Shown here: one piece after another, positions 1-64,000 of the stretch | Position numbering within the stretch: position 1 is the stretch's first letter | How the letters are laid out: each line of letters starts with the position of its first letter | Origin: Escherichia coli | Lineage (GTDB): Bacteria > Pseudomonadota > Gammaproteobacteria > Enterobacterales > Enterobacteriaceae | Reading direction: 5' to 3' (one strand) | DNA: 64,000 nucleotides | Assembly (NCBI RefSeq): GCF_003018255.1 | Contig: NZ_CP027440.1 | Notes under the pieces: generated by a model | Told to the model about the DNA's origin: nothing | Seen by the model: only the letters and a program-made list of their open reading frames with translations | The model's database searches: none | Program-made: the position numbers and the translations under genes

Positions 1-165
1 CTCATCAAGCGAACATAATTAATACTGACTTGTTTTGCGTGATAAATAATAGATGTTCTCACGCTCTTAATTATTTAGCAGGTTATCTGAACGCGAAACA
101 TTATTGCCACATGGATAATAAAGCGGGAAATAATTTTCCATTAATAAGACAGAGTAATGTAAACG

Positions 166-196
166 AAGCCGGATGATATTAACGATCATCCGGCTT
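166..196. terminator. Perfect 10-bp inverted repeat (gccggatgat / atcatccggc) just downstream of the glcA stop; candidate terminator
   Basis: Inverted repeat read directly from sequence, flanked by T/A-rich runs on both strands. Confidence 0.45.
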
Positions 197-203
197 TATT
201 GAC

Positions 204-1886
204 TTACGAAACTAACATCCCGGTAAACACATACGCCTGCAACAGCGTGATAATGCCGATAACGCTGGCAAAAATCAGACTGTGCTTCACGGTGTAGCGG
301 AACAGTTCAGATTCCCGGCCCACCATGCCCGTCGCGGCGCAGGCCACGGCGATAGATTGCGGGGAGATCATCTTGCCAGTTACGCCGCCGCTGGTATTTG
401 CTGCCACCAGCAGGGTGTCAGAGACGTTGATTTGCTGCGCCGTGGTCGATTGCAGTGAACCAAACAGGGCGTTAGAGGAGGTGTCCGAGCCGGTAAGGAA
501 TACGCCCAGCCAGCCGAGAAACGGTGAGAAAAACGGGAACATTACGCCTGTACCAGCCAGTACCAGCGCCAGCGTGGTGGACATGCCGGAATAGTTGGTC
601 ACGAAGGCAAATGCCAGCACCATGCCAATCGACAGTATCGGCCACTTCAGACTAATTAGCGTTTCGGCAAAGACACCAATACCTTTCTTGATCCCCACGC
701 CGAGGATGAAGATCGAGATAATCGCCGCAATAAAAATAGCGGTGCCACCAGCAGAGAGGGGGTCGAATTTAAACACCGCGTCCATTGGCGTCGGCTGGGC
801 GACAATGGGGGCCGCTTTCAACACTTGTTGATGCAAATGAGGGATCTGGAAATTAATCACCAGCGAATAAAACGCGCCGCCCGGAGCAAATAACGCTTTA
901 AACGGCTTCATGGTCCAGATGGTGACCAACACCGTTAAGATTAAAAACGGTGACCACGCACGAATGATTTGCCCCAGACGATATTCTGAAGGCACGGGAC
1001 CGCCAGAAGACGGTTTATTCACCACCATCGCACCTGCGGATTGTCCCATACTGATTGCCGTTTCGGTATTTTTTGGCCGCCAGACTTTAAGAAATAAAGA
1101 AAGTGAGACGATACTCACCAGCGCCGAAGTAATATCCGGCAGTTCCGGACCAATATAGTTAGAGGTAAAGAACTGAGTGACAGCGAAGCTTCCCCCTGCA
1201 ACCAGCGCCGCTGGCCACGTCTCTTTCACCCCTTTCCAGCCGTCCATCATTGCTACCAGCCAGAACGGCACAAGAACCGACAGGAACGGTAACTGACGTC
1301 CCGCCATTGCGCCAATGTCGAACGGATCGATTCCCGTTACCTGACCGGCGACCAGAATTGGCACACCCAACGCACCAAACGCCACCGGCGCAGTGTTGGC
1401 AATCAGACACAGCCCCGCCGCGTATAGCGGTTTGAAGCCCAGGCCCACCAGTAGAGCACCGGTAATCGCCACCGGTGCGCCAAAGCCAGCCGCCCCTTCC
1501 AGCAGCGCACCAAAGGAGAAACCAATCAGTAACACCTGCAAACGCTGATCGTCGGTGATGGAGATAACCGAGCTGCGGATAATATCGAACTGGCCGCTGG
1601 CAACGGTTAATTTATACAGGAATACCGCCGCGACAATAATCCACGCAATAGGCCATAAACCATAAATAAAGCCATAGCCTGCAGCAGCAAATGCCATATC
1701 AATCGGCATTTTAAAGGCGAATATCGCAATCAGAATAGATAATATAAGGGTTATTGCTCCAGCGACATGTCCTTTCAGACGTAATACCGCGAGTGCAACG
1801 AAGAAGAATATTATTGGGATCAGGGCGACCAGAGCGGATAGCCCCAGTCCTCCCATCGGCATATACATTTGGGTCCAGGTAACCAT
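204..1886 (-). CDS. glcA: Glycolate/lactate permease (LctP family), 560 aa
   Basis: Full-length ORF; protein recognised as GlcA; length matches K-12 (560 aa); position downstream of glcB. Confidence 0.93.
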
Positions 1887-2200
1887 ATTGTTCAGTCTCT
1901 TATTATCTTTATATGCTTGATATACTTAAGGTTGTAATAAGCAAAAGAGGACTGAACTGTAAAATATAGGCGTTATACTTTACAGCAACAGTACGCCGCT
2001 AACGCAATTGCTACCTCTGGCATAACAAGTATATCGGGTAAGGGTTTCTGTTCCGCACACGCAGGCGCAGAGTATCGTTAAGATGTCCATATTGTTGTTT
2101 TAATCCCGCTAGTGATGCGCTACGGGTATTTAATATTGTTAACCCCTGATAATCGCTCCGGTTATTTCCGGGATAAATGTACTACCGCAGTTACTATCAT

Positions 2201-2234
2201 AGCCCCGACAATAAATCTTGCCGGGGCTTTTTTT
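2201..2234 (+). terminator. Hairpin (gccccg...cggggc) followed by a 7-T run on the plus strand, 8 nt beyond the glcB stop
   Basis: GC stem plus T-tract read from sequence; canonical intrinsic-terminator geometry only on the plus strand. Confidence 0.4.
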
Positions 2235-2241
2235 GACGCTA

Positions 2242-4413
2242 TTAATGATTTTCTTTTTCGCGTAAACGCCATGCGTGTAATAACGGTTCGGTATAGCCGT
2301 TTGGCTGTTTCACTCCGAGGAAGATCAAATCGCAGGCAGCTTTAAAAGCACACGAGTTAGCGAAATTCTCCACCATTGGACGATAAGCCGGATCGCCAGC
2401 GTTTTGCTGATCAACCACTTTCGCCATATTCTCCAGCGACGCCTGCACCTGATCTTTGGTCAGAATACCGTGACGTAACCAGTTGGCGATATGCTGGCTG
2501 GAAATACGCAGCGTTGCGCGGTCTTCCATCAACGCCACGTTGTGAATATCCGGCACTTTTGAACAACCAATCCCCTGCTCCACCCAACGCACCACGTACC
2601 CCAGAATCCCCTGCACGTTGTTATCCAGCTCTTGTTGGATCTCTTGCGCCGACCAATTAGCGTTTTCAGCAACCGGAATAGTCAGCAGATCGTCCAGCAG
2701 CGGTTCAAATTCAGCATTGAACTCGGTCTGGGCAATGTTGGCTTGCACGCTCTGTACGTTGGTTTGGTGGTAGTGCAGCGCATGGAGCGTAGCGGCAGTT
2801 GGCGACGGAACCCAGGCCGTGTTTGCCCCGGCACGCAATTGGTCGCCCTTCTGGCTGTACATGTCTGCCATCAGGTCCGGCATTGCCCACATGCCTTTAC
2901 CGATTTGCGCTTTTCCACGTAGCCCACAGAACAGACCGGAAAGCACGTTATTACGTTCGTAGGCTTTGATCCACGGCGTCGATTTCATCTGGTTTTTACG
3001 CAGCATCGGGCCCGCTTCCATCACCGAATGCATTTCATCGCCGGTACGGTCGAGGAAACCGGTATTGATGAACGCCACGCGGTTGCGCGCCTGAGCGATA
3101 CAGCTACGCAAGTTCAGCGAGGTCCGGCGTTCTTCATCCATAATGCCCATTTTCAGGGTATTCGGTGCCATACCGAGCATTGTCTCAACGCGGGAAAACA
3201 GTTTGTTGGCGAACGCCACTTCCTGCGGACCGTGCATTTTCGGTTTCACAATATAGACGCTGCCAGTGCGCGAGTTTTTCTGCACTTTTAAATCATAGAG
3301 GGCAATCGCGCCAGTCATGACGCCATCAAGAATGCCTTCCGGGATTTCATTGCCTTCGCTGTCCCAAATCACAGGAATGGTCATCAAATGACCCACGTTG
3401 CGGATAAACAGCAACGAGCGTCCGTGCAGAGAAATTTCAGATCCATCGGCGGCAGTGTACTGACGATCGTCATTCAGTTTACGCACGATTTGCCGACCGT
3501 TCTTCTCCATTTTCTCTTGCAGAGTCCCCTGCATCAGGCCCAGCAGGTTGCGGTACAGCAGGATTTTATCTTCCGCATCAACCGCCGCAACCGAATCTTC
3601 GCAGTCGAGAATGGTACTGATGGCCGCTTCGACGATAACATCGTTGATGTGCGCCGAATCGTCTTTGCCAATCCGCCCGTTGGCATCGATTTGTAGCTCA
3701 ATATGCAGGCCGTTATTTTTCAGCAAAATGCAGGTCAGCGCAGCAGTATCGCCACGGTAACCGACAAACTGTGCTGGAGTACGTAACGTGGTTTCTTTAC
3801 CATTTTTCAACTGGATGCGTAATTGTTTATCGACCACCTTAAACGCCACCACATCCTGATAGCTGCCGTTTTCCAGCGGTAGTGATTCATCGAGGAAACG
3901 CCGAACCCAGGCGATAACCTGCTCACCACGCTGCGGATCGTAGCCGCTGACCATCGCCCCTTCCTGCGGGATGATGTCACTGCCGTATAACGCATCGTAC
4001 AGTGAGCCCCAGCGAGCGTTCGCCGCGTTCAGCGCGTAGCGGGCGTTCATCGCCGGAACCACCAGCTGTGGCCCCGCCTGACTGGTGATTTCGCTGTCGA
4101 TGCCCGTGGTTTCCACCGTAACGTGGTCAGGCTGTGGCACCAGGTAGCCCAGTTCACGCAGGAAAGATTTATAGGCCGCTTTATCTTTTACCGGCCCCGG
4201 ATTGCTGCGATGCCACTCATCAAGCGCCGCCTGAATGCGATCACGCTCTGCCAGCAACTGACGATTCTCTGGCGCCAGATCGTGAACGATCTCATCAACA
4301 TTGCGCCAGAACGCGGCAGCGTCCAGTTCCACGCCCGGCAAAACTTCTTCATCCACAAAACGTTTAAAATTGGCGTCAATGCGTAAACGGCCCTGGGTTA
4401 TGGTTTGACTCAT
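2242..4413 (-). CDS. glcB: Malate synthase G, 723 aa
   Basis: ORF length and N-terminus ([13 protein letters not shown]...) match malate synthase G. Confidence 0.95.
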
Positions 4414-4434
4414 TGTTTCTCTCCTCGTTTTCGC

Positions 4435-4839
4435 TTATTTCGCCAACACCGCTGCTGCCGCTTTCGCGACCTGCGCATCCTGTGCTCCGGTTAAACCAGA
4501 AACGCCCACGGCACCAATAATTTGCCCATCAACAACAACCGGTACGCCGCCTTCCAGCGACGTCAGTAACGGCGCAGTCACGAACGCGGTACGTCCGTTG
4601 TTCACCATCTCTTCATAGCCCTTAGTTTCACGACGCCCCAGCGCGGCGGTACGCGCTTTCTCCTGGGAGATGTAAGCCGCAATCGGCGCGCAATCGTCCA
4701 TGCGACTTAACGCCAGCAGATGACCGCCGTCATCGGCAACAGCAATGGAAACAGACCAGTTGTTTTTCTGCGCCTCTTCCTGACCTGCGGCAATAATTGC
4801 ACTCGCCATTTGCTGGCTAAGAATGACTTTAGTTTTCAT
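4435..4839 (-). CDS. glcG: GlcG (heme-binding GlcG/HbpS family), 134 aa
   Basis: Track ORF trimmed to internal ATG (MKTKVILSQQ...) giving the K-12 length; glc operon context. Confidence 0.88.
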   Translation of the reverse strand: MKTKVILSQQMASAIIAAGQEEAQKNNWSVSIAVADDGGHLLALSRMDDCAPIAAYISQEKARTAALGRRETKGYEEMVNNGRTAFVTAPLLTSLEGGVPVVVDGQIIGAVGVSGLTGAQDAQVAKAAAAVLAK

Positions 4840-4843
4840 TTTG

Positions 4844-6067
4844 TTATTCCTTTTCAAGGGCTTGTTCTACAATTTCAATCCAGTGACGCACAGAGGTACG
4901 ACCGGCGCTCGCCAGATGCGTCTGGCAACCAATGTTGGCGGTGACGATCATTTCCGGTTTGCCGCTTTCCAGCGCATTCATTTTGTTATCCCGCAGCTGG
5001 CGTGCCAGATCGGGATGCGTTAACGCATATGTTCCCGCTGAACCGCAGCACAGATGGCTGTCGGGAACGTCCGTTAAGGTAAATCCAAGACGAAATAACA
5101 CTTTTTCCACTTCGCCGTTCAGCTTTTGCGCATGTTGTAGGGTACACGGGCAGTGGAAGGCCAGTTTTTTATCGCCGCGAATTGCCAGTTTTTCCAGTGG
5201 TTCCTTGCGCAGAAGTTCGACTAAATCGACCGCCAGCTCACTGACCTGACGCGCTTTATCGGCATACAACGCATCGTTTTTCAGCATCTGCCCATACTCT
5301 TTAACGAACGCGCCGCAACCGCTGGCGGTTTGCAAAATTGCCTCGGCACCTGCTTCAATCGCGGGCCACCAGGCATCAATATTATTGCGCGCCCGCGCTA
5401 ACCCTTTCTCTTGCGCATTAAGATGATAGTCCACCGCGCCACAACAGCCTGCTTCGTTAGCTGGCATGACGCTGATCCCCAGACGATCCAGCACTCGCGC
5501 AGTTGCCGCGTTGGTGTTGGGCGAAAGCGTAGGCTGGGCGCAGCCTTCCAGCATTAAAACCCGACGCTTATGGCGCAGCGGTGGACGCGGTTTAGCTTTC
5601 ACGGTTTCAGCAGGCAGTTTTGCTCTGACCTGTTCCGGTAAAAACGGTCGCAGCACCAGCCCTACCTGCGTCAGCGCACGGAAGACCGCCGGACGCGGCA
5701 CTACCTGGCGCAATCCTTCGCGCAGCATTCGCTCCGGCAGTGGGCGTTTCACTTTCTGCTCGACAATATCACGCCCGATATCCAGCAAATTGTGATAACG
5801 CACACCAGAAGGACAGGTGGTTTCACAATTGCGGCAAGTGAGACAGCGATCGAGATGCTCCTGTGTTTTAAGCGTGACTTCGTTGCCTTCCAGTACCTGT
5901 TTAATCAGATAGATGCGCCCGCGCGGCCCGTCCAGTTCATCGCCCAGAAGCTGATAGGTTGGGCAGGTTGCGGTACAAAATCCGCAGTGAACACAGGCGC
6001 GCAGGATGCTGTCGGCTTCCAGCGCGCGCGCGTTCTGCCGCATCTCTTCTGTTAATCGGGTTTGCAT
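4844..6067 (-). CDS. glcF: Glycolate oxidase iron-sulfur subunit, 407 aa
   Basis: Track ORF has 63-codon N-terminal extension; internal start MQTRLTEEMRQNARAL gives 407 aa; CxxCxxCxxxCP ferredoxin motifs present. Confidence 0.9.
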   Translation of the reverse strand: MQTRLTEEMRQNARALEADSILRACVHCGFCTATCPTYQLLGDELDGPRGRIYLIKQVLEGNEVTLKTQEHLDRCLTCRNCETTCPSGVRYHNLLDIGRDIVEQKVKRPLPERMLREGLRQVVPRPAVFRALTQVGLVLRPFLPEQVRAKLPAETVKAKPRPPLRHKRRVLMLEGCAQPTLSPNTNAATARVLDRLGISVMPANEAGCCGAVDYHLNAQEKGLARARNNIDAWWPAIEAGAEAILQTASGCGAFVKEYGQMLKNDALYADKARQVSELAVDLVELLRKEPLEKLAIRGDKKLAFHCPCTLQHAQKLNGEVEKVLFRLGFTLTDVPDSHLCCGSAGTYALTHPDLARQLRDNKMNALESGKPEMIVTANIGCQTHLASAGRTSVRHWIEIVEQALEKE

Positions 6068-6077
6068 AGCCTGCTCC

Positions 6078-7130
6078 TCAAAGTTCCGCGTACATGCGAC
6101 CGGGGTTAAACACGCCGCAAGGGTCGAGCTGCTGTTTAAGCTGCTGGTGATAGCGGAATAAAGGAGCCGGTAGCGGGGCAAAGCCACCATCTCCGGCACT
6201 AAAGCGGGTCGCATGACCGCCAGCGTTGCGGGCGATGCGATGGATTTGATTGTCATCGGCTGTCGATTTCAGCCAGCGTAACGCCCCGCCCCAGTCGATC
6301 AGTTGCTCGCCGGGTAAATCCATCATCGGCGCATCGCTGGGTAATGAAATGCGCCATAAGGTACCTGGTAACGAGAAGAACGGCAGTTGTTGTTCACGCA
6401 ATTGCTGCCAGAACTGACCCGCAACCTCTTCGCCCCCCAGCAGTTCACGCGCTGCTTTTACCGATCCTTCGCCGCCCTCAAGGCGGATCCACAACGCATT
6501 GTCGAAGTAACATAAGCCACTAATGGGTAATGGCTGAAGTTGCCACTGGGCGATTTCATTCATGGCTTCTTGCAGGCTGATTTCCCGACGCAGACTCAGG
6601 GTGGCGCGTGGTCGCGGTAACACTTTCATCGAGATTTCAGTGAGCACACCCAGACAACCGTAGCTTCCGGCCATTAACCGTGAGAGATCGTATCCGGCAA
6701 CGTTTTTCATCACTTCGCCACCAAAACGCAGATGTTTTCCAGTGCCGGTAATGATGCGCGTGCCGAGGACAAAATCGCGGACCGAACCGCTCCACGGGCG
6801 ACGCGGCCCCGCCAGCCCGCAGGCGACCATCCCGCCCCAGGTGGCTTCTTCACCATAATGCGGCGGCTCGCAGGGGAGCATTTGCCCGGCGCTCTCCAGC
6901 GCCGCTTCAATGGCTACCAGCGGCGTTCCGGCACGCGCGGTTATCACCAGCTCGGTCGGGTCGTAATTAACAATGCCTCGATGACAACGCACATCCAGCG
7001 TTTGCCCGGTGACAGGGCGGCCTAAAAAGGCTTTGCTATTGCTTCCCTGAATCACCAGCGGCGTTTTATCGCTAATCGCCTGATTCACCTGCTCCAGCAG
7101 CGCCTGACTGTAATCACACTCGCGTAGCAT
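6078..7130 (-). CDS. glcE: Glycolate oxidase FAD-binding subunit, 350 aa
   Basis: ORF length and context between glcF and glcD. Confidence 0.9.
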   Translation of the reverse strand: MLRECDYSQALLEQVNQAISDKTPLVIQGSNSKAFLGRPVTGQTLDVRCHRGIVNYDPTELVITARAGTPLVAIEAALESAGQMLPCEPPHYGEEATWGGMVACGLAGPRRPWSGSVRDFVLGTRIITGTGKHLRFGGEVMKNVAGYDLSRLMAGSYGCLGVLTEISMKVLPRPRATLSLRREISLQEAMNEIAQWQLQPLPISGLCYFDNALWIRLEGGEGSVKAARELLGGEEVAGQFWQQLREQQLPFFSLPGTLWRISLPSDAPMMDLPGEQLIDWGGALRWLKSTADDNQIHRIARNAGGHATRFSAGDGGFAPLPAPLFRYHQQLKQQLDPCGVFNPGRMYAEL

Positions 7131-8629
7131 CAGAAACGCTCCAGTTCAGGGAAAGGTAAATGACCGTGATGCACATGCATGGCACCAAATTCAGCACAGC
7201 GGTGTAGCGTGGGAATGTTTTTCCCAGGGTTCAGCAAACCATCGGGATCAAACGCCGCCTTGACCGCATGGAAGGTCGTGATTTCATCGCTGTTGAACTG
7301 GGCGCACATTTGATTGATTTTTTCGCGCCCGATGCCATGTTCCCCACTGATGCTGCCGCCAACTTCAACGCAGAGTTCGAGGATCTTCCCGCCCAGCTCT
7401 TCCGCGCGGGCAAATTCACCGGGTTCGTTGGCATCGAAAAGGATTAACGGGTGCATGTTGCCGTCTCCGGCATGAAAGACGTTGGCAACGCGTAAATCAT
7501 ATTGCTGCGATAAACGGGCAATGCCTTCCAGTACGCCAGGCAGGGCGCGGCGCGGGATGGTGCCATCCATGCAGTAGTAATCCGGGGAGATACGTCCTAC
7601 CGCCGGGAACGCATTTTTGCGACCGGCCCAGAAACGTACGCGCTCTGCTTCGTCCTGTGCCAGACGGACGTCAGTCGCGCCCGCTTTCAACAAGATGTCG
7701 TTAACCCGCTCGCAGTCTTCCTGTACGTCAGACTCCACGCCGTCCAGCTCGCATAACAAAATCGCTTCGGCGTCGACGGGATAACCGGCATGAATAAAAT
7801 CTTCCGCTGCGCGGATCGACAGGTTATCCATCATCTCCAGCCCGCCGGGGATAATGCCATTGGCGATGATGTCACCAACCGCAAGTCCGGCTTTTTCTAC
7901 CGAGTCAAAGCTGGCTAACAGAACCCGCGCCACGGGCGGCTTCGGCAGCAGTTTTACCGTCACTTCGGTGGTCACGCCGAGCATACCTTCCGATCCGGTG
8001 AACAGCGCCAGCAGGTCAAAACCAGGCGAATCCAGCGCATCCGATCCCAGCGTCAGCGCCTCGCCGTCCAGCGTTTGCACTTCAATTTTCAGCAGGTTAT
8101 GTACGGTCAGACCATATTTCAGGCAGTGAACGCCACCGGCATTTTCCGCCACATTGCCGCCAATTGAACAGGCGATTTGTGAGGAAGGATCCGGCGCGTA
8201 ATAGAGATTATGCGGCGCAACGGCCTGGGAGATCGCCAGATTACGCACGCCCGGCTGCACGCGCGCGCGGCGACCAACGGGGTTAATGTCGAGGATCTCT
8301 TTAAAGCGCGCCATCACCAACAACACACCTTTTTCCAGTGGCAGCGCGCCACCAGAAAGCCCGGTGCCTGCACCACGGGTCACCACCGGTACACGCAGGC
8401 GGTGGCAGACAGCCAGAATCGCCGTCACCTGTTCCATCTGCTTTGGCAAAACAACCAGTAATGGACGCGTGCGATACGCGCTCAACCCGTCACACTCGTA
8501 AGGAATGATCTCCTCATCGGTATGCAGGATCTCAAGTCCAGGGACATGCTCACGCAGTGCCATCAGTACCGATGTGCGGTCGACATCGGGTAAAGCGCCA
8601 TCAAGACGCTCTTCGTACAAGATGCTCAT
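7130..8629 (-). CDS. glcD: Glycolate oxidase subunit GlcD (FAD-linked oxidase), 499 aa
   Basis: ORF length 499 aa; first gene of glcDEFGBA; 1-nt overlap with glcE. Confidence 0.93.
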   Translation of the reverse strand: MSILYEERLDGALPDVDRTSVLMALREHVPGLEILHTDEEIIPYECDGLSAYRTRPLLVVLPKQMEQVTAILAVCHRLRVPVVTRGAGTGLSGGALPLEKGVLLVMARFKEILDINPVGRRARVQPGVRNLAISQAVAPHNLYYAPDPSSQIACSIGGNVAENAGGVHCLKYGLTVHNLLKIEVQTLDGEALTLGSDALDSPGFDLLALFTGSEGMLGVTTEVTVKLLPKPPVARVLLASFDSVEKAGLAVGDIIANGIIPGGLEMMDNLSIRAAEDFIHAGYPVDAEAILLCELDGVESDVQEDCERVNDILLKAGATDVRLAQDEAERVRFWAGRKNAFPAVGRISPDYYCMDGTIPRRALPGVLEGIARLSQQYDLRVANVFHAGDGNMHPLILFDANEPGEFARAEELGGKILELCVEVGGSISGEHGIGREKINQMCAQFNSDEITTFHAVKAAFDPDGLLNPGKNIPTLHRCAEFGAMHVHHGHLPFPELERF

Positions 8630-8879
8630 GAATAGGCTTCGCTTTGTTGTGTTGTGTGGCAGCTGATTTTTGCGCGCTGCTTCTGTGAACAGTTATTAAG
8701 CGGGCTTTTCGTTTTCGTCTATCTCTTTAGCTACCGGTCAGACCATTTTTTTTCCAGCTCTGTGACCTTGCCTTGGTTAACTTAATGTTAAATTGATGTA
8801 ACATAATCACTTGCGTGATGTGCGTGTTTTGCGAGTTAAGAACAGAAAAATTGGTCCTACCTGTGCACGAGGTCCGGGA
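8630..8879. promoter_or_regulatory. Divergent glcC / glcDEFGBA control region
   Basis: 250-bp non-coding interval between divergently oriented glcD and glcC starts; regulatory role known from K-12 biology, no motifs verified here. Confidence 0.5.
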
Positions 8880-9644
8880 ATGAAAGATGAACGTCGCCCT
8901 ATTTGCGAAGTGGTTGCAGAGAGTATCGAACGGTTAATTATCGACGGCGTGTTGAAGGTCGGTCAGCCGCTTCCCTCGGAACGTCGACTGTGTGAAAAGC
9001 TCGGCTTCTCACGCTCCGCACTGCGTGAAGGGCTGACCGTGCTGCGCGGGCGCGGGATTATTGAAACGGCGCAGGGTCGCGATTCTCGTGTCGCACGGCT
9101 TAATCGGGTGCAGGACGCCAGCCCGCTGATCCATCTGTTCAGTACGCAGCCGCGAACGCTGTACGATCTGCTCGACGTTCGCGCATTACTGGAGGGCGAA
9201 TCGGCAAGGCTGGCGGCAACGCTGGGAACCCAGGCTGATTTTGTTGTGATAACCCGCTGTTATGAAAAAATGCTCGCCGCCAGTGAGAACAACAAAGAGA
9301 TTTCGCTGATCGAACATGCGCAGTTGGATCACGCTTTCCATCTCGCCATTTGTCAGGCTTCTCACAATCAGGTGCTGGTGTTTACGCTGCAATCATTGAC
9401 CGATCTGATGTTTAATTCAGTGTTTGCCAGCGTAAATAATCTCTACCATCGACCACAGCAAAAAAAGCAGATCGATCGCCAGCATGCGCGGATCTACAAC
9501 GCGGTGTTGCAGCGGCTGCCGCACGTCGCCCAGCGCGCAGCACGTGATCATGTGCGGACCGTGAAAAAGAATCTCCACGATATCGAGCTGGAAGGCCACC
9601 ATTTGATTCGCTCGGCGGTGCCGCTGGAGATGAAGCAGGGGTGA
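8880..9644 (+). CDS. glcC: GntR/FadR-family glc operon activator, 254 aa
   Basis: Track ORF trimmed to ATG at 8880 (MKDERRPICEV...) giving 254 aa. Confidence 0.92.
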   Translation: MKDERRPICEVVAESIERLIIDGVLKVGQPLPSERRLCEKLGFSRSALREGLTVLRGRGIIETAQGRDSRVARLNRVQDASPLIHLFSTQPRTLYDLLDVRALLEGESARLAATLGTQADFVVITRCYEKMLAASENNKEISLIEHAQLDHAFHLAICQASHNQVLVFTLQSLTDLMFNSVFASVNNLYHRPQQKKQIDRQHARIYNAVLQRLPHVAQRAARDHVRTVKKNLHDIELEGHHLIRSAVPLEMKQG

Positions 9645-9650
9645 CTGCCA

Positions 9651-10793
9651 TCAAATCTGCTTTTCATACAATCGGTAACGCTTGTACGGCTCCGCCCCAA
9701 TGCGTTCCAGCATGTTATTCATGCCTGTATTGGTTTCGAGGATCCATGACATCTCCAGCGCATCGATCTTCCGACGGGCAAACGGATCGCGTAAGGCTTC
9801 AATCAATAACAGCGCAATTACCGGGCCGATGCGGCTGAACTGATACTCGTCCCGCACGCCCATCAGCGGCACTCGCGCAGTTCGCACACCGCTGACTTTC
9901 AAACGCCACAGCAATTTTGCCCAGCCGAAGGGAAAGAGCGATCCGTTCAGATCGGCAATCGCCTCGTTGATGTTCGGCAAGCCAACAATAAACGCGCAGG
10001 GTGCAGAATCAATCTCAGCGATGTAGATCATATCGTCCGGCACCAGATATTTAAGTTGATCGCCCATGGTCGCGAATTCATGTTCGGTAAACGGCACAAA
10101 TCCCCAGTTGTGCTGCCAGCCAGAATTGAAAATCTCACGCAGGATCTGCATCTCTTCGGCAAACCGCTGGCGATTGATGCAGCGAATGGTCACTTTTTTG
10201 CGCACCTGATCCATCAGTTTTTTTAGCGCCGGAGAGAACGTGAGATCGGTTCGCTGCATCCACCACGCCAGTAAATCAATGCCTTTGTGATAACCCAGTT
10301 GTTCAATATGCGCGGCATACCACGGTTTGCCGTGTGGCATCATCGCACAGGGCGGAGTGTCAAAACCTTCAATCAGTAATCCGCTTTCCTGATTGATATT
10401 CAGGCTGAAAGGCCCGCTGATCTTATTTGCACCTTGTGACTTTAACCACGCTTCCGCTGCGCCAAACAACGCGGCAAAAACCTGCGGATCATCAATGGCA
10501 TCAATCATTCCGTAATGACCGGTATCTTCACCGTAACGCTCACGGTGCAAGGTATCGATTTGCGCGGTAATACGCCCAACTATCTGCCCCGCTTTTTTTG
10601 CCACCCACGCCTGCCAGATGATATGGTCCGTCCCCGGATTCTTCGCAGACAAATGCTCGCTGCGTTCAATGAATAAAGGGGGTATCCAGTTTGGATCATC
10701 GGGATAAAGTGATGACGGAAAAGCGATAAATGCCTTAAGGTCATTTTTATTAATTACTTTTTCAATTTTAATCATCAGCAGATCGCATTCCAT
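9651..10793 (-). CDS. yghO: Large GNAT-like acyltransferase (YghO), 380 aa; candidate N-acyltransferase of the adjacent lipid module
   Basis: Full-length ORF convergent with glcC and divergent from the acyl-AMP ligase operon; position matches yghO in K-12; GNAT-like assignment from sequence recognition only. Confidence 0.7.
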   Translation of the reverse strand: MECDLLMIKIEKVINKNDLKAFIAFPSSLYPDDPNWIPPLFIERSEHLSAKNPGTDHIIWQAWVAKKAGQIVGRITAQIDTLHRERYGEDTGHYGMIDAIDDPQVFAALFGAAEAWLKSQGANKISGPFSLNINQESGLLIEGFDTPPCAMMPHGKPWYAAHIEQLGYHKGIDLLAWWMQRTDLTFSPALKKLMDQVRKKVTIRCINRQRFAEEMQILREIFNSGWQHNWGFVPFTEHEFATMGDQLKYLVPDDMIYIAEIDSAPCAFIVGLPNINEAIADLNGSLFPFGWAKLLWRLKVSGVRTARVPLMGVRDEYQFSRIGPVIALLLIEALRDPFARRKIDALEMSWILETNTGMNNMLERIGAEPYKRYRLYEKQI

Positions 10794-11164
10794 ATCTCTG
10801 TGGATAACAAATAATTAACGGTGAAAAACAGGTTGCAACAGCAACGAACGGCATCTTAATAATCAACCCAATGAATACAAACAAAGAATAAATAGTATTT
10901 ATTAATGATTACGATAAGGTCAGAGACTACACAGAAGCGCCACAATGCCTCTTGTCGATTTAAGGCGACCGGACAAGGCTCCTTCTTAATATATTCATAA
11001 ATTAAATATCATTCACAATAAAAACAAAAAAACTCAAACATATTATTTAAATCAATGTTCATTTTCACACCGATGAAAATACTATCTCATTTATCTTTTA
11101 TGCCTATATAATCCACCGCATTATTGTCATTTTATTTTGGATATCCAATTTTTTCGTGGTGTAT

Positions 11165-12889
11165 ATGTCTAATAAAATCTTTACGCATTCCCTACCTATG
11201 CGCTATGCCGATTTTCCAACGCTGGTTGATGCTTTGGACTACGCCGCTCTGAGTAGCGCCGGAATGAATTTTTATGACAGACGTTGCCAACTTGAAGATC
11301 AACTGGAATATCAGACGTTAAAAGCGCGTTCCGAAGCTGGTGCGAAAAGGTTGTTATCGCTGAACCTGAAAAAAGGCGATCGCGTGGCGCTGATTGCCGA
11401 AACGAGTAGCGGGTTTGTAGAGGCTTTTTTTGCCTGCCAGTATGCCGGCTTAGTCGCCGTCCCGTTGGCGATTCCAATGGGCGTCGGTCAGCGGGATTCC
11501 TGGAGCGCCAAACTGCAGGGTTTACTGGCAAGTTGCCAGCCCGCAGCCATTATCACTGGTGATGAGTGGTTGCCACTGGTCAATGCCGCGACGCATAACA
11601 ACAACCCCGAATTACATGTTTTAAGCCACGCCTGGTTTAAGGCATTACCGGAAGCCGATGTTGCGCTCCAGCGTCCAGTTCCAAACGATATCGCCTACCT
11701 CCAGTACACCTCCGGCAGCACCCGTTTTCCCCGTGGCGTCATTATCACCCATCACGAAGTGATGGCTAATCTACGTGCTATAAGCCACGATGGCATTAAA
11801 TTACGCCCTGGCGACCGCTGCGTCTCCTGGCTGCCTTTCTACCATGATATGGGACTGGTCGGCTTTCTCCTGACCCCCGTCGCCACGCAGCTTTCAGTAG
11901 ATTATTTGCGCACTCAGGATTTTGCCATGCGTCCTCTGCAATGGCTTAAATTGATCAGTAAAAATCGCGGCACCGTTTCCGTTGCACCGCCGTTTGGCTA
12001 TGAATTGTGCCAGCGCCGCGTGAATGAAAAAGATCTCGCTGAACTGGATCTTTCCTGCTGGCGCGTCGCTGGTATTGGAGCAGAACCGATCTCCGCAGAA
12101 CAACTCCATCAATTCGCTGAATGTTTTCGTCAGGTTAACTTTGACGATAAAACTTTCATGCCGTGCTACGGACTGGCAGAAAATGCGCTGGCTGTCAGCT
12201 TCTCTGATGAAGCCTGCGGGGTTGTGGTTAACGAAGTGGATCGCGACATCCTCGAATACCAGGGTAAAGCCGTCGCGCCGGGTGCTGAAACACGCGCCGT
12301 ATCGACTTTCGTCAACTGCGGTAAAGCGTTGCCGGAACATGGCATTGAAATCCGCAATGAAGCAGATATACCTGTCGCGGAACGTGTGGTAGGCCATATT
12401 TGCATCTCCGGCCCCAGCCTGATGAGCGGGTACTTTGGCGACCAGGTTTCGCAAGACGAGATTGCCGCGACGGGCTGGTTAGACACCGGCGACCTTGGTT
12501 ATCTGCTGGACGGTTATCTGTATGTCACCGGACGCATTAAAGATCTGATTATTATTCGTGGCCGTAATATCTGGCCGCAGGATATTGAATACATTGCGGA
12601 ACAGGAACCGGAAATTCATTCTGGCGATGCGATTGCTTTTGTTACCGCCCAGGAAAAAATCATTTTGCAGATCCAGTGTCGGATCAGCGACGAAGAACGT
12701 CGCGGGCAGCTTATCCACGCGCTGGCAGCTCGGATCCAAAGCGAATTTGGCGTTACCGCGGATATCGATCTGTTGCCGCCCCACAGTATTCCCCGAACAT
12801 CCTCCGGCAAGCCTGCCCGTGCGGAAGCGAAAAAACGTTATCAGAAGGCTTATGCTGCCAGTCTTCATGTGCAGGAATCCCTGGCATGA
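11165..12889 (+). CDS. Adenylate-forming fatty acyl-AMP ligase / acyl-ACP synthetase-like enzyme, about 574 aa
   Basis: AMP-binding signature (YTSGSTRFPRGV), size typical of acyl-AMP ligases; start uncertain (track GTG at 11156, first ATG at 11165); stop overlaps next gene start (ATGA). Confidence 0.8.
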   Translation: MSNKIFTHSLPMRYADFPTLVDALDYAALSSAGMNFYDRRCQLEDQLEYQTLKARSEAGAKRLLSLNLKKGDRVALIAETSSGFVEAFFACQYAGLVAVPLAIPMGVGQRDSWSAKLQGLLASCQPAAIITGDEWLPLVNAATHNNNPELHVLSHAWFKALPEADVALQRPVPNDIAYLQYTSGSTRFPRGVIITHHEVMANLRAISHDGIKLRPGDRCVSWLPFYHDMGLVGFLLTPVATQLSVDYLRTQDFAMRPLQWLKLISKNRGTVSVAPPFGYELCQRRVNEKDLAELDLSCWRVAGIGAEPISAEQLHQFAECFRQVNFDDKTFMPCYGLAENALAVSFSDEACGVVVNEVDRDILEYQGKAVAPGAETRAVSTFVNCGKALPEHGIEIRNEADIPVAERVVGHICISGPSLMSGYFGDQVSQDEIAATGWLDTGDLGYLLDGYLYVTGRIKDLIIIRGRNIWPQDIEYIAEQEPEIHSGDAIAFVTAQEKIILQIQCRISDEERRGQLIHALAARIQSEFGVTADIDLLPPHSIPRTSSGKPARAEAKKRYQKAYAASLHVQESLA

Positions 12890-13800
12890 ATCAAACTGTC
12901 GCGGTGACGGGCGCTACCGGGTTTATCGGTAAATATATTATTGATAACCTGCTCGCCCGCGGCTTTCACGTTCGCGCATTAACGCGTACTGCCCGCGCTC
13001 ACGTCAATGATAATCTCATCTGGGTGCGCGGTTCGCTGGAAGATACACATTCGCTTAGCGAACTGGTTGCCGGAGCCAGCGCGGTGGTCCATTGCGCCGG
13101 ACAAGTGCGCGGACACAAAGAAGAGATTTTTACCCGCTGTAACGTTGACGGCAGCCTGCGCCTGATGCAAGCGGCAAAAGAGAGCGGCTTTTGCCAACGT
13201 TTTCTGTTTATCTCTTCGCTGGCGGCGCGCCATCCCGAACTCTCCTGGTACGCAAATTCCAAACACGTCGCCGAACAACGACTGATCGCAATGGCTGACG
13301 AAATTACGCTGGGCATTTTTCGCCCGACAGCCGTGTATGGTCCCGGCGATAAAGAGTTAAAACCGCTGTTTGACTGGATGCTGCGCGGCCTGCTGCCACG
13401 ACTTGGTGCGCCAGATACACAACTCTCTTTCCTGCACGTCACCGATTTTGCGCAAGCAGTGGGTCAGTGGTTAAACGCCGAAACTGTACAGACGCAAACC
13501 TATGAATTATGCGATGGCGTCGCTGGCGGCTATGACTGGCAACGCGTACGACAGCTTGCCGCCGAAGCCCGTTGTGGTTCTGTGCGGATGGTTGGCATTC
13601 CTCTGCCGCTACTCACCTGCCTTGCGGATATCAGTACTGCGTTGAGTCGCCTGGCAGGTAAAGAACCTATGCTGACCCGCTCGAAAATTCGTGAATTAAC
13701 CCACGCCGACTGGTCGGCAAATAATAACCGTATTTCTGAAGATATTAATTGGTTTCCCGGGATTAGCCTGGAACACGCATTACGCAACGGGCTATTTTGA
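12886..13800 (+). CDS. NAD(P)-dependent epimerase/dehydratase-family reductase, 304 aa
   Basis: N-terminal Rossmann motif VTGATGFIGKYI; start at ATG 12886 overlapping upstream stop (ATGA); track ORF from 12676 is an out-of-operon extension. Confidence 0.8.
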   Translation: MNQTVAVTGATGFIGKYIIDNLLARGFHVRALTRTARAHVNDNLIWVRGSLEDTHSLSELVAGASAVVHCAGQVRGHKEEIFTRCNVDGSLRLMQAAKESGFCQRFLFISSLAARHPELSWYANSKHVAEQRLIAMADEITLGIFRPTAVYGPGDKELKPLFDWMLRGLLPRLGAPDTQLSFLHVTDFAQAVGQWLNAETVQTQTYELCDGVAGGYDWQRVRQLAAEARCGSVRMVGIPLPLLTCLADISTALSRLAGKEPMLTRSKIRELTHADWSANNNRISEDINWFPGISLEHALRNGLF

Positions 13801-13831
13801 TTGTCTTGTTTAAAGGTGTGTTAACGTTTCT

Positions 13832-14080
13832 ATGGTAAATCGTGAAATAGTAATGGATTACATCCTTTCCTGTTTACAGGATTTGGTCGAAAACGGTGTG
13901 GAAATTAAGCCCGACAGCGATCTCGTCAACGATCTTGGCCTGGAGTCGATCAAAGTGATGGATCTCTTAATGATGCTGGAAGACAGATTCGATATTTCCA
14001 TTCCTATTAATATTCTGCTGGATGTCAAAACCCCTGCGCAATTAATGGAAACTCTACTTCCATGGCTGGAGAATAAATAA
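13832..14080 (+). CDS. Dedicated acyl carrier protein, 82 aa
   Basis: Small acidic protein with phosphopantetheine-attachment-like motif DLGLESIKVMDL; stop overlaps next start (TAATG). Confidence 0.75.
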   Translation: MVNREIVMDYILSCLQDLVENGVEIKPDSDLVNDLGLESIKVMDLLMMLEDRFDISIPINILLDVKTPAQLMETLLPWLENK

Positions 14081-15252
14081 TGGGGCTATACGATAAATAT
14101 GCGCGCCTTGCTGGCGAGCGCCTGCAATTTAGTGACAACGGGTTAACACCATTTGGCACCTGTATTGATGAAGTGTATTCCGCCACCGAAGGCCGGATCG
14201 GCAATAAAAAAGTGATTCTGGCCGGGACCAATAATTATCTCGGTTTAACCTTTAATCATGATGCTATCCGCGAAGGTCAGGCAGCGTTAGCGGCCCAAGG
14301 CACTGGCACCACCGGTTCTCGTATGGCAAACGGCAGTTATGCGCCGCATCTGGCGTTAGAGAAAGAGATTGCCGAGTTTTTCAATCGCCCTACCGCTATC
14401 GTTTTTTCAACCGGTTATACCGCTAATTTAGGTGTCATCAGCGCACTTGCCGACCATAACGCCGTGGTGTTACTGGATGCCGACAGCCACGCCAGTATTT
14501 ATGACGCCTGTTCTCTCGGCGGCGCAGAGATTATTCGTTTCCGCCATAATGACGTCAACGATCTGGAACGGCGCATGGTCCGCCTCGGTGAACGGGCGAA
14601 AGAGGCGATTATTATCGTTGAAGGCATCTACAGTATGCTCGGTGACGTTGCGCCGCTGGCAGAAATTGTTGATATCAAACGTCGTCTCGGTGGTTATTTG
14701 ATTGTCGATGAAGCACATTCGTTTGGCGTGTTAGGCGCAACAGGCCGCGGACTGGTTGAAGCCGTTGGCGTTGAAGACGACGTGGATATTATCGTCGGCA
14801 CCTTCAGTAAAAGTTTGGCTTCCATTGGTGGTTTTGCCGTGGGTTCAGAAGCGATGGAAGTGCTGCGCTACGGCAGCCGCCCGTATATTTTTACCGCCTC
14901 TCCTTCTCCGTCCTGCATTGCGACCGTGCGCTCGTCGTTAAGAACCATTTCCACACAACCAGAGCTGCGGCAAAAACTGATGGATAACGCCAACAATCTG
15001 TATGACGGTCTGCAAAAACTGGGTTATGAGTTAAGTTCACATATTAGCCCGGTAGTGCCAGTAATAATCGGTTCGAAAGAGGAAGGTTTACGCATCTGGC
15101 GCGAGCTTATTTCGCTGGGCGTTTATGTGAATCTTATCCTGCCACCTGCCGCGCCTGCAGGCATCACGCTGCTGCGCTGTAGCGTAAACGCTGCCCACAG
15201 TCGTGAGCAAATCGATGCCATCATTCAGGCATTTGCTACTCTGAAGCAGTAA
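14080..15252 (+). CDS. PLP-dependent alpha-oxoamine synthase, serine-palmitoyltransferase-like, 390 aa
   Basis: Class-II aminotransferase fold with PLP-lysine motif GTFSKSLASIGG; distinct from BioF and Kbl; translationally coupled to the ACP gene. Confidence 0.8.
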   Translation: MGLYDKYARLAGERLQFSDNGLTPFGTCIDEVYSATEGRIGNKKVILAGTNNYLGLTFNHDAIREGQAALAAQGTGTTGSRMANGSYAPHLALEKEIAEFFNRPTAIVFSTGYTANLGVISALADHNAVVLLDADSHASIYDACSLGGAEIIRFRHNDVNDLERRMVRLGERAKEAIIIVEGIYSMLGDVAPLAEIVDIKRRLGGYLIVDEAHSFGVLGATGRGLVEAVGVEDDVDIIVGTFSKSLASIGGFAVGSEAMEVLRYGSRPYIFTASPSPSCIATVRSSLRTISTQPELRQKLMDNANNLYDGLQKLGYELSSHISPVVPVIIGSKEEGLRIWRELISLGVYVNLILPPAAPAGITLLRCSVNAAHSREQIDAIIQAFATLKQ

Positions 15253-15257
15253 TGTGA

Positions 15258-15292
15258 GCCCGCTGTGGTGTTGCGCCACGGCGGGTTTAATG
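15258..15292. terminator. Convergent hairpin (cccgctgtgg...ccacggcggg) with T-rich tail between the synthase gene and the LptG-like gene
   Basis: About 10-bp stem read from sequence, followed by tttaatg. Confidence 0.4.
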
Positions 15293-16366
15293 TTGTCTGT
15301 CATACCAATACACCAGGCTCAACGCCACCAGCACAAACGCTACCGGTAAACCGAGCGCGGTAACAGGTGCGCTCAACGCAAATAACAATCCCAGATTGAC
15401 CATGATTTGATAGCTGATCCAGGTGAGTAAGCCAACGATGACGCCTACAGCGAGACGGCTACCCATCCCAGGCGAACGCGGGGCGCTAAAGGTAAACGGC
15501 ACAGCCAGCAAAATCATCGCCAGGGTCAAGATGGGTTGTCCCAGTTTTTCCCACAGTGCAAGGCGGTATTCGCTGCTGGGTTGCCCGGTTTCCTGCAAAT
15601 AATGGATGTAATGATTAAGTTGACGGACAGAAAAAGTATTTCCCGGCATCGATAACTCTTCAAGATTCATACTGGTGAAGGCCGATTGCCAGGGAAGATT
15701 ATCAGATGTTTCCTGCGTTTCTTTGCCATTCAGCCATTTTTTATGATTCACACCATGCAGGATCCACGTTTTGTCGTCTTCAATGGTAGCACTGCGCGCA
15801 TAAATGTAGGATTCGAGCGAGAGATCATCGCGGTAATGAAATATCTCCACGTCCACCGGCTGGCCCTGCTCGTTCAGCGATTTCACCGTCACAAATTCAT
15901 TACCACGCCTGGCCCACAGCATATTGCCGGTAATGTCATCGTCCTCCCCCAACGCAGTGGCAGTCGATTTGATTTGCAGCGCCTGTTGCTGCAATGGCGA
16001 CGCCACCCACTCATCTATCGCGCCTAATGAAACAGTCCACAATATCCCGGCAACCAGCGCCACCAGTGCAATACGGAAGATAGAAAACCCCGTGCTGCGA
16101 ATGGCGGTAAGCTCACTGTTTTTCGATAACTGCCCCAGGCCGACAATCCCTCCCAATAAGGCGATAAACGGCGAAAGTTCGACCAGTGTGCGCGGTAAGG
16201 TCATCAGCACCACCAGCACCGCCTGAGTCCAGCGATAACCACCCGGGCTGACATCATCCAGTTCGTTAATCAGGTTGAAGGTGGTAAAAAGCGGCAGCAA
16301 TAGCCCTGCGGCGGCGGCAAAACCGAGAAAGAGATGACGGATTAAATAGCGACTGAAAACATTCAT
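15287..16366 (-). CDS. LptG/LptF-family (YjgP/YjgQ) permease paralog, about 359 aa
   Basis: N-terminus MNVFSRYLIRHLF typical of LptF/G permeases; trimmed to ATG at 16366 overlapping upstream stop (ATGA). Confidence 0.75.
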   Translation of the reverse strand: MNVFSRYLIRHLFLGFAAAAGLLLPLFTTFNLINELDDVSPGGYRWTQAVLVVLMTLPRTLVELSPFIALLGGIVGLGQLSKNSELTAIRSTGFSIFRIALVALVAGILWTVSLGAIDEWVASPLQQQALQIKSTATALGEDDDITGNMLWARRGNEFVTVKSLNEQGQPVDVEIFHYRDDLSLESYIYARSATIEDDKTWILHGVNHKKWLNGKETQETSDNLPWQSAFTSMNLEELSMPGNTFSVRQLNHYIHYLQETGQPSSEYRLALWEKLGQPILTLAMILLAVPFTFSAPRSPGMGSRLAVGVIVGLLTWISYQIMVNLGLLFALSAPVTALGLPVAFVLVALSLVYWYDRQH

Positions 16367-17433
16367 CGGGAAAATTTCTGCAGCAAAGAGAAGTCGCGTG
16401 CGACCAACATCAGCAGGCCCATTAGCATGAGTCCGGGTACTAACCACAAACCAGGAATGAGGGGAATCGCGCCGTTAGCCACCAGCGTACGGCAGACGTC
16501 GCCGCCATAAAAAATGGCAACAAACAGCAACGTCAGTGGCAATAACGTTGAAAATCGCCCTTGCCGCGGTTTTACCCGACTTAATGAAATGGCCAGCAGC
16601 GCCATCAACAATGCTGTCAGGCCACGGCTTTGTCGCCATTGCAGTTCGGCATGATCGGCAGGAAAGGCGGAGCGCGCCAGCTCCGTGACCGATTTTGCTT
16701 TGCGTTTGACGTTAGGGCTTTGATCCAGCGGATTCAGATGTAATTGCAGATTACGGTAGATCTGTTCGTTGTCGTCACGCCCCTGATGATCGAGAAGATA
16801 GGCGGTCCCGTTATGCAACATAACGGTCGGTTTCTCAGGTGATGGGTCAACCACATCAACCGAACGGGCGCGGAAAATGCGGGTTCGATTAGCAGTAGAA
16901 GTATAAATCAGCGCATCAGTCAGGCGATTATTATCCTGATCAACCGTCTGCGAAAGGATCATTCGTCCGTTATCGTTAGTGTTAAATTTCTTTGCCCGCA
17001 ACTGGCGAACATCCAGCTCCGACTGTGACTGTTGCTCCAGTTGATAAATCTGCGCATAAGCCCACGGACGACCATACATCGACAGAAGGGTGACAAAAAT
17101 ACTTAGCGGTATCGCCAGATAAAGAACGGCTTTGTACAAGCGTCCCGGACTGCCCCCCGCCGCAGAGATAGCGGTAATTTCCGAGTCGGTATACATCTGC
17201 CCTAGCGTCACGCCAACTGACACATACAGTCCAACAGGTAACAACATCTCCAGTGCAATCAGCACTTTGTAGAAAACGATATCCAGCACAACATCAAGAG
17301 CTAATGTCCCATTTGCCGCTTCGGTCAGATAACGCTGTGCGGAGTAGCTGGCGAAAATAAAGATCAGAAAACCGACGATAATCAGCACCAGACGGCGCGT
17401 ACCACGCATGATGTAGTGTTCAACCAGCTTCAT
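16363..17433 (-). CDS. LptF/LptG-family (YjgP/YjgQ) permease paralog, 356 aa
   Basis: Polytopic membrane protein with LptF/G-like N-terminus; operon partner of 15287-16366. Confidence 0.75.
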   Translation of the reverse strand: MKLVEHYIMRGTRRLVLIIVGFLIFIFASYSAQRYLTEAANGTLALDVVLDIVFYKVLIALEMLLPVGLYVSVGVTLGQMYTDSEITAISAAGGSPGRLYKAVLYLAIPLSIFVTLLSMYGRPWAYAQIYQLEQQSQSELDVRQLRAKKFNTNDNGRMILSQTVDQDNNRLTDALIYTSTANRTRIFRARSVDVVDPSPEKPTVMLHNGTAYLLDHQGRDDNEQIYRNLQLHLNPLDQSPNVKRKAKSVTELARSAFPADHAELQWRQSRGLTALLMALLAISLSRVKPRQGRFSTLLPLTLLFVAIFYGGDVCRTLVANGAIPLIPGLWLVPGLMLMGLLMLVARDFSLLQKFSR

Positions 17434-17462
17434 CTCACTAACGCCCTCAATCCTTTGAATTT

Positions 17463-18026
17463 TTATTCATTGATCAGCTTCTGCGCCAGCGCAATGACAT
17501 GATCTACCTCTTCCGGCGTCAGGCTGCCGTCCTTTGCCCACTGAATTTGCCCGGTTTTATTCAGCACCAGAATGGTTGAACTCTGCTCCTGCAAGTGCCA
17601 GGCAACGCGTCCCTGTCCATTGCCGTCAATAACGAATTGCGCCCATGGATAGCGGCGTTTATTTTTTTCGATTTTGCCAACGACAAAATAGCCGGTACCA
17701 AAGATGGCATCATCAGTGTTCACAATGGTGGTGGGCTGAAAACGATCCTGCGGAAAGTTTGCCGCTTCAACTGCTTTAATTAACAGTGAGTTCTTTTTCT
17801 TCGCCGACTTACGCCCGGCGATATACTGAATAATGCGAACTTTTCCCGCCAATTGGGTGCTGTTCCACTTTTGGTAGTGAATTTCGTCGTCGCTATTCCG
17901 AAGCAGCTCGCCGCCTTCCTGGATATAAACGGGGGTAACCGTTTTGCCAGTGACGAAATTGTGTGCCTGCACACCCGGGGCTAAGAGCATGATAATCAGC
18001 GCAATAATCAAACGAGATGACATCAT
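17463..18026 (-). CDS. Secreted/periplasmic protein with cleavable signal peptide, possibly YtfJ-like, 187 aa
   Basis: N-terminal signal peptide (...LLAPGVQA/HN); family assignment tentative. Confidence 0.55.
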   Translation of the reverse strand: MMSSRLIIALIIMLLAPGVQAHNFVTGKTVTPVYIQEGGELLRNSDDEIHYQKWNSTQLAGKVRIIQYIAGRKSAKKKNSLLIKAVEAANFPQDRFQPTTIVNTDDAIFGTGYFVVGKIEKNKRRYPWAQFVIDGNGQGRVAWHLQEQSSTILVLNKTGQIQWAKDGSLTPEEVDHVIALAQKLINE

Positions 18027-18034
18027 TGCTCCGG

Positions 18035-18859
18035 TTATAGCGGAAAACGCGAAATCAGCAGTTCTAAGCGCTGGCGAATATCGCTATCCAGCGCCATCGG
18101 TGCATCATACGACTGGCGGTTTTCCATATCATCCGCCACCATGTCGTCGTGTTTATCCCCCATCAGGCCATTAATGGCGGCGAGGAAGCGGGAAATCTGT
18201 AACGCTTCTTTATTTTCAGGATCAAGCGATCTTAGGGTGTCGTAATAAGAAACCTGCTGGCTGATGATTTTTCGCACATCATGAAATTCCCTGCCGGTTA
18301 GTCGCGGTTTGGCAATTATCTCTTTCAGGGTATGCATTTGCTTTTGCCGATAGGCAATAAAACCGCTTACGCTTTCTAACTGGCTATGGCGTAATGAATA
18401 GTTCACCAACGACCAGACCGGAGAGCTTAAATAAACCCGTAACAGGTTGCCGTAATACGACACAATATTTTTCTTACCGTTACGAAAGCCGTCCTGAAAA
18501 CGCCCCAAAAAAACGGTCGTTTTGCCGAATAAAAATCCGGCCTGATGCTTCTTTAAATACAGCCGTTGCGCAAAACGCAGGTGCTTGTAGCGCGCTCGCA
18601 TGTATTTAAATTGTTTGCGCTCATCAGCAGTCAGCTCATCGCCTTTGGCCTGTTTGCATATTAAACGCAGTAACTCCTGGCGATTGACGCCATTGAGCCA
18701 GAATTGCAGGCATAACGCGTAATTATCATGGATGATTTCGGTGGTACAACTTAGTGCGATAGTCGGCGGCAAACTGACCTGTGCATCAACGACATCATCT
18801 TCTTCAATCGCAACAAATAGACGCTCGCTCGCCTCTAGCGGGAAATATTTTCTCATCAT
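18035..18859 (-). CDS. Hypothetical protein, 274 aa
   Basis: Full-length ORF in operon; start overlaps the stop of yghQ by 1 nt; no domain recognised. Confidence 0.6.
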   Translation of the reverse strand: MMRKYFPLEASERLFVAIEEDDVVDAQVSLPPTIALSCTTEIIHDNYALCLQFWLNGVNRQELLRLICKQAKGDELTADERKQFKYMRARYKHLRFAQRLYLKKHQAGFLFGKTTVFLGRFQDGFRNGKKNIVSYYGNLLRVYLSSPVWSLVNYSLRHSQLESVSGFIAYRQKQMHTLKEIIAKPRLTGREFHDVRKIISQQVSYYDTLRSLDPENKEALQISRFLAAINGLMGDKHDDMVADDMENRQSYDAPMALDSDIRQRLELLISRFPL

Positions 18860-20208
18860 CAGGATTTCTCTCCGGCTGCGTTATAAAGCAAGGAATGGCG
18901 CTGAAAAAATGCCTTTAAGGTCGGAATTAGCGAAAGCACCACATCCAGACATTGACCACCGAAATAAGCAAACGCTGCTCCCAGCACGCCAAACAGATGA
19001 CAGAACATGAACAGCAATACGATGTAGCCGATTGAGGCGATGGTTTGCGCCACGAGAAAAGCGCGCTGTTTTCCCGCCATCAATAGCAATGACTCCTGAG
19101 GGAAGCCCAGCATCGAGATCACAATTGCGCCCAGCATCACCTGAATCAGGTCATACGCTTCGAGATACTTAACGCCAAACACCAGCGAAATGAGCGGCTT
19201 GCCGACAATCAACACCGCGAGCGCCACCAGAATACCGATTCCGCCCGCCAGTAAACCTGACTTCACGCCTAACAACCACGGTCTGGTGGTACGCGGATCT
19301 AAACGCATCACCTCTGGGTAAAAACTTTTGCCCAGTAAACCCGCTGGCGTTCCGGCGGCGTCGAAGAATGTCATGGCGATTTTAAATAACCCGGCGGCAG
19401 CGGGTCCTAACACGATCCCCACCAACACTGTGCTGCACGAATTACGCGCCGACCAGATGGAATGGGCAATGTTGGTTGACCAGACAAAACTCCACGCGCC
19501 TTTGATGTGTCGGGCAGACTCAAACAGATTCAATTTGAACGCGTTATGGATATTTCTGCGGCGTAATTCACGTGCGGCAAACCACCAGTACATGGTGCCG
19601 CCAACAAGATTCGAGGCGTACCAGGCAATAACAAAACCCGCAAAACCAAAGTCAAAATACCAGGCAACGACGCTCCCCGCTGCGCGCAGAAAAGGTTTCG
19701 TCGCTTGCTGTACAGCAATTAGATCGAAGCGATCTACCGCACGCAGAATGCCGGTCGGCGTGGAGGAAGCCATTGAAGGAATGAGCGTGCAATACAGCGC
19801 TGCCAGCCAAAAGCTTTGGTCATCCAGACCTAATGAATGGGAAAGAAAAGGGAGTAAGGCAATGCCGCCGACAATCGCCACCGCGCCGCTGACGATATCC
19901 AGCGAGAAGGAAAATGAGACGACATTGCGGAATTGCTGCGGATTATTGTTGGTTAATGCTGGTGTTCCGTACTGAACCACCAGCTGCCATGTCTGAAACT
20001 TAATAAAATCGCTGATCGACTTGGCGTACGATTGTACAATCACCAGTACGCCAAACATGGCGGGCGTCATCCCTTTACCGGCACACGAGAGCGCCAACAG
20101 ACCCAGCAAAGCGCTCACGACATTACTGGAGCCTAACCAGGCGCTATTGCGAATAATGGTGCGAAACGCGCCATCTGCAAACCAATGTTTGATGTTAAAA
20201 CCCGCCAA
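18859..20208 (-). CDS. yghQ: MOP-superfamily flippase/exporter, full-length 449 aa
   Basis: Polytopic membrane ORF at the K-12 yghQ position; K-12 YghQ recalled as 355 aa, suggesting a 3'-truncated K-12 copy. Confidence 0.75.
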   Translation of the reverse strand: MAGFNIKHWFADGAFRTIIRNSAWLGSSNVVSALLGLLALSCAGKGMTPAMFGVLVIVQSYAKSISDFIKFQTWQLVVQYGTPALTNNNPQQFRNVVSFSFSLDIVSGAVAIVGGIALLPFLSHSLGLDDQSFWLAALYCTLIPSMASSTPTGILRAVDRFDLIAVQQATKPFLRAAGSVVAWYFDFGFAGFVIAWYASNLVGGTMYWWFAARELRRRNIHNAFKLNLFESARHIKGAWSFVWSTNIAHSIWSARNSCSTVLVGIVLGPAAAGLFKIAMTFFDAAGTPAGLLGKSFYPEVMRLDPRTTRPWLLGVKSGLLAGGIGILVALAVLIVGKPLISLVFGVKYLEAYDLIQVMLGAIVISMLGFPQESLLLMAGKQRAFLVAQTIASIGYIVLLFMFCHLFGVLGAAFAYFGGQCLDVVLSLIPTLKAFFQRHSLLYNAAGEKS

Positions 20209-20253
20209 TTCAGCCTGACCTTATCGTTGATAGTAAAAAGTATCCCGCCAGCC

Positions 20254-21012
20254 TTAAGTTAAACTTCGGCGGTCAGAAACGATGGCAACCAGAGAAACCG
20301 CCTTCTGTGCCTGTTCCAGCACTTCGCTGTAGGGCGCTCTGGAATCAATCTCAAGAATTTTTGTGCCGTTATAGCCAATCGTCGACATGACGCCGATTTT
20401 GTCCTGCAGCTCGGCATAGTCATGGTCAGGCTTGCGGGAGATGGCAGTATCAATATCAATCCCCAAACGAATGATTAATTCAGGACGGTATTGCGCCATT
20501 TGTTGGTATAAACGCCGTTCGCGCTGCGCCAGAAACATGCTGATTTTCCCGGTCGCACGTTCGACGCCGATCCCCGGTCCGTCATAATAAAAGCCCGAAA
20601 TTTCAGCCTGCGGGAAGCGATCGCTGACCACCAGAACGCCACTTTGCGCCAGTCGCTGAACCTTGCGTAGATTCGCCATTCTTCGCAGCGAGAAGCAGTA
20701 CATAATCACCGCCGCCCATAGCGCTGGAGATTTGGTTTTCATGCTTTGGGTTTTCGAGGATTTGGCCGCCAGTCGCCGTTCGAGCCAGACGCCAACCAAC
20801 GGCAATCGTTTGATTTTGTCGCCGTCTTCGCCCGAGAGCAGCCCCAGATAGCGCCGCTCGGTTTGCCAGTGTTGTTGCAGCGATTTCACCAGGTCGGTGG
20901 TCAGTGTGGATTTACCGGTGCCATCACACCCGACCACCGCAATCAGCCCCGGAATGTAGTTGGGCTGCGGCGCGGTTGTACTATTAACAGTTTGTGTTTG
21001 TAGTGCGTCCAT
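20254..21012 (-). CDS. yghR: P-loop kinase, thymidylate/deoxynucleoside-kinase-like, 252 aa
   Basis: Walker A GCDGTGKST and downstream SDRFPQ motif; length matches K-12 YghR. Confidence 0.85.
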   Translation of the reverse strand: MDALQTQTVNSTTAPQPNYIPGLIAVVGCDGTGKSTLTTDLVKSLQQHWQTERRYLGLLSGEDGDKIKRLPLVGVWLERRLAAKSSKTQSMKTKSPALWAAVIMYCFSLRRMANLRKVQRLAQSGVLVVSDRFPQAEISGFYYDGPGIGVERATGKISMFLAQRERRLYQQMAQYRPELIIRLGIDIDTAISRKPDHDYAELQDKIGVMSTIGYNGTKILEIDSRAPYSEVLEQAQKAVSLVAIVSDRRSLT

Positions 21013-21043
21013 TCGTTAAATCATCCCCTATCCATTTTGGTGA

Positions 21044-21757
21044 TCAGGAAAGCGCGGCGTGAATTGCGCGTAGTGACGCTTGCAGAATTTCATCGGCGGG
21101 TTGCCGACCATCCAGTTCAAGGATCTTTGCACCATTAAATGTCAGTTGCGGCGTAACGGCGATTTTTTCCTGTAACGCCGCCAGTTGGTGGTCAGGTTTA
21201 CGCGCAAACGCGGTTTGTTCATCAATGCCAAGACGAATCAACAATACGGGCAAATAAGACGCCATCCATTGGTACAGCTTCAGCTCGCGCTGCCTTAACA
21301 TTTTTATCCAACCGTTACCGCCCGTGGTTTTTGCCAATTGCGGGCCATCAAAGCGAAAACCCGGCACTTCAACCTGCGGGTAGCGGTCGGTGATGAGCAG
21401 ATAGCCTTGCTGGCTTTTACACAACATTTTGCGAAACTTGTACGCCCGCCAGCAGGAAAGCAGATAGATAACCAGCGCAGTAATATTGCCAGGTGGTGTG
21501 GAGGGCTTTTCGTGCACATGTGCCGCTTTACTTCGCAGATAACGCCCAAAAGGTGCGCCAATAACAGGGAGCTGTGAAATCCATTCGCCAATTCGCCCGG
21601 ACGATTGCCCGAGATAAATGTGTTCTGTTGGCATTGTTGCTGCCAGTTCATTTACCAGGCTTGCCGTGAGGGTCGATTTACCTGAACCATCACATCCTAC
21701 AATGGCAATAACACGCACTGGCGTGGAATTAATTATTGACATATTACGTTGATTCAC
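21044..21757 (-). CDS. yghS: P-loop kinase paralog, 237 aa
   Basis: Walker A GCDGSGKST and TDRYPQ motif; paralog of yghR; length matches K-12. Confidence 0.85.
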   Translation of the reverse strand: MNQRNMSIINSTPVRVIAIVGCDGSGKSTLTASLVNELAATMPTEHIYLGQSSGRIGEWISQLPVIGAPFGRYLRSKAAHVHEKPSTPPGNITALVIYLLSCWRAYKFRKMLCKSQQGYLLITDRYPQVEVPGFRFDGPQLAKTTGGNGWIKMLRQRELKLYQWMASYLPVLLIRLGIDEQTAFARKPDHQLAALQEKIAVTPQLTFNGAKILELDGRQPADEILQASLRAIHAALS

Positions 21758-21931
21758 GAAAAACCCGGCAGCAAATAATGTATTGAATATTACGTGGTCC
21801 GTGCTCAGAATATCCGTTCAACCTTATTGTGACAATGGTTAATTGTGACATTGACCTGAATTACGCTTTCATCAAAAACATATTAACCAAATAAATATTT
21901 TGGATGGATATTTAAATTTAAGGATATATTC

Positions 21932-22624
21932 ATGCAGTCAATAATACCTCCATTAATTGCCGTTATTGGTAGCGATGGTTCAGGCAAGTCAACGGTGTGT
22001 GAACATCTTATTACCGTTGTCGAAAAATATGGTGCTGCCGAAAGAGTTCATTTAGGAAAACAGGCCGGAAATGTCGGTCGTGCAGTGACAAAATTACCGT
22101 TGATGGGAAAGTCTCTGCACAAGACTATTGAAAAAAATGAAGTGAAAACGGCAAAAAAATTGCCGGGTCCGGTTCCGGCCCTGGTGATCACCGCTTTCGT
22201 CGCCCGCCGACTGTTACGCTTTCGTCATATGCTCGCCTGTCGTCGTCGCGGGCTGATTGTCTTAACCGATCGTTATCCTCAGGACCAAATTCCTGGCGCT
22301 TACGATGGTACGGTGTTCCCACCTAACGTTGAAGGCGGCCGGTTTGTCTCATGGCTGGCAAGCCAGGAACGTAAAGCATTTCACTGGATGGCGAGCCATA
22401 AGCCTGATCTGGTCATCAAACTCAATGTTGACCTTGAAGTTGCCTGCGCGCGTAAACCCGACCATAAACGGGAATCGCTGGCGAGGAAGATTGCCATAAC
22501 GCCACAGTTAACCTTTGGCGGTGCACAACTGGTTGATATCGATGCTAATCAGCCACTGGAAAAGGTGCTGGTTGATGCAGAAAAAGCGATTACGGATTTT
22601 ATGACCGCGCGTGGTTATCACTAG
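21932..22624 (+). CDS. yghT: P-loop kinase paralog, 230 aa
   Basis: Walker [10 protein letters not shown] and TDRYPQ motif; divergent from yghS; length matches K-12. Confidence 0.85.
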
Positions 22625-22636
22625 TCAAAAATGGAA

Positions 22637-22668
22637 ATGCCCGATCGCCAGGACCGGGCATTTTCAGG
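22637..22668. terminator. Bidirectional hairpin terminator between yghT and pitB
   Basis: Stem atgcccg...cgggcat with T-runs on both strands. Confidence 0.5.
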
Positions 22669-22672
22669 AAGG

Positions 22673-24172
22673 TTAAATCAACTGCAATGCTATCCAGTAC
22701 AACCCACCAGAAAGAAAAATCGCCGCCGGTAAAGTAAATACCCACGCCATCAGGATGCTGGTTACCGTTTTACGCTGTAACCCACCGCCGTCCACCACCA
22801 TCGTTCCTGCTACGGCAGATGAGAGTACGTGTGTTGTGGAGACGGGCATCCCAATATAACTGGCAAGGCCGATAGACACTGCCGCCGTCATTTGTGCCGC
22901 CATGCCTTGCGCATACGTCATGCCGCGCTTACCAATCTTCTCACCGATGGTCATCGCTACACGACGCCAGCCAATCATGGTGCCAATGCCGAGCGCCAGT
23001 GCTACCGCCATGATGATCCATACCGGTGCGTACTCAATGGTGCTTAACATATCGCTGCGCAGTTTTTTCAGCAGGTTCTGGTCTTCTTTACTGACGCCTG
23101 GCAGTTTCGCCAGCTTCGCGGAGGTATCAGAGATGCACAGCATAATGCGGCGCAGCTGGCTGCGCTGACTCACGCTTAACGGCTCGTAACTTTCCATATT
23201 GCCTGGCAGCATCGTTTTAACGCGCGCAATCGCATCAAAGGTATTTGCCGGATGACAGTGAAACTCCGTTACTTGCGTGCCATCAGTCGATGCCGCAGGC
23301 AATGGAGGTTCCATCGCAATCAACTTCTGCGGCAGTTCAGGATGCTGTTGCAGGTAGTGTTCGAAGTTGGTGACGGCATCGCGGGTACGGGTAATTTCAT
23401 AGCCGGACGCGTTCATATTGACGACGAAGCCAGCAGGGGCAATCCCCACCAGTACCAGCATCACCAGGCCGATCCCTTTCTGCCCGTCGTTAGCGCCGTG
23501 CGAAAACGCCACGCCCGCAGCGGAAACAATCAGCGCAATACGCGTCCAGAATGGTGGCTTACGTTTGCCTTTTTTCTTTTTGCGATCTTCCGGAATGCGG
23601 TGAATACGGTCACGCTTTTTCGTCCCGCTCCAGAAACGGCGCAGCAGGAAAATCAGACCACCCGCAATGACCAGGCCGACGATAGGGGAAACAATCAGCG
23701 AGGAGAAAATTTTGGTCACTTCACGCAGGTTTAACGCATCCATCACCGATGAGCCGGTTAACAGCGCGTTGGTTAAACCGATGCCGATAATCGCACCAAT
23801 CAAGGTGTGCGAACTGGAGGCCGGTAAACCAAAGAACCACGTTCCCAGGTTCCAGATAATCGCGGCCAGCAGCATGGAAAAGACCATCGCCAGGCCGTGA
23901 GTTGACCCCATATTCAGCAACAAATCGGTTGGTAACATATGGACAATGGCATAGGCAACGCTAAGTCCGCCTAGCAATACGCCAAAAAAGTTAAAAAATG
24001 CCGCCATCACCACGGCAAGCTGTGGCTGCATGGCTCGAGTATAAATAACGGTTGCCACCGCATTCGCCGTGTCATGAAAACCATTGATTGCTTCGTAGAA
24101 CAACACAAATGCCAGAGCAAGTAATAACAAAAGCCCTGTGTATATATCAAGGCCAACAAATAAATTTAGCAT
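22673..24172 (-). CDS. pitB: Low-affinity inorganic phosphate transporter, 499 aa
   Basis: PiT-family membrane protein; length and position match K-12 pitB. Confidence 0.9.
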
Positions 24173-24413
24173 ATATTAGATTACGCCATTTTGAATTTAC
24201 GAACGGAGGCATTATCAGTGACTTTCACGGCGTGGGCAAAGTGAAATATCATTTTTTAACGATAAAAAGCGTGTTATTTCTTGTGTATCAGACAATAAGC
24301 CTTCATTCAAAACCTTTAAAAATAATCAAAACACAGGTATTCCACTTGTTAATATATTCATATATGAAATGAATAAATATTGAAATATATAAATATTGAA
24401 TATTTTGATTAAT

Positions 24414-24448
24414 CCCCGTACTGATTATTCTTCATAATCAGTACGGGG
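24414..24448 (-). terminator. Perfect 15-bp palindrome hairpin downstream of gss
   Basis: ccccgtactgattat / ataatcagtacgggg read from sequence, 16 nt beyond the gss stop in an AT-rich spacer. Confidence 0.5.
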
Positions 24449-24463
24449 TTGCTACAACATGTA

Positions 24464-26323
24464 TTACTCTTTCACCACAATTAACGGTTCAATATCACTC
24501 TCTTTTTTGATGACCAGTGATTCATCACCGCGCAAACACGTCCCACCGTAGTTGCCGCCAACGGTGAAAGTACATACCTGAATGTATTTACCGTCCACTT
24601 TCGGCAAACACCACAGTTGCTGATAGATGTTTTTCTGCTCGGCAAATTTACCGCTGGTTTTGTCCAGCACCTCTTCATGATGGCTGACGAGGTCGATGTT
24701 ACTGCCACAGCGACCGGCGATCGGTTTAACGGCATAACCGGTTTTCACCAGCTCATCATTCACGGTGAAGTCAGTATCCAACAGATAACGATGGTGCGGG
24801 AACAGAGACCAGAGGATCGGCAGAATCGCTTTGTTACCGGGGATCACCGTCCATAGCGGCTCAAAAACCAACACTTCCGGGCGTAACAGAACGTCTATCA
24901 GACGAACTTCATTTTGTGGATGCCCGGTACGGATCGGCACTGCGGCAAATTCACGGTCGCTCACTTCGCGGATTTGATCAAATGCCGTTTCCCACGCCCA
25001 GGTTTTCCATACGCAGTTAACCAGTCGCCCTTCCCCATCAATCAGTTGCCCGGCAGCATCCCAGCCCAGTTCATCCAACCCACGCAAGATACGCGTTTCA
25101 AAGCCCGCCTGGTGCAGCGCCTGCTCCATAAACTGCGCGTGATAGTTTTCCTCGATATCTTTGTCCTGCATGATATGGACAAACGGACGTGCACGACTGT
25201 GTTTCCACGCGCCAGCCAGTTCGTTAATCAGTCCTTCCGCAGGATTGAAGCCGTTGCCTTTATAGCCCTGCTCCGCCCAACGTTCGAGGATCAAGCCCGC
25301 TTCGGTATGACAGGAGGCAGAATCGGCGTTGTATTCGTAGACTTTCAGGCCACGTTCATCCATGCAGAAATCCATACGACCAGTGATCATATGATGACGG
25401 CGACGCTGCCAGGAGAGACGCAAACGTGGCCAGAGGATTTTCGGAATGTCAAACAGCGCCAGCAGGTTGTCATCTTTCAGCACCTTGTCGGTGGCGTGAA
25501 GATACATCAGGTGCAGCTCGTTGGTGGCTTTAATCAGCTCCTGCTCGGCACTCTCGGTAATGGTGTAGTAATGATACGGATCCTGATTGATCACCTGGCC
25601 GTTGGCCTGTACATAGGCGTTTTGCAGCGGATCTTTTTCATCCAGCCATTTACCGTCAAACTGGCCTTTGTTTTCCAGACGCGCCCCGCTGATTTTCAGC
25701 AGTTCGCCTGCAATTTCCGGCTGTGGCAAGCTGTATTCGGTATCTTCCGTCTGGATCATCCAGCCCAGAATAGTGGTGTCATCGAAGGTGTCTTTCAGGG
25801 TATAGCCGCCGTTTTCGACCACCATCTCCAGCTCGCGTGTCCACTGTTGCCCTTGCGGCAACGGGGTATGAATCACGTTCTGTTCCGCAATACGGACTTT
25901 GTTGCCATGCAATTGGGTAATGATGGCGACATGGCCAGTGTCTTTAAATTCACCGCCTTTATCCCAGATAAGAAGCGCCCCCGCTACCGGTGCACGCGGC
26001 GAACCGTTAGGAAATGCCTGCAATGGCAGGATGTTGTCATTGACCACTTCACGCAGGAAGCGCAGTGAGAAAATCTCCCATGCCATACCCACGTCAGTGA
26101 AGACTACACCGTAGTTCAGAAAGAGAAAACGGCGAGCAAATTCAACGCATTGCCATTTGTGGCCCATATATTCATCGTCGATATAGCTACGGAATACGGC
26201 GTCATCTTCGTATTCCTGCGGATCGAGAGAACTGTAATCTGAAGAGTAGATTGCTACCCCACCTGGGGCGTAGCCCAATAATGTCCCGAACGGGGCATCC
26301 TGGCTGGTCGTTCCTTTGCTCAT
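24464..26323 (-). CDS. gss: Bifunctional glutathionylspermidine synthetase/amidase, 619 aa
   Basis: Protein recognised (MSKGTTSQDAPFGTLLGYAPGG...); start taken at second Met of track ORF. Confidence 0.93.
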   Translation of the reverse strand: MSKGTTSQDAPFGTLLGYAPGGVAIYSSDYSSLDPQEYEDDAVFRSYIDDEYMGHKWQCVEFARRFLFLNYGVVFTDVGMAWEIFSLRFLREVVNDNILPLQAFPNGSPRAPVAGALLIWDKGGEFKDTGHVAIITQLHGNKVRIAEQNVIHTPLPQGQQWTRELEMVVENGGYTLKDTFDDTTILGWMIQTEDTEYSLPQPEIAGELLKISGARLENKGQFDGKWLDEKDPLQNAYVQANGQVINQDPYHYYTITESAEQELIKATNELHLMYLHATDKVLKDDNLLALFDIPKILWPRLRLSWQRRRHHMITGRMDFCMDERGLKVYEYNADSASCHTEAGLILERWAEQGYKGNGFNPAEGLINELAGAWKHSRARPFVHIMQDKDIEENYHAQFMEQALHQAGFETRILRGLDELGWDAAGQLIDGEGRLVNCVWKTWAWETAFDQIREVSDREFAAVPIRTGHPQNEVRLIDVLLRPEVLVFEPLWTVIPGNKAILPILWSLFPHHRYLLDTDFTVNDELVKTGYAVKPIAGRCGSNIDLVSHHEEVLDKTSGKFAEQKNIYQQLWCLPKVDGKYIQVCTFTVGGNYGGTCLRGDESLVIKKESDIEPLIVVKE

Positions 26324-26527
26324 CACTTTACCTTTAACAATACAACCTAAGCAGTTGGCGTAATTGTTGTGCTCTGATTACCTGCTCAGCGACATTAACC
26401 GGACAGAGGTCAGACTAATCATACACCTCATCGCAGCGGCTGGCGCAAAGGGTTAAAAAATTCACATTCTGTACAGCAAGTGACCTGCTACACTGCTTCA
26501 ACACTACCACTCAGAAGGCAACTCACT

Positions 26528-27394
26528 ATGACAGACAATACTTATCAGCCCGCGAAAGTCTGGACGTGGGATAAATCCGCTGGCGGCGCGTTCGCCAGTA
26601 TCAATCGCCCGGTTTCTGGTCCGACGCATGAAAAAACGCTGCCGGTGGGCAAACATCCATTGCAACTTTATTCGCTGGGAACGCCGAACGGTCAGAAAGT
26701 AACGATTATGCTTGAGGAGCTGCTGGCACTGGGCGTTACTGGTGCAGAGTACGACGCCTGGCTGATTCGCATTGGCGATGGCGATCAATTCTCCAGCGGC
26801 TTTGTCGAAGTGAACCCAAATTCGAAGATCCCGGCATTGCGCGATCATACCCATAATCCGCCGATCCGCGTGTTTGAGTCTGGATCGATTCTGCTTTATC
26901 TGGCAGAGAAATTTGGCTACTTCTTGCCGCAGGATCTGGCGAAACGTACTGAAGCAATGAGCTGGCTGTTCTGGTTACAGGGCGCGGCACCGTTCCTCGG
27001 CGGTGGTTTTGGTCACTTTTACCATTACGCACCGGTGAAAATTGAGTACGCCATCAACCGCTTTACTATGGAAGCCAAGCGCCTTCTCGACGTGCTGGAT
27101 AAGCAACTGGCGCAGCATAAGTTTGTTGCGGGCGATGAGTACACCATTGCGGATATGGCGATTTGGCCATGGTTTGGCAATGTGGTGTTAGGCGGCGTAT
27201 ATGATGCCGCAGAGTTTCTTGATGCGGGCAGTTATAAGCATGTACAACGCTGGGCGAAAGAAGTGGGCGAACGTCCGGCAGTGAAGCGTGGGCGTATTGT
27301 TAACCGCATCAACGGACCGCTGAACGAGCAGTTGCATGAACGCCATGACGCCAGTGATTTCGAGACGAATACGGAAGATAAGCGTCAGGGGTAA
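26528..27394 (+). CDS. yghU: Glutathione S-transferase-like protein, 288 aa
   Basis: Track ORF trimmed to ATG at 26528 (MTDNTYQPAKVW...). Confidence 0.9.
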   Translation: MTDNTYQPAKVWTWDKSAGGAFASINRPVSGPTHEKTLPVGKHPLQLYSLGTPNGQKVTIMLEELLALGVTGAEYDAWLIRIGDGDQFSSGFVEVNPNSKIPALRDHTHNPPIRVFESGSILLYLAEKFGYFLPQDLAKRTEAMSWLFWLQGAAPFLGGGFGHFYHYAPVKIEYAINRFTMEAKRLLDVLDKQLAQHKFVAGDEYTIADMAIWPWFGNVVLGGVYDAAEFLDAGSYKHVQRWAKEVGERPAVKRGRIVNRINGPLNEQLHERHDASDFETNTEDKRQG

Positions 27395-27430
27395 TGGTTA
27401 GCGTTCGTCGCAGCAAGCCATCCAGACCAA

Positions 27431-27517
27431 TGTAGGCCGGATAAGGCGTTCACGCCGCATCCGGCAATCGAGCACAATGCCTGATGCGACGCTGCCGCGT
27501 CTTATCAGGCCTACAAA
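27431..27517. repeat. Two inverted REP units (BIME-like)
   Basis: Units ...taggccggataaggcgttcacgccgcatccggca... and ...gcctgatgcgacgctgccgcgtcttatcaggcctaca... between yghU and hybG. Confidence 0.8.
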
Positions 27518-27526
27518 AGCTAATCA

Positions 27527-27775
27527 TCACGCGCTGGTAATGTCGTAATCCATTTGGCGCAGTGCGTCTAATGTGGCTTTGGCTTCGTCTTCATCGATAA
27601 TGCTCATGGCAAATCCGACGTGTACCAGTACCCACTGGCCCAGCAGATCGGCAGGGTTACCTTCACAAATCAGGGCGATATTCACGTCGCGCTTGATACC
27701 ACATACTTCAACCTGCGCAAGCTGGTGAATATCTTCACCGACAGCCAGCACCTGGCCTGGAACGCCAATACACAT
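27527..27775 (-). CDS. hybG: Hydrogenase maturation factor (HypC family), 82 aa
   Basis: N-terminal MCIGVPGQV motif characteristic of HypC/HybG. Confidence 0.93.
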
Positions 27776-27787
27776 TGTTAACTCCGG

Positions 27788-28129
27788 TTATTCAACTTCA
27801 ATACTTTTGACGATTAGCGAATCGCCGGTATCGACACGCAACCGCTCGCCATGACAGATCGGACACTGCGCATCGTGCTGATGAATCTCCACCACCTGGC
27901 TGCAATCCCAACACCAGGCCTGGGCGGGTTTATAGACGATATGTAAATCGCACCCTTGCGCTACCGTTCCGTGGCAGACAATTTCAAAACTAAAACGGAC
28001 GGCGCTCTCCTCAACGCAGGAGAGTGCACCAATTTCCAGCCACACGGCGGTGACGCGCTTAACATCGTGCTGCTCCGCCTGCCGTTGGATAATTTCAACG
28101 GCGCTCTGGCAAAGCGACAACTCATGCAT
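27788..28129 (-). CDS. hybF: Hydrogenase nickel incorporation protein (HypA family), 113 aa
   Basis: Track ORF trimmed to MHELSLCQSAV...; CxxC zinc motifs. Confidence 0.92.
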   Translation of the reverse strand: MHELSLCQSAVEIIQRQAEQHDVKRVTAVWLEIGALSCVEESAVRFSFEIVCHGTVAQGCDLHIVYKPAQAWCWDCSQVVEIHQHDAQCPICHGERLRVDTGDSLIVKSIEVE

Positions 28130-28610
28130 TTTCGCCACTCCTGCGGCCAAATAGCAGGGCACGACGCCCTGCGTGTGGTACATCCGGATTGGTGACTGGC
28201 AGCGAAAGGATCATTCGGGCGCAGTCATCCGTCAGCCGTTGGCCCTCTTCAATCGACATGCTGTGCGAAAGCGGCGACATCAGCGAGCAGGAGAGGTATT
28301 GCGAAACACCATCCAGTTCACCAACAGTAAAGGTCATAGTGCCATACGGCAGTTGCAGACCAATTTTTTCACTCACTTTGCGCAGCGGCCAGAGTTGATC
28401 CGGGCCGGGGAAGATAACTGCACTCAGCATCCACGGGGTGATCACACACCCCGTCCACTGACCTTCGAACAGCGTAAAGTCAGAAACATACACCGGCATT
28501 GAAGGATGCAGAAAAGAGAGATCATGCATCGAACGCCGGGCAATTTCTTCAAAAGCTGCCTGTACTTGCACCTTCGGGGAGGTCTGGAAACCTGCTATCT
28601 CTTCAGTCAT
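28122..28610 (-). CDS. hybE: Hydrogenase-2 operon chaperone, 162 aa
   Basis: Trimmed to MTEEIAGFQTSPK...; 8-nt overlap with hybF. Confidence 0.9.
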   Translation of the reverse strand: MTEEIAGFQTSPKVQVQAAFEEIARRSMHDLSFLHPSMPVYVSDFTLFEGQWTGCVITPWMLSAVIFPGPDQLWPLRKVSEKIGLQLPYGTMTFTVGELDGVSQYLSCSLMSPLSHSMSIEEGQRLTDDCARMILSLPVTNPDVPHAGRRALLFGRRSGENA

Positions 28611-29097
28611 GAGTCGCCTCCCGTGGGATAGCTTCCACGCCTGATTCGCGCAGCGCAGCCAGAACCTGCTCAAGCGCAGGTTCAATCATCGCTTCGACCG
28701 TCGGCGTCAAACCGATGTGCGGCTCCAGTGATTCCGGGATCACGCCGACCAGGGTCAGCTTTTTCGGAAACTCGCCGGTGAAGCGCAGGGCCGACAATAC
28801 GTCGGCCAGGCCAAGCTGATGCGGAGAGATTTTGTTGGTAAACAACGCCGGAACTTCTTCATCCCGCAGGATCATCATCGTTCCCGGCGCGTTCTTTTTC
28901 GAGACAATGGCATCCGCAATAATCAGATGATCGCGATTTGCCATGTCGCCAAGCAGCTCCATTCCCGCCGTGCCGCCATCGAGGATCTCAACATAATCCG
29001 GCAGAATGTATCGTTGCTCTAACGCTTCAACAATCCGCACACCGATGGCTTCATCGGTCAGCAAAATATTGCCGACCCCTAAGACTAAAATACGCAT
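28603..29097 (-). CDS. hybD: Hydrogenase-2 maturation endopeptidase, 164 aa
   Basis: Trimmed to MRILVLGVGNILLTDEAIG...; overlaps hybC stop. Confidence 0.92.
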   Translation of the reverse strand: MRILVLGVGNILLTDEAIGVRIVEALEQRYILPDYVEILDGGTAGMELLGDMANRDHLIIADAIVSKKNAPGTMMILRDEEVPALFTNKISPHQLGLADVLSALRFTGEFPKKLTLVGVIPESLEPHIGLTPTVEAMIEPALEQVLAALRESGVEAIPREATHD

Positions 29098-30800
29098 TAC
29101 AGAACCTTCACTGAAACCACTTCGTTGCCGTCGGCATCCACTACGTGTACCGCACAGGCCATGCACGGGTCGAAGGAGTGAATGGTACGCACCACTTCCA
29201 GCGGTTTATTCGGATCGGCAACCGGTGTACCCACCAGCGACTGCTCGTAAGGACCGACGTCATCATTGAAGTTACGCGGGCCAGAGTTCCAGGTTGATGG
29301 AACAACCGCCTGGTAGTTACTGATAATACCGTCTTTGATCACCATCCAGTGAGAGAGCATACCGCGCGGTGCTTCGAGGAAGCCTACGCCTTTGAACTCA
29401 CCCGTTGCCGGAATGTTCGGCTTCACAAAGGTGGTGTGATCGCCTTTGCCGATATTGGTGATCAGTGCACTGTATTGATTTTGCAGGATATCCTGCAATT
29501 CACAGCAGTGAACGGTACGACCAATAATACGGCCCAGCGTGGAGTGCAACTGCGCCACTTCCAGCGTGTTGCCAGTCAGTTTCTGATAAATCGCAACGAT
29601 TTCATTCAGTTTGTTCTGGGTAGACTCGCGTCCTGCCGCCAGTTTCACCAGCATATTAGCCAGCGGACCCACTTCTACCGTTTTGCCGTAGAAAGTCGGT
29701 GATTTCACCCAGGAATATTTACCGTCGTCAGACCAACCATCATAAGCCGGAATGGTGGTACCTTCCCACGGTGCCTGCGGCGCTTCGTCTTTATACCAGG
29801 AGTGCTTCGCGCTTTCCTGAATCCCTTTGATCAGGTATTCATCGGAATGAGAAGTGATCGGACGATACGAGGACAGATCCGCATTCTCAATGTAGCCGCC
29901 CGGGAACAGGAAGCTGCCATTTTTACTGTCGGTCGGGAATTCCGGCACGCTCAGGTAGTTCACCGCACCTTTACCGCGCGTCAGCCATTCCGGGTAGAAC
30001 GCAGCGATAACTGCAGTATCAACCTTGTAAACCTGCTCAACAAAGTCGCTCAGCTTGTCGATGAAGGACTTGATGTACATCAGGCGCTCAAGGTTCAGCA
30101 CACCCAGACCGTCGAGGTTGATCGGGTTCGCGACACCACCTACCGCCAGGTTCTGAATATGCGGCGTTTTACCGCCCAGCAGCGCCACAACGCGGTTAGC
30201 GTCACGCTGGCACTCCAGCGCCTGCAGGTAGTGCGCTACCGCAATCAGGTTCACTTCCGGCGGCAGTTTCATTGCCGGGTGACCCCAGTAGCCATTGGCG
30301 AAAATACCCAACTGACCGCTGGCAACCAGATCTTTGATCTTGTTCTGAACTTTGGTGAACTCTTCCGGGCTGTTCAGATGCCAGGTCGAAACGCCTTTCA
30401 GCATTTCGGAGGCTTTGGCTGGATCAGCTTGCAGTGCAGAAGTGATGTCCACCCAGTCCAGCGCCGAAAGCTGATAGAAATGAACAATATGGTCATGCGT
30501 GGTGTGCGCAGCCAGAATGATGTTACGGATGTATTGCGCGTTAACCGGAACGTCGATATTCAGCGCACTTTCTGCCGCACGAACGGAAGACAGCGCGTGA
30601 GTGGTAGTACATACGCCACAGATACGTTGCACAATCATCCATGCATCGCGCGGATCGCGGTTTTTCACGATCTCTTCCATGCCGCGCCACATGGTACCGG
30701 AAGCCCATGCTTTCGAAACGACGCCATTTTCGATTTCGCAATCGATGCGTAAATGCCCTTCAATACGGGTTACCGGATCAATAGTAATTCTCTGGCTCAT
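29097..30800 (-). CDS. hybC: [NiFe] hydrogenase-2 large subunit, 567 aa
   Basis: Length and N-terminal RIEGH motif. Confidence 0.95.
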   Translation of the reverse strand: MSQRITIDPVTRIEGHLRIDCEIENGVVSKAWASGTMWRGMEEIVKNRDPRDAWMIVQRICGVCTTTHALSSVRAAESALNIDVPVNAQYIRNIILAAHTTHDHIVHFYQLSALDWVDITSALQADPAKASEMLKGVSTWHLNSPEEFTKVQNKIKDLVASGQLGIFANGYWGHPAMKLPPEVNLIAVAHYLQALECQRDANRVVALLGGKTPHIQNLAVGGVANPINLDGLGVLNLERLMYIKSFIDKLSDFVEQVYKVDTAVIAAFYPEWLTRGKGAVNYLSVPEFPTDSKNGSFLFPGGYIENADLSSYRPITSHSDEYLIKGIQESAKHSWYKDEAPQAPWEGTTIPAYDGWSDDGKYSWVKSPTFYGKTVEVGPLANMLVKLAAGRESTQNKLNEIVAIYQKLTGNTLEVAQLHSTLGRIIGRTVHCCELQDILQNQYSALITNIGKGDHTTFVKPNIPATGEFKGVGFLEAPRGMLSHWMVIKDGIISNYQAVVPSTWNSGPRNFNDDVGPYEQSLVGTPVADPNKPLEVVRTIHSFDPCMACAVHVVDADGNEVVSVKVL

Positions 30801-31975
30801 GCTTTGCTCGCCTCATGACGATTATGATCGTTTTGTTTTAAAGGAGGAAGTATCGGCAGTAGACGAATGAGTACGATATAAGCGCAAATCTCAATAGCCA
30901 CAAAACCAATAGAAATCAACAGTTCTTCCCAGGTCGGGAAGTAGGCGTAACCGCCACCCGGGTTGAATGCCACCAGCGAATAGGTCAGACGCCAGGTTGC
31001 ACAACCTAACAGTGCACTCAGTGCTGACAGGAACAGCATGCGGGAATCATTACGCAACTTCGCCACACGCAGAACGACCAGCGGGAAGAGCATCAGCAGG
31101 ACTTCAATCCAGAACATCACGGAGTAGAAGTCACCGGCAAACGCTAACGACAGCTTGTCGCGATAGATAAGCTCGCCAAAGCGCAGCACGATGAAAATCG
31201 CCAGCAACACACTGATGGTGTTGGTCAGCTTAACGAACAGACTCTTTTCATCCGGACCGTTGCCACGCAGACCCGCCTGCACCAACGAACCTTCAAAGAT
31301 GACAATCGAGAAGCCCATGATGAACGCCGTCAGCAGCGAGAACAGCGGCAACATTTCATAGCTTTGCCACAGCGGATGCACCTTGTAGCCCGCCGAGATC
31401 ATCAGCGACCCCATTGAAGACTGGTGCATAGTTGGCAGCAGCGCACCAAGCGCGATGATGAAGAACATCACCTTGTTCAGACGTTTGAGTGACACCTTCC
31501 AGCCCAGACGTTCAAACAATGCCGGAGCAAACTCCAGTGCCATCACACCGATGTAGATGGTCATACAGACCGCCGTCTCGAACAGTACCGAGTTCACGTT
31601 GAAGTGACCCGGAATGTAGAAGTACGGCAGGTTCCAGTAGCGACCCACGTCGATAGTGATCGACAAGCCACCCAGTGAATAACCAAACAGACTCGCCAAC
31701 AGCGCCGGACGCACCAGCGGATGGTATTGCCCACGGTTAAAGACGTATACTGCCCACGCCAGCGCCCAGCCGCCACAGGCAAAGCCGGTACCGATCAGCA
31801 GGTCAAACGCGATCCACACGCCCCACGGGAAGCCGCCGTTCAGGTCGGAGACAGAGCCCAGACCGAACACCAGACGCTTCACAATCAGGAGCATACAGAT
31901 GACGATTAACGGTCCAAAAATCATGACCGGTTTACTGATGATTTTGCCGCCCAGCGGTTGTGGATCATGACTCAT
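30797..31975 (-). CDS. hybB: Hydrogenase-2 membrane subunit (NrfD-like), 392 aa
   Basis: Polytopic membrane ORF in hyb operon; length matches. Confidence 0.93.
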
Positions 31976-32951
31976 GATCGTCTCCTCCGTCGTGATGGTC
32001 GTTTTTAGTGTTGCGACGAACCAGCACGGTTAAGCCCGCCAGCACAGCCAGTGGTAGCATCATGCCTTTATACAGGGTGTGTTGGACATGTTCGGAACGC
32101 GCACCAGTAGAAAGATCGTCCAGTTTCGGCAGGTCGAGATTTTCATAAGGCACACCCGTCAGTACCAGAACCTGAGTACCGCCGCCCTCTTTCTCGCCGT
32201 ACAGATGCGGATAATATTTCGGCACCGTATGCAGGTAAGTGTCGCCAGATTTCAGCGTCTGACGCGGATAGTGGTATTCGCTGCCCGGCTTCAGCGCCAG
32301 ACGTTTTTTCGCCTCCGCCATCAGCTCTTCACGCGTACCAAAAATCACCGCGCCCGCCGGGCACACTTCTACGCAGCCAGGCAGACCGCCTTTATCGAGA
32401 CGTTCCACACCTTTCTGGTTGCACAACTCGCACTTATGCAGCGCACCAAACGGGTTGTTGTAGTCGTACTTCGGCACGTTGTATGGGCAGGCGACCATGC
32501 AGTAACGGCAGCCGGTGCACACATCTTTGTCGTAATGGACAATGCCGGTTTTCGGATCTTTTTTCAGCGCAGAGACCGGGCACACAGAGACACAGTTCGG
32601 ATCGACGCAGTGCATACACTGTTTCTTAATGTACGCGTAGCCATTCTCCTCCTGGTCTTTGTTGACCCCTGTGCCGCTGGTCCACACCTGAATGATGTTA
32701 TTGGTATACGGCGACAGTTTGTCGTTGTTCGACCAGGTCTGTTCCCCTTGCGGGTTACGTTCAGGGAAGTTGATATCCTGACACTTGGTGACGCAAGCCT
32801 GGCAGCCTACGCACAAGGTCGAGTCGTACAACATCCCCAGCGATCCCGGAATTGGCGGGCGGTTTTCAGCAGCCGCATGACTGACAGACGGCAGCGCGCC
32901 CGTCAGCAATGCCCCGCAGGAGGCTGCTTTAATAAAATTACGTCTGTTCAC
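31965..32951 (-). CDS. hybA: Hydrogenase-2 4Fe-4S ferredoxin-type subunit, 328 aa
   Basis: Multiple CxxCxxCxxxCP motifs; Tat-type signal (RRNFIK). Confidence 0.93.
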
Positions 32952-32953
32952 GG

Positions 32954-34072
32954 TTATTCTCCCCGTGAGTCAGCGTTATCTTTCTTTTGCTGACGACCCA
33001 GTTCACGCACCGCCATCACGCTGACACCGGCAACCAGCCCAACCACACCGCCGAGCAAACCAATAGCGCCCGCAGAGACGTTGCCGCCTTCTTTAGCGTT
33101 AACGTCCGGTTTCTGTGAACGCGGAGTCTGGTTTTCGACGTTGGCAAGCTGATGGATGCCTTTATGGAAGCCGATACCTTCTTCGTTACAGCCATAGCAC
33201 GGGTGACCAATCGCTACCGGCCACACGCCGCCAACATCGCAGAATTGCAGCGTTGAGCAGTTGCCGTAAGTTTCTGGCCCTTTACAGCCGAGGTGGTACA
33301 GGCACCAGCCTTCGCGGTGACCTTCATCACCGAACTCTTTGGCAAAACGACCAGCATCGAAGTGCGGGCGACGTTCACAGTGTTCGTGAATCAGACGACC
33401 ATAGGCGAAAGTCGGACGGTTTTTGTCATCCAGTTTCGGCGGTTTGCCGTAAGTGATGATGTGCGCAACGGTCGCGAGGAAGTTGTGCGGGTTCGGCGGG
33501 CAGCCAGGAATATTGATAACGGTTTTGCCCGGTAGAACTTCTTGCAGGCTGACTGCGCCAGTTAGGTTAACTCCAGCTGCGGCAACACCGCCCCACGCAG
33601 AGCAGGAACCGATAGCGATAATGGCTGCTGCGCCTTCCGCCGCTTTGCGGATGTGATCCACAATCGGCTCACCGGCAACCATGCAATAAATACCGTTATC
33701 TTTTAATGGGATGGAACCATCCACCACTAACACATACTGCCCTTTGTACTTCTCGAGAGCGTTATGTTTGTTCTCTTCGACCTGATGACCGAAGGCGGCG
33801 GAAAGCACTTCGTGATACTCCAGAGAGATAGTCTCCAGCACGAGGTTTTCTACCGTTGGATGCGTTGCACGAAGCAGAGATTCCGTACAACCGGTGCACT
33901 CCTGCGCGCCAATCCAGATAACTGGCGGACGCTGCGGGTTAGTAACCGATTCGGCCATCTCTGCAGCGGCTTTGCTACTTAACCCCATGGTGGCGGCTAA
34001 TGCTGCACAAAGCTTCATGAAATCACGACGGTTAATGCCGTGAGAATGGATGAGGGTGTTATCTCCAGTCAT
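32954..34072 (-). CDS. hybO: [NiFe] hydrogenase-2 small subunit, 372 aa
   Basis: Tat signal (RRDFMK); length matches HybO. Confidence 0.95.
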
Positions 34073-34260
34073 TTATAGTTATTCCGTTGCGAAGACCTGG
34101 CATATATTTTGCCTCAATCGCAAAATCAATAATGCGATCGATGCGCCATTTACCACACATTTATTATGGTTATCGATATCATGATACTGCGGCGGGGCGC
34201 TAAAACGAAGGGAAGAAGCATTAGTGTAATTAATTAAAGCAAGATAATACGTATGTTTGA
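34073..34260 (-). promoter_or_regulatory. hyb operon upstream control region
   Basis: AT-rich non-coding interval upstream of hybO; regulatory role inferred from position only. Confidence 0.35.
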
Positions 34261-34548
34261 TCAATTTTCGAGGCGATAACCGGCCATAAAAAAGCGCAAC
34301 GTAGAACAGGAATTATTCTCACGAAAGAAATCCATTACCATCTCTTTATCCAGTCCATAGCGGCGCGTCAGAATACCCGCTTCCCAGGCGCTAAGCTGGC
34401 GATCTCCGGTCTTTTCGTACATCCGGTGTGAGTAGCCTAATACAAAACCGCGTTTATAATCGGCACAGTATTTTGTCACATTAACCGCACTGTCGGCATG
34501 CGTTGCTTTTAATCCCGCCATTAAGCCTTTACCAAAATGGTTATTCAT
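34261..34548 (-). CDS. yghW: Uncharacterised protein YghW, 95 aa
   Basis: Length and position upstream of hybO match K-12. Confidence 0.85.
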
Positions 34549-34666
34549 CGTTCACCTCATTCGCTATATATTGCCGTATATAGCGATATTTTAGGCAAAG
34601 AACGACATTTGCGCACGCTATTTTTTCATGCTTGTTTAAGACGTAATCCTGTAAGAGATAAACCCA

Positions 34667-35554
34667 TCAGGAGAGATATTTATCGAACCATTTCAGCGTC
34701 CTTTGCCAGGCAAGATCGGCGGCAGATTTGTCATAACGGGGCGTGGAATCATTATGGAATCCGTGATTAACCCCCGGATATATATACGCCTCATAGACCT
34801 TATTATTGGCTTTCAACGCCGCCTCGTAAGCAGGCCAGCCCTCGTTGATTCGGGTGTCCAGTTCCGCGTAGTGCAACAGTAAAGGCGCTTCAATCTTCGC
34901 CACATCGGCAGTGGGTGCCTGACGACCATAAAACGGCACCGCGCAGGCCAGTTCCGGGTAAGCGACCGCTGCCGCGTTCGATACGCCACCGCCATAGCAA
35001 AATCCAGTAATACCCACTTTGCCTGTCGCTTGCGGATAGCTTTGCATAAACTCAATCGCGGCAAAGAAATCATTCATCAGTTTGGTTGGATCAACCTGCT
35101 GTTGCAGCTCACGACCTTTATCATCATTACCCGGATAACCTCCAACGGAACTTAAGCCGTCAGGTGCCAGGGCGATATACCCCGCCTTCGCCACTCGCCG
35201 CGTCACATCTTCGATATACGGATTCAGTCCACGATTCTCATGCACCACCACCACGGCTGGCGTTTTGCCGCTCATTTTTGCGGGCTTCACCAGATAACCC
35301 CGTACCTCGCCGTGACCATTTGGCGAGGGATACGTGATGTACTCTGCAACAATTTCCGGGTCGGTAAACTCTACCTGAGTCGCCAGCGCATAATTTGGCT
35401 TGAGCAAATCAAACAGCGCTAATGCCGTCATCCCGCCCACCGCATACTTCGCCGCAAGGTTGAGGAACTCACGTTTCGAGATTTTCCCGTGAGCGTAATA
35501 GTCGTAGTAATCCAGCAACTCTTGTGGGAAATCTTTGGCGGTTAAACGCGGCAT
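34667..35554 (-). CDS. yghX: Dienelactone hydrolase-family protein, intact, about 295 aa
   Basis: Continuous ORF (track 308 aa, likely start MPRLTAKDF); alpha/beta hydrolase with GFCYGG nucleophile motif; the K-12 gene at this position is recalled as frameshifted. Confidence 0.8.
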   Translation of the reverse strand: MPRLTAKDFPQELLDYYDYYAHGKISKREFLNLAAKYAVGGMTALALFDLLKPNYALATQVEFTDPEIVAEYITYPSPNGHGEVRGYLVKPAKMSGKTPAVVVVHENRGLNPYIEDVTRRVAKAGYIALAPDGLSSVGGYPGNDDKGRELQQQVDPTKLMNDFFAAIEFMQSYPQATGKVGITGFCYGGGVSNAAAVAYPELACAVPFYGRQAPTADVAKIEAPLLLHYAELDTRINEGWPAYEAALKANNKVYEAYIYPGVNHGFHNDSTPRYDKSAADLAWQRTLKWFDKYLS

Positions 35555-35710
35555 CGTTGCACTCCTCAACTGGTGTTTTTTTAAGCAAAGCATAAGCGCG
35601 TGTTTTTGCCCAGTTTTTCGTCACTCTGTGAGCCAGACTACGGGATACGCGCTGGCGAATCGCTAAACTAGAAACATTGTTTCGAAATTGAACGATGGAA
35701 AGGAGAGGTC

Positions 35711-36751
35711 ATGGTCTGGTTAGCGAATCCCGAACGTTACGGGCAGATGCAGTACCGCTATTGCGGAAAAAGTGGTTTACGCCTGCCCGCGTTATCGCTC
35801 GGTTTATGGCACAATTTCGGTCACGTTAACGCGCTGGAATCACAGCGTGCGATCCTGCGTAAAGCGTTTGATTTAGGCATTACGCACTTTGATTTAGCCA
35901 ACAATTACGGGCCGCCTCCAGGAAGCGCAGAAGAAAACTTTGGTCGCCTGCTGCGCGAGGATTTTGCCGCTTATCGCGATGAACTGATTATCTCTACCAA
36001 AGCCGGATACGATATGTGGCCCGGTCCATACGGCTCTGGCGGCTCACGTAAATACCTGCTCGCCAGCCTCGACCAAAGCCTGAAGCGTATGGGGCTTGAG
36101 TATGTCGATATCTTTTACTCTCATCGCGTCGATGAAAATACGCCGATGGAAGAAACCGCCTCTGCGCTGGCTCATGCTGTACAAAGCGGTAAGGCGCTGT
36201 ATGTCGGGATCTCCTCTTACTCGCCAGAGCGGACGCAAAAAATGGTCGAGTTGCTGCGCGAGTGGAAAATTCCGCTGTTAATTCATCAACCTTCGTACAA
36301 TTTACTGAACCGCTGGGTGGATAAAAGCGGCCTGCTGGATACCTTGCAAAATAACGGCGTGGGCTGCATTGCCTTTACTCCACTGGCTCAGGGATTGCTG
36401 ACCGGAAAATATCTCAACGGTATTCCGCAAGATTCACGGATGCATCGTGAAGGGAATAAAGTTCGTGGTCTGACGCCGAAAATGCTCACCGAAGCCAACC
36501 TCAACAGCCTGCGCTTATTGCATGAAATGGCACAGCAGCGTGGACAATCAATGGCGCAAATGGCGTTAAGCTGGTTGCTGAAAGATGAGCGAGTGACGTC
36601 GGTATTGATTGGAGCCAGCCGCGCGGAGCAACTTGAGGAGAACGTGCAGGCGCTGAATAATCTGACATTTAGCACCGAGGAGCTGGCGCAGATTGATCAG
36701 CATATCGCCGATGGAGAGCTGAATCTGTGGCAGGCGTCTTCCGATAAATGA
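35711..36751 (+). CDS. gpr: L-glyceraldehyde 3-phosphate reductase (aldo-keto reductase), 346 aa
   Basis: Length and position; aldo-keto reductase fold. Confidence 0.92.
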   Translation: MVWLANPERYGQMQYRYCGKSGLRLPALSLGLWHNFGHVNALESQRAILRKAFDLGITHFDLANNYGPPPGSAEENFGRLLREDFAAYRDELIISTKAGYDMWPGPYGSGGSRKYLLASLDQSLKRMGLEYVDIFYSHRVDENTPMEETASALAHAVQSGKALYVGISSYSPERTQKMVELLREWKIPLLIHQPSYNLLNRWVDKSGLLDTLQNNGVGCIAFTPLAQGLLTGKYLNGIPQDSRMHREGNKVRGLTPKMLTEANLNSLRLLHEMAQQRGQSMAQMALSWLLKDERVTSVLIGASRAEQLEENVQALNNLTFSTEELAQIDQHIADGELNLWQASSDK

Positions 36752-36790
36752 CCTGTTAATAACGGGCGCGAGAACCGCGCCCGAATCAGA

Positions 36791-37354
<564 letters not shown>

Positions 37355-37475
37355 TCAACATATACGTTAAACCTTTGTCGCATAATTCTGAGGGTTAGGG
37401 ATCTTCCTGGTTCCCTTATCAACGCATCGAGAGCGTCTACCCTTAAAGGACGTTGAACCTGAAGGGAGAAAAACG

Positions 37476-38360
37476 ATGTCTCATTTAAAAGACCCGACCA
37501 CGCAGTATTACACTGGTGAATATCCCAAACAGAAACAACCGACGCCAGGCATCCAGGCGAAGATGACACCGGTACCGGATTGCGGCGAGAAAACCTATGT
37601 TGGTAGCGGTTGCCTGAAAGATCGTAAAGCACTGGTGACAGGGGGCGATTCCGGAATCGGTCGCGCTGCCGCCATTGCTTACGCGCGTGAAGGGGCTGAC
37701 GTGGCGATCAGTTATCTTCCCGTGGAAGAAGAAGACGCTCAGGATGTGAAAAAGATCATTGAAGAATGCGGACGCAAAGCCGTTCTGCTGCCAGGCGATT
37801 TAAGCGATGAGAAATTCGCCCGTTCGCTGGTTCACGAAGCACACAAGGCGTTAGGCGGGCTGGATATTATGGCGCTGGTAGCCGGGAAACAGGTTGCCAT
37901 TCCTGATATTGCAGACCTCACCAGCGAACAGTTTCAAAAGACCTTTGCCATTAACGTTTTCGCGTTATTCTGGCTAACCCAGGAAGCGATCCCCCTGCTA
38001 CCGAAAGGTGCAAGTATCATCACCACTTCCTCAATCCAGGCATACCAGCCAAGCCCGCATTTACTGGACTATGCGGCTACGAAGGCGGCAATTCTGAACT
38101 ACAGCCGTAGCCTGGCAAAACAGGTCGCGGAGAAAGGTATTCGGGTGAATATTGTCGCGCCAGGCCCGATCTGGACAGCACTGCAAATTTCTGGCGGACA
38201 AACGCAGGATAAGATCCCGCAGTTTGGTCAGAAAACGCCGATGAAGCGTGCGGGGCAACCGGCGGAGCTGGCCCCTGTATATGTTTACCTGGCAAGTCAG
38301 GAGTCGAGCTACGTCACCGCAGAAGTGCACGGTGTCTGCGGCGGCGAGCATTTAGGTTAA
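37476..38360 (+). CDS. yghA: Short-chain dehydrogenase/reductase (NADP-dependent), 294 aa
   Basis: SDR glycine motif [10 protein letters not shown]; length matches. Confidence 0.92.
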
Positions 38361-38365
38361 AAAAA

Positions 38366-38404
38366 TGCCCGGTTGTGAAAAGCAACCGGGCATCATTTTT
38401 ATTT
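38366..38404. terminator. Bidirectional intrinsic terminator between yghA and exbD
   Basis: Stem gcccggttg...caaccgggc flanked by A-run and T-run. Confidence 0.7.
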
Positions 38405-38824
38405 CGCTTTCGCAGTTTCTTCGCCGACCAGACCTATTTTCAGGTAACCCGCCTGATGCAGCGTATCCATTACCTTCATCAACGTCTCGTAATCGACAGT
38501 TTTATCCGCACGGAAGAAGATGGTGGTGTCTTTCTTGCCTTCGGTTAACGCATTCAACGCCGTAATCATTGTTTCATCGGTGACCGGATCGTTACCAATA
38601 AACATCGAGTTGTCTGCTTTCACCGACAGATAAACCGGTTTTTCCGGGCGCGGCTGCGGCGTGCTGGTAGAAGCAGGCAAATTCACCTTCACATCTACCG
38701 TCGCTAACGGTGCCGCCACCATAAAGATAATCAGCAAAACCAACATCACGTCGATAAACGGCGTCACGTTGATATCATGCATTTCGCCGTTATCGTCGAG
38801 GTTTTCGTTAAGATGCATCGCCAT
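38399..38824 (-). CDS. exbD: TonB-system energiser ExbD, 141 aa
   Basis: Length and position. Confidence 0.95.
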   Translation of the reverse strand: MAMHLNENLDDNGEMHDINVTPFIDVMLVLLIIFMVAAPLATVDVKVNLPASTSTPQPRPEKPVYLSVKADNSMFIGNDPVTDETMITALNALTEGKKDTTIFFRADKTVDYETLMKVMDTLHQAGYLKIGLVGEETAKAK

Positions 38825-38830
38825 CGGACA

Positions 38831-39565
38831 TTATCCTGCACGTAATTTTTGTGCGACACGAACCGGATGCGCAGCGGCGCTGGCTTCCAGATCCAGGTCA
38901 CGGCTTTGCAGCAACAATACCTGCGCTGCAACATCACCCAGCATCGCTTTAAAGCCGCCAATCTGGCGTGCAAATACGTTATAGATAACGACCGCAGGAA
39001 TCGCTGCCACGAGGCCGATTGCCGTTGCTAACAGAGCTTCTGCAATACCCGGCGCAACGACTGCCAGGTTAGTGGTCTGCGTTTGCGCGATACCAATAAA
39101 GCTGTTCATGATGCCCCAGACCGTACCAAACAGACCAACGAACGGCGAAATCGCGCCGATGGTTGCCAGATAGCCGTTACCACGGCCCATTTGACGACCT
39201 ACTGCGGCGACCCGACGCTCCAGACGGAAGCTGGTACGTTCTTTAATACCTTCGTTATCGTCGCTGCCTTCTGACAGTTCCAGCTCATTCTGCGCTTCAT
39301 TGAGCAAATGCAGGCTCAAGCTTTTGCTACCAAAATCAGCGGCGATATCGTTGGCCTGGTTTAAGGAACGCGCTTCAGCCAGCAGTTGCTGCTCGCGCTT
39401 AAGACGACGCTTCTGATTGAAGAACTCCACGCTCTTACTGAAGAAGATTGCCCAGGTGACTACGGAGGCCAAAATAAGCCCAATCATCACGCACTTAACG
39501 ACAATATCGGCGTGCTGATACATACCCCAGACGGAGAGGTCCGTCTGCATTAAATTATTACCCAC
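38831..39565 (-). CDS. exbB: TonB-system energiser ExbB, 244 aa
   Basis: Length and position; MotA/TolQ/ExbB family. Confidence 0.95.
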   Translation of the reverse strand: MGNNLMQTDLSVWGMYQHADIVVKCVMIGLILASVVTWAIFFSKSVEFFNQKRRLKREQQLLAEARSLNQANDIAADFGSKSLSLHLLNEAQNELELSEGSDDNEGIKERTSFRLERRVAAVGRQMGRGNGYLATIGAISPFVGLFGTVWGIMNSFIGIAQTQTTNLAVVAPGIAEALLATAIGLVAAIPAVVIYNVFARQIGGFKAMLGDVAAQVLLLQSRDLDLEASAAAHPVRVAQKLRAG

Positions 39566-39816
39566 TGTGTATCTCCAGGACGCAAGTCACAAAATCTGTG
39601 CATAATAATATCAAAACGACGTCGAATTGATAGTCGTTCTCATTACTATTTGCATACTGCCGTACCTTTGCTTTCTTTTCCTTGCGTTTACGCAGTAAAA
39701 AAGTAACCAGCACGCCATTTGCGAAAATTTTCTGCTTTATGCCAATTCTTCAGGATGCGCCCGCGAATATTCATGCTAGTTTAGACATCCAGACGTATAA
39801 AAACAGGAATCCCGAC

Positions 39817-41004
39817 ATGGCGGACAAAAAGCTTGATACTCAACTGGTGAATGCAGGACGCAGCAAAAAATACACGCTCGGTGCGGTAAATAGCGTGATT
39901 CAGCGCGCGTCTTCGCTGGTCTTTGACAGTGTAGAAGCCAAAAAACACGCGACACGTAATCGCGCCAATGGCGAGTTGTTCTATGGACGGCGTGGAACGT
40001 TAACCCATTTCTCCTTACAACAAGCGATGTGTGAACTGGAAGGTGGCGCAGGCTGTGTGCTATTTCCCTGCGGGGCGGCAGCGGTTGCTAATTCCATTCT
40101 TGCTTTTGTCGAACAGGGCGATCATGTGTTGATGACCAACACCGCCTATGAACCGAGTCAGGATTTCTGTAGCAAAATCCTCAGCAAACTGGGCGTAACG
40201 ACATCGTGGTTTGATCCGCTGATTGGTGCCGATATCGTTAAGCATCTGCAGCCAAACACTAAAATCGTGTTTCTGGAATCGCCAGGTTCCATCACCATGG
40301 AAGTCCACGATGTTCCGGCGATTGTTGCCGCCGTACGCAGTGTGGTCCCGGATGCCATCATTATGATCGACAACACCTGGGCAGCCGGTGTGCTGTTTAA
40401 GGCGCTGGATTTTGGCATCGATGTTTCTATTCAGGCCGCCACCAAATATCTGGTTGGGCATTCAGATGCGATGATTGGCACTGCGGTGTGCAATGCCCGT
40501 TGCTGGGAGCAGCTGCGAGAGAATGCCTATCTGATGGGCCAGATGGTCGATGCCGATACCGCCTATATAACCAGCCGTGGCCTGCGCACATTAGGTGTGC
40601 GTTTGCGCCAACATCATGAAAGCAGTCTGAAAGTGGCTGAATGGCTGGCAGAACATCCCCAAGTAGCGCGAGTTAACCACCCTGCTCTGCCTGGCAGTAA
40701 AGGCCACGAATTCTGGAAACGAGACTTTACAGGCAGCAGCGGGCTATTTTCCTTTGTGCTTAAGAAAAAACTCAATGATGAAGAGCTGGCGAACTATCTG
40801 GATAACTTCAGTTTATTCAGCATGGCCTACTCGTGGGGCGGGTATGAATCGTTGATCCTGGCAAATCAACCAGAACATATCGCCGCCATTCGCCCACAAG
40901 GCAAGATCGATTTTAGCGGGACCTTGATTCGCCTGCATATTGGTCTGGAAGATGTCGACGATCTGATTGCCGATCTGGACGCCGGTTTTGCGCGAATTGT
41001 ATAA
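39817..41004 (+). CDS. metC: Cystathionine beta-lyase, 395 aa
   Basis: Track ORF trimmed to ATG at 39817 ([15 protein letters not shown]...). Confidence 0.93.
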
Positions 41005-41143
41005 CATTGCCACTTTTGGACAATTTTGCAGACATTTTATTGTGAAAAGTCTTAAATTGTTGCGTCCGGGATCAAGGCGTCCCGGACGATTCAGGAGTAC
41101 AATAGGCAGATAAAGGCTTAAACGCTGTTCCACAGGAAAGTCC

Positions 41144-41803
41144 ATGGCTGTTATTCAAGATATCATCGCTGCGCTCTGGCAACACGACTTTGCCGCGCTG
41201 GCGGACCCTCATATTGTTAGCGTTGTTTACTTTGTTATGTTTGCCACGCTGTTTTTAGAAAACGGCTTGCTGCCCGCCTCATTTTTGCCAGGCGACAGCT
41301 TGTTGATACTGGCAGGCGCATTGATTGCCCAGGGGGTTATGGATTTTCTGCCTACGATTGCGATTCTGACCGCCGCAGCAAGTCTGGGCTGCTGGCTAAG
41401 TTATATTCAGGGGCGCTGGTTAGGGAATACCAAAACGGTGAAAGGCTGGCTGGCACAGCTTCCTGCTAAATATCACCAGCGCGCCACCTGCATGTTTGAC
41501 CGCCACGGTCTGCTGGCGCTGCTGGCTGGACGTTTTCTTGCATTTGTCCGTACGCTGCTGCCAACCATGGCGGGAATTTCCGGTCTGCCAAACCGCCGCT
41601 TCCAGTTTTTCAACTGGTTAAGCGGATTGCTGTGGGTCAGCGTGGTAACCAGTTTCGGCTATGCCTTAAGTATGATTCCGTTCGTTAAACGCCATGAAGA
41701 TCAGGTAATGACGTTCCTGATGATCCTGCCAATTGCCTTGTTAACCGCTGGCTTGTTGGGCACGCTGTTTGTGGTGATTAAAAAAAAATACTGTAACGCC
41801 TGA
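41144..41803 (+). CDS. yghB: DedA-family inner membrane protein, 219 aa
   Basis: Length and position. Confidence 0.92.
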
Positions 41804-41814
41804 CGATTTTCCCC

Positions 41815-41848
41815 GTTCCCGGTTGCTGTACCGGGAACGTATTTAATT
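41815..41848 (+). terminator. Hairpin downstream of yghB
   Basis: Stem gttcccgg...ccgggaac followed by gtatttaatt. Confidence 0.45.
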
Positions 41849-42799
41849 CCCCTGCATCGCCCGCATTCTTGCCGCATCTTCCCCCGGCGTCACACCGAAG
41901 TAACGTTTAAACTCACGGCTAAATTGCGATGCGCTTTCATAGCCGACGCGCATCGCCGCCGCGCTGGCCTTCATGCCGTCGTGGATGATCATCATCCGCG
42001 CCTTATGCAGACGGTAATTCTTCAAATACTGCAACGGCGAGGTGCTGGTGACAGACTTAAAATTATGGTGGAACGCCGATACGCTCATGTTGGCTTCTGC
42101 CGCCAGTTGCTCGACGCTCAGGTTTTCGGTGTATTTATTCTCAATCCGTTTCAGCACGCGACTAATCAGGCTGAAGTGAGTCTGGCGGCTGACCAGTGCC
42201 AGTAACGCGCCGCCGCAAGGTCCGGTCAGCACGTAGTACAGAATTTCGCGGATGATCTGTTTGCCGAGAATACGCGCATCCAGCGGTCGCTCCATCACAT
42301 CCAGTAACCGCTCTGCCGCGCATAAAATCTCTTCTGATAACGTGGCGGAGTTAATACCGCTGGCTGCCATTGACGGCTGAAAATGTTCATCTTCGCCAAT
42401 GTCCATCAACAGTTCCTGTAACTGCAAAATATCGACATTGAGACGCAACCCTGCCAGCGGCACCTCTGACGTGGCATAGGTTTCGCACTCAAACGGCAAC
42501 GGCACCGTCAGCAGGAGATATTCATTAGCGTCATAACGAAACACGCGTTCATTGATATAACCGATTTTATGTCCGGAAAAGAGAATTATGATGCCAGGCT
42601 CGTACATCACCGGTGTGCGTGCGAAAGGCGTCTCGCCATACAACAAACGCACATCGGGCAACAGCTCTGACAAACTATTTTCTTTATTTTTCAGTTTATT
42701 AACTTTATCCGCCAGCAAGCGGCAAATCTCTTCACGTTTCATATCGCGTAATTTCTTAGGAATAATGCGGCAATTTGATTGTGCGCAATTTTGTAGCAT
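41843..42799 (-). CDS. yqhC: AraC-family transcriptional activator, 318 aa
   Basis: Track ORF trimmed to [13 protein letters not shown]...; C-terminal AraC HTH. Confidence 0.9.
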
Positions 42800-42935
42800 T
42801 TCTCCAGCACTCTGGAGAAATAGGCAAGACATTGGCAGAAATGAGCATTGAGAGGTACGGCGCTGGCGACCACAATGAAAAACATCAGGCAGACCGATCT
42901 CTGCCCTCATATTGACCCAGCAAAGGGAGCAAGTA
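42800..42935. promoter_or_regulatory. Divergent yqhC / yqhD-dkgA control region
   Basis: Intergenic interval between divergent starts; YqhC control of yqhD is established K-12 biology. Confidence 0.4.
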
Positions 42936-44099
42936 ATGAACAACTTTAATCTGCACACCCCAACCCGCATTCTGTTTGGTAAAGGCGCAATCGCTGGTTT
43001 ACGCGAACAAATTCCTCACGATGCTCGCGTATTGATTACCTACGGCGGCGGCAGCGTGAAAAAAACCGGCGTTCTCGATCAAGTTCTGGATACCCTGAAA
43101 GGCATGGACGTGCTGGAATTTGGCGGTATTGAACCAAACCCGGCTTATGAAACGCTGATGAACGCCGTGAAACTGGTTCGCGAACAAAAAGTGACTTTTC
43201 TGCTGGCGGTTGGCGGCGGTTCTGTACTGGACGGCACCAAATTTATCGCCGCAGCGGCTAACTATCCGGAAAATATCGATCCGTGGCACATTCTGCAAAC
43301 GGGCGGCAAAGAGATTAAAAGCGCCATCCCGATGGGCTGTGTGCTGACGCTGCCAGCAACCGGTTCAGAATCCAACGCAGGCGCGGTGATCTCCCGTAAA
43401 ACCACAGGCGACAAGCAGGCGTTCCATTCTGCCCATGTTCAGCCCGTATTTGCCGTGCTCGATCCGGTTTATACCTACACCCTGCCGTCGCGTCAGGTGG
43501 CTAACGGCGTAGTGGACGCCTTTGTACACACCGTGGAACAGTATGTTACCAAACCGGTTGATGCCAAAATTCAGGACCGTTTCGCAGAAGGCATTTTGCT
43601 GACGCTGATCGAAGATGGTCCGAAAGCCCTGAAAGAGCCAGAAAACTACGATGTGCGCGCCAACGTCATGTGGGCGGCGACTCAGGCGCTGAACGGTTTG
43701 ATCGGCGCTGGCGTACCGCAGGACTGGGCAACGCATATGCTGGGCCACGAACTGACTGCGATGCACGGTCTGGATCACGCGCAAACACTGGCTATCGTCC
43801 TGCCTGCACTGTGGAATGAAAAACGCGATACCAAGCGCGCTAAGCTGCTGCAATATGCTGAACGCGTCTGGAACATCACTGAAGGTTCAGACGATGAGCG
43901 TATTGACGCCGCGATTGCCGCAACCCGCAATTTCTTTGAGCAATTAGGCGTGCCGACCCACCTCTCCGACTACGGTCTGGACGGCAGCTCCATCCCGGCT
44001 TTGCTGAAAAAACTGGAAGAGCACGGCATGACCCAACTGGGCGAAAATCATGACATTACGCTGGATGTCAGCCGCCGTATATACGAAGCCGCCCGCTAA
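42936..44099 (+). CDS. yqhD: NADPH-dependent aldehyde reductase (iron-containing alcohol dehydrogenase family), 387 aa
   Basis: Trimmed to [17 protein letters not shown]... Confidence 0.95.
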
Positions 44100-44203
44100 G
44101 CTTTTTACGCCTCAAACTTTCGTTTTCGGGCATTTCGTCCAGACTTAAGTTCACAACACCTCACCGGAGCCTGCTCCGGTGAGTTCATATAAAGGAGGAA
44201 CGT

Positions 44204-45031
44204 ATGGCTAATCCAACCGTTATTAAGCTACAGGATGGCAATGTCATGCCCCAGCTGGGACTGGGCGTCTGGCAAGCAAGTAATGAGGAAGTAATCACCG
44301 CCATTCAAAAAGCGTTAGAAGTGGGTTATCGCTCGATTGATACCGCCGCGGCCTACAAGAACGAAGAAGGTGTCGGCAAAGCCCTGAAAAATGCCTCAGT
44401 CAACAGAGAAGAGCTGTTCATCACCACTAAGCTGTGGAACGACGACCACAAGCGCCCCCGCGAAGCCCTGCTCGACAGCCTGAAAAAACTCCAGCTTGAT
44501 TATATCGACCTCTATTTAATGCACTGGCCCGTTCCCGCTATCGACCATTATGTCGAAGCATGGAAAGGCATGATCGAATTGCAAAAAGAGGGATTAATCA
44601 AAAGCATCGGCGTGTGCAACTTCCAGATCCATCACCTGCAACGCCTGATTGATGAAACTGGCGTGACGCCTGTTATTAATCAGATCGAACTTCACCCGCT
44701 GATGCAACAACGCCAGCTACATGCCTGGAACGCGACACACAAAATCCAGACCGAATCCTGGAGTCCATTAGCGCAAGGTGGGAAAGGTGTTTTCGATCAG
44801 AAAGTCATTCGCGATCTGGCAGATAAATACGGCAAAACACCTGCGCAGATTGTTATCCGCTGGCATCTGGATAGCGGCCTGGTGGTGATCCCAAAATCGG
44901 TCACACCTTCACGCATTGTCGAAAACTTTGATGTCTGGGATTTCCGTCTCGACAAAGACGAACTTGGCGAAATTGCAAAACTCGATCAGGGCAAGCGTCT
45001 CGGCCCCGATCCTGACCAGTTCGGCGGCTAA
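44204..45031 (+). CDS. dkgA: 2,5-diketo-D-gluconate / methylglyoxal reductase (aldo-keto reductase), 275 aa
   Basis: Length and position after yqhD. Confidence 0.95.
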   Translation: MANPTVIKLQDGNVMPQLGLGVWQASNEEVITAIQKALEVGYRSIDTAAAYKNEEGVGKALKNASVNREELFITTKLWNDDHKRPREALLDSLKKLQLDYIDLYLMHWPVPAIDHYVEAWKGMIELQKEGLIKSIGVCNFQIHHLQRLIDETGVTPVINQIELHPLMQQRQLHAWNATHKIQTESWSPLAQGGKGVFDQKVIRDLADKYGKTPAQIVIRWHLDSGLVVIPKSVTPSRIVENFDVWDFRLDKDELGEIAKLDQGKRLGPDPDQFGG

Positions 45032-45043
45032 CGTGCAAATTCT

Positions 45044-45080
45044 CCCGGTGGCGGTAATGTTCCGCTACCGGACTTTTCAG
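45044..45080 (+). terminator. Hairpin downstream of dkgA
   Basis: Stem ccggtggcgg...ccgctaccgg followed by acttttcag. Confidence 0.45.
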
Positions 45081-45230
45081 AAATCATTTATTCCCCTCGC
45101 GTCCTGCCCATTGTTACTCTTCCTTGTTCAGGAATGCCAAATATAAGGACATCATCATGCAGAGCCGGAAGCTCTTAAAGGAACAACTCATCTACACCCG
45201 GGATAAACGCAACGGAGAGGTGAAAAACAG

Positions 45231-46157
45231 ATGAAAATAATACTTCTGTTTTTAGCAGCCCTGGCAAGTTTTACCGTACACGCGCAGCCTCCTTCACAGA
45301 CCGTAGAACAAACAGTCCGGCAGATTTATCAGAACTATAAATCAGATGCCAGTACGCCTTATTTTGGTGAAACCGGAGAGCGAGCGATAACTTCTGCGCG
45401 TATTCAACAGGCGCTTACCCTGAACGACAATCTTACGCTGCCGGGCAATATTGGCTGGCTGGATTATGATCCGGTTTGTGATTGTCAGGATTTTGGCGAT
45501 CTGGTGTTAGAAAGCGTAGCGATAACCCAACCTGACGCCGATCATGCCGATGCCGTTGTGCGCTTTCGTATCTTTAAAGACGATAAAGAAAAGACCACGC
45601 AGACACTGAAAATGGTGGCGGAAAATGGTCGTTGGGTCATTGACGATATTGTCAGCAATCATGGCAGCGTCTTACAAGCAGTTAATAGCGAGAATGAAAA
45701 AACGCTGGCCGCTATAGCTTCGTTGCAAAAAGAACAGCCGGAAGCCTTTGTTGCCGAACTCTTTGAACATATTGCTGATTATAGCTGGCCGTGGACGTGG
45801 GTGGTTTCCGACTCTTACCGCCAGGCGGTCAATGCCTTCTATAAAACCACCTTCAAGACTACCAACAATCCCGATGAAGATATGCGAATAGAACGGCAAT
45901 TTATTTACGACAATCCGATCTGTTTTGGCGAAGAGTCGCTATTTTCACGCGTTGATGAAATTCGAGTCCTGGAGAAAACCGCCGATTCCGCCCGCATTCA
46001 TGTTCGTTTTACGCTGACCAATGGCAACAATGAAGAGCAAGAACTGGTTTTACAGCGGCGCGAAGGTAAGTGGGAAATCGCTGATTTTATCCGCCCGAAT
46101 AGCGGTAGCCTACTTAAGCAGATTGAGGCAAAAACCGCCGCCAGATTAAAGCAATGA
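45231..46157 (+). CDS. yqhG: Periplasmic protein YqhG (signal peptide), 308 aa
   Basis: Length, N-terminal signal peptide, position. Confidence 0.88.
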   Translation: MKIILLFLAALASFTVHAQPPSQTVEQTVRQIYQNYKSDASTPYFGETGERAITSARIQQALTLNDNLTLPGNIGWLDYDPVCDCQDFGDLVLESVAITQPDADHADAVVRFRIFKDDKEKTTQTLKMVAENGRWVIDDIVSNHGSVLQAVNSENEKTLAAIASLQKEQPEAFVAELFEHIADYSWPWTWVVSDSYRQAVNAFYKTTFKTTNNPDEDMRIERQFIYDNPICFGEESLFSRVDEIRVLEKTADSARIHVRFTLTNGNNEEQELVLQRREGKWEIADFIRPNSGSLLKQIEAKTAARLKQ

Positions 46158-46207
46158 GCTGAGTTAAATAACAATTAGCCGGAACAATAAATAAAAGGGA
46201 ACACTAT

Positions 46208-46465
46208 ATGAAAACGATTTTCACCGTGGGAGCTGTTGTTCTGGCAACCTGCTTGCTCAGTGGCTGCGTCAATGAGCAAAAGGTCAATCAGCTGGCGAGC
46301 AATGTGCAAACATTAAATGCCAAAATCGCCCGGCTTGAGCAGGATATGAAAGCATTACGCCCACAAATCTATGCTGCCAAATCCGACGCTAACAGAGCCA
46401 ATACGCGTCTTGATGCTCAGGACTATTTTGATTGCCTGCGCTGCTTGCGTATGTACGCAGAATGA
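46208..46465 (+). CDS. yqhH: Lipoprotein YqhH (Lpp-like), 85 aa
   Basis: Lipobox LLSGC; length and position. Confidence 0.88.
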
Positions 46466-46469
46466 TAAA

Positions 46470-46508
46470 AAAATTCCCGGCAGCATTCTGTTACCGGGGA
46501 TATTTTTT
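46470..46508. terminator. Hairpin with T-run between yqhH and ygiQ
   Basis: Stem cccggcag...taccgggg followed by atatttttt. Confidence 0.5.
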
Positions 46509-48726
46509 AACGTCCAACCGCCGCTTTAGGGCGTTTCTTCGCACCAGCATTCTGCAGGCGAGATTGCGTAGACGACGCTTTTTTTGCCGTAGCAGGCGTC
46601 TGACGCTGGGTCGCCATCGGCGTATGTTTAGTCAACGCCGGACGGGTATTGCGGTTCTGGCGACGAGCCTCACGCATCTCTTCAATGGTTGGCGCAGGCA
46701 CTAAGCAATCGCGACGGCTGCCAATCAGATGCTTTTTGCCCATCGCTTCCAGCGCCTGGCGGATTAACGGCCAGTTTGCCGGATCGTGGTAACGCAACAA
46801 CGCTTTATGCAGGCGACGCTGCTTGTCGCCCTTCGGTACAAAGACGTCTTCACTTTTATAACCAATCTTCGCCAGCGGGTTTTTGCCGGTGTAATACATA
46901 GTGGTCGAGTTAGCCAGCGGCGACGGGTAGAAGTTCTGTACCTGGTCGAGGCGGAAGCGGTGCTTTTTCAGCCACAGCGCCAGATTCACCATATCTTCAT
47001 CGCGCGTACCCGGGTGCGCGGAGATGAAATACGGGATCAGATACTGTTCTTTACCTGCCTGTTTCGAGTAAGTATCGAACAGCTCTTTAAAGCGGTCATA
47101 GCTGCCCATGCCCGGCTTCATCATCTTCGATAACGGCCCTTCTTCGGTATGTTCCGGGGCAATCTTCAGATAACCGCCAACGTGATGGGTCGCCAGCTCT
47201 TTGATATAGCGCGGATCTTCTACGGCGATGTCATAACGCACACCAGAGGCAATCAGGATCTTTTTAATGCCTTTCAGATCGCGCGCACGGCGATAGAGGT
47301 TAATCGTCGGTTCGTGGTTAGTGTCCATATGCGGACAAATATCCGGATAAACGCACGACAAACGACGGCAGGTTTGCTCAGCGCGTGGCGATTTGCAACG
47401 CAACATATACATGTTGGCAGTAGGCCCACCGAGATCGGAAATCACACCCGTAAAACCTGGAACAGTGTCGCGGATCGCTTCGATCTCATTAATAATCGAA
47501 TCTTCGGAACGGCTCTGAATAATGCGCCCTTCGTGCTCGGTAATAGAACAGAAAGAGCAGCCGCCAAAGCAGCCACGCATAATGTTGACCGAGAAACGAA
47601 TCATTTCGTAAGCCGGAATTCGGGCATTACCGTAAGCCGGATGCGGCACGCGCTTGTACGGCAGCGCAAAGACGCTATCCATCTCTTCGGTAGAAAGCGG
47701 AATAGCAGGCGGGTTGATCCATACATAGCGGTCGCCATGTTTTTGCATCAATGCGCGGGCGCAGCCTGGGTTAGTTTCGTGGTGAAGAATGCGCGAAGCA
47801 TGGGCGTACAGCACTTTATCGCCCTTCACTTTCTCGAAAGAAGGCAGCAACACGTAGGTTTTTTCCCACGGTTTCGGGCGCGGCGGCTGCACGGTTACGG
47901 CTTTCGCTTCCTGCTTTTTCGGCGCAACAGGTTTGTTATCCGCGCACGGCAGATCTTCGCCATACGGATGCGGGATCGGGTCGATTTTCCCAGGAGTATC
48001 AAGACGGGTGGAATCCACGCCGCTCCAGCCTGGCAACGCCTCTTTTACGATAATCGCGGTATTACGCACATCGCGGATTTCACTAATCGGCTCGCCCATC
48101 GCCAGACGATGCGCCACTTCCACCAGCGGACGCTCACCGTTACCGAACATCAGCATGTCGGCTTTCGAATCCACCAGCACGGAACGGCGCACGGTATCGG
48201 ACCAGTAATCATAATGCGCGGTACGGCGCAGACTTGCCTCAATACCGCCGAGGATCACCGGTACATCTTTCCACGCCTCTTTACAACGCTGGGTATAAAC
48301 CAGTGTGGCGCGATCCGGTCGCTTACCCGCGACGTTATCCGGCGTGTAGGCATCGTCATGACGTAAACGGCGATCGGCGGTATAGCGGTTGATCATCGAG
48401 TCCATGTTGCCAGCAGTAACACCGAAAAACAGATTCGGTTTACCCAGACGCATAAAGTCGTCTTTGCTGCTCCAGTCCGGTTGGGCAATGATCCCGACAC
48501 GAAAGCCCTGCGCTTCCAGCATACGACCGCAAATCGCCATCCCGAAGCTTGGGTGATCGACATACGCGTCGCCAGTAACCAAAATGATGTCGCAGCTATC
48601 CCAGCCAAGTTGATCCATCTCTTCACGAGACATCGGCAAAAACGGTGCCGGTCCAAAACAGGCGGCCCAGTACTGCGGCCAGGAGAACAGGTCGCGATCC
48701 GGTTGGATCAGGGAGATAGAGCTCAT
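46507..48726 (-). CDS. ygiQ: Radical SAM superfamily protein, 739 aa
   Basis: CxxxCxxC motif (CFGGCSFC); length matches. Confidence 0.92.
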
Positions 48727-48807
48727 TTTGCTTCCAGAAATGATAAAAAAATAATCAAAGGCCGGGGATTATAAGCCGGAACGAAAGAGAAATCGAAAGG
48801 TATTCCA

Positions 48808-48830
48808 TACTCGCCCTCCTCGGGCGAGTA
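48808..48830 (-). terminator. Hairpin immediately downstream of ftsP
   Basis: Stem tactcgccc / gggcgagta with tcct loop. Confidence 0.5.
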
Positions 48831-48836
48831 TGAAGA

Positions 48837-50249
48837 TTACGGTACCGGATTGACCAACAGTTGCCCTATCGAGCCACGGTCCGCCATTTCCAGCGTCTGA
48901 CTGTTGAAGTAGAACGGGAAGTGCGCCCAGGAAGGCTGACCGAAATAAACCAGCAGCTCCACTTGTCCGTCAACCCAAACGGTATCTTTCCAGCCTCTGT
49001 CTTCCGGGAACGGCATCGCGCCATTCACGTTACGGATCTGGAACATCACGCCTTCAATATGGAACGCTTGCGGCTCGTCCGCGCGTACCGTCCAGCGTTC
49101 CCACGTTCCTTGCTGCGCGGTGACATCAATACGGTTGACGTCCCACAGTTGTCCATTAATACCCGGGTCATCACCCAGACTGATATCGCGACTGCGAATC
49201 GGCGAACCGGCCATGATTTCAGTTGGCAGCAGGCGCATCGGAAGACTGTCTGTGACCAGCGGCAGAAGGCCGGTTGGGCGCAGCGTTAGCACCAGGGTAG
49301 AAACCAGAATGCTGGATGGCTCAAAGAAGCCGCGAATACGATCAACAATGCTCGCCGCTTCACCACAGGTGATCGACACTTCATCACCGTTGCTCATATC
49401 CACCAGAATCTCGCGGCGCTCGCCCGGTGCCAGCGAAAGTTGCTTCACCGATACAGGAGCGGGCAGGAATCCCTGATCGCCAGAAATCACATGTAACGGG
49501 CGACCATCGCTCATCTGTAGTTGATAGCGACGAGAGTTCGACGCGTTCAACAGACGCAAGCGCACCCAGCCACGCGAGACTTCAACGTACGGGCTTTGTA
49601 CACCGTTAACCAGCAGCGTATCACCAACAAAGCCGCCGCTTCCCGGTTCGTTATATTCCGGCGTACCAAAGTTATCCAGCCGTTTATCCTGAATAATGAC
49701 CGGAAAATCATCCACACCATAATGGTTGGGGATAGGCAGCGATTTGCTGACTTCATCTTCCACCAGCCACATTCCGGCAAGGCCGTTATAGACCTGCTGA
49801 GCCGTGCGGTTGGGAGTATTGGCGTGATACCACAGAGTAGCTGCGTTCTGGCGAATGGGCAGTACGGGTGCCCAGTCAGCGTTTGGCGACATCATCCGTG
49901 CCGGACCGCCCATCAGCGGGCCAGGTACCTGTAGCCCGGCCACCGTCATTGAGACATTTTCTGTCAGGCGATTGCTGTAAATAAGCTTAACATCGTCGCC
50001 CTTCCAGACGCGGATAGTCGGCCCCAGGTAACGACCATTGATTCCCCAAACCGATGCGCGTGTCCCTGGCGTAAATGACCAGTGCGCACGTTGTACAGTC
50101 ATAAACAGCGGTTGCCCACGGCGAGATTCAAGCAGCGGCGGAACGGGTAGCGGTTGCTGTTGCCCGGCTGCGCTGGCCTTCAGGGGAACAGCGCCTGCAC
50201 AAAGTGCAATCCCCGATGCCTGAATGAACTGACGCCGACTGAGTGACAT
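48837..50249 (-). CDS. ftsP: Cell-division multicopper-oxidase-like protein FtsP (SufI), 470 aa
   Basis: Tat signal (RRQFIQASG); length matches. Confidence 0.95.
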   Translation of the reverse strand: MSLSRRQFIQASGIALCAGAVPLKASAAGQQQPLPVPPLLESRRGQPLFMTVQRAHWSFTPGTRASVWGINGRYLGPTIRVWKGDDVKLIYSNRLTENVSMTVAGLQVPGPLMGGPARMMSPNADWAPVLPIRQNAATLWYHANTPNRTAQQVYNGLAGMWLVEDEVSKSLPIPNHYGVDDFPVIIQDKRLDNFGTPEYNEPGSGGFVGDTLLVNGVQSPYVEVSRGWVRLRLLNASNSRRYQLQMSDGRPLHVISGDQGFLPAPVSVKQLSLAPGERREILVDMSNGDEVSITCGEAASIVDRIRGFFEPSSILVSTLVLTLRPTGLLPLVTDSLPMRLLPTEIMAGSPIRSRDISLGDDPGINGQLWDVNRIDVTAQQGTWERWTVRADEPQAFHIEGVMFQIRNVNGAMPFPEDRGWKDTVWVDGQVELLVYFGQPSWAHFPFYFNSQTLEMADRGSIGQLLVNPVP

Positions 50250-50323
50250 ATTTGCTCCATGTAAAACTGGCTAAAGTAATACCGTGCAGGAAAGTGTTCC
50301 CCGCAAAAATACAGATTGCCGAC

Positions 50324-51061
50324 TTAAACTTTTCCGGCGGCTTCGCGCTCTGCGACTTCTTTATCGAGCTCAGCGATTTTTTGTTCCATTATCGAACGAC
50401 AATGGGCAGCCAACTCGCGAACCTGATCTTTGCCATACTGACTGACGTCAATTGGCGGCAGCATTTCGACAATCACCAGACCGTTGTGTAGCCGATTAAG
50501 ATTAATCTTATTCGAAGTTGTAGAGACGCACACGGGAATAATCGGGACGCCCGCCGCAATTGCCGCGTGAAATGCCCCGGTCTTGAACGGCAGCAGGCCG
50601 CGACCACGGCTGCGGGTTCCTTCCGGGAACATCCAGATGGAAATACGGCGTTTTTTGAAGTGATTCACGACTTCCGCAATAGTGCCGTGAGCTTTAGTGC
50701 GATTGTTTCTGTCGATCAATAAGTTGCCGGTTAACCAGTACAACTGCCCGAAGAAGGGGATCCACAGCAAGCTCTTTTTCCCTACCGTCACTGTCGGCGG
50801 CTGCACAATGTTCGATGCCGTCACCATGTCATAATTGTTCTGGTGGTTAGCAATATAGATAGCATTTCCGTAGCTTTCAGCATCCGCAGGTTTGCGGCAC
50901 TCAACTTTCAGGCCGAACAGCGGTGCAAGACGGCCAAACATATGCCCAAAGGTGGCCACATGTTTCGGGTTACGCGGGCTGAAAAGGCAGTAAATGGAGC
51001 CGAATACACAGACTAAGATGCTGTAAATCACGGTAATAATAAGACGAAAGATATATAGCAT
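50324..51061 (-). CDS. plsC: 1-acyl-sn-glycerol-3-phosphate acyltransferase, 245 aa
   Basis: HxxxxD acyltransferase motif (NHQNNYD); length matches. Confidence 0.95.
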   Translation of the reverse strand: MLYIFRLIITVIYSILVCVFGSIYCLFSPRNPKHVATFGHMFGRLAPLFGLKVECRKPADAESYGNAIYIANHQNNYDMVTASNIVQPPTVTVGKKSLLWIPFFGQLYWLTGNLLIDRNNRTKAHGTIAEVVNHFKKRRISIWMFPEGTRSRGRGLLPFKTGAFHAAIAAGVPIIPVCVSTTSNKINLNRLHNGLVIVEMLPPIDVSQYGKDQVRELAAHCRSIMEQKIAELDKEVAEREAAGKV

Positions 51062-51294
51062 AACACCCTCTGAAGGTCTGAGAGACTGGCATTGTACGTC
51101 ACCTGAAATCAGGTTAGGGCATTGTTAAAAGCCGCTCTCTGGAAAAGCGTATTGTTAATCGCAACGCATGAATAAACAACGGTTTCAAGGGAATTTTTAT
51201 CGTTTCCGGGGGTTGAATACGCTGCCGGATGACGACTTAACGTTTCATCCGGCGTTCCTTGCAAGCGGGAGGAAACAGCGCCCTCCCCGGCATA

Positions 51295-53553
51295 TTACTC
51301 TTCGCTATCACCGCTGCTGGCACGGCGAGGAGAGTCGATCTCAACACGATCGATACGCTGCAAACCGCGCATCAACGTACCGCGGCGTCCACGTTCGCCA
51401 GCGACTTTCTGTAGCTCTTCCGGACGCAGTTTAATTTTGCGTTTCCCAACATGAATGGTCAGCGTGCTTTGCGGCGGCAGAACGTACAGTTGCGCAAGAC
51501 CATCCTCGCCACGCGCGGCTTCTGCCGATGGAATGTTGATAATCTTGTTGCCTTTGCCCTTCGACAGCTGCGGCAGATCGCTTACCGGGAACATCAACAT
51601 ACGGCCTGCCTGAGTGATTGCCAGCAGCATATCGGAAGCATCTTCAATCACCACCGGCGGCATAACATGGGCATTTTCCGGTAAGGTGATCAAAGCCTTA
51701 CCTGCACGGTTACGCGCCACCAGATCGTTAAAGGTGCAGACGAAACCGTAACCCGCATCGGAAGCCATCAGCAGTTTCTGATCGTCGCTTTCCATCAGCA
51801 TATGGTCAACGGTCGCTCCAGGCGGCAACGTTAATTTGCCGGTGAGCGGCTCACCCTGACCACGCGCCGACGGCAGCGTAATCGGGTCGATGGCATAGCT
51901 ACGACCGGTGGAATCAACAAACACTACCGGTTGGTTGCTCTTACCTTTCACCGCCGCTTTGAAGCTATCGCCCGCTTTATAATTCAGGCCCGGCGCGTCA
52001 ATATCATGGCCTTTAGCGCTGCGCACCCAGCCCATCTGCGACAGCACAATGGTGACAGGTTCAGACGGCAGCATGTCGTGCTCGCTCATTGCTTTCGCTT
52101 CTTCGCGTTCCTGCAACGGCGAACGACGTTCGTCACCGTAGGCTTGCGCGTCTGCCTGCAGTTCTTTCTTCAGCAGGTTATTCATTTTACGCTCGGAAGC
52201 CAAAATGCCCTGCAACTGGTCGCGCTCTTTTTCCAGCTCACTCTGCTCACCGCGAATCTTCATCTCTTCCAGTTTGGCAAGATGACGCAGTTTCAGTTCG
52301 AGGATCGCTTCCGCCTGGGTTTCAGTAAGGCCAAACCGCGACATCAGCGCCGGTTTCGGTTCATCTTCATTACGAATGATCTCAATCACTTCGTCGATAT
52401 TGAGAAACGCCACCAGCAAACCTTCGAGGATATGCAGGCGCTTGAGGACTTTCTCCAGACGATAGTTCAGTCGGCGGCGCACGGTATCGCGGCGGAACAC
52501 CAGCCATTCGGAGAGGATTTCCAGCAGGTTTTTCACCGCCGGACGACCATCCAGACCGATCATATTGAGGTTAATGCGATAGCTCTTTTCCAGATCGGTG
52601 GTAGCAAAGAGGTGGTTCATCACCTGATCCATATCCACGCGGTTGGAACGCGGCACAATCACCAGACGGGTCGGGTTCTCGTGGTCAGATTCATCGCGCA
52701 GATCGTCAACCATCGGCAGCTTTTTGTTGCGCATTTGCGCAGCAATTTGCTCCAGTACGCGCGCACCTGAAACCTGATGCGGCAATGCGCTGATAACCAC
52801 CGCGCCATCTTCTTTCTTCCAAACCGCGCGCATACGCACTGAACCACGTCCGTTCTCGTAGATTTTACGAATCTCGGCGCGCGAAGTGATAATTTCCGCT
52901 TCAGTCGGATAATCCGGCCCCTGCACGATATCCAGCAGCTGATCGAGCGTGGTTTTCGGCTGGTCGATTAATGCGATTGCCGCCTGAGCCACTTCACGCA
53001 GGTTATGCGGTGGAATATCGGTCGCCATGCCGACGGCAATACCGGTGGTGCCGTTAAGCAAAATGTTTGGCAGACGGGCAGGCAGCATTTTCGGCTCCTG
53101 CAAAGTGCCGTCGAAGTTTGGCACCCAGTCAGCCGTCCCCTGCCCCAGCTCGCTCAATAGCAGCTCGGAATATTTCGACAACCGGGATTCGGTGTAACGC
53201 ATTGCCGCGAACGATTTCGGATCGTCCGGCGCGCCCCAGTTCCCCTGACCATCAACCAGCGGATAACGGTAAGAGAACGGCTGCGCCATCAGGACCATCG
53301 CTTCATAACAGGCACTATCGCCGTGCGGATGGTATTTACCCAGTACGTCACCGACGGTACGGGCCGATTTTTTAAATTTGGCGCTGGCATTCAGGCCCAG
53401 CTCAGACATCGCATACACAATGCGGCGCTGAACAGGTTTCAGACCATCACCAATAAACGGCAACGCACGGTCCATGATCACGTACATGGAGTAGTTTAAG
53501 TAGGCGTTTTCCGTAAATTCATGTAGCGCAAGGCGCTCTGCCATATCGCTCAT
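51295..53553 (-). CDS. parC: DNA topoisomerase IV subunit A, 752 aa
   Basis: Length and sequence recognition. Confidence 0.96.
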
Positions 53554-53690
53554 TAATTCTGATTCCTCAACTTATTCGCCAGCCTTCAAAGGGGCAATAT
53601 TGCCGGAGATACTACATTATCTGCCGCGTCGAGTCACAGGAGATCAGCGTGAATAGCGCCGCCGGACGTGCTCCGGCGGCGATAAAGGCA

Positions 53691-55298
53691 TCAATGTGCC
53701 TTGATATACAACTCTTTGCTGTAGACATAATCCTGGGGATTATGCAGCGGAAAACCGCCAACGTAGGGTTTAAGCAGTTTGATTAACGGCTGATAGTAGA
53801 TGGGAATCAGCGGTGCCTGCTGGTTGATGATCACTTCTGCCTGCTGATACAACGCATTACGCTTTGTCGCATCAGTGATCTGCGTGGCCTGGTTTAGTAA
53901 GGCGTCATACTGCGCATTTTTCCAGTGACCGACGTTTTCTTCACTATCGCTTTTGAGCGTGTTCAGGAAGCTGGAGGCATCATTGTACGTCGCATCCCAC
54001 GACTGCCGAGACAGCATAAAATCACCGGCTCGTCGGGCATCAAGATAGGTTTTCCACTCCATTGTGCGCAGCGTCACCTGTGCACCCAGCCATTTTTTCC
54101 ATTCGGAAGACAACGCTATCGCGGTCTTTTCATGCAGATCGTACTTGTTGTAGAACAGCTCAAAGCGTAGCGGATGAGAGGCGTCGTATCCCGCCTGTTT
54201 CAGCAAGGCTTTTGCCATCGCGACACGCTCACTCATTGGCTTTTGCAGTTCATCGAACGTCGTCGCGCTAAAGCCTTTTACCTCTGGCGGCGTCAGCGTG
54301 GTTGCGGGCGTTCTCAACCCCAGTACCTTTTGCGCAATAAGCTGTCGATCAACCGTAAGATATAGCGCCCGACGCACCCGCACATCGTTAAATGGCGGTT
54401 TCTCAAGGTTAAAGTTGTAATATTCGCTGTTCAGACGCGGGATAATTCGTAGCTCGCCAGGCAGTGATTTTTCAATGGCGGGAATTTGCTGCGCCGGAAC
54501 CCAGGTGAGATCGACCTCTCCCGCGCGATAGCGGTTATAGCCGGTGACCGAATTATCCAGCGCCAGATACTCAACCTGTTGCAATACCGTATGTTGCGCA
54601 TCGCGGTACTTTGGATTTTTGCGTGCGGTAATCTTTTCGTTAACTACCCATTTATCAAGCACAAAGGCACCGTTGTAAACCATGTTCTCTGGCTTACTCC
54701 AGCTATCGCCATGTTTAGCGATGACATGATGAGGAACCGGGAACAACGTCGGCCAGGCGAGCATCGTCGTAAACCAAGGAACTGGCTGCTCAAGCGTAAC
54801 TTCAAGAGTACGATCATCCGTCGCTTTGATCCCCAGCGATGTAACATCTGCTTTACCCGCAACAATAGCCGCGGCATTGTTAATGTGCGCCTGTGCCAGA
54901 TAGCCAGCAAAAGGGCTTGCCGTTTTCGGGTCAACCGCACGTTGCCAGCCGAGGACAAAATCCTCTGCCGTCAGAGGCTGACCGTCTGACCACTGCAAAC
55001 CGCTACGCAGATGGAAAATATAGCGCTTGCCGCCGTCAAGTATCTCCCAGCGTTCAGCCTGAGCGGGCTGCACCTGGCCTTCACCGTCCATCCATACCAG
55101 ACCTTCAAACAGATCCAGCACAATCTGCGCGGCAGTATTCTCCTCTACCTTTTGCGGGTCGAGCGTGCCTGGGTCGCTATGATTGTTGTAACGAAAGACT
55201 TGTTGCGGGGCGAGCGGTGTGTTGGCGGGAACGTCAGCAGCGTAGAGAGGAGCCGCACTTACCAGGCTGACCAGCCATAATAAATTTCGCGTATACAT
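53691..55298 (-). CDS. ygiS: Periplasmic solute-binding protein (family 5, oligopeptide-type), 535 aa
   Basis: Trimmed to MYTRNLLWLVSLVSAAPLYA...; AGGA ribosome-binding site upstream. Confidence 0.9.
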   Translation of the reverse strand: MYTRNLLWLVSLVSAAPLYAADVPANTPLAPQQVFRYNNHSDPGTLDPQKVEENTAAQIVLDLFEGLVWMDGEGQVQPAQAERWEILDGGKRYIFHLRSGLQWSDGQPLTAEDFVLGWQRAVDPKTASPFAGYLAQAHINNAAAIVAGKADVTSLGIKATDDRTLEVTLEQPVPWFTTMLAWPTLFPVPHHVIAKHGDSWSKPENMVYNGAFVLDKWVVNEKITARKNPKYRDAQHTVLQQVEYLALDNSVTGYNRYRAGEVDLTWVPAQQIPAIEKSLPGELRIIPRLNSEYYNFNLEKPPFNDVRVRRALYLTVDRQLIAQKVLGLRTPATTLTPPEVKGFSATTFDELQKPMSERVAMAKALLKQAGYDASHPLRFELFYNKYDLHEKTAIALSSEWKKWLGAQVTLRTMEWKTYLDARRAGDFMLSRQSWDATYNDASSFLNTLKSDSEENVGHWKNAQYDALLNQATQITDATKRNALYQQAEVIINQQAPLIPIYYQPLIKLLKPYVGGFPLHNPQDYVYSKELYIKAH

Positions 55299-55406
55299 GG
55301 TATTCCTTACCGGAGAAATTATAAGCCCGACAACAATACGCCTGTGGCATTGTTTGCTCAAACTTATCGCGAGTGATTTGGCTCACACTCCGGTAAAGAT
55401 TCCCCA

Positions 55407-55889
55407 TCACGCCAACGGCACATAAATATCCGTTTCCAGTCGCCGCTCTGTCATCCCTTCGGCAAGATTGGTGTAGTGAAACAGGATCGGGGCTTTGCGC
55501 ATTTTTTCGCCGCTTGCAGGTAGCCAGTGGCGAATGATGCCCCATATCGTGTGTGAAATATCGTCCAGCTCGCCAACATGGCGGGCAACAGCATAACGCC
55601 CACCGGTAAGTTCGCCATTACTCACGCCATAACGATTATCGGGGATCGGTTCGCTAACGCTGCCGCAGATATCAAAGCGAAACGCTTCTGGTGCGGTGGT
55701 GGCTGGGTCGTCCCAGGCGACGCCAAAAGTCTGGCTTTGGTTAACAGGAGAAAGCCCCGTCTCTTTACGCCACATGATAAATTTCGCCACGCTGTAGTTG
55801 AGCAACTCAGGGCTACAGCGGTGCGGCAACATCGCCACAGGGATTGATGGGAAATCGATAATATTTACATCCAGTGTCAGGTTTGTCAT
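55407..55889 (-). CDS. ygiV: GyrI-like domain regulator, 160 aa
   Basis: Length and position; lies 108 bp from the ygiS start with no gene between. Confidence 0.88.
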   Translation of the reverse strand: MTNLTLDVNIIDFPSIPVAMLPHRCSPELLNYSVAKFIMWRKETGLSPVNQSQTFGVAWDDPATTAPEAFRFDICGSVSEPIPDNRYGVSNGELTGGRYAVARHVGELDDISHTIWGIIRHWLPASGEKMRKAPILFHYTNLAEGMTERRLETDIYVPLA

Positions 55890-55941
55890 TTTGCCTCCCT
55901 GCGAAATTATTCCCGGGAACGCGTCCCGGGAGCGGTAACAA

Positions 55942-56334
55942 TTACGGATTTACTTTGCGGATCTGTTTGACGTCAATTTCAACAGAGTTCCAGTCTTTAT
56001 CGACTTCACCCTGAATCTCAACTGTATCTTTCGGCGTCACCGTCACGCCGTTCCAGCGTTTGTGGTCGATATCAACATTGATAGTACCGCTGGCATCTTT
56101 GAACACGTAGAGATCGTCAGAGATGCGTTCAACGATATTGCCGCGCAGGGTTACCCAGGTGTCGTCACGCAGGGATTTTGCGCTTTCTACGGTCGTTACG
56201 CTGCCGTTCGGCCCCTGGAATCCTCCGGCCTGACTTTGCGTTGCCGATGGGCCAGAAAAACCGCCCTGCTCTGCTGCCATCACCGGTGCGCTGCACAGGG
56301 CCATTACTGCGATTACTGCTGCGAATTTTTTCAT
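55942..56334 (-). CDS. ygiW: OB-fold periplasmic stress protein (BOF family), 130 aa
   Basis: Trimmed to MKKFAAVIAVMALCSAPVMA... Confidence 0.9.
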   Translation of the reverse strand: MKKFAAVIAVMALCSAPVMAAEQGGFSGPSATQSQAGGFQGPNGSVTTVESAKSLRDDTWVTLRGNIVERISDDLYVFKDASGTINVDIDHKRWNGVTVTPKDTVEIQGEVDKDWNSVEIDVKQIRKVNP

Positions 56335-56485
56335 GTTTATTACTCCCTTTAATGTCTGTTTCCGAGCATTTAACAAGATAGTCCTTAACAACTTCTTAAG
56401 GGAAAAAAATAAAATTTAATGCTGTACAGAGCGCGTTACAACACGGTTTACTGGCAGCAAATACGGTTATCGCAGGGATGAAAAA

Positions 56486-57145
56486 ATGCGAATTTTACTG
56501 ATAGAAGATGACATGCTGATTGGCGACGGCATCAAAACGGGCCTTAGTAAAATGGGTTTTAGCATCGACTGGTTTACACAAGGTCGTCAGGGAAAAGAGG
56601 CGCTATATAGCGCGCCTTATGATGCGGTGATCCTGGATTTAACCTTACCAGGCATGGATGGTCGCGATATTTTGCGCGAATGGCGAGAAAAAGGTCAGCG
56701 TGAGCCGGTACTGATCCTGACCGCGCGCGATGCGCTGGCGGAACGTGTAGAAGGGCTGCGTCTGGGAGCTGACGATTATCTGTGTAAACCTTTTGCGTTG
56801 ATAGAAGTCGCCGCCAGGCTGGAAGCTCTGATGCGCCGAACCAACGGCCAGGCCAGCAACGAGCTGCGCCACGGCAACGTCATGCTCGACCCCGGCAAAC
56901 GTATCGCCACGCTGGCTGGCGAACCCTTAACGCTGAAACCAAAAGAATTTGCCCTGCTGGAATTACTGATGCGTAACGCTGGTCGGGTACTGCCGCGCAA
57001 ACTGATTGAAGAGAAACTGTATACCTGGGACGAAGAGGTCACCAGTAATGCCGTTGAAGTGCATGTGCATCATCTGCGACGCAAACTCGGCAGTGATTTT
57101 ATTCGTACCGTTCATGGTATTGGCTACACATTAGGTGAGAAATGA
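56486..57145 (+). CDS. qseB: Two-component response regulator (OmpR family), 219 aa
   Basis: Receiver domain plus winged-helix output; stop overlaps qseC start (ATGA). Confidence 0.95.
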
Positions 57146-58491
57146 AATTTACCCAACGTCTTAGTCTGCGAGTCAGGCTGACGCTAATCTTTTTAATTCT
57201 GGCCTCAGTGACCTGGCTGCTTTCCAGCTTTGTCGCCTGGAAACAAACAACGGATAACGTCGATGAGTTGTTCGACACCCAACTGATGCTGTTTGCCAAA
57301 CGGTTAAGTACGCTCGATCTCAACGAAATCAACGCGGCAGATCGCATGGCACAGACGCCAAATAAATTAAAACACGGTCATGTTGATGACGATGCGCTGA
57401 CCTTTGCCATCTTTACCCACGACGGCAGAATGGTCCTTAACGATGGCGATAACGGAGAAGATATTCCCTATAGCTATCAACGGGAAGGTTTTGCTAACGG
57501 GCAACTGGTCGGTGAAGACGATCCCTGGCGTTTTGTCTGGATGACCTCACCTGATGGCAAATATCGCATCGTTGTTGGTCAGGAATGGGAATACCGCGAA
57601 GACATGGCGCTGGCGATTGTTGCCGGGCAATTGATCCCGTGGCTTGTCGCACTGCCGATTATGTTAATCATCATGATGGTACTACTGGGTCGTGAACTCG
57701 CGCCGCTGAACAAACTGGCGCTGGCACTACGTATGCGTGACCCTGACTCGGAAAAACCACTAAACGCGACGGGCGTACCCAGCGAAGTGCGTCCACTGGT
57801 TGAGTCGTTGAATCAACTGTTCGCCCGCACACATGCGATGATGGTTCGTGAACGACGCTTTACCTCCGACGCAGCTCACGAACTTCGTAGCCCGTTAACG
57901 GCGCTGAAAGTGCAAACCGAAGTTGCGCAGCTCTCTGACGATGATCCGCAGGCGCGGAAAAAAGCGCTGCTTCAATTACATTCCGGAATCGATCGTGCTA
58001 CTCGTCTGGTTGATCAACTGCTCACGCTATCGCGGCTGGACTCACTGGATAACCTTCAGGACGTCGCGGAGATCCCGCTTGAAGATCTCCTGCAATCGTC
58101 GGTGATGGATATTTACCACACGGCGCAGCAGGCGAAAATTGACGTGCGACTGACACTCAAAGCCAACGGCATCAAACGCACCGGACAACCGCTATTGCTA
58201 AGTTTGTTGGTGCGAAATTTGCTGGATAACGCCGTGCGCTACAGTCCACAAGGTAGCGTGGTAGACGTCACGCTGAATGCCGATAATTTCATCGTGAGGG
58301 ATAACGGCCCCGGTGTGACACCAGAGGCATTGGCGCGAATTGGCGAACGCTTCTATCGCCCACCCGGACAAACCGCTACCGGCAGTGGACTTGGGCTATC
58401 GATTGTCCAGCGAATCGCCAAGCTGCATGACATGAATGTTGAATTTGGGAATGCGGAACAAGGTGGATTTGAGGCGAAGGTAAGCTGGTAA
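57142..58491 (+). CDS. qseC: Sensor histidine kinase, 449 aa
   Basis: H-box ([12 protein letters not shown]) and ATPase motifs; length matches. Confidence 0.95.
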
Positions 58492-58499
58492 CTTCTCTG

Positions 58500-58536
58500 T
58501 CTATGAGAGCCGTTAAAACGACTCTCATAGACTTTA
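58500..58536. terminator. Convergent terminator hairpin between qseC and ygiZ
   Basis: Perfect 10-bp stem tctatgagag / ctctcataga followed by tttact. Confidence 0.6.
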
Positions 58537-58869
58537 CTAATAGCAAAATATAAACCGTCCCCAAAAAAGCCACCAACCACAACCCAGACAAATAACGAGC
58601 GAGAATACATATAGCCAAAACTCGAACATTTCCCGCATAAAGAGTTTTCTTAAGATAAGAATAATAAGTGGTGTCAGAAGAAAAAATGCTGCAATCATTG
58701 CTTGCAATATACGATCTTCGCCTGAAACAGAAGGTATACTGCAAATATTGTCTCCCGACTCAAGCATCCAGTCATACTTATTGAAAGCAAAAAAAGAATC
58801 TATTAACCAATAAGTAAGCATTATATATAATAGTGCTTCAAATATTGATAGTAGTTGTTTTTTTAACAT
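58537..58869 (-). CDS. ygiZ: Small inner-membrane protein (three predicted TM helices), 110 aa; candidate immunity protein
   Basis: Length and position match K-12 ygiZ; start lies 6 bp after the stop of the upstream SLT-like gene; AT-rich. Confidence 0.85.
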   Translation of the reverse strand: MLKKQLLSIFEALLYIMLTYWLIDSFFAFNKYDWMLESGDNICSIPSVSGEDRILQAMIAAFFLLTPLIILILRKLFMREMFEFWLYVFSLVICLGCGWWLFWGRFIFCY

Positions 58870-58875
58870 ATCTGA

Positions 58876-59586
58876 TTACTCATTAATCAATTTTTTGATA
58901 TGTTCTCTAATCTCTAACAACCTCATACCATAAGAGATGAATTTATAATCATCTGTATCACGCGCAGGCAAATTATTAATTAAACAAATAAAAAAGCCCA
59001 AATCTCGTTCAACACCACGATTATATCTAATACCAGCCATAATATACTGCTCATTCGTCATATACAGTGTTGCCGAAGAGGGATAATCAAAAAGGACAAG
59101 ATCTCTTAAATAAGTAGCAGCAATTTGAAAGGTAAAATCATCCTCCATTAGGCATGTCGCTAACTCTAACTGATTTCTGGTAGTTAATTCTGAAGGGTCT
59201 AGACCTAGAGTAATCGCTGCGGTTCGTATTTGTATACCCATTGAGCCAAATGATGTTTTATTTTCAGGCATATCTAACAATCCCATCATTCTTTTTGTTT
59301 CATATATCTGAAACTTATAATTTTCAGGCATACCTCCTGACTCAATCCAGGCCACGCCGCCCAGTAACTCTGGACGAATTCCAGCGGCGTATGCATGTTT
59401 AATTATTTTGTCTCTATTATATTGTACATATGCATCTTTATAAGCATTTAAATAATATACTCCTGAACGGCGACGCGAATCATTTTTTCCTAACTTCCAG
59501 AGTAAAACGTCCATTTCATCCCATTTACGGAACTTCGCTTGTGGAATTGTACAATATCTATTTTTTATAGTGAGATCGCTTTTCAT
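58876..59586 (-). CDS. Lysozyme-like / SLT-domain protein, about 236 aa; putative Hcp-associated type VI effector
   Basis: Motifs in order: catalytic-type WIESGG, then GSMGIQI, then YNRG; ATG at 59586 lies 2 nt after the hcp stop with an AAGGA ribosome-binding site inside the hcp 3' end; track start (TTG, 59613) rejected. Confidence 0.55.
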   Translation of the reverse strand: MKSDLTIKNRYCTIPQAKFRKWDEMDVLLWKLGKNDSRRRSGVYYLNAYKDAYVQYNRDKIIKHAYAAGIRPELLGGVAWIESGGMPENYKFQIYETKRMMGLLDMPENKTSFGSMGIQIRTAAITLGLDPSELTTRNQLELATCLMEDDFTFQIAATYLRDLVLFDYPSSATLYMTNEQYIMAGIRYNRGVERDLGFFICLINNLPARDTDDYKFISYGMRLLEIREHIKKLINE

Positions 59587-59588
59587 AT

Positions 59589-60068
59589 TTAAAAAATCCT
59601 TTCTTCCCAACAACTATATGATTCCGTACTCGCGATATGGTGCTTCCATGTTATATTTTTATAATTAAGAACAATGACCTCTTCCGGCTGATTACCCGCA
59701 TGTGTAATTGAGTGTGGATAACATGTCAGAATATTCGATAAATGTGCTCCTTGCAATTCAATTGTGTAAAACCTTTCAATACAACCGCCAGAATTAACTC
59801 TATAAAAATTAAATACAGCTGATAACTCTTCATTTTCAGAAAGAGCGGCATTTAATAAAGGGGAGGATTTATCTATTGGCTTGTAAAATTTTATGGGGTG
59901 ATGCACTACATTATACTCTCGACTTAAAGAATGGTCGAACTGTAAAACAAAAATTTCATCCACATGATTTATTTGATATTTATTACCAATAGATGCATAC
60001 GAACCACAACCCTCAGAGATCAAACCTTGTATTTTCCCTTTAATTGATAAGTATATGATATTTGACAT
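59589..60068 (-). CDS. hcp: Type VI secretion tube protein Hcp (Hcp1 family), 159 aa, orphan copy
   Basis: Conserved Hcp blocks (H-P-F-K-ID-SSP-L, NITW, C-terminal WEER); no other type VI genes in the window. Confidence 0.85.
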   Translation of the reverse strand: MSNIIYLSIKGKIQGLISEGCGSYASIGNKYQINHVDEIFVLQFDHSLSREYNVVHHPIKFYKPIDKSSPLLNAALSENEELSAVFNFYRVNSGGCIERFYTIELQGAHLSNILTCYPHSITHAGNQPEEVIVLNYKNITWKHHIASTESYSCWEERIF

Positions 60069-60216
60069 ATATATTCTCCATAATCATTTTTTCCGAAAAA
60101 CTCCTGTATCATTTGCATAATACATCTCTCCTGTGGGAGCTTATGGGAAGTTGATTTAAGTATTGTCATTTTCAGAAAATATTTATCCCGCATCGGTGAA
60201 TCAGAGAAAGATCAGA

Positions 60217-60263
60217 CTTTTGCTAAATTCGCAAAAGACTTTGCACATTTTGCTAATTTCACC
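60217..60263 (+). promoter_or_regulatory. mdaB upstream element: 7-bp inverted repeat plus marbox-like sequence
   Basis: Palindrome cttttgc-N7-gcaaaag, a direct repeat of ttttgctaa(a)ttc, and tttGCACattttgctaattt resembling the MarA/SoxS/Rob box; a -10-like tactat lies about 20 bp downstream. Confidence 0.35.
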
Positions 60264-60317
60264 GTACCGCTCTGTGACGTACTATAGTCGGCAAACGTCT
60301 CACCTTGAGGTTAAAAA

Positions 60318-60899
60318 ATGAGCAACATCCTGATTATCAACGGCGCGAAAAAATTCGCCCACTCCAATGGTCAACTGAACGACACCCTGACCGAAGTCGC
60401 GGATGGCACACTGCGCGACCTCGGGCATGATGTCCGCATTGTTCGCGCCGACAGCGACTACGATGTCAAAGCGGAAGTACAAAACTTTCTCTGGGCTGAT
60501 GTGGTGATCTGGCAGATGCCTGGCTGGTGGATGGGCGCGCCGTGGACAGTGAAAAAATATATTGATGATGTATTCACCGAAGGTCACGGGACTCTGTATG
60601 CCAGCGATGGTCGTACCCGCAAAGATCCATCAAAAAAATACGGTTCCGGCGGCCTGGTACAGGGCAAAAAATATATGCTTTCTCTGACCTGGAACGCACC
60701 AATGGAAGCCTTCACCGAAAAAGATCAGTTCTTCCACGGCGTTGGTGTTGACGGTGTGTACCTGCCGTTCCATAAAGCAAACCAGTTCCTTGGCATGGAA
60801 CCGCTGCCGACATTTATCGCTAATGACGTGATAAAAATGCCTGATGTTCCCCGCTATACTGAAGAATATCGCAAGCATCTTGTGGAAATTTTTGGTTAA
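60318..60899 (+). CDS. mdaB: NADPH:quinone oxidoreductase MdaB, 193 aa
   Basis: Length and sequence recognition. Confidence 0.95.
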   Translation: MSNILIINGAKKFAHSNGQLNDTLTEVADGTLRDLGHDVRIVRADSDYDVKAEVQNFLWADVVIWQMPGWWMGAPWTVKKYIDDVFTEGHGTLYASDGRTRKDPSKKYGSGGLVQGKKYMLSLTWNAPMEAFTEKDQFFHGVGVDGVYLPFHKANQFLGMEPLPTFIANDVIKMPDVPRYTEEYRKHLVEIFG

Positions 60900-60929
60900 C
60901 TAGAGCTCTGGCTTTAGAAGGAGTTAACC

Positions 60930-61244
60930 ATGATTACAGTAATCGCAGAAATCCGTACTCGTCCTGGTCAACATCACCGTCAGGCAGTGTTGGATCAGTT
61001 TGCTAAAATCGTTCCAACCGTACTGAAAGAAGAAGGTTGCCACGGCTATGCGCCAATGGTGGATTGCGCTGCTGGCGTGAGTTTCCAGTCTATGGCACCG
61101 GATTCTATCGTGATGATTGAGCAGTGGGAAAGCATCGCGCATCTTGAAGCGCATCTGCAAACCCCGCACATGAAAGCATATAGCGAAGCCGTAAAAGGTG
61201 ACGTGCTGGAGATGAATATTCGTATCCTGCAGCCGGGGCTTTGA
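60930..61244 (+). CDS. ygiN: Quinol monooxygenase (ActVA-Orf6/ABM family), 104 aa
   Basis: Length and position after mdaB. Confidence 0.93.
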   Translation: MITVIAEIRTRPGQHHRQAVLDQFAKIVPTVLKEEGCHGYAPMVDCAAGVSFQSMAPDSIVMIEQWESIAHLEAHLQTPHMKAYSEAVKGDVLEMNIRILQPGL

Positions 61245-61288
61245 CATTTCTAAAAAGAGGCCGGTGCTGCTACCGGTCTCAGCCCAGA

Positions 61289-62176
61289 TTAGCCATTCTT
61301 TCTTCCCGTTTTCAGTCCTCGATGGAAATCGTTAATTCGCTTAATGGTTTTAACCGCACGCTGCGGCACTGCGGAAGCTACCGACCAGACAATCATTTCC
61401 AGACACAACAATACCGTACCATGTAGCGGCGTTTTCCCTTTTTCATCCCCGCGCGGAACATGAATCACGATACTGGCGTCTTTGCTAAAACGTGAATCCA
61501 GCGCGTTTGTCAGCAAAATAACAGGGATCCCTAGCCGCCTCGCCTCACGAAGCGTTGTCAGCCCTTCCCGGTGCGCTGATTTTTGCGCCATCATGATCAG
61601 AACATCGCCACGTTGAAGCGCGATCAGTTGCTCGGCAAGGCCAATACCCGTACGGTTTAGTGCCGTGGCAGGCAAACCTATGCGGTTGAATAGTCGTGCG
61701 GTATAGTCCGCCAGAATACCCGAAGCGCCAATGCCAAAAATTGCGACTTGCCGTGCCTGCACCAACAACGCTACAGCTTGCGCAAGCGCGTGGCGGTTTT
61801 CAGGCTCTGACAGGACATTACAGGTATACAAATGCCCTTCAAGAACAAAGTCGATTGCGGTGTTAACATCGCTCGTCAAGTTACTCACCGTCGTAGACAT
61901 CTTTTCGCTGGAACTAAGGGCTGGACCAAGCCACTGTTCCAGAGTGCGTTTCAGATCACGCAGCCCGGCAAACCCCAGGGCCTGTATAGCCCTGATAACT
62001 GTGGCATCGGAAGTGTTCAACGTGGCCGCAATTTCCATCGCCGTTTGCTCGAGTACCACTTCACGATGCTCATTAATGTAGCTGGCGACAACTCTTAACC
62101 CAGGCGTTAACTGACTCGCGCGAGTGCGAAAACGCTCACCAAAAATATCAACCCGCACTTTATCTTTCTGGATCAT
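61289..62176 (-). CDS. RpiR/MurR-family regulator (HTH plus SIS domain), 295 aa
   Basis: N-terminal HTH region and C-terminal SIS-like region; start overlaps stop of the upstream binding-protein gene (ATGA). Confidence 0.75.
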   Translation of the reverse strand: MIQKDKVRVDIFGERFRTRASQLTPGLRVVASYINEHREVVLEQTAMEIAATLNTSDATVIRAIQALGFAGLRDLKRTLEQWLGPALSSSEKMSTTVSNLTSDVNTAIDFVLEGHLYTCNVLSEPENRHALAQAVALLVQARQVAIFGIGASGILADYTARLFNRIGLPATALNRTGIGLAEQLIALQRGDVLIMMAQKSAHREGLTTLREARRLGIPVILLTNALDSRFSKDASIVIHVPRGDEKGKTPLHGTVLLCLEMIVWSVASAVPQRAVKTIKRINDFHRGLKTGRKNG

Positions 62177-63120
62177 TTAGCCTCCGGTAGAGGTCGCCCT
62201 GCAATTTGTGATTGTATCTGCGCAGCCATCAGCCCCAGAGATGCAAAGGAGTTAGAAATTGCCTCTTCACGAGAAATCAGCACATAACGCCCGGAACGAC
62301 AGGCAGTCAGAAACTGACACCATCCCGGCATGACTTTTTCCATTGCTGCCAGCTCATCCTGAGGTTTACCACCGGTGTCACCGCGCCAGGTTGCAAAAAC
62401 AAAATCGGCATCCAGTTCAGGTAAACGCTCCGCGCTCACATCCATTCGCCCACCTTCAGGAATGCTCTCAATCAGCGGCGGAAAACGAAAACCCGCATCG
62501 CGTAATACCCGCCCCAGCGAATGATAGCTATGCATCACATTAATTTTTCCCTGGTTTGCCTGAATCACCGATACCGTTATTTTTTGGCTGTCCAGCGTCG
62601 CCTTCAGCGCATTGATTTGTGCCTGATAGCGGCGTTCAAGTATCGCCAGCTGCGACTGCGTTCCTGTAAGTCCTGCCAGCTTGCGATAGATTTCTGGCGC
62701 ACCCCCTTTGAGATGATCAATGCTCACCGTGGGCGCAATTTTTTCAAGTTGTTCAATGGGCGTATTACGGGTCGGTTCTGTGATGATCAGGTCAGGCTTT
62801 GCCGCCACAATCGCTTCAATATCAATATCAGCGGTACCAATAAAGGCGATCGATGAATTATCAAAGTCGACACCTGTCAATAACGCGCCAGATCGAATGA
62901 AATGGCTACCGTCAGGCCGAGTTCGCCCGTGGCTGGCGACAGGAGGTACACCGAGCTCAATCAGAGGAATAGTGATATCAAGATCGTGTAAAGAGACAAT
63001 TCTCTTTGGATGAGCAGGAACAGTGACTTTGCGCCCTAAATCATCAGTAAATACCTGAACAGGTTCTGTTGCACGGGAAAAAAATGACAACAGTATCAGC
63101 AGAGAAAAAAATAAACGCAT
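62173..63120 (-). CDS. ABC-transporter periplasmic substrate-binding protein (siderophore/cobalamin/heme class), about 315 aa
   Basis: Signal peptide (MRLFFSLLILLSFFSRA) then FecB/BtuF-like sequence; track ORF extends 21 codons further upstream. Confidence 0.7.
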   Translation of the reverse strand: MRLFFSLLILLSFFSRATEPVQVFTDDLGRKVTVPAHPKRIVSLHDLDITIPLIELGVPPVASHGRTRPDGSHFIRSGALLTGVDFDNSSIAFIGTADIDIEAIVAAKPDLIITEPTRNTPIEQLEKIAPTVSIDHLKGGAPEIYRKLAGLTGTQSQLAILERRYQAQINALKATLDSQKITVSVIQANQGKINVMHSYHSLGRVLRDAGFRFPPLIESIPEGGRMDVSAERLPELDADFVFATWRGDTGGKPQDELAAMEKVMPGWCQFLTACRSGRYVLISREEAISNSFASLGLMAAQIQSQIAGRPLPEAK

Positions 63121-63130
63121 ATAACTCCCG

Positions 63131-64000
63131 TTAAAAACTGTTCCTGCGCTGCCAGAGCAGTAGCAAAAAAAATGGTCCACCAATCAGTGAGATAATGATT
63201 CCGGCAGGCAGTTGCAAAGGCAAAAAAGCCAAACGACCAATGCTATCCGCCAGAATAACTAACAACGCCCCCGATACCGCGCTCCCCAGCAGTAATGTCG
63301 TCTGCCCGCCACGTAGAATAAAACGTGATATATGGGGTGCTATCAATCCGACAAAACCGATGTTACCAACACACGAAACGCAGACGGCTGTCAGGATTAT
63401 TGGTGCGGCGACACGTAACAACGCCAGACGAGAACTATTCACCCCTAACCCGGTTGCAACCTGATGACCAAGCAGAGCGATATCCGCCGTCCTGGCGGTG
63501 AACAGCAATAAAAGAGCGGCTGGCAACATCCAACAGGCTGAAATACCGACTAACATCCAGTTAGCTGCATGCAGGCTTCCCGATAACCACATCAATGCAG
63601 TTTGTACATCTCGAACATCTGCAGTGGTCATAAATACACCGATACCGGCGGCGAAAAACCAGGAAACACCAATACCAATCAGAACAAATCGCGGGCGGGA
63701 AATATCGCGCGCACAAAAAATCACGATTAAAGCCACCAACAAGCCACCAGCAAGACCAGCCACTGGACGCCAGAACATTCCCAGCATTGGAAACTGGAAA
63801 ATCAGCCACAGCACCGCCACGCTACATCCTTCTTTGACGCCGATTAAACCAGGATCGGCAAGGCCGTTACGCGCAATGGATTGCATCGCGGCCCCCGCCA
63901 TACCTAACATGGCTCCGCATAGCAATGCCATGATGACTCTCGGCAAGCGAATATCCTGCACAATATAACGTGCGTCTGTGCTTACGTTTTCTGGAGCAAA
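63131..64000 (-). CDS. FecCD-family ABC permease, N-terminus beyond the window edge
   Basis: Polytopic membrane ORF; coding frame continues to position 64000. Confidence 0.7.
   Translation of the reverse strand, partial: FAPENVSTDARYIVQDIRLPRVIMALLCGAMLGMAGAAMQSIARNGLADPGLIGVKEGCSVAVLWLIFQFPMLGMFWRPVAGLAGGLLVALIVIFCARDISRPRFVLIGIGVSWFFAAGIGVFMTTADVRDVQTALMWLSGSLHAANWMLVGISACWMLPAALLLLFTARTADIALLGHQVATGLGVNSSRLALLRVAAPIILTAVCVSCVGNIGFVGLIAPHISRFILRGGQTTLLLGSAVSGALLVILADSIGRLAFLPLQLPAGIIISLIGGPFFLLLLWQRRNSF

Follow-up and report, generated by a model that had tools for sequence, protein, structure and literature searches.

A single conserved stem-loop at the 3′ end of glcB is probably used on both strands: as the terminator of the antisense RNA C0719 on the plus strand, and as the hairpin at the 3′ end of the glcB mRNA on the minus (glc) strand. 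The stem-loop occupies positions 2201..2228 of the window (the 64,000-nucleotide stretch of Escherichia coli DNA that was analyzed), and both folding of each strand and conservation support it on both strands. Both roles are of well-known kinds, and both RNAs are already in public resources.

The genes that flank the element were placed by open reading frame calls and by comparison with K-12. The glcA gene (204..1886, minus strand), which codes for the glycolate/lactate:H+ symporter, is the final gene of glcDEFGBA, an operon composition stated in PMC10272880. The glcB gene (2242..4413, minus strand) codes for malate synthase G. Between them lies the glcB-glcA spacer (1887..2241), which carries C0719 on the plus strand and the intercistronic or glcA-leader RNA on the minus strand; its length of 355 nt is as given in a preliminary description of this DNA. 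The stop codon of glcB is separated by 7 nt from the run of T residues next to the hairpin. The hairpin had been placed 8 nt beyond the stop, 8 being the coordinate difference and not the number of nucleotides between. Directly after the glcA stop codon, a 12-bp hairpin with a weak T tail was observed on the minus strand (166-196, AAGCCGGATGAT...ATCATCCGGCTT); it is presumably the end of the glc operon transcript.

The strain of the window is not K-12. In K-12 the spacer is 354 nt long, the T-run is one T shorter and one loop base is different; to the left of the hairpin, the window coordinate is the NC_000913.3 coordinate minus 3119393. Strain SA186 has the same spacer as the window (100% identity), and NC101 too has an identical hairpin region. 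Among 5426 complete E. coli genomes, the hairpin region is single-copy in 4540, and the spacer/hairpin region was found at a median of 1 and a maximum of 2 places per genome. No match to this region was obtained in 884 of the 5426 genomes, which is consistent with the loss of C0719 in some lineages reported in PMC3318445. Truncated matches were observed in a few genomes, e.g., JCL301 and MB53.

The preliminary description had noticed a G+C-rich hairpin followed by seven T residues at 2201-2234 (AGCCCCGACAATAAATCTTGCCGGGGCTTTTTTT), and this is what the sequence and the folding of both strands reveal. The lower stem consists of 7 bp and is G+C-rich (AGCCCCG/CGGGGCT). Above it, as read on the plus strand, follow a 1×1 A/C mismatch and then an upper stem of 3 bp (CAA/TTG), capped by a loop of 6 nt. 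The seven T residues (2228..2234, plus strand), the first of which (2228) pairs with A2201, would form the U-tract of a plus-strand terminator, and on the glc strand they are an A-run upstream of the hairpin. The energy calculation on both strands that had been proposed as a check gave −14.7 kcal/mol for the plus-strand RNA (z = −4.25, with 0 of 200 shuffles as good) and −20.1 kcal/mol for the minus-strand RNA (z = −6.0, with no dinucleotide shuffle as good). The minus-strand fold is the stronger one because the A/C mismatch becomes a G·U pair there. The sequence that follows the stem on the minus strand (AUGAUAGUAAC) has 3 U in its first 10 nt. Since this tail is not U-rich, the canonical terminator orientation is that of the plus strand, opposite to the glc operon, in agreement with the preliminary description.

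On the plus strand the element has a stem of at least 5 bp, a short loop, a folding energy in keeping with a Rho-independent terminator, and a U-tract of at least 5 residues directly 3′ of the stem. Stem and loop of this kind are present likewise in K-12, E. albertii, Raoultella and two other enterobacterial contigs, L128 and L131. It thus resembles the Rho-independent terminators of E. coli in its G+C-rich stem, its short loop, its run of 5-7 U and its energy of −14.7 kcal/mol, but differs from them in the internal A/C mismatch, found in most E. coli, and in that no in vivo end is given for it in the Term-seq table discussed below. When both strands of the 64 kb were searched for T-runs of 6 or more next to a hairpin of −10 kcal/mol or lower, 5 sites were obtained from 87 T-runs, and the site at 2201-2234 ranked second strongest. 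Two other strong hairpins followed by T-runs were seen at ∼38337-38365 on the minus strand (T7, with the T-run starting at 38365; −18.7 kcal/mol) and at ∼46475-46503 on the plus strand (T6, with the T-run starting at 46503; −13.8 kcal/mol). An automated terminator scan of the window did not report 2201-2234; our guess is that, with the mismatch unread, the loop counts as 14 nt, against the 8-nt limit of the scan.

A palindrome in an intergenic region could in principle be nothing more than a chance inverted repeat, or the remnant of a REP-type or mobile repeat. We give this explanation almost no credence. The z-scores lie between −4 and −6 with no shuffle as good, the 28-mer of the stem-loop occurs once in the 64-kb window, and the places per E. 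coli genome (median 1, maximum 2) are not those of a repeat. Furthermore, the hairpin is conserved across genera with compensated changes in the stem. A REP or other repeat element is refuted by the single copy, the folding z-scores and the cross-genus conservation.

Conservation of the hairpin, which had also been proposed as a check, was analyzed in the spacers of 46 metagenome contigs, of E. albertii (L002; a close relative among the contig matches listed), of L128 and L131, and of Raoultella planticola (L129 and L130); L128, L131 and the Raoultella contigs were found through a search for GlcB homologues. Contigs L084, L090, L096, L102 and L106 were excluded, being of low quality and with large apparent differences in the flanking genes; for the same reason, an A/C stem variant of L096 was not trusted. 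The GlcB identity is 88-89% for L128/L131 and 79-80% for Raoultella planticola. The order glcDEFG-glcB-spacer-glcA was observed in all relatives compared, and the hairpin is conserved in E. coli, E. albertii, L128/L131 and Raoultella alike. In 6 of 6 lineages the glcB stop codon is followed by an A-run of 5-7 nt and then by a G+C-rich hairpin, whose tail is not rich in U. The corresponding T-run of the plus strand is 7 nt long in the window, L128 and L131, 6 nt in K-12 and most E. coli, and 5 nt in E. albertii and Raoultella. Across the lineages the energy of the hairpin ranges from −14.4 to −29.7 kcal/mol on the glc strand and from −12.7 to −28.8 kcal/mol on the opposite strand.

The Raoultella spacer is 52% identical to that of the window, compared with 49-51% for third codon positions, and the hairpin and the A-run are still present in it. 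The retention of the A-run in so diverged a spacer suggests that the U-tract itself is selected, which is sensible only for a plus-strand RNA. In Raoultella planticola L129, a 94-aa gene was called opposite glcB (5618-5902, minus strand); it spans the hairpin, overlaps the end of glcB and has no Pfam match, and is probably a spurious call.

The preliminary description had raised the possibility that an unannotated plus-strand small RNA ends at the hairpin. The data fit such an RNA, but it is already catalogued, as C0719 (Rfam RF00117, G0-8912). The RF00117 model matched positions 1965..2186 of the plus strand over model positions 1-222 of 222, with 294.3 bits (E = 2.8e-78), well above the gathering threshold of 50 bits. 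Locus and strand are those of C0719 and the match is full-length, but it ends 15 nt before the hairpin: the Rfam model stops short of 2201-2234, so that the family definition does not include the terminator. The model also matched E. albertii with 273 bits, L131 with 114 bits and L128 with 103 bits; all three matches lie 12-15 nt upstream of the hairpin and U-run, on the strand of the U-run. The RF00117 search gave no match in the Raoultella spacer. With the C0719 match just upstream, the hairpin and U-tract are its obvious terminator. From the arrangement of the sequence, they most likely constitute the terminator and the true 3′ end of C0719, and the Rfam and EcoCyc coordinates of this RNA probably end 40-50 nt short of its real 3′ end. 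On the plus strand, the hairpin and U-tract would then end C0719, and would stop transcription that is born in the spacer and runs antisense into glcB.

The standing of C0719 as an RNA is weak. It reportedly stems from the array study of Tjaden and co-workers of 2002. C0719 is listed in sRNA surveys and screens, and the RefSeq annotation of K-12 has nothing in the glcB-glcA spacer, C0719 included. RNA-seq counts assigned to C0719 (plus strand) were very low and rose in transition and stationary phase (PMC4676190). Overexpression of C0719 gave no biofilm or motility phenotype (PMC4606813), and a transposon insertion at the C0719 site lowered group II intron retrohoming (PMC3636086). The C0719 core had no excess folding energy on either strand (z = +0.85). 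An automated scan of the spacer found no promoter for C0719, and a looser scan of the spacer yielded no convincing sigma-70 promoter, but only the weak candidates TGaTATACT (1918-1926) and TAAAAT (1960-1965). Altogether, no function, promoter or mapped 3′ end was found for C0719. A relationship with Spot 42 (RF00021) was rejected: the match at 2125-2235 (plus strand) scored 21.5 bits against a threshold of 80 bits (E = 0.13), and the resemblance is mainly to the terminator. An ORF of 77 aa (2112..2345, plus strand) crosses the terminator into glcB, to which it is antisense.

Mapping of 3′ ends, the remaining check that had been proposed, could be evaluated with the published K-12 Term-seq data of Adams et al. 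2021 (PMC7815308, supplementary file 1). In that table, glcB has a 3′ end at NC_000913.3 position 3121590 on the minus strand, with an average read count of 47630, present only in LB at OD 2.0, and classed as 'primary' for glcB and as 'antisense' to C0719, which the table names by its EcoCyc identifier, G0-8912 (PMC7815308). Each entry of the table gives 50 nt upstream of the end, the end nucleotide and 10 nt downstream; the 3121590 entry was assigned to LB OD 2.0 by its position between the sheet headers 'LB 2.0' and 'M63 0.4'. It is the only entry at the locus over the three growth conditions (PMC7815308). The check was therefore positive for the minus strand and gave no plus-strand end: none is listed at K-12 312162x in LB OD 0.4, LB OD 2.0 or M63 (PMC7815308), and this is an absence from the available lists, not a proof of absence. 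In addition, the coordinates and gene names of the locus had no match in the TERMITe and SMRT-Cappable-seq supplements, which may not list E. coli ends. No entry for glcB was found in the other supplementary files of Adams et al. 2021 that were examined, the Rho-region table included.

The homologue of the 3121590 end in the window is position 2197 (minus strand), so that the 3′-terminal sequence of the glcB message is ...GGGGCUAUGA, with the last nucleotide 4 nt past the stem; the end was measured in K-12, whose hairpin differs from that of the window by one loop base and by one A/T in the run. The glcB mRNA of K-12 thus ends at the stem-loop in vivo (PMC7815308). Dar and Sorek 2018 (PMC6061677) described, in E. 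coli, stable stem-loops without a U tail just upstream of steady-state 3′ ends, and these stem-loops protect 3′ ends that have been trimmed back by PNPase and RNase II. The glc-strand hairpin is like them: it is a stable stem-loop without a U-rich tail, and a precise steady-state end lies immediately downstream. It is unlike them in two respects. It lies within the operon, between glcB and glcA, and not at its end; and the spacer has no marked C-rich, G-poor rut-like stretch, as no convincing stretch of this type was found downstream of the hairpin on the glc strand. By analogy with the cases of Dar and Sorek, the minus-strand hairpin would block 3′-to-5′ exonucleases after a break or a stop further downstream in the spacer, and some direct termination at the hairpin may take place too. 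Such a hairpin would protect the glcDEFGB mRNA, uncouple its level from that of glcA, and help to set the glcB:glcA ratio.

The mapped end also bears on the bidirectional action, through an upstream A-tract, that had been suggested for the hairpin. An RNA end on the operon strand does exist, at 3121590, but it does not arise by the suggested mechanism, there being no U-tract on that strand. The plus-strand sequence upstream of the hairpin is ACTATCAT, and the minus-strand tail is thus AUGAUAGU; no A-tract precedes the hairpin on the plus strand, either in the window or in any of the lineages compared, and this part of the description does not hold. Bidirectional terminators, with overlapping convergent transcripts, have reportedly been described by Ju and co-workers in 2019. 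The present site shares with these one hairpin with RNA ends or end signals on both strands, but lacks a U-tract on the second strand, and its flanking genes are co-directional, not convergent. It is very improbable that the hairpin is a true bidirectional intrinsic terminator that ends glcB transcription canonically. The RNA ends or end-like features on both strands are what such a terminator would leave; but the minus-strand tail has the 3 U in 10 nt already described, the plus strand has no upstream A-tract, the mapped end lies 4 nt past the stem and not 7-9 nt into a U-run, and glcA, downstream in the same operon, requires read-through.

If the element served the plus strand only, it would be the terminator of C0719 or of antisense transcription, and the minus-strand end would be a passive stall of exonucleases on the glcBA mRNA. 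We regard this as doubtful. Canonical terminator anatomy is confined to the plus strand, the U-tract is conserved, and C0719 family matches adjoin the hairpin in four lineages, all of which this explanation would account for. Yet the Term-seq table holds no plus-strand end, and the glc-strand hairpin is as strong or stronger across the Escherichia variants (−19 to −22 kcal/mol, versus −14.8 to −21.7 kcal/mol on the plus strand). Moreover, even a 'passive' protection would still serve the stability of the glcB mRNA, and this explanation differs from use on both strands mainly in emphasis.

The stem was then compared position by position on the two strands. Paired stem cells across the lineages amount to 90.9% for the glc strand and 87.3% for the plus strand. 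At the internal pair, the glc strand has G·U in most E. coli, A-U in a minority E. coli haplotype, G-C in the E. albertii type and in Raoultella, and U·G in L128 and L131; in 4 of the 6 aligned lineages this position is mismatched (A/C or C/A) on the plus strand. One E. albertii sequence has an additional U·G pair on the glc strand. The apical pair has the opposite pattern: in 4 of the 6 lineages it is G·U when read on the plus strand, but A/C on the glc strand, which speaks against a one-sided strand assignment of the stem from wobble pairs. The comparison suggests that the stem is maintained on both strands, the glc strand being favoured slightly at most. RNAalifold of the whole spacer gave −47.96 kcal/mol on the glc strand (covariation term −1.46, 14 compensated pairs) and −34.54 kcal/mol on the plus strand (covariation term +1.65, 7 compensated pairs). 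This consensus folding favours the glc strand, and with six sequences it is suggestive only.

These data could also be read as a function of the operon strand alone, in which the hairpin is a stabilizer or partial stop at the 3′ end of glcB, the T-run is fortuitous, and C0719, rather than a discrete functional RNA, reflects array noise or pervasive antisense transcription. We consider this a possible but unlikely account. The sole mapped end is on the minus strand; the internal position is a G·U, U·G, A-U or G-C pair on the glc strand and a plus-strand A/C mismatch in 4 of 6 lineages; the whole-spacer consensus fold is better on the glc strand (−47.96 versus −34.54 kcal/mol); and C0719 is poorly supported, being unannotated in RefSeq, with low counts and no excess folding. 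However, an A-run of 5-7 nt abuts the stem in every lineage, even in Raoultella, where the flanks cannot be aligned, and we are aware of no purpose that an upstream A-run would serve in a 3′-end-protecting hairpin. In addition, the apical pair favours the plus strand in 4 of 6 lineages (G·U there, A/C on the glc strand), so that the asymmetry is not one-sided. Use of the stem-loop on both strands remains the explanation that we prefer.

The constraint is not limited to the hairpin. Between the window and E. albertii, the spacer is 95.2% identical and the third codon positions of glcB and glcA 72-77%; between the window and L131/L128, the values are 72-73% and 52-59%, respectively. Within E. 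coli, π is 0.0087 in the spacer and 0.038-0.047 at third codon positions of glcB and glcA, with 16 segregating sites out of 340 in the spacer and 80 out of 400 at third codon positions. The spacer value equals that of the first and second codon positions of glcB, and the most variable stretch of the spacer is the hairpin end. Judged by these comparisons, the entire 355-nt spacer is under strong purifying selection, about like non-synonymous sites. C0719, a structured glcA leader or DNA sites are candidate causes.

A small protein was considered and rejected. An ORF of 36 codons (2090..1980, minus strand; MDILTILCACVCGTETL...) is open in every E. coli haplotype, both of its E. albertii substitutions are synonymous, and its start (ATGGAC..TTAA) is conserved out to Raoultella. 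However, 8 of its 9 E. coli polymorphisms are non-synonymous and 1 is synonymous, the frame is lost in L128/L131, and it is reduced to 12 codons in Raoultella. Polymorphism and frame loss thus argue against a conserved coding gene, and the region is probably a conserved nucleotide block, not a gene.

Two further structures were observed within the spacer. At ∼1957-1985, a 12-bp A+U-rich inverted repeat with a 5-nt loop (CTGTAAAATATA ggcgt TATACTTTACAG) is kept in E. albertii, L131 and L128, and overlaps with C0719 at the 5′ end annotated for that RNA. Wherever its arms differ, the glc strand has a G·U or U·G pair and the plus strand an A/C mismatch; the repeat may form a hairpin in the glc-strand RNA or serve as a protein-binding palindrome. 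In the most conserved block of the spacer, at ∼2033-2052, the glc strand can form a small hairpin (UCUGCGC cugcgu GUGCGGA). This hairpin contains U·G and G·U pairs, and in L128/L131 one of them is replaced by A-U; its plus-strand counterpart would have two mismatches.

The constraint on the spacer, together with a reverse-oriented terminator kept from Escherichia to Raoultella, is compatible with a wider proposal, in which the spacer is a conserved sense/antisense module made of a structured glc-strand leader, a hairpin that stabilizes glcDEFGB, and C0719 as a modulator of processing. In such a module the intercistronic leader would set how much transcription or translation reaches glcA, e.g., by conditional processing or Rho termination, and the cis-antisense C0719, ending at the same hairpin, would modulate the processing. 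We put this forward as a speculative proposal, and think it improbable.

The locus provides another case in which a single stem-loop bears a terminator signal for one strand and coincides with a mapped RNA 3′ end of the opposite strand. A glcB message with a defined 3′ end inside glcDEFGBA helps to explain a possible unequal expression of the enzyme genes and the permease gene. The strong constraint across the whole spacer is the lead most worth following from this locus.

Follow-up and report, generated by a model that had tools for sequence, protein, structure and literature searches.

Does Escherichia coli carry a pathway of its own for making ceramide? The question is raised by five adjacent genes at positions 9651-15252 of the E. 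coli DNA analysed here (contig NZ_CP027440.1; a stretch of 64,000 nucleotides, hereafter the window), in which a first, sequence-only reading had recognised a set resembling the sphingolipid synthesis enzymes of Caulobacter. This list of genes is borne out by our analysis: yghO, an acyl-AMP ligase gene, an SDR/epimerase-family gene, an ACP gene and an alpha-oxoamine synthase gene are all present, and the five ORFs are intact at their coordinates in the ORF list. We consider it very probable that they encode the E. coli version of the Caulobacter-type ('rhodobacterial') route to dihydroceramide.

Organization of the module and the proposed pathway

9651-10793, minus strand: yghO, 380 aa, tandem-GNAT N-acyltransferase, predicted ceramide synthase
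10794-11197, no strand assigned: divergent control region between yghO and the aasR operon, 404 bp, AT-rich
11198-12889, plus strand: aasR, fatty acyl-AMP ligase (acyl-AcpR synthetase) that loads the dedicated ACP
12886-13800, plus strand: epi/cerR, 304 aa, extended-SDR reductase, predicted 3-keto reductase
13832-14080, plus strand: acpR, 82 aa, dedicated acyl carrier protein
14080-15252, plus strand: spt, 390 aa, serine palmitoyltransferase, an alpha-oxoamine synthase
15255-15289, no strand assigned: terminator-like hairpin between the convergent spt and lptG-like genes

The aasR and epi genes overlap by 4 nt and acpR and spt by 1 nt, and the overlaps within aasR-spt are as expected for one operon. 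Besides the ATG at 11198 used in the BL21 annotation, aasR has alternative starts at 11156 (GTG) and 11165 (ATG), the latter being the RefSeq start in DETEC-S792, whose sequence is 100% identical to the window over 9651-20208. The G+C content of the divergent control region is 31%, versus 51% for the whole window, and a scan for consensus sigma-70 promoters gave 16 sites where 15.7 were expected, which is the level of shuffled sequence. The hairpin downstream of spt has a 16-bp stem with 9 G-C pairs, the longest among the terminator-like sites scanned. The module is itself part of a 13-gene locus (9651-22624), conserved in Serratia, whose remaining genes are those for LptF/G paralogues, a YtfJ-family protein and a CHAD-fold protein, together with yghQRST.

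In the proposed pathway, AasR would adenylate a free fatty acid and load it onto the dedicated AcpR, and SPT, with PLP bound at Lys244, would condense the acyl-AcpR with L-serine to give 3-oxo-sphinganine, with loss of CO2. YghO, as a tandem-GNAT bCerS orthologue, would N-acylate the long-chain base, and the SDR reductase, as a CerR orthologue, would reduce the 3-keto group to yield dihydroceramide; the order of reduction and N-acylation is disputed in the literature for Caulobacter too. The AasR, AcpR and SPT steps have been shown for BL21(DE3) proteins 97.5-100% identical to those of the window (PMC9386255), and our inferences begin with the reductase and N-acylation steps and extend to native expression and the final lipid.

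The cluster has been described in E. coli BL21(DE3)

Whether the locus had been described before in E. coli was a question left by the sequence-only reading, and the answer is that it had, in 2022. Padilla-Gómez et al. 2022 (Front Microbiol 13:961041; PMC9386255) named the genes ECD_02850-54 of E. coli BL21(DE3) aca/yghO, aasR, epi, acpR and spt, and RefSeq already gives the synthase gene the name spt; the five-gene cluster is thus known, not new. Specialists have recognised these genes at least since that paper, which cites reviews of 2010 and 2019 (PMC9386255). ECD_02850-ECD_02854 occupy the same locus and chromosomal position (glcC-yghO ... lptG-like) as the module in the window, with the same gene order and overlaps, and differ from it by allelic differences only, the window proteins being 95.7-100% identical to their BL21(DE3) counterparts. 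The published work treats the cluster as characteristic of the B strains of E. coli (PMC9386255), whereas we find it in some 75% of the complete genomes of the species (see below).

The biochemistry reported for the BL21(DE3) proteins bears directly on the first half of the pathway. AasREc, AcpREc and SPTEc together yield 3-oxo-sphinganine in vivo; AcpREc carries 4'-phosphopantetheine and incorporates beta-alanine; SPTEc, assayed with [14C]serine in vitro, prefers acyl-AcpR; and AasR from E. coli is not functional with the AcpR of Caulobacter (PMC9386255). In the same study, TLC revealed no 3-oxo-sphinganine in BL21(DE3) with empty vectors or with SPTEc overexpressed by itself (PMC9386255), and therefore the chromosomal aasR and acpR genes are not expressed to an effective level in LB at 30 C.

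Distribution of the module, its loss from K-12 and the possibility of a silent locus

Among 5426 complete E. coli genomes, 4068 (~75%) carry the module, at 95-99% DNA identity, a spread and degree of identity that are compatible with continued selection. The sequence-only reading was correct that it is absent from K-12, since MG1655 has yghO, an IS5 element and a truncated yghQ in that order. We take the module to be the ancestral occupant of the glcC-pitB interval in this species, lost from K-12 through an IS5-associated deletion. It is chromosomal: of the four matches from a search of plasmids, two were records of chromosome size that had been filed as plasmids, one was an E. coli record of 354 kb and one a megaplasmid from Rahnella with 71% identity. 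In Serratia the five genes are syntenic, with 71-82% amino-acid identity.

The alternative that survives best is that the locus is biochemically capable but lies silent in E. coli, or is being lost from the species, and contributes no lipid to the envelope under natural conditions. The BL21(DE3) controls, with no detectable long-chain base in cells carrying empty vectors or SPTEc alone (PMC9386255), are in line with this idea, as is the control region, whose 31% G+C is typical of silenced DNA. About a quarter of complete genomes are, like K-12, devoid of the module, and the ability of K-12 to live without it counts against a native pathway; our literature search also found no lipidomic report, and no report of a sphingolipid in any wild-type E. 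coli. Against this, each of the 13 genes is a full-length ORF in the window, about 75% of genomes carry the locus at 95-99% identity, and Serratia keeps it, at 61-82% protein identity, despite a block inversion. A long-dead locus would not have this appearance, and we regard silence or decay as an unlikely account of the locus and the native dihydroceramide pathway as the better one.

YghO is a predicted tandem-GNAT ceramide synthase

The N-acylation step is assigned to YghO, which is 98.9% identical to BL21 ECD_02850. The protein had been called 'GNAT-like', a description that the predicted fold upholds but that cannot be read from sequence profiles of YghO itself: it gave no match in NCBIfam, in Pfam, in a phmmer search of the PDB or in a PDB search with the family profile, and weak PF00583 matches appear in 6 of 76 YghO family members. 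Its tandem-GNAT identity was reached because structure prediction resolved what these profiles did not. The AF2 model has a pLDDT of 96.4, its top Foldseek matches in the PDB are tandem GNATs (E 5e-16), and it consists of two GNAT domains only, with no DNA-binding domain.

The genomic company kept by YghO relatives points the same way. In other Proteobacteria, YghO homologues adjoin SPT, AMP-ligase, epimerase, LptFG and DAGK_cat genes. Among four more distant YghO-family loci that we inspected, which include delta- and alpha-proteobacterial ones, three contain SPT, AMP-ligase/epimerase, LptFG pairs and DAGK_cat genes of the ceramide-kinase type. One family member is annotated as 'associated with serine palmitoyltransferase', and the distant locus L008 has the same divergent yghO arrangement with an AMP-ligase and an epimerase. 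YghO is the orthologue of Caulobacter bCerS/Aca and the predicted ceramide synthase.

Could YghO instead lie outside the pathway, as an unrelated acetyltransferase or regulator beside the operon, with some other enzyme N-acylating the base? Its own divergent transcription unit, its survival of the K-12 deletion, its want of a profile match and the label 'DNA-binding transcriptional regulator' in K-12 and UniProt records would all fit such an arrangement. It is nonetheless very improbable: the BL21 protein is 44% identical to Caulobacter bCerS/Aca CC_1154 over 98% of its length (E 1e-107, published BLAST), CC_1154 is stated to have been shown to be required for dihydroceramide formation (PMC11324152), the model is free of any DNA-binding domain, the divergent arrangement recurs in L008, and YghO relatives sit inside sphingolipid loci. 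Our literature search found no functional assignment for either yghO or yghQ; YghO was included in a lysine-acetyltransferase screen, where it is present in strain tables only.

The ligase, the acyl carrier protein and the reductase

AasR scores 867 bits with NF006624, a model for fatty acyl-AMP ligases with a cut-off of 600, carries the adenylation motifs TSGSTRFP, YGLAE and TSSGK and is about 97.5% identical to BL21 ECD_02851. AcpR, encoded directly upstream of spt and 100% identical to AcpREc, matches ACP families and has its phosphopantetheine-attachment serine at Ser39, in the motif LESI. Epi/CerR is 95.7% identical to ECD_02852, has the motifs GATGFIG at residues 9-15 (GxxGxxG) and YANSK at residues 122-126 (YxxxK), and finds its best PDB relatives among NDUFA9-type and epimerase-family SDRs. 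A CerR-type reductase and an AMP-ligase also stand beside the YghO homologue in L008 (44% identity). The CerR assignment draws on these motifs, the operon position and the published identity; no curated CerR model exists for scoring.

Spt is a serine palmitoyltransferase

Spt, 98.2% identical to SPTEc, reaches 597.9 bits with NF047599, the NCBIfam equivalog for serine palmitoyltransferase, whose cut-off is 500, and falls below the cut-offs for BioF (TIGR00858, 335.7 vs 426.45) and Kbl (NF005394, 298 vs 460). The PLP-lysine motif noticed in the sequence-only reading, GTFSKS(L), lies at residues 240-246, with Lys244 as the PLP lysine. In the comparison that had been proposed with BioF, Kbl and sulfonolipid synthases, Spt scores, in the PDB, 377 bits with Sphingomonas SPT, against 208 for cysteate-C-fatty acyltransferase, 185 for Kbl and 180 for BioF. 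Residues 3-385 account for the alignment with the SPTs of Sphingomonas paucimobilis and S. wittichii (PDB 2jg2, 2x8u), in which Lys244, His137, Asp210, His213 and Arg366 of Spt correspond to the catalytic K265, H159, D231, H234 and R390 of the S. paucimobilis enzyme; the equivalent of Arg378 is, by contrast, a Leu in E. coli. The two systems also differ in gene location, as E. coli spt adjoins its own ACP and ligase genes, whereas in Sphingomonadaceae aasR lies in a distant part of the genome (PMC9386255).

BioF and Kbl, the alpha-oxoamine synthases of K-12, belong to the same fold-type I PLP family as Spt and share its lysine motif, but their PDB scores with Spt are about half that of SPT. 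The cysteate-C-fatty acyltransferase of Bacteroidetes sulfonolipid synthesis is of the same family too, with similar decarboxylative condensation chemistry, but the E. coli enzyme uses serine. The caveat that the product might be capnine- or sulfonolipid-like can be set aside. That Spt makes some other amino-ketone lipid of this kind, or a glycine- or alanine-derived base, and not a sphingoid base, is scarcely credible: the fold and PLP-lysine motif are common to all alpha-oxoamine synthases and the Arg378 equivalent is not conserved, but Spt passes the SPT equivalog and fails those of BioF and Kbl, is far closer to SPT than to the cysteate enzyme, and has a 98%-identical BL21 counterpart that put [14C]serine into a product migrating as 3-oxo-sphinganine (PMC9386255).

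Comparison with the Caulobacter pathway

In Caulobacter crescentus, the five enzymes are encoded by CC_1162-CC_1165 and CC_1154 (spt, acpR, cerR, aasR and bcerS) within a 17-gene cluster, CC_1152-1168, and the E. coli locus encodes the same five types at 34-53% identity. These identities come from a published pairwise table for the BL21 proteins, to which we add syntenic loci from other Proteobacteria. In the published BLAST comparison of BL21(DE3) orthologues with those of Caulobacter, identity is 53% for Spt, 41% for AcpR, 42% for AasR with CC_1165 (E 1e-155) and 34% for Epi with CerR CC_1164 (E 7e-38, 94% coverage), in addition to the value for YghO given above. An AFDB50 search returned no Caulobacter entry among its best 50 matches. 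The Caulobacter-type ceramide enzyme set proposed at the outset is supported in that each of the five proteins matches its counterpart by models, published identities or fold: we find an SPT, an ACP encoded upstream of spt, a fatty acyl-AMP ligase, a CerR-type SDR and a bCerS-type GNAT.

The likeness extends to the neighbourhood, where both loci have LptF/LptG paralogues and a flippase-type gene. The Caulobacter head-group genes cpgA (CDP-OH_P_transf), cpgB (DAGK_cat kinase) and cpgC, however, have no homologues in the E. coli locus, nor does it encode an LptC2, unlike Caulobacter; it has instead a YtfJ-family protein, a CHAD-fold protein and three P-loop paralogues, YghR/S/T.

The wider 13-gene locus

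15287-16366, minus strand: lptG paralogue (LptG2-like), TIGR04408 309.7 bits, cut-off 240
16363-17433, minus strand: lptF paralogue (LptF2-like), TIGR04407 319.8 bits, cut-off 230
17463-18026, minus strand: YtfJ-family gene, TIGR01626 212.5 bits, cut-off 151
18035-18859, minus strand: hypothetical gene, 274 aa, CHAD-like all-helical fold
18859-20208, minus strand: yghQ, MOP-superfamily flippase-like membrane protein, weak MOP flippase match
20254-21012, minus strand: yghR, P-loop NTPase, weak dTMP-kinase-like match
21044-21757, minus strand: yghS, P-loop NTPase paralogue
21932-22624, plus strand: yghT, P-loop NTPase paralogue

The housekeeping lptFG genes are located elsewhere in E. coli. The lptF-like and lptG-like genes of this locus overlap by 4 nt and adjoin spt, as a pair that is conserved in Serratia; LptF2/G2 of the Caulobacter sphingolipid locus (CCNA_01213/01214) have been implicated in sphingolipid export, and in that organism loss of lptF2G2 is lethal only where spt is expressed. 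The sequence models and the position beside spt place the E. coli pair in the LptF2/LptG2 exporter type, with a putative role in transport. The YtfJ-family gene lies in the same operon in Serratia, and its product, with an N-terminus (MMSSRLIIALIIMLLAPGVQA) that looks by eye like a signal peptide, is predicted to be periplasmic. The CHAD domain is a polyphosphate-binding helical module. The 274-aa protein has its two-four-helix-bundle fold, a resemblance at the level of fold only; it matches no Pfam family at E <= 0.001, and so no CHAD sequence model. The yghQ gene is full length in the window, whereas that of K-12 is a truncated 1068 bp abutting IS5, and the Serratia YghQ orthologue carries Polysacc_synt.

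YghR, YghS and YghT are paralogous (35-45%). We considered them as homologues of the ceramide kinase CpgB, which in Caulobacter is an LCB5/DAGK-type kinase with a GGDG motif, and rejected this candidate, as the three proteins have only a Walker-A P-loop and a faint resemblance to dTMP kinase.

A tentative and frankly doubtful extension of the dihydroceramide pathway would be that the whole Enterobacterales locus (9651-22624) serves to make a sphingolipid, modify it and deliver it to the outer membrane under conditions that laboratory culture does not provide. The head group might then be added by YghR/S/T and the CHAD-fold protein, not by the CpgABC route, and export might involve YghQ as flippase, LptF2G2 with the housekeeping LptB as its power source, and, as a predicted periplasmic component, the YtfJ-family protein. 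If so, the K-12 orphans yghQ, yghR, yghS and yghT would be the stranded remains of this system. Whatever the fate of this extension, most E. coli strains other than K-12 have genes for a class of lipids that enterobacteria are usually considered to lack, which matters for outer-membrane biology, susceptibility to polymyxin and detergents, and host signalling. Mutations in yghQ recur in chlorhexidine-adapted K-12.

The module matches a ceramide-type gene cluster already described in E. coli BL21(DE3)

The five adjacent genes picked out in the sequence-only reading are all intact, with yghO divergent from the other four:

9651-10793, minus strand: yghO, 380 aa, intact ORF
11156, 11165 or 11198 (depending on the annotation) to 12889, plus strand: fatty acyl-AMP ligase (aasR), intact
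12886-13800, plus strand: extended-SDR 'epimerase-family' gene (epi), 304 aa, intact
13832-14080, plus strand: ACP (acpR), 82 aa, intact
14080-15252, plus strand: alpha-oxoamine synthase (spt), 390 aa, intact

The window is E. coli chromosome; strain DETEC-S792 (NZ_CP116067) matches positions 9651-20208 at 100% identity, and the gene order around the module is glcDEFGB-glcC / yghO ... yghQRST-pitB-gss. The overlaps between the ligase and reductase genes (4 nt) and between the ACP and synthase genes (1 nt) place the four plus-strand genes in one operon. The 404-bp spacer between yghO and the ligase gene (10794-11197) has a G+C content of 31% (window mean 51%), and this AT-rich control region is compatible with silencing. 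A perfect-looking hairpin with a 16-bp stem (15255-15289) occupies the 34-bp gap between spt and the convergent lptG-like gene, and probably serves as a terminator in both directions.

The cluster is already known. Whether it had been described in E. coli, a question raised from the sequence, is answered by a study of exactly these genes in BL21(DE3), named there aca (yghO, ECD_02850), aasR (ECD_02851), epi (ECD_02852), acpR (ECD_02853) and spt (ECD_02854) (Padilla-Gómez et al., 2022, Front Microbiol 13:961041, PMC9386255). According to this study, C. crescentus and E. coli BL21 are the only organisms in which all five dihydroceramide genes lie together, and the E. coli proteins share 53% (Spt, 4e-144), 42% (AasR, 1e-155), 41% (AcpR, 3e-08), 34% (Epi/CerR, 7e-38) and 44% (YghO versus Aca/bCerS, 1e-107) identity with those of Caulobacter (its Table S2). 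In that work, AcpREc was shown to bear 4'-phosphopantetheine, and 3-oxo-sphinganine was formed when AasREc, AcpREc and SPTEc were expressed together. In assays with [14C]serine, SPTEc preferred acyl-AcpR to acyl-CoA, and AasREc functions with AcpREc and not with Caulobacter AcpR; BL21(DE3) carrying empty vectors or overexpressing SPTEc alone gave no detectable long-chain base (PMC9386255). Compared with those of BL21(DE3), the proteins encoded in the window show 98.9% (YghO), about 97.5% (AasR), 95.7% (Epi), 100% (AcpR) and 98.2% (SPT) identity, and most of the complete genomes listed already bear the RefSeq name 'spt: serine palmitoyltransferase'. Together with the Caulobacter identities and the synthase model match described below, these values support the original reading of the module as a ceramide pathway.

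AasR would convert fatty acid to acyl-AcpR, from which SPT would form 3-oxo-sphinganine with serine, both steps having been shown for the near-identical BL21 proteins. Orthology, fold and conserved neighbourhood suggest that YghO N-acylates and that the SDR carries out the 3-keto reduction; which of the two comes first is contested even in Caulobacter.

Assignment of the individual enzymes

The synthase scores above the cut-off of NF047599, the NCBI curated serine palmitoyltransferase equivalog (597.9 bits vs 500), and below the curated cut-offs for BioF (335.7 vs 426) and Kbl (298 vs 460). Among solved structures, it is nearer to SPT (Sphingomonas paucimobilis/wittichii, 377 bits; Sphingobacterium, 263) than to the sulfonolipid cysteate-C-fatty acyltransferase (208), E. 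coli Kbl (185) or E. coli BioF (180). The PLP-lysine motif read from the sequence, GTFSKS(L), is found at residues 240-246, the PLP lysine being Lys244. His137, Asp210, His213, Lys244 and Arg366 align with the Sphingomonas catalytic His159, Asp231, His234, Lys265 and Arg390; unlike Arg390, however, Sphingomonas Arg378, the proposed contact to the serine carboxylate in the S. paucimobilis enzyme, is aligned with a Leu.

The ligase has the adenylation core motifs and exceeds the cut-off of the fatty acyl-AMP ligase model NF006624 (867 bits vs 600). The reductase has the motifs GATGFIG (residues 9-15) and YANSK (122-126), its closest solved structures being NDUFA9-type and epimerase-family SDRs, and the ACP attachment serine is Ser39.

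YghO, the sole component missed by sequence profiles, had no match in NCBIfam, Pfam or PDB sequence searches. Its family comprises 6460 clusters at E <= 0.001 in a search of 1.84 billion representatives, mostly of 370-390 aa, and PF00583 is detectable at that threshold in only 6 of the 76 members aligned to build an AlphaFold2 model. The model is very confident (pLDDT 96.4, pTM 0.93), and the PDB structures that match it best are all acyltransferases of the tandem-GNAT type (E 5e-16 to 3e-12), including a clavulanate-pathway tandem GNAT, a glucosamine N-acetyltransferase, MshD and MAB_4324. The earlier label 'GNAT-like' is therefore right by predicted fold, not by sequence.

YghO-family genes are also located within sphingolipid loci of distant bacteria. 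On a deltaproteobacterial contig, a homologue (48% identity) adjoins two LptF_LptG genes and a DAGK_cat kinase; on a Kiloniellaceae (alpha) contig, another (46%) accompanies a fatty-acid hydroxylase, two LptF_LptG genes, CDP-OH_P_transf, DAGK_cat and an SPT-type aminotransferase, a layout resembling that published for Caulobacter. At a third distant locus, epimerase and AMP-ligase genes are divergent from the YghO homologue, as in E. coli, and the GenBank annotation of one family member reads 'Hypothetical protein associated with Serine palmitoyltransferase'.

The module belongs to a conserved 13-gene locus

The module forms the left third of a conserved larger unit (9651-22624): yghO; aasR-epi-acpR-spt; lptG2-lptF2-ytfJ-like-hyp274-yghQ-yghR-yghS; and yghT. 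Downstream of spt lies a convergent operon with tight or overlapping junctions (yghS-yghR-yghQ-274-aa hypothetical-YtfJ-family-lptF-like-lptG-like), from which yghT is divergent. A Serratia-type contig has orthologues of all 13 genes (61-82% identity for the eleven compared by tblastn), with yghT and the seven-gene operon inverted as one block relative to spt; the association of module and operon has thus survived rearrangement. LptF/LptG paralogues in sphingolipid loci have been implicated in sphingolipid export in Caulobacter, where they bind housekeeping LptB (bioRxiv 10.64898/2026.04.12.717747). The Caulobacter cluster also includes a flippase-type gene. The 274-aa hypothetical has a CHAD-like fold.

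The operon and its divergent neighbour include three P-loop paralogues:

20254-21012, minus strand: YghR
21044-21757, minus strand: YghS
21932-22624, plus strand: YghT

They are 35-45% identical to one another and show only a Walker-A P-loop and a faint dTMP-kinase signal; the RefSeq label 'dTMP kinase' on two of them is unjustified, as the scores (25-31 bits) fall short of the cut-off of 83. We rejected a relationship to the Caulobacter ceramide kinase, which is of DAGK/LCB5 type. Since, in addition, neither the E. coli nor the Serratia locus has a DAGK_cat or CDP-OH_P_transf gene, any decoration of the lipid would differ chemically from that by the Caulobacter head-group genes CpgABC, a speculative idea. 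Our literature search turned up no sphingolipid in wild E. coli.

Distribution and other strain differences

Although described as a trait of E. coli B strains (PMC9386255), the module is the common state of the species: 4068 of the 5426 complete E. coli genomes carry at least 80% of it, at 95-99% DNA identity and nearly always as a single chromosomal copy. Its reported absence from K-12 holds in that MG1655 has the order yghO - IS5 - yghQ, with yghQ of 1068 bp instead of 1350, indicating that an IS5 marks where K-12 lost everything between yghO and the remaining part of yghQ, from aasR to the 5' end of yghQ. In K-12, the orphan genes yghQRST look like a remnant of the 13-gene locus.

Elsewhere, a gene for a type VI secretion protein of the Hcp family and an adjoining hypothetical (58876-60068, minus strand) form an orphan Hcp islet between ygiZ and mdaB, an interval empty in BL21(DE3). 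The mqsR-mqsA toxin-antitoxin pair, which BL21(DE3) has in the ygiS/ygiV gap (here ~55361-55407), is absent from this strain. A strain-specific insertion follows ygiN (61289-63961, minus strand; MurR/RpiR regulator and iron-siderophore ABC transporter genes), where BL21(DE3) has parE. Between 22673 and 58491, a 6-nt coordinate shift relative to NZ_CP116067 begins somewhere past pitB (seen at qseC, Hcp and mdaB), so the window is not identical to that chromosome over its full length.

Follow-up and report, generated by a model that had tools for sequence, protein, structure and literature searches.

Escherichia coli K-12 is the reference organism of bacterial membrane-lipid biology and, to our knowledge, is taught as being free of sphingolipids. 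Five of its genes, yghO, yghQ, yghR, yghS, and yghT, are of unknown function. The question raised by positions 9651–22624 of the 64,000-nucleotide stretch of E. coli DNA analyzed here (the window) is which system these genes belong to. The evidence below makes it highly likely that this region is an intact, vertically inherited Escherichia sphingolipid locus, the middle of which was lost from K-12 through IS5.

Gene Content of the Locus

The gene calls of 9651–22624 were checked against the RefSeq annotation of a 99.8%-identical genome, with which all open reading frames listed in the initial annotation agreed in content and coordinates (Table 1). The locus lies 6 bp from glcC and 48 bp from pitB, and its control regions are AT-rich (GC 0.30–0.32).

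Table 1. Genes and other features of the locus, in window positions
Feature	Position	Strand	Description
yghO	9651..10793	-	bCerS (Aca; CC_1154) homologue; N-acyltransferase step
yghO/aasR control region	10794..11164		AT-rich, divergent; 371 bp, GC 0.31
aasR	11165..12889	+	fatty acyl-AMP ligase type acyl-ACP synthetase, loads AcpR; NF006624
cerR (= epi)	12886..13800	+	NAD-dependent epimerase/dehydratase; SDR/epimerase-family reductase; ceramide reductase CC_1164 homologue
acpR	13832..14080	+	specialized acyl carrier protein; ACP models
spt	14080..15252	+	serine palmitoyltransferase; NF047599 equivalog
spt/lptG2 hairpin	15255..15289		16-bp stem between convergent genes; probably bidirectional terminator
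lptG2	15287..16366	-	second LptG-type permease; TIGR04408
lptF2	16363..17433	-	second LptF-type permease; TIGR04407
ytfJ2	17463..18026	-	YtfJ-family protein; TIGR01626
274-aa gene	18035..18859	-	hypothetical; soluble all-helical protein
yghQ	18859..20208	-	449 aa; MOP-family flippase; homologue of Caulobacter candidate flippase CC_1166
yghR	20254..21012	-	kinase-like; thymidylate-kinase fold and P-loop
yghS	21044..21757	-	yghR/yghT paralogue; opens seven-gene minus-strand operon
yghT	21932..22624	+	third paralogue; divergent from yghS
yghT/pitB hairpin	22635..22663		right-hand locus boundary
Interval missing in K-12	10754..19140		8387 bp; IS5 there instead
TTAA	10750..10753		abuts IS5 left end in K-12
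CTGA	19141..19144		CTAA beside IS5 right end in K-12

The IS5-Associated Deletion in K-12

The K-12 gene order given in the initial annotation was right, as was its 355-aa YghQ: MG1655 carries glcC, yghO (b2981), IS5LO/insH9, yghQ (b2983), yghRST, and pitB, and its YghQ has 355 residues against 449 in the window. The alignment with K-12 that had been proposed gave exact endpoints, 10754–19140 (8387 bp) being exchanged for a 1195-bp IS5. The first 13 codons and the promoter of yghO are gone from K-12, as are the last 94 of the 449 residues of YghQ (356–449), and since the deletion starts at 10754, the 371-bp control region between yghO and aasR is entirely missing. No transposase, IS5 end, or tRNA was found in the locus of the window, in line with the initial remark that a transposase is absent.

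The flanks of the K-12 IS5 differ, with TTAA on the left and CTAA on the right, and a target-site duplication is absent. The K-12 allele thus combines a complete IS, no matching target-site duplication, and truncated genes on both sides, as IS-mediated deletions do. The K-12 CTAA is a one-base difference from the CTGA found in all 4137 genomes covering the query across the site. The K-12 junctions occurred in only 342–351 genomes, and among the matches listed, all were K-12 laboratory derivatives. The near-isogenic ST167 (phylogroup A) retains 8390 bp intact between flanks 99.96–99.98% identical to those of K-12, and its GlcC, GlcD, YghR, YghS, YghT, and PitB proteins are identical to the K-12 proteins. 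The stubs on both sides, the unmatched IS5 flanks, and the intact ST167 argue for loss in K-12, as initially proposed, and for the E. coli/K-12 comparison the genes truncated at both junctions refute the opposite reading, in which the 8.4 kb would be an island acquired horizontally by the window strain and K-12 would represent the original empty site.

In the K-12 lineage, the TTAA in yghO and the CTAA in yghQ would have come to lie on the two sides of one IS5, whether through an adjacent deletion mediated by IS5 or because two IS5 copies recombined. The event would have taken out the promoter and start of yghO, the whole aasR-cerR-acpR-spt operon, lptG2, lptF2, ytfJ2, the 274-aa gene, and the 3' end of yghQ, leaving yghO', yghQ', and yghRST as presumably functionless remnants.

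IS5 in wbbL (rfb-50) abolishes the O-antigen in K-12. It is likewise an IS5 event found only in the laboratory lineage, and it affects an envelope (glyco)lipid pathway kept by most wild E. coli. However, the wbbL copy (listed in PMC11677980) is a simple insertion, whereas at the ygh locus 8.4 kb were deleted, the flanks are unmatched, and excision cannot restore the sequence.

Distribution and Ancestry of the Locus

The pangenome survey suggested initially was run on 5426 complete E. coli genomes, with presence defined as at least 80% of the segment missing in K-12, and 4063 of them (74.9%) carried it. The carriers include phylogroup A (ST167), SE11, and UTI89, the last having the same gene order and 96.6% identity to the 8.4-kb segment. 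E. whittamii and two further Escherichia lineages (cryptic clades) also have the locus at this glcC–pitB site. In an E. albertii-type contig, the order from aasR to yghT is unchanged, the glcC side being outside the recovered part, and the pitB-side boundary is crossed by a collinear alignment to the window (88.4%).

The initial annotation had named mobility signatures of the extra genes as what would indicate insertion. Such signatures were searched for at the locus borders, and no integrase, tRNA, or flanking repeat was found, only short chance-level repeats. These results do not support a horizontally acquired genomic island, and neither do the GC content (0.501 in the locus vs. 0.512 in the window) or the short gaps to glcC and pitB. 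The ancestral, complete system that was first proposed is supported by the shared site in other Escherichia species, the collinear divergence of locus and flanks, and the normal GC content, and the dS of the locus resembles that of its flanks. Some observations do speak for horizontal movement at a deeper level, namely a patchy distribution in Enterobacterales (Citrobacter amalonaticus, Sodalis, Hafnia, Serratia, and others) and a differing left flank in C. amalonaticus, and about 25% of complete E. coli genomes are without the locus. As an account of the difference between the window strain and K-12, however, the island is extremely improbable.

Other E. coli lineages have lost the locus independently via IS1, IS26, and IS3/IS66, and some strains have a frameshifted yghS or an IS within spt. 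Repeated loss, together with absence in about a quarter of the genomes, indicates that the locus is dispensable. For all 13 genes, dN/dS was 0.02–0.2 out to E. whittamii, and against C. amalonaticus it was 0.03–0.17 for the 12 scorable genes, where dS was unsaturated; yghO gave 0.04–0.18.

Citrobacter, Sodalis, and Rosenbergiella each have all 13 genes together, and Pseudomonas has most of them. This joint occurrence supports the initial explanation that yghO and yghQRST look like orphans in K-12 because the middle 8.4 kb was lost in the IS5-associated deletion. The Pseudomonas core genes are clustered with those for YghRST-like kinases and LptF2G2, and the neighbors of the cluster are an MsbA-like exporter, a CptA-like phosphoethanolamine transferase, and a weakly matching YegS-like lipid kinase.

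Putative Ceramide Synthesis Genes

Spt matched the NF047599 equivalog with 597.9 bits (cutoff 500), and AasR matched NF006624 with 867 bits (cutoff 600). AcpR matches ACP models under their housekeeping cutoffs; acpR abuts spt at 14080 with the specialized acyl-ACP synthetase gene aasR nearby. CerR has epimerase-family matches and shares 34% identity with its syntenic Caulobacteraceae counterpart; its catalytic role is predicted. No signal peptide was visible at its N-terminus; the Caulobacter CerR has been reported to be periplasmic. YghO matched none of the Pfam or NCBIfam models; it shows 41% identity to the syntenic gene at the CC_1154 position of the Caulobacteraceae locus and 38–41% identity in Sphingomonas. 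The proteobacterial ("Rhodobacteria"-type) ceramide module is therefore complete, with Spt, a dedicated ACP and AasR, a bCerS homologue, and a CerR homologue all present.

The BL21(DE3) genes ECD_02850–02854, i.e., yghO (aca), aasR, epi, acpR, and spt, were described in 2022 (PMC9386255). In that study, ECD_02851, the aasR orthologue, acylates AcpREc in vivo, ECD_02852 is assigned as epi, ECD_02853 (AcpR) bears 4'-phosphopantetheine, and SPTEc forms 3-oxo-sphinganine in vitro and in vivo with a preference for acyl-AcpR; the AasR and Spt steps are thus experimentally demonstrated for the BL21 orthologues. BL21 overexpressing only the first three steps was reported to give products migrating like sphinganine and ceramide, which the authors suggested might be due to chromosomal enzymes, possibly ECD_02852 and YghO, and 3-oxo-sphinganine was not seen in BL21 with empty vectors.

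In the pathway proposed here, AasR would charge its dedicated carrier AcpR with a fatty acid, and Spt would join acyl-AcpR and serine into 3-oxo-sphinganine. Homology and synteny with Caulobacter suggest that YghO N-acylates the product, which CerR may then reduce to dihydroceramide.

The alpha-oxoamine synthase family is diverse in function, and Spt also scores on BioF, Kbl, and CqsA-type models. Conceivably, Spt and the enzymes acting with it make another alpha-oxoamine product (e.g., an amino-polyketide or signaling molecule) and the Lpt proteins and the flippase export something else; head-group genes wholly unlike those of Caulobacter would fit this. However, the Spt equivalog score lies above its cutoff and far above the scores on the other models, the full five-gene ceramide set has conserved synteny, and SPTEc was shown to yield 3-oxo-sphinganine from the preferred acyl-AcpR (PMC9386255). 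We consider this alternative to be very unlikely and retain sphingolipid synthesis as the function of the locus.

Alternatively, the locus could be decaying or cryptic throughout E. coli, a remnant conserved in sequence and unexpressed, with no lipid made in nature. No report of a sphingolipid from unmodified E. coli was found in the literature, in which products appear after overexpression only. Given the negative empty-vector BL21, the locus may be silent in laboratory culture; the AT-rich control regions might be silenced, and IS-mediated losses and the damaged yghS and spt alleles of some strains also point toward decay. Against a remnant, all 13 genes are intact in the window, the low dN/dS ratios would be unexpected for unexpressed genes, and the sphinganine- and ceramide-like products in BL21 were obtained by overexpressing only the first three steps. 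Hence, a remnant appears improbable, and a functional sphingolipid locus remains the preferred reading.

Putative Export Genes

LptF2 matched TIGR04407 with 320 bits and LptG2 matched TIGR04408 with 310 bits, both above the equivalog cutoffs, and they are 29% and 28% identical to the housekeeping LptF and LptG of K-12, respectively. The glutamate motifs of the coupling helix are kept, as "SEIT" in LptF2 and "SEL" in LptG2. Together they are a second LptF/LptG pair, paralogous to the housekeeping one and encoded inside the sphingolipid locus. Compared with the LPS extractor LptB2FG(C), with which they share these scores and glutamates, LptF2 and LptG2 sit in a lipid-synthesis locus, are dispensable, being absent from many strains, and have no cognate ATPase or LptC gene nearby. 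YghQ gave a weak MOP flippase match, with PF01943 found on an orthologue, and has 34% identity to the gene upstream of aasR in the Caulobacteraceae locus.

In bioRxiv 10.64898/2026.04.12.717747, Caulobacter LptF2G2 are reported to bind LptB and to be essential only when an anionic sphingolipid is made, and the UTI89 operons are drawn in its Fig. 2B with lptF2 and lptG2 named. YghQ is a candidate for moving the lipid across the inner membrane, and LptF2/LptG2 with the borrowed housekeeping ATPase LptB may extract it for delivery to the outer membrane.

YghRST, the 274-aa Protein, and YtfJ2

The AF2 model of YghT had a pLDDT of 82.5, with low confidence in a 32-residue insert at 45–76, and thymidylate kinases were the top Foldseek matches (E 9e-9). 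YghT has invariant Walker A, DR[YF]PQ, and RKPDH motifs. The RefSeq name of YghS and YghT, dTMP kinase, was rejected: they score 24.8–30.9 bits on TIGR00041 (cutoff 83.25), and the common ground with thymidylate kinase is limited to the fold, the P-loop, and the DR[YF] motif. YghRST are not homologous to CpgB, the DAG-kinase-type ceramide kinase of Caulobacter. YtfJ2 matched TIGR01626 with 212 bits, above the cutoff, and has a signal-like hydrophobic segment at its N-terminus (MMSSRLIIALIIMLLAPGVQA); its gene is confined to enterobacterial versions of the locus.

The 274-aa protein matched no curated family model. It is possibly a divergent CHAD-like polyanion-binding module; Pfam CHAD matched neither the protein nor any of 30 homologues, and hhalign against E. 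coli YgiF gave a probability of 0.3%. Conserved co-clustering suggests that YghR/S/T, the 274-aa protein, and YtfJ2 are part of the sphingolipid system, where they most likely phosphorylate or otherwise handle the head group.

Known thymidylate-kinase-fold members phosphorylate a phosphate. A tentative idea, which we hold to be rather unlikely as it stands, is that enterobacterial sphingolipid loci encode their own head-group chemistry, with YghRST and the possibly CHAD-like protein giving a phosphorylated, perhaps pyro- or polyphosphorylated, ceramide delivered to the outer membrane via YghQ and LptB2F2G2. If this were true, most wild E. coli could make an anionic sphingolipid, which K-12-based lipid biochemistry would have missed because the pathway is deleted there.

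Relation to Known Systems and Significance

The initial annotation left the system unnamed, but its identity is already known: a sphingolipid locus has been described for E. coli B and UTI89, and the sphingolipid genes of BL21(DE3) and UTI89 are the same locus as that of the window, so that the finding is largely known. The comparable Caulobacter crescentus locus, CC_1152–CC_1168 (CCNA_01212–01226), has AasR, CerR, AcpR, and Spt in the same order as E. coli, and bCerS, the LptF2/LptG2 pair, and the MOP-type candidate flippase CC_1166 (PMC11324152) are also shared; lptB is absent from both loci. In contrast, LptC2 and the head-group genes CpgA/CpgB/CpgC are present in Caulobacter and not in E. 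coli, which has instead three thymidylate-kinase-fold proteins, a YtfJ paralogue, and possibly a CHAD-like protein. Because E. coli is without CpgA/B/C and has other accessory genes, its final lipid, judged from gene content, is probably not ceramide phosphoglycerate.

The searchable text of PMC9386255 and bioRxiv 10.64898/2026.04.12.717747 contains no mention of the K-12 IS5 deletion, yghQ, yghRST, the YtfJ paralogue, or the 274-aa protein. Likewise, the literature searched gave no explicit link of the locus to the K-12 deletion, and no mention of the conserved co-clustering of the thymidylate-kinase-fold YghR/S/T or of the possibly CHAD-like protein or YtfJ paralogue at the locus. Padilla-Gomez et al. 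treat the genes as characteristic of "E. coli B", whereas the survey found at least 80% of the segment in about three quarters of the complete genomes.

Thus, about three quarters of complete E. coli genomes have a locus for making and exporting a sphingolipid that is kept by purifying selection, K-12 is without it only through a lineage-specific IS5 deletion, and the five K-12 genes are accounted for. K-12 and a K-12 repaired with the 8.39-kb segment would be a ready-made pair for studying the lipid, and new biochemistry could lie in the conserved parts that are still uncharacterized, namely YghRST, the 274-aa protein, and YtfJ2. Phenotypes of K-12 yghQ, such as the two-fold increase in chlorhexidine MIC of the knockout (PMC8170033), are those of a truncated remnant and should be read with caution.

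Loss of the central sphingolipid genes in K-12

This analysis showed that E. coli K-12 has lost the middle of a sphingolipid locus that the window carries intact. The gene order given for K-12 in the initial annotation (glcC, yghO, IS5, a 355-aa yghQ, yghRST, pitB) holds in MG1655, where the element is IS5LO/insH9, and alignment of the window with K-12 mapped both ends of the deletion (see the table): a complete IS5 of 1195 bp stands where the window has 8387 bp. At the left junction, IS5 adjoins TTAA, 40 nt within yghO, so that K-12 yghO has neither its promoter nor its first 13 codons, and the start annotated for it falls within the element. At the right junction, IS5 adjoins CTAA, followed by ATCAGG from window position 19145, and K-12 yghQ is without 94 codons at its 3' end. 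The removed stretch of YghQ contains hydrophobic segments that are probably membrane-spanning. K-12 yghQ is already marked incomplete by PGAP; in K-12 studies it has been handled as an intact gene, and the deletion was not described in the literature searched that mentions yghQ with IS5.

Because the left flank TTAA differs from the right flank CTAA, the K-12 IS5 has no target-site duplication. Unmatched flanks of this kind are not the mark of a simple insertion; they are the signature of an adjacent deletion mediated by the IS, or else of two IS5 copies having recombined. The right-hand site reads CTGA in 4137 of the 4137 genomes whose match spans it and CTAA in K-12; as none of these genomes has CTAA, a natural polymorphism was rejected. 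This G-to-A change, found in K-12 alone, makes a YTAR-type consensus IS5 target; read on the other strand, it gives the truncated yghQ its TAG stop.

Coordinates of features in the window and in two comparison loci
Feature	Sequence	Position	Remark
C0719 sRNA	window	1965-2186	Rfam, over gathering score
Left junction, TTAA	window	10750-10753	
Segment deleted in K-12	window	10754-19140	
AT-rich motif ATATATTCAT	window	10982-11008, 21878-21897, 21924-21943, 24345-24371	
cerR	window	12886-13800	
Hairpin	window	15255-15289	
Right-hand site	window	19141-19144	CTGA
Right-hand site	K-12 (L002)	5950-5953	CTAA
Inverted repeat, 38 nt	window	21672-21709, 21956-21993	76% complementary
yghT	window	21932-22624	
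Hairpin	window	22635-22663	
naRNA4	window	27435-27511	both strands; Rfam, over gathering score
yghX	window	~34657-35544	
ES173 sRNA	window	44102-44165	Rfam, over gathering score
Regulator and iron-siderophore transporter	window	~59563-64000	past ygiN
Pseudomonas locus regions	L015	1489-2532, 11267-13000, 14732-16480	

Direction of the event

The opposite reading, in which the extra 8.4 kb would have been gained as an island and K-12 would show the original state, was rejected for E. coli on the basis of the intact ST167 locus, synteny across Escherichia, dS and GC values, the rarity of the junctions and the absence of flanking repeats beyond chance level. In ST167 (phylogroup A), 8390 bp are intact between flanks 99.96-99.98% identical to K-12, and the GlcC, GlcD, YghR, YghS, YghT and PitB proteins are identical to those of K-12. 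One K-12 junction was found in 351 of 5426 genomes and the other in 342, and the carriers among those listed were all laboratory K-12 derivatives. By comparison, the prevalence survey found at least 80% of the segment in 4063/5426 genomes (74.9%), including ST167, SE11 and UTI89.

The placement between glcC and pitB is also found in E. whittamii and two more Escherichia lineages. An E. albertii-type contig, missed by a contig scan with exact peptide patterns and found through YghT homologues, keeps the window's gene order from aasR to yghT, then pitB-gss-yghU-hyb, and is collinear with the window across the right-hand boundary at 88.4%, the right side only being recovered. Against E. whittamii, dS within the locus was 0.15-0.81, a range that includes glcD (0.25) and pitB (0.36), and dN/dS was 0.02-0.2 for all 13 genes, indicating purifying selection on the locus. 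In the comparison with Citrobacter, which covered the 12 genes other than yghQ, dS had reached saturation in yghO and lptG2.

The window itself is an E. coli chromosomal segment running glcA-glcB-glcGFED, glcC, the sphingolipid locus, pitB, gss, yghU, hyb and onward, and its 8.4-kb query was 100% identical to strain 2017.09.02CC. Every ORF listed in the initial annotation was found in place, in agreement with RefSeq. The locus lies 6 bp from glcC and 48 bp from pitB, with a GC content of 0.501 vs 0.512 in the whole window. Its region holds no IS5 end, transposase or tRNA, and the repeats flanking it are at chance level only, so that mobility signatures of its own, which could have marked an insertion here, are missing. 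The initial view of the window as the intact system, with the middle lost in K-12, is thus borne out by the endpoints, the gene stubs, intact ST167 and Escherichia synteny. At greater phylogenetic depth the locus has a patchy distribution across Enterobacterales and Pseudomonas; older horizontal transfer, deeper than E. coli, is therefore likely. Separately, dS of yghT in the window strain, at 0.28-0.34 vs ST167, SE11 and UTI89, is unusually high next to the 0.04-0.16 of the genes around it, which suggests an old or recombined allele.

Other losses in E. coli

About 25% of genomes are without the locus, through several independent losses that all adjoin insertion sequences. These include a loss with IS3, IS66, IS630 and a truncated pitB in an O157:H7 strain, one with IS1 adjoining a capsule island in MS14387, truncation of lptG2 by IS26, connection of the pheV region to a truncated yghQ by IS26, and truncation of lptF2 by IS1. 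Besides the K-12 lesion, at least five independent truncations stand beside IS26, IS1 or IS3/IS66 in other E. coli strains (L058, L059, L060, L046 and L047), often extending from the pheV island region. The stretch from the pheV island site to pitB is a deletion hot spot. In strain E138, yghS is frameshifted.

Biosynthesis and export

The class of system is already known, and publications on E. coli B and UTI89 cover both the locus and its sphingolipid assignment; what is added to that work is modest, namely the lesion in K-12, how prevalent the locus is, and that yghQRST belong to it. In the literature searched, a single paper connected yghO to sphingolipids, and a link of yghQ to them was not found. 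Padilla-Gomez et al. 2022 examined the BL21(DE3) orthologues: AcpREc bears phosphopantetheine and is acylated by AasREc, 3-oxo-sphinganine is formed from AasREc, AcpREc and SPTEc, ECD_02852 was assigned as the reductase, and yghO (ECD_02850), homologous to CC_1154, as the N-acyltransferase (PMC9386255). A Caulobacteraceae locus identified by tblastn (YghQ-like, AasR, CerR, AcpR, Spt, ~6 kb, YghO-like; 34-53% identity) agrees in gene order with these assignments. On the NCBIfam equivalog model for serine palmitoyltransferase, Spt scored 597.9 bits (cutoff 500), and the scores on the ligase, LptF, LptG and YtfJ models were also over their cutoffs; YghO had no match in Pfam or NCBIfam and nothing significant in a PDB sequence search. 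The biosynthetic core is thereby identified. E. coli CerR starts straight at the Rossmann GxxGxxG motif with no signal peptide visible, and a periplasmic location was reported for CerR of Caulobacter (PMC11087976). The step may have another topology in E. coli, or CerR may be exported by a non-Sec route.

Concerning export, LptF2/LptG2 and a candidate flippase also occur in the Caulobacter region (PMC11324152). In Caulobacter, LptF2 associates with LptG2 in a complex, both proteins individually bind the only LptB, and they are deletable only if the anionic sphingolipid is not made; the UTI89 operons were drawn alongside for comparison (bioRxiv 10.64898/2026.04.12.717747). In E. coli, LptF2 shares 29% identity with housekeeping LptF and LptG2 shares 28% with housekeeping LptG; the coupling-helix glutamate motifs are conserved in both. 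The export route would run via YghQ and LptF2/LptG2.

YghRST and the remaining proteins

YghR, YghS and YghT are paralogues, 32-44% identical to one another, with invariant Walker A, DR[YF]PQ and RKPDH motifs. The YghT model (pLDDT 82.5) contains an insert of low confidence at residues 45-76, after which comes a long helix, and its matches are to thymidylate kinases (E 9e-9, TM ~0.6, 22% identity); all three proteins score far under the dTMP-kinase cutoff. YghS gave nothing significant in a PDB sequence search. CpgB-type ceramide kinases were rejected as a model for YghRST, since Caulobacter CpgB belongs to the unrelated LCB5/DAG-kinase family. The YghRST genes cluster with those for ceramide synthesis in Citrobacter, Sodalis, Rosenbergiella and Pseudomonas. 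In Pseudomonas they lie near genes for an MsbA-like exporter, a phosphoethanolamine transferase resembling CptA and a lipid kinase weakly similar to YegS, a context that points to a phosphorylated head group. The locus of Pseudomonas sp. LS-2 (L015) has no YghQ homologue; it carries an MsbA-like ABC exporter after spt, the CptA-like transferase (852 bits), a weak YegS/DAG-kinase-like lipid kinase and four YghRST-like genes.

The 274-aa protein has 343 homologues, and among the 120 listed the named ones were all enterobacterial and all "hypothetical". It had no match in Pfam or NCBIfam and nothing significant in a PDB sequence search, and hhalign found no similarity of its family to two unassigned Pseudomonas ORFs or to E. 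coli YgiF (CHAD). YtfJ2 has a signal-like N-terminus and gave nothing significant in the PDB sequence search. PADLOC, run on seven proteins, returned no defence-system match apart from a P-loop trace. Any role for YghRST, the 274-aa protein and YtfJ2 is putative.

Transcription units and other features of the window

The hairpins and the distances between genes suggest that the locus is transcribed as four units: yghO; aasR-cerR-acpR-spt; yghS-yghR-yghQ-274aa-ytfJ2-lptF2-lptG2; and yghT. Copies of an AT-rich motif lie between yghO and aasR, between yghS and yghT, and 5' of pitB, with one pair of copies 88% identical over 26 nt; the motif could be a common operator or a mere chance similarity of AT-rich DNA. 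The inverted repeat sits in the 5' coding parts of the divergent paralogues yghS and yghT.

Past ygiN lie genes for a MurR/RpiR regulator and for an ABC transporter of iron-siderophores, with its substrate-binding protein, two FecCD permeases and ATPase; K-12 is not known to carry this block at that position. The annotation of the matching genome gives yghX, presumably a pseudogene in K-12, as an intact "YghX family hydrolase".

Follow-up and report, generated by a model that had tools for sequence, protein, structure and literature searches.

An AT-rich divergent promoter region between yghO and the aasR operon of the Escherichia coli sphingolipid cluster

The DNA analysed here, called the window throughout, is a stretch of 64,000 nucleotides from an Escherichia coli contig (NZ_CP027440.1, assembly GCF_003018255.1). 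We examined the intergenic gap that separates yghO from a divergently oriented four-gene operon headed by a ligase gene. The gap and its neighbours, up to the end of the operon, are as follows.

9651..10793, minus strand: yghO, predicted acyl-CoA N-acyltransferase of dihydroceramide synthesis ('aca', ECD_02850; annotation and PMC9386255)
10794..11164, no strand: divergent intergenic control region, 371 bp, GC 0.310 (boundaries, composition and annotation)
11165..12889, plus strand: aasR, fatty acyl-AMP ligase / specialised acyl-ACP synthetase, heading the operon (AMP-binding domain; PMC9386255)
12886-13800, plus strand: epi, epimerase-family reductase (Pfam Epimerase)
13832-14080, plus strand: acpR, small ACP (Pfam PP-binding)
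14080-15252, plus strand: spt, serine palmitoyltransferase (Pfam Aminotran_1_2, aminotransferase fold)
15255..15289, plus strand: hairpin between the convergent spt and lptG-like genes (16-bp stem with 9 G-C pairs)

In the aasR-epi-acpR-spt operon, whose last three genes occupy 12886..15252 on the plus strand, the ends of neighbouring genes overlap or lie 31 nt apart. The hairpin at 15255-15289 is held in a spacer of 34 bp and 71% GC between spt and the lptG-like gene; it is likely a bidirectional terminator and marks the end of the four-gene operon. Since these genes form a single transcription unit ending at the hairpin, the four have no upstream control region other than the gap.

The lipid locus is the published E. 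coli dihydroceramide (sphingolipid) cluster. Padilla-Gomez et al. 2022 (PMC9386255) described the operon genes in BL21(DE3) as ECD_02851-02854 and yghO (ECD_02850) as a predicted N-acyltransferase; aasR, epi, acpR, spt and aca/yghO together make up the dihydroceramide synthesis set, and the proteins of the E. coli BL21 cluster work biochemically (PMC9386255). The window carries the same five clustered genes as the proteobacterial spt/sphingolipid clusters. YghO gave no Pfam or NCBIfam match, hence its role rests on the published assignment (PMC9386255). Work on these clusters has dealt with the enzymes, whereas the subject here is the promoter region. A literature search by BL21 locus tags and by the names AasR and AcpR returned enzymology only, and nothing on how this promoter region is built or regulated in E. 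coli.

The E. coli sphingolipid paper covers the first five genes only (PMC9386255). The rest of the cluster, 15287-22624, encodes paralogues of the LptF/LptG LPS exporter permeases, a YtfJ-family protein, a 274-aa protein without a family, the Wzx-like YghQ and three P-loop 'dTMP kinase'-like proteins (yghR/S/T). This gene set suggests that the head group of the lipid is modified and the lipid exported.

The edges of the gap are exact: on the minus strand the yghO ATG stands at 10793, and on the plus strand the ligase is annotated from an ATG at 11165. In RefSeq, the ligase begins in some strains at the first ATG, 11165 (574 aa), and in others at 11198, 34 nt downstream (562 aa, MRYADF...); the DNA is identical across both starts, which makes this an inconsistency of annotation and not a polymorphism. 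In all other genera examined, the YghO orthologues start at a Met equivalent to E. coli M7 (10775), with a TAAGG Shine-Dalgarno sequence upstream, and the E. coli annotation is six codons longer (MECDLL, region 10775-10793). The upstream E. coli ATG at 10793 is plausible. A 5-bp indel polymorphism lies directly upstream of this annotated ATG.

A sequence-only reading of the locus had described about 370 bp of strongly AT-rich, non-coding DNA between the divergent genes, and this description holds. GC was 0.310 in the 371-bp gap versus 0.512 for the window, and 371-bp windows of equally low GC made up 0.65% of the total. After mapping all annotated genes, we obtained 24 intergenic regions of 50 bp or more in the window, 9 of them divergent, with medians of 165 bp and GC 0.434. 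The gap ranked as the longest and the second lowest in GC among the 24, and as both the longest and the lowest in GC among the 9. Comparable AT-rich gaps were found between pitB and gss (GC 0.296) and between yghS and yghT (GC 0.316). No intergenic region of the window is more AT-rich than the pitB-gss gap (24173-24463, 291 bp), so that such a composition is not limited to the sphingolipid cluster. Locally, the gap is 100% identical to that of E. coli strain 2017.09.02CC.

The same reading had singled out A/T tracts as a feature of the gap. These did not stand out from composition: 9 tracts of at least 4 bases were counted, versus 7.0 ± 2.3 in mononucleotide and 8.4 ± 2.0 in dinucleotide shuffles. 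AA/TT phasing at 10-11 bp was looked for in the gap and was absent, and TpA steps showed no excess there, being slightly below the composition-based expectation. Similarly, a search of the gap for direct and inverted repeats gave short AT-rich chance pairs only. Along its length the gap is a mosaic of two very AT-rich blocks, a GC-normal island and a conserved aasR-side block, with the following composition (GC 0.231 over the 182 bp of 10983-11164).

10794-10853: yghO-adjacent segment, GC 0.40
10854-10913, no strand: second AT block, on the yghO side, GC 0.217
10914-10982, no strand: GC-normal island, GC 0.52, with an imperfect hairpin and a 31-aa ORF
10983-11065, no strand: extreme AT block upstream of the candidate aasR promoter, GC 0.145, fast-evolving
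11066-11164: aasR-adjacent segment, GC 0.30

Conservation within Escherichia was followed in ten aligned alleles, including those of the window, of Nissle 1917 (which we take to be phylogroup B2) and of SCPM-O-B-8794, a divergent strain with 95% identity in AasR. Identities to the divergent allele were distributed very unevenly.

yghO coding DNA: 92%
yghO-proximal 37 bp: 73%
yghO-side AT block, 10831-10913: 63%
GC island: 47%
aasR-side AT block, 10986-11065: 75%
aasR-proximal 99 bp, 11066-11164: 95%
aasR coding DNA: 90%
11073..11164, plus strand: near-invariant aasR-proximal block, 92 bp with 1 variable site in 9 E. coli lineages

Outside 11073-11164, the gap showed 15-32 variable sites per 100 bp in the same 9 lineages; the sole variable site inside is a T-to-G at 11139 that is specific to the window. 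The pattern expected from purifying selection on the gene-proximal parts was thus seen on the aasR side (95%), the yghO side being less conserved (73%), and most gap DNA outside the aasR-proximal block evolves faster than the flanking genes. The near-invariance of 11073-11164 indicates that the functional core of the gap is the 92 bp preceding aasR. By contrast the GC island, the least conserved part of the gap, is probably a neutral spacer.

A position-weight scan against the consensus located a candidate aasR promoter within this conserved block.

11084..11112, plus strand: candidate sigma-70 promoter, with -35-like ATCTCA (3/6), 17-bp spacer and -10 TATAAT at 11107-11112

Both hexamers were unchanged in 10 of 10 alleles. 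The predicted transcription start lies near 11119, giving a leader of about 46 nt, and we infer from the sequence that 11073-11164 would comprise the aasR core promoter and 5′ leader. With a perfect -10 and a poor -35, the promoter should be weak unless an activator helps; this combination is typical of activator-dependent promoters. Promoter-like matches are common in such DNA (roughly 20 sites per kb with a score of at least 8 in the gap versus 3.5 per kb window-wide), which limits the weight of the TATAAT assignment, itself from a consensus scan. A stricter scan retained one site, on the strand opposite to aasR, versus 3.1 expected, and nothing on the aasR strand. On the yghO side several weak promoter candidates were present, none of them standing out.

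Compared with ordinary divergent sigma-70 regions, exemplified in the window by glcD/glcC and exbB/metC, the gap likewise separates divergent units, exceeds coding DNA in AT content and is conserved in its gene-proximal part. Unlike them, it has about twice the typical length (371 versus a median of 165 bp), lies 12 GC points under the median gap and for the most part outpaces the flanking genes in evolution. As a sequence feature it is nevertheless an unremarkable one, a long AT-rich divergent promoter region of familiar type.

The composition had led the sequence-only reading to propose silencing by H-NS and conditional expression of the lipid locus. An H-NS target should be well above average in AT content over 100-200 bp or more, and the gap is so relative to the window (GC 0.310 over 371 bp versus 0.512). 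This composition is of the kind that H-NS prefers, H-NS occupancy being inversely correlated with GC in ETEC ChIP-seq (PMC4287617). The high-affinity H-NS consensus motif TCGATAAATT was absent from the gap with 0-1 mismatch, the best match having 2 mismatches (10994-11003), and it was not enriched in the window (79 versus 67.8 ± 8.7 expected). This motif is not obligatory for H-NS binding. A literature search gave no direct H-NS binding or hns-mutant data for the gap in strains carrying the locus. Published observations that bear on the idea indirectly concern a sibling divergent gap of the same cluster.

21758..21931, no strand: yghS/yghT gap, GC 0.316, half as long

This second gap is present in 4679 of 5426 genomes. 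K-12 keeps this far end of the cluster, and the yghS promoter lies within the yghS/yghT gap. According to PMC5797941, both Kahramanoglou 2011 and Oshima 2006, which are ChIP studies of K-12, list yghS as associated with H-NS, and SlyA overexpression in K-12 raised yghS 3.1-fold (PMC5797941).

The lack of product in standard BL21(DE3) culture fits the proposed conditional or silent expression (PMC9386255). In BL21(DE3), which has the native cluster, no 3-oxo-sphinganine was found with empty vectors in complex medium at 30 C (PMC9386255). Moreover, overexpression of only its own SPT (SPT_Ec) gave the lipid profile of the empty vector (PMC9386255), indicating that chromosomal aasR and acpR were not effectively expressed. 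The authors suggest that in BL21 the products of the chromosomal genes epi (ECD_02852, in the operon) and yghO (ECD_02850) may act on 3-oxo-sphinganine when it is overproduced (PMC9386255), a possible conversion that would imply some basal expression and argues against complete silence.

Several AT-rich promoters of E. coli, among them those of hlyE, the bgl operon and cryptic fimbrial operons, are repressed by H-NS and counter-silenced by SlyA or LeuO. The gap resembles these in being long and strongly AT-rich with a predicted weak core promoter, and its cluster is similarly silent or very low in laboratory culture (PMC9386255). Unlike them, it carries no good H-NS motif, and a search of the gap with the SlyA consensus gave no match. 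It also differs from a typical AT-rich foreign island in that its adjacent genes have normal GC; the coding regions not being AT-rich as in classic silenced islands, an H-NS filament would be limited to a few hundred bp. Silencing of the gap by H-NS is plausible.

The explanation that we prefer, with roughly even confidence, is that the promoter of aasR is weak and conserved and sits in AT-rich divergent DNA, and that H-NS, which probably coats this DNA, keeps the ceramide genes low in culture. The gap would act as a shared divergent promoter and leader region of yghO and aasR-epi-acpR-spt, and transcription of the operon would most likely start within the near-invariant 92-bp block by aasR. 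The AT-rich DNA upstream (10983-11065, with 14.5% GC, and 10854-10913) would probably bind H-NS, 10983-11065 being the most likely nucleation site. From there H-NS could spread across both promoters and hold the locus low in ordinary culture, and expression would require a counter-silencer or an activator under some condition. We infer in the same way that H-NS occupies the gap and that silencing causes the low expression. An apparently intact sphingolipid cluster is carried by three quarters of complete E. coli genomes and has been lost by K-12. If the gap keeps this locus off, it offers an obvious handle for finding the inducing condition, that is, when natural E. coli make sphingolipids.

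It is possible, though in our judgement rather unlikely, that the gap is an ordinary promoter region whose low activity comes from a weak core promoter and one or more specific regulators, not from H-NS. Such regulators might be of the ArcA, FadR or response-regulator type, or another activator, and AT-richness would simply be normal for long promoter regions. The equally AT-rich core-gene gap pitB-gss (0.296), the perfect -10 with its poor -35 and the lack of an H-NS motif all agree with this. So does the comparison with other genera: orthologous gaps, of 270-940 bp, lie 6-30 GC points under their flanking genes (10-30 in Enterobacterales), and this lower GC was seen in every genus, Pseudomonas included. 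To our knowledge, Pseudomonas has no H-NS. As for particular regulators, we scored 18 regulator and sigma-factor consensus sequences in the gap against shuffles, and three gave leads.

10805..10819, minus strand: candidate ArcA-like direct repeat CGTTAattattTGTTA, lying 12-26 nt before the yghO ATG, 13/15 matching, invariant in 9 E. coli lineages, equalled or beaten in 2% of shuffles
10827-10843: FadR-like match, 12/17, equalled or beaten in 4% of shuffles
within the gap: NarL-like match, 5% of shuffles

About one match at p<=0.05 is expected by chance from 18 motifs, so the ArcA-, FadR- and NarL-like matches are not significant and are leads, not findings. The FadR-like site is moreover deleted in the divergent Escherichia allele, and the CRP tables for ETEC H10407 list no target at the locus. 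An ordinary weak promoter would also still be compatible with H-NS, as the two mechanisms can coexist and the sibling yghS/yghT gap is H-NS-associated in the K-12 studies listed in PMC5797941.

A more ambitious version of our preferred explanation would make 11073-11164 and the AT-rich DNA upstream a dedicated, H-NS-silenced switch for ceramide synthesis, opened by a specific activator or counter-silencer on a host or envelope signal. ArcA might relay oxygen or redox state, for example, or FadR the supply of fatty acids, or a protein resembling SlyA might be involved. We consider this doubtful. Were it true, ceramide synthesis would be turned on by such a switch in most natural E. coli. Ceramides are not generally regarded as lipids of E. 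coli, which is not known to produce sphingolipids in culture.

We find it very improbable that the gap owes its length to a hidden functional element, be it a gene for a small protein, an sRNA or a leader RNA with a regulatory role in cis. Such an element would account for the longest gap in the window (371 bp), for the 31-aa ATG ORF (10905-11000) that coincides with the GC-normal island, and for the 92 bp preceding the aasR ATG being more conserved than coding DNA. Against an RNA, an Rfam scan of 10000-12000 gave nothing, even at E<=1, and RNA folding of the two leaders (the putative aasR leader and that of yghO) and of either strand of the GC island did no better than shuffles (z from -1.24 to +0.25). 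Against a small protein, the 31-aa ORF is interrupted by a stop in Nissle, has no counterpart in the divergent allele and carries many replacements, and the GC island is the part of the gap conserved least. The small ORFs of the gap comprise some of 29-38 aa within it and one of 42 aa running into aasR. They were rejected as genes: a family search with three of them gave no match, and in other lineages of E. coli the three that were compared are either interrupted or full of substitutions. The gap is non-coding.

Comparison with other genera gave no sign of such an element either. By blastn, the E. coli gap had no significant similarity to the gaps of other genera, with only short matches of E 0.2 or worse, and a de novo 9-mer search in 13 orthologous gaps was swamped by the AT-rich background and did no better than shuffles. 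When the 160 bp preceding aasR in the different genera were aligned with MAFFT, several of them shared a short TGATTTTGAATCT-like stretch 25-30 nt before the ATG.

The distribution of the locus bears on its origin, which the sequence-only reading had taken to be horizontal acquisition. Of 5426 complete E. coli genomes, 4136 (76%) have one copy of the gap, always at the same site and with 91.6-100% identity, and Nissle 1917 carries it together with yghO and the ligase gene. In the K-12-type genomes without it, an IS5-associated deletion runs from the 5′ end of yghO into yghQ, so that its absence from K-12 is secondary. In another strain, loss at the locus was mediated by IS1. Among species representatives, the best 80 AasR matches include close relatives in Hafnia, Pluralibacter, Pseudocitrobacter, Serratia, Mangrovibacter and Citrobacter youngae, and further ones in Tatumella, Erwinia, Cedecea, Rosenbergiella, Shimwellia and some Pseudomonas/Azomonas; representatives of Salmonella, Klebsiella, E. 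albertii and E. fergusonii were absent among these best 80. In 20 of 20 loci examined in other genera, yghO was divergent from aasR-epi-acpR-spt, and the divergent layout with a long gap is shared by Pseudomonas/Azomonas and by 12 enterobacterial genera besides Escherichia.

The cluster thus shares its patchy phylogenetic distribution with xenogeneic islands, without their deviant gene GC (0.509 versus 0.525 for all window genes, with GC3 of 0.45-0.60) or variable location. The patchy spread in Enterobacterales could reflect an old transfer or many losses. Normal gene GC, a single site and a conserved layout do not indicate recent horizontal acquisition, and with the loss from K-12 being secondary, there is little to sustain the earlier claim. 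That the AT-rich DNA is a mere scar of recent acquisition, an island junction or mobile-element remnant instead of a functional control region, may be set aside as scarcely credible: the patchiness across Enterobacterales and the remodelling of the locus by IS5 and IS1 in some strains speak for it, but the gap lies inside the cluster and not at its edge, occupies one site in most complete genomes, contains no repeats or transposase remnants that we could find and is flanked by genes of normal GC and GC3, and the arrangement conserved across genera has already largely refuted it.

Some further observations concern particular alleles and another part of the window. In SCPM-O-B-8794 (locus 4505-13704), GlcC is 99% identical to that of the window, whereas the adjacent cluster proteins are 90-98% and the gap 74% identical, so that the allele of the cluster is much older than that of the gene beside it. 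The T-to-G change at 11139 makes a perfect 12-bp palindrome, TTGGATATCCAA (11137-11148), in the aasR leader of the window, where all nine other alleles have TTTGATATCCAA. Finally, an insertion of 1826 bp (58492-60317, GC 0.346) lies between qseC and mdaB and is absent from the otherwise near-identical strain 2017.09.02CC. Its minus-strand ORFs encode Hcp (T6SS tube, PF05638, 59589-60068), a DUF2645 membrane protein (58537-58869) and a 245-aa protein with no family match (58876-59613), and from this gene content it looks like an orphan Hcp-effector-immunity islet.

Follow-up and report, generated by a model that had tools for sequence, protein, structure and literature searches.

The window, a stretch of 64,000 nucleotides of Escherichia coli DNA, carries four co-directional genes, aasR, cerR, acpR and spt. 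Together they make up an operon for sphingolipid (ceramide) biosynthesis that had been described in E. coli before. The genes and the features discussed below are the following.

9651..10793, minus strand: yghO, divergent; homologue of the N-acyltransferase / bacterial ceramide synthase (aca, bCerS; ECD_02850 in BL21)
10794..11164, no strand: A+T-rich divergent intergenic region of 371 nt, the presumed promoter/regulatory region
11165..12889, plus strand: aasR, a fatty acyl-AMP ligase-type acyl-AcpR synthetase
12864..12890, plus strand: predicted local RNA hairpin that pairs the SD motif (CAGG) and AUG of cerR with aasR coding sequence
12873..12876, plus strand: SD-like AGGA in the 3' end of aasR, 9 nt before the cerR ATG
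12886..13800, plus strand: cerR (epi), lying between aasR and acpR; NAD-dependent reductase of the extended-SDR type, assigned to the ceramide pathway
13801..13831, plus strand: cerR-acpR spacer, a 31-nt gap and not an overlap
13832..14080, plus strand: acpR, a specialised acyl carrier protein of 82 aa
14068..14071, plus strand: GGAG, the SD motif of spt, 8 nt ahead of its ATG and read as Leu-Glu codons within the 3' end of acpR
14080..15252, plus strand: spt, serine palmitoyltransferase, a PLP-dependent alpha-oxoamine synthase
15255..15289, plus strand: strong, G+C-rich hairpin where spt and the lptG-like gene converge; the operon probably ends here

AasR matches the Pfam AMP-binding model (3.4e-57) and belongs to the FAAL-type family NF006624 of NCBIfam (867 bits against a cut-off of 600); its enzyme specificity, the acylation of AcpR, is taken from the literature (PMC9386255). 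CerR matches Pfam Epimerase (PF01370, 2.8e-23) and has a Rossmann motif, TGATGFIG, that begins at residue 8; no curated NCBIfam model attained its cut-off with this protein. AcpR matches Pfam PP-binding (1.3e-13), its translation places the phosphopantetheine-attachment serine at Ser39, within DLGLESI, and it is the same protein record as ECD_02853 of BL21 (WP_000248097.1). Spt scored 598 bits against the cut-off of 500 for the NCBIfam equivalog NF047599, and its best solved structure is the SPT of S. paucimobilis (2jg2, 1.1e-111); in the PDB, bacterial SPTs reached 1e-111, as against 1e-59 for KBL and BioF. The residues T241-F242-S243-K244 (TFSK) are invariant across the alignment, and we take K244 to be the PLP-binding lysine, as in the S. 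paucimobilis enzyme. For YghO, which PGAP labels "protein YghO", searches of Pfam and NCBIfam returned no match; it has been named as an aca homologue (PMC9386255), and a homologue is present in the ~6-kb flanks of 36 of 80 species-level spt loci.

In the pathway as we understand it, AasR would put a fatty acid on the dedicated carrier AcpR, Spt would join acyl-AcpR and serine to yield 3-oxo-sphinganine, and CerR would be the pathway's reductase, with the N-acyltransferase YghO encoded just upstream in the divergent direction. The original prediction, made from the letters of the window, viewed the genes as one pathway and not a chance juxtaposition. This is borne out by gene order, since aasR-cerR-acpR-spt recurs in 64 of the 80 loci, and had already been established biochemically: AasR, AcpR and Spt of BL21(DE3) jointly yield 3-oxo-sphinganine (PMC9386255). 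The same study suggests, without going further, that intrinsic enzymes of BL21 may convert the 3-oxo-sphinganine. A literature search for lipidomic or expression data on sphingolipid made from this locus in native E. coli found none.

Both stop/start overlaps lie where they had been placed. At the first junction, ATGA at 12886-12889 is a 4-nt overlap in which TGA (12887-12889) closes the AMP-binding ORF (11156/11165..12889) and ATG (12886-12888) is in frame with the ORF ending at 13800. Of 5426 complete E. coli genomes, 4115 contain a match to an 80-nt query spanning this junction. The cerR start of 8 other Enterobacterales falls at the position of this ATG; 7 of 8 such loci retain the ATGA overlap, and 2 Pseudomonas loci have it as GTGA. 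At the second, TAATG at 14078-14082 is a 1-nt overlap, with TAA (14078-14080) closing the 82-aa PP-binding ORF (13832..14080) and ATG (14080-14082) opening the ORF 14080..15252. A third junction, from the cerR stop to the acpR start, had gone unmentioned.

The original prediction allowed that re-annotation might assign the reading frames differently. NCBI PGAP, run on the 100%-identical stretch of the closely related strain JNE23-011, returned the same boundaries (11165-12889, 12886-13800, 13832-14080 and 14080-15252), and the BL21(DE3) annotation has the same junction geometry. We regard it as extremely improbable that the start codons are mis-assigned and the overlaps are annotation artefacts. 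The start of aasR is truly ambiguous (GTG 11156, ATG 11165 as called by PGAP, or ATG 11198 as in the BL21 annotation), no good SD motif was found upstream of any of these three candidates, and there are further in-frame candidates at GTG 12904 in cerR and ATG 13853 (Met8) in acpR. The ambiguity in aasR, however, leaves both junctions untouched. In nearly all loci the homologues of CerR and Spt start where these two ATGs fall, and tblastn alignments extend back to residue 1; a cerR begun at 12904 would cut short the strand preceding the GxxGxxG motif, and the Pfam PP-binding match already starts at AcpR residue 9.

We then considered the transcript on which these junctions lie. The intergenic region 10794..11164 has a GC content of 0.43-0.44, compared with ~0.51 in its flanks, and we presume that it holds the operon promoter; a promoter consensus search within it gave a sole match, on the minus strand. 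At the other end, the hairpin at 15255..15289 comprises 16 pairs, 9 of them G-C, with a folding energy of -33.2 kcal/mol (z = -5.9) that none of 200 shuffled sequences equalled; it is probably a terminator, although its T-tail is poor. Independent promoters or terminators inside the cluster had been named as observations that would tell against co-expression. We found no excess of either kind of site, with 10 promoter-like sites (7.2±2.6 expected) and 7 terminator-like sites (7.1±2.8 expected), and the sole strong hairpin is the one after the spt stop. From its sequence features, the cluster is most likely a single transcript of four genes, running from the 10794-11164 region to the 15255-15289 hairpin.

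It is quite unlikely, in our estimation, that acpR-spt instead forms a separate or additional transcription unit, with a promoter in the 3' end of cerR and with aasR-cerR and acpR-spt as sub-operons. The acpR-spt pair is the conserved core of the locus and has been described as its own operon, aasR lies far away in Sphingomonadaceae (PMC9386255), the cerR-acpR spacing is 100-240 nt in many species, and a promoter-like sequence, TTAACC-18-AATAAT, is present at 13696-13725 near the end of cerR. This site is weak, however, matching at 9 of 12 positions, as is expected at chance frequency, and among Enterobacterales it shows no conservation beyond what the coding sequence requires; moreover, in E. 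coli the gap is just 31 nt and lacks a terminator-like hairpin.

The overlaps had been offered as special evidence for co-expression, and this we do not sustain: they are real yet ordinary, the commonest bacterial junction type inside a known operon, so that the finding is correct and already known. In E. coli K-12, a distance of -4 is the commonest between unidirectional pairs, followed by -1, and 24% of such pairs fall within -8 to +6 (PMC10666635). The 64 kb of JNE23-011 that match the window served for local counts; there, 12 of 41 adjacent pairs on the same strand share nucleotides (4 nt in 5 pairs, 1 nt in 4), so that 9 of the 41 carry the default geometry seen here.

Translational coupling at both overlaps is plausible by analogy with tested pairs. 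Both are co-directional overlaps of 4 nt or 1 nt, and in both the SD motif of the second gene falls within the 3' end of the first. For cerR this motif is only moderate: the duplex of AGGA with the anti-SD has an energy of -4.3 kcal/mol, and a value of -4 or lower is found at 16% of random positions. For spt the duplex energy is -6.4 kcal/mol, with -6 or lower found at 5% of random positions, and TGGAG before spt is conserved in 11 of the 11 gammaproteobacterial loci shown. [quoted passage not shown] A ribosome that ends aasR would probably reinitiate at the cerR ATG, and one that ends acpR at the spt ATG, as in tested E. coli pairs, with the SD-like motifs in the upstream genes aiding reinitiation. 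The predicted hairpin at 12864..12890 weakly suggests that the SD motif and AUG of cerR are covered: among all 31-nt windows of the operon its modelled energy of -12.5 kcal/mol ranks in the top 0.9%, it falls to -7.4 in BL21, and in an 80-nt context z is -0.42. The hairpin was not seen in other taxa and is specific to this E. coli allele.

Coupling had been claimed across the operon as a whole, and on this point the spacer between cerR and acpR decides otherwise. In E. coli, gaps of ~20-38 nt nearly abolish reinitiation, and a 38-nt gap lowered it by 80-100% (PMC10666635). Because 31 nt is too long for efficient reinitiation, acpR is probably initiated on its own, and there would be two pairs and not one chain. 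The spacer, probably the site of this independent initiation, contains a conserved AGGTG at 13814-13818, 13 nt before the acpR ATG (duplex energy -4.1 kcal/mol); its length is 27-36 nt in the loci of Enterobacterales and Pseudomonas, and the median is 31 nt over 67 species. The reading that we favor, and consider likely, is thus a single mRNA on which aasR->cerR and acpR->spt are each coupled, independently of one another, through ordinary junctions of a known operon. The sequence establishes how the junctions are built, which genes they join and how far both are conserved; a single transcript, the coupling and any ratio of expression are inferred.

Nor do the overlaps bear out the claim that co-expression is stoichiometric. 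An overlap is silent on ratios, and the SD motif and unstructured start of spt allow additional de novo initiation; independent initiation could even dominate there. In Caulobacter, CerR works in the periplasm and Spt is cytoplasmic (PMC11087976), so aasR-cerR need not follow the stoichiometry of a complex.

These same features bear on a different explanation, in which the overlaps simply result from a compactly built operon, ribosomes start at the SD motif of each gene separately, and upstream translation has little effect. SD-like motifs precede cerR, acpR and spt alike (at the energies given above), and, compared with the remainder of the operon, the start regions of acpR and spt have significantly less structure in 79-80 species (p ~1e-11), as free initiation predicts. 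The geometry of the junctions drifts among relatives, with overlaps of -14, -8, -4 and -1 and gaps up to +12 nt, and the neighboring pairs with comparable overlaps are as common as counted above. Against this, tests of 14 natural overlapping pairs from E. coli and Haloferax showed strict coupling in 13 (PMC6728339), and the comparison among species suggests selection on closeness. We think this explanation unlikely.

That comparison rests on the 80 species-level spt loci. In 79 of them acpR is directly upstream of spt, at a median distance of -1 nt and, in 78 of the 79, at 12 nt or less (range -14 to +12); this closeness spans Gamma-, Beta-, Alpha- and Deltaproteobacteria, Nitrospira and Gemmatimonadetes. 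The aasR->cerR distance is 12 nt or less in 47 of 64 loci, whereas for cerR->acpR this is so in only 14 of 67, with distances reaching 241 nt; the difference between cerR->acpR and acpR->spt is significant by Fisher's test at 2e-25, a value not corrected for phylogeny. It is closeness, and not one particular overlap, that is the conserved feature. One may speculate, though we hold it to be a doubtful proposition, that near-universal acpR-spt closeness reflects selection for coupled, possibly co-translational, production of a carrier and its client enzyme, with an AcpR-Spt complex whose ratio is set by the junction.

The importance of these results beyond bookkeeping is small: earlier publications cover the operon, what its genes do and the pairing of acpR with spt, and the overlaps are the default junction. 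For re-engineering or heterologous expression, we would keep the native aasR/cerR and acpR/spt junctions, as the downstream genes may depend on them. Across species, acpR-spt appears as a tightly constrained core and cerR-acpR as a loose joint, in keeping with the published functional pair of AcpR and Spt.

The closest known system is that of E. coli BL21(DE3), ECD_02851-ECD_02854 with yghO/ECD_02850 (Padilla-Gomez et al. 2022, PMC9386255), which is the same locus, from glcC/yghO to the lptG-like gene. The DNA is identical at all three junctions, and the proteins agree at 82/82 residues for AcpR, 383/390 for Spt (ECD_02854), 291/304 for CerR and 549/562 for AasR (97.7%, ECD_02851), so that three of them differ by 2-4% of their amino acids; in the BL21(DE3) record aasR is begun at the later ATG on the same DNA. 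In that work AcpR was found to carry 4'-phosphopantetheine, AasR_Ec and AcpR_Ec together with Spt gave 3-oxo-sphinganine, Spt_Ec preferred acyl-AcpR, and the reductase role of ECD_02852 was proposed only; stop/start overlaps were not discussed there.

The pathway-defining sphingolipid locus of Caulobacter crescentus, CC_1165-CC_1162, has the same gene order (seen in our loci L042, L046, L050 and L055). In L050 all four proteins are homologous (E = 2e-147, 8.5e-40, 6.6e-9 and 1.9e-126), the second value being that of the cerR homologue, which occupies the same position, and Caulobacter Spt has ~50% protein identity to the Spt described here. The Caulobacter locus also holds LptF/G paralogues (bioRxiv 10.64898/2026.04.12.717747). 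It differs in that the ceramide synthase gene is further off, and in that the junctions of C. vibrioides T5M6 are short gaps (+1, +79 and +3 nt) where two overlaps are found here.

For the junctions themselves, the relevant precedents are hyfH-hyfI, ydbH-ynbE and menD-menH (Huber et al. 2019, 2023), which are likewise co-directional, overlap by -1 or -4, and have the SD motif in the upstream gene. Coupling was measured in those pairs, whereas here it is predicted from sequence; the enrichment reported by Huber et al. concerns subunits of heteromeric complexes, and AasR and CerR are not known as such. Like the genes here, menD-menH encodes a pair of pathway enzymes.

Both overlaps put forward in the original prediction are borne out by the sequence, by the mechanical ORF list and by NCBI annotation. 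The ORF of aasR (acyl-ACP synthetase) ends with a TGA at 12887-12889, and the ATG at 12886-12888 shares its frame with the cerR (reductase) ORF that ends at 13800, giving an ATGA at 12886-12889 as the aasR/cerR junction. The acpR ORF (13832..14080), encoding a dedicated ACP, has its TAA stop at 14078-14080, and the ORF of spt (serine palmitoyltransferase; 14080..15252) begins with the ATG at 14080-14082, giving a TAATG at 14078-14082. The coding limits of all four genes are identical in the NCBI annotation of the 100%-identical stretch of JNE23-011, a closely related E. coli strain, and mis-assigned start codons were ruled out by homology. There is also a third junction, absent from the original prediction, at which cerR and acpR are parted by a gap:

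11165-12889: aasR
12886-13800: cerR (also epi)
13801-13831: 31-nt gap between cerR and acpR
13832-14080: acpR
14080-15252: spt

A minority E. coli allele, seen in SCPM-O-B-8794 (L005), has an aasR 3' end that is 12 nt longer (…QESLAGFAQ-stop versus …QESLA-stop); this long end resembles that of other Enterobacterales, and the ATGA is retained. The short form (window 12880-12889) was matched by a spanning 80-nt query in 4115 genomes.

In gene order, the Pfam domains of the four proteins are AMP-binding, Epimerase (extended SDR), PP-binding and Aminotran_1_2. The aasR product belongs to the fatty acyl-AMP ligase subfamily NF006624 (NCBIfam, 867 bits, cut-off 600) and the spt product to the serine palmitoyltransferase equivalog NF047599 (NCBIfam, 598 bits, cut-off 500); the best solved structures for the latter are bacterial SPTs (2jg2, 1.1e-111), far above KBL and BioF.

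To compare the junctions across species, 80 species-level loci were fetched via alignment of diverse Spt proteins, sampling Enterobacterales, Pseudomonas, Nitrosomonas/Nitrosospira, Caulobacter, Roseovarius, Gluconobacter, Nitrospira, Gemmatimonadetes and deltaproteobacterial MAGs. At each locus we located homologues of five E. coli proteins and took as start codon the one nearest to the homologous N-terminus.

Junction distances across the 80 loci (1-nt and 4-nt overlaps are written -1 and -4)
acpR to spt: adjacent in 79 loci; median -1 nt; overlapping in 49; 12 nt or less in 78
aasR to cerR: adjacent in 64 loci; median +5 nt; overlapping in 22; 12 nt or less in 47
cerR to acpR: adjacent in 67 loci; median +31 nt; overlapping in 11; 12 nt or less in 14

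The complete order aasR-cerR-acpR-spt is found in 64 of the 80 loci. Directly 5' of spt lies acpR in 79/80, the sole exception coming from a MAG with two copies of spt, only one of which has acpR. The cerR-acpR distance reaches 241 nt, and the difference between this joint and acpR-spt at 12 nt or less is pronounced (Fisher test, 2e-25, a value that ignores kinship between species). The acpR-spt geometry itself varies (-14, -8, -4, -1, and 0 to +12). The acpR gene is 13 nt longer in most other Enterobacterales, making a 14-nt overlap with spt, and the earlier TAA is shared by E. coli and Rosenbergiella. On these distances, the closeness of acpR and spt is strongly conserved, and its exact geometry is not. 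Our modest addition is to put numbers on a constraint that holds the acpR-spt junction across phyla, and to contrast it with a loose cerR-acpR joint. Two apparent gene fusions were given no weight as support for functional linkage. In P0124, a predicted metagenomic protein of 794 aa, an Epimerase/CerR-like domain precedes an Spt domain. P0048 comes from a eukaryote protein set and is modelled as ACP+Spt; at 97% identity to E. coli Spt, it is probably bacterial contamination with a gene model merged across the 1-nt overlap, or a gene-calling artefact.

For an operon, overlaps of this kind are no more than chance would give. The junction census was taken on the matching 64 kb of JNE23-011, not on exact window coordinates, because an indel breaks the position-by-position match beyond about 21.8 kb. 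There, 12/41 same-strand neighbour pairs overlap; the shared stretch is 4 nt in 5 of them and 1 nt in another 4, and examples include glcE/glcD, lptG2/lptF2, hybC/hybB and qseB/qseC. Among E. coli intergenic distances -4 is commonest, followed by -1, and the range from -8 to +6 takes in 24% of unidirectional pairs (Huber et al. 2023).

Promoter-like and terminator-like sites within 9600-15500 occur at chance frequency, and just one hairpin is strong: it lies 3' of the spt stop (15255-15289; -33.2 kcal/mol, z = -5.9). An internal promoter for acpR-spt was rejected: the sole candidate scores at chance and is conserved no further than coding constraint. The Shine-Dalgarno (SD) motif of spt, GGAG, is good (-6.4 kcal/mol), lies inside Leu-Glu codons of acpR and is conserved in gammaproteobacterial loci; that of cerR, AGGA, is moderate (-4.3 kcal/mol). 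Across 79-80 species the regions around the acpR and spt starts show less structure than the operons they belong to (p about 1e-11), a pattern typical of sites open to initiation. Over 80 nt, none of the three junctions folds better than its shuffles (z = -0.42, +0.25 and +0.33). A local hairpin at 12864-12890 covers the cerR SD motif and AUG (-12.5 kcal/mol in the window allele); as a general mechanism it was ruled out, since it is allele-specific, being weaker in BL21 (-7.4 kcal/mol), and shows no trend or conservation across 68 other species.

The cerR-acpR spacer is of near-constant length from Enterobacterales to Nitrosomonas, at 27-36 nt (window 13801-13831; L006-L011, L027-L036). In Enterobacterales it holds a conserved AGGT(G/A) and TTTCTATG. 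The acpR SD motif, AGGTG (-4.1 kcal/mol), is conserved in that order and stands an unusually long 13 nt from the acpR ATG.

Strict termination-reinitiation coupling was found in 13/14 overlapping pairs assayed (PMC6728339), and a spacer of about 20-38 nt nearly abolishes E. coli reinitiation (PMC10666635). For these reasons the best reading would be one transcript carrying all four genes, with two coupled pairs, aasR-cerR and acpR-spt, between which acpR is initiated independently; we infer the coupling, the single transcript and any protein ratio. Since Caulobacter CerR is active in the periplasm and Spt is cytoplasmic (PMC11087976), a protein complex does not readily account for the aasR/cerR pairing. 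The proposal of one pathway, not a chance juxtaposition, was right and had already been published (PMC9386255), whereas coupling across the whole operon finds no support at the 31-nt cerR/acpR gap, and stoichiometric co-expression does not follow, as overlap alone does not imply a ratio.

The operon is flanked by glcC/yghO on one side and by lptG and lptF paralogues on the other, with further genes beyond:

9651-10793, minus strand: yghO, 380 aa, proposed bacterial ceramide synthase/N-acyltransferase homologue
15287-16366, minus strand: lptG paralogue, convergent to spt
16363-17433, minus strand: lptF paralogue, convergent to spt, overlapping the lptG paralogue by 4 nt
within 17463-22624, minus strand: YtfJ-family gene and 274-aa hypothetical gene, downstream
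within 17463-22624, minus strand: full-length 449-aa "lipopolysaccharide biosynthesis protein", shortened to yghQ in K-12
within 17463-22624, minus strand: yghR and yghS, kinase-like
within 17463-22624, plus strand: yghT

No Pfam-A or NCBIfam model matched YghO; in MAGs of Nitrospira and Gemmatimonadetes, clear homologues (E = 1e-113 to 1e-126) are encoded beside spt operons. In Caulobacter, LptF2/G2 are required for sphingolipid transport and act with LptB (2026 preprint), and the E. coli lptG/lptF pair is probably the exporter of the operon's product. The genes at 17463-22624 may modify or export its lipid; the bacterial ceramide kinase paper does not mention the downstream kinase-like yghR/S/T.

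The locus is carried by 4201/5426 complete E. coli genomes and the operon is missing from about 1225/5426. In K-12 MG1655 an IS5 element replaces it: insH9 separates yghO from the shortened yghQ (L002, record 3130146-3131340; window about 10800-19000), and aasR, cerR, acpR, spt, lptG2, lptF2, the YtfJ-family gene and the 274-aa hypothetical gene are gone. Elsewhere, ygiV directly follows ygiS in JNE23-011 (L004 20680-22878), and in BL21(DE3) the mqsR-mqsA toxin-antitoxin pair lies between them (L085 43548-46668).

A literature search found nothing on native E. coli expression or lipid products of the aasR-cerR-acpR-spt operon. The operon itself is already known. Padilla-Gomez et al. 2022 (PMC9386255) characterised the cluster in BL21(DE3) as ECD_02851 (AasR), ECD_02852 (epi, CerR), ECD_02853 (AcpR) and ECD_02854 (Spt): AcpR_Ec bears 4'-phosphopantetheine, AasR_Ec, AcpR_Ec and Spt together produce 3-oxo-sphinganine, and Spt_Ec favours acyl-AcpR over acyl-CoA. 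The roles of ECD_02852 as reductase and yghO/ECD_02850 as N-acyltransferase are proposals only in that work. The 2026 preprint likewise presents the locus of E. coli UTI89, LptF2/G2 included, as one for sphingolipids. The window matches the BL21(DE3) system closely, with identical residues at 82/82 positions in AcpR, 383/390 in Spt, 291/304 in CerR and 549/562 in AasR, and the same DNA at all three junctions.
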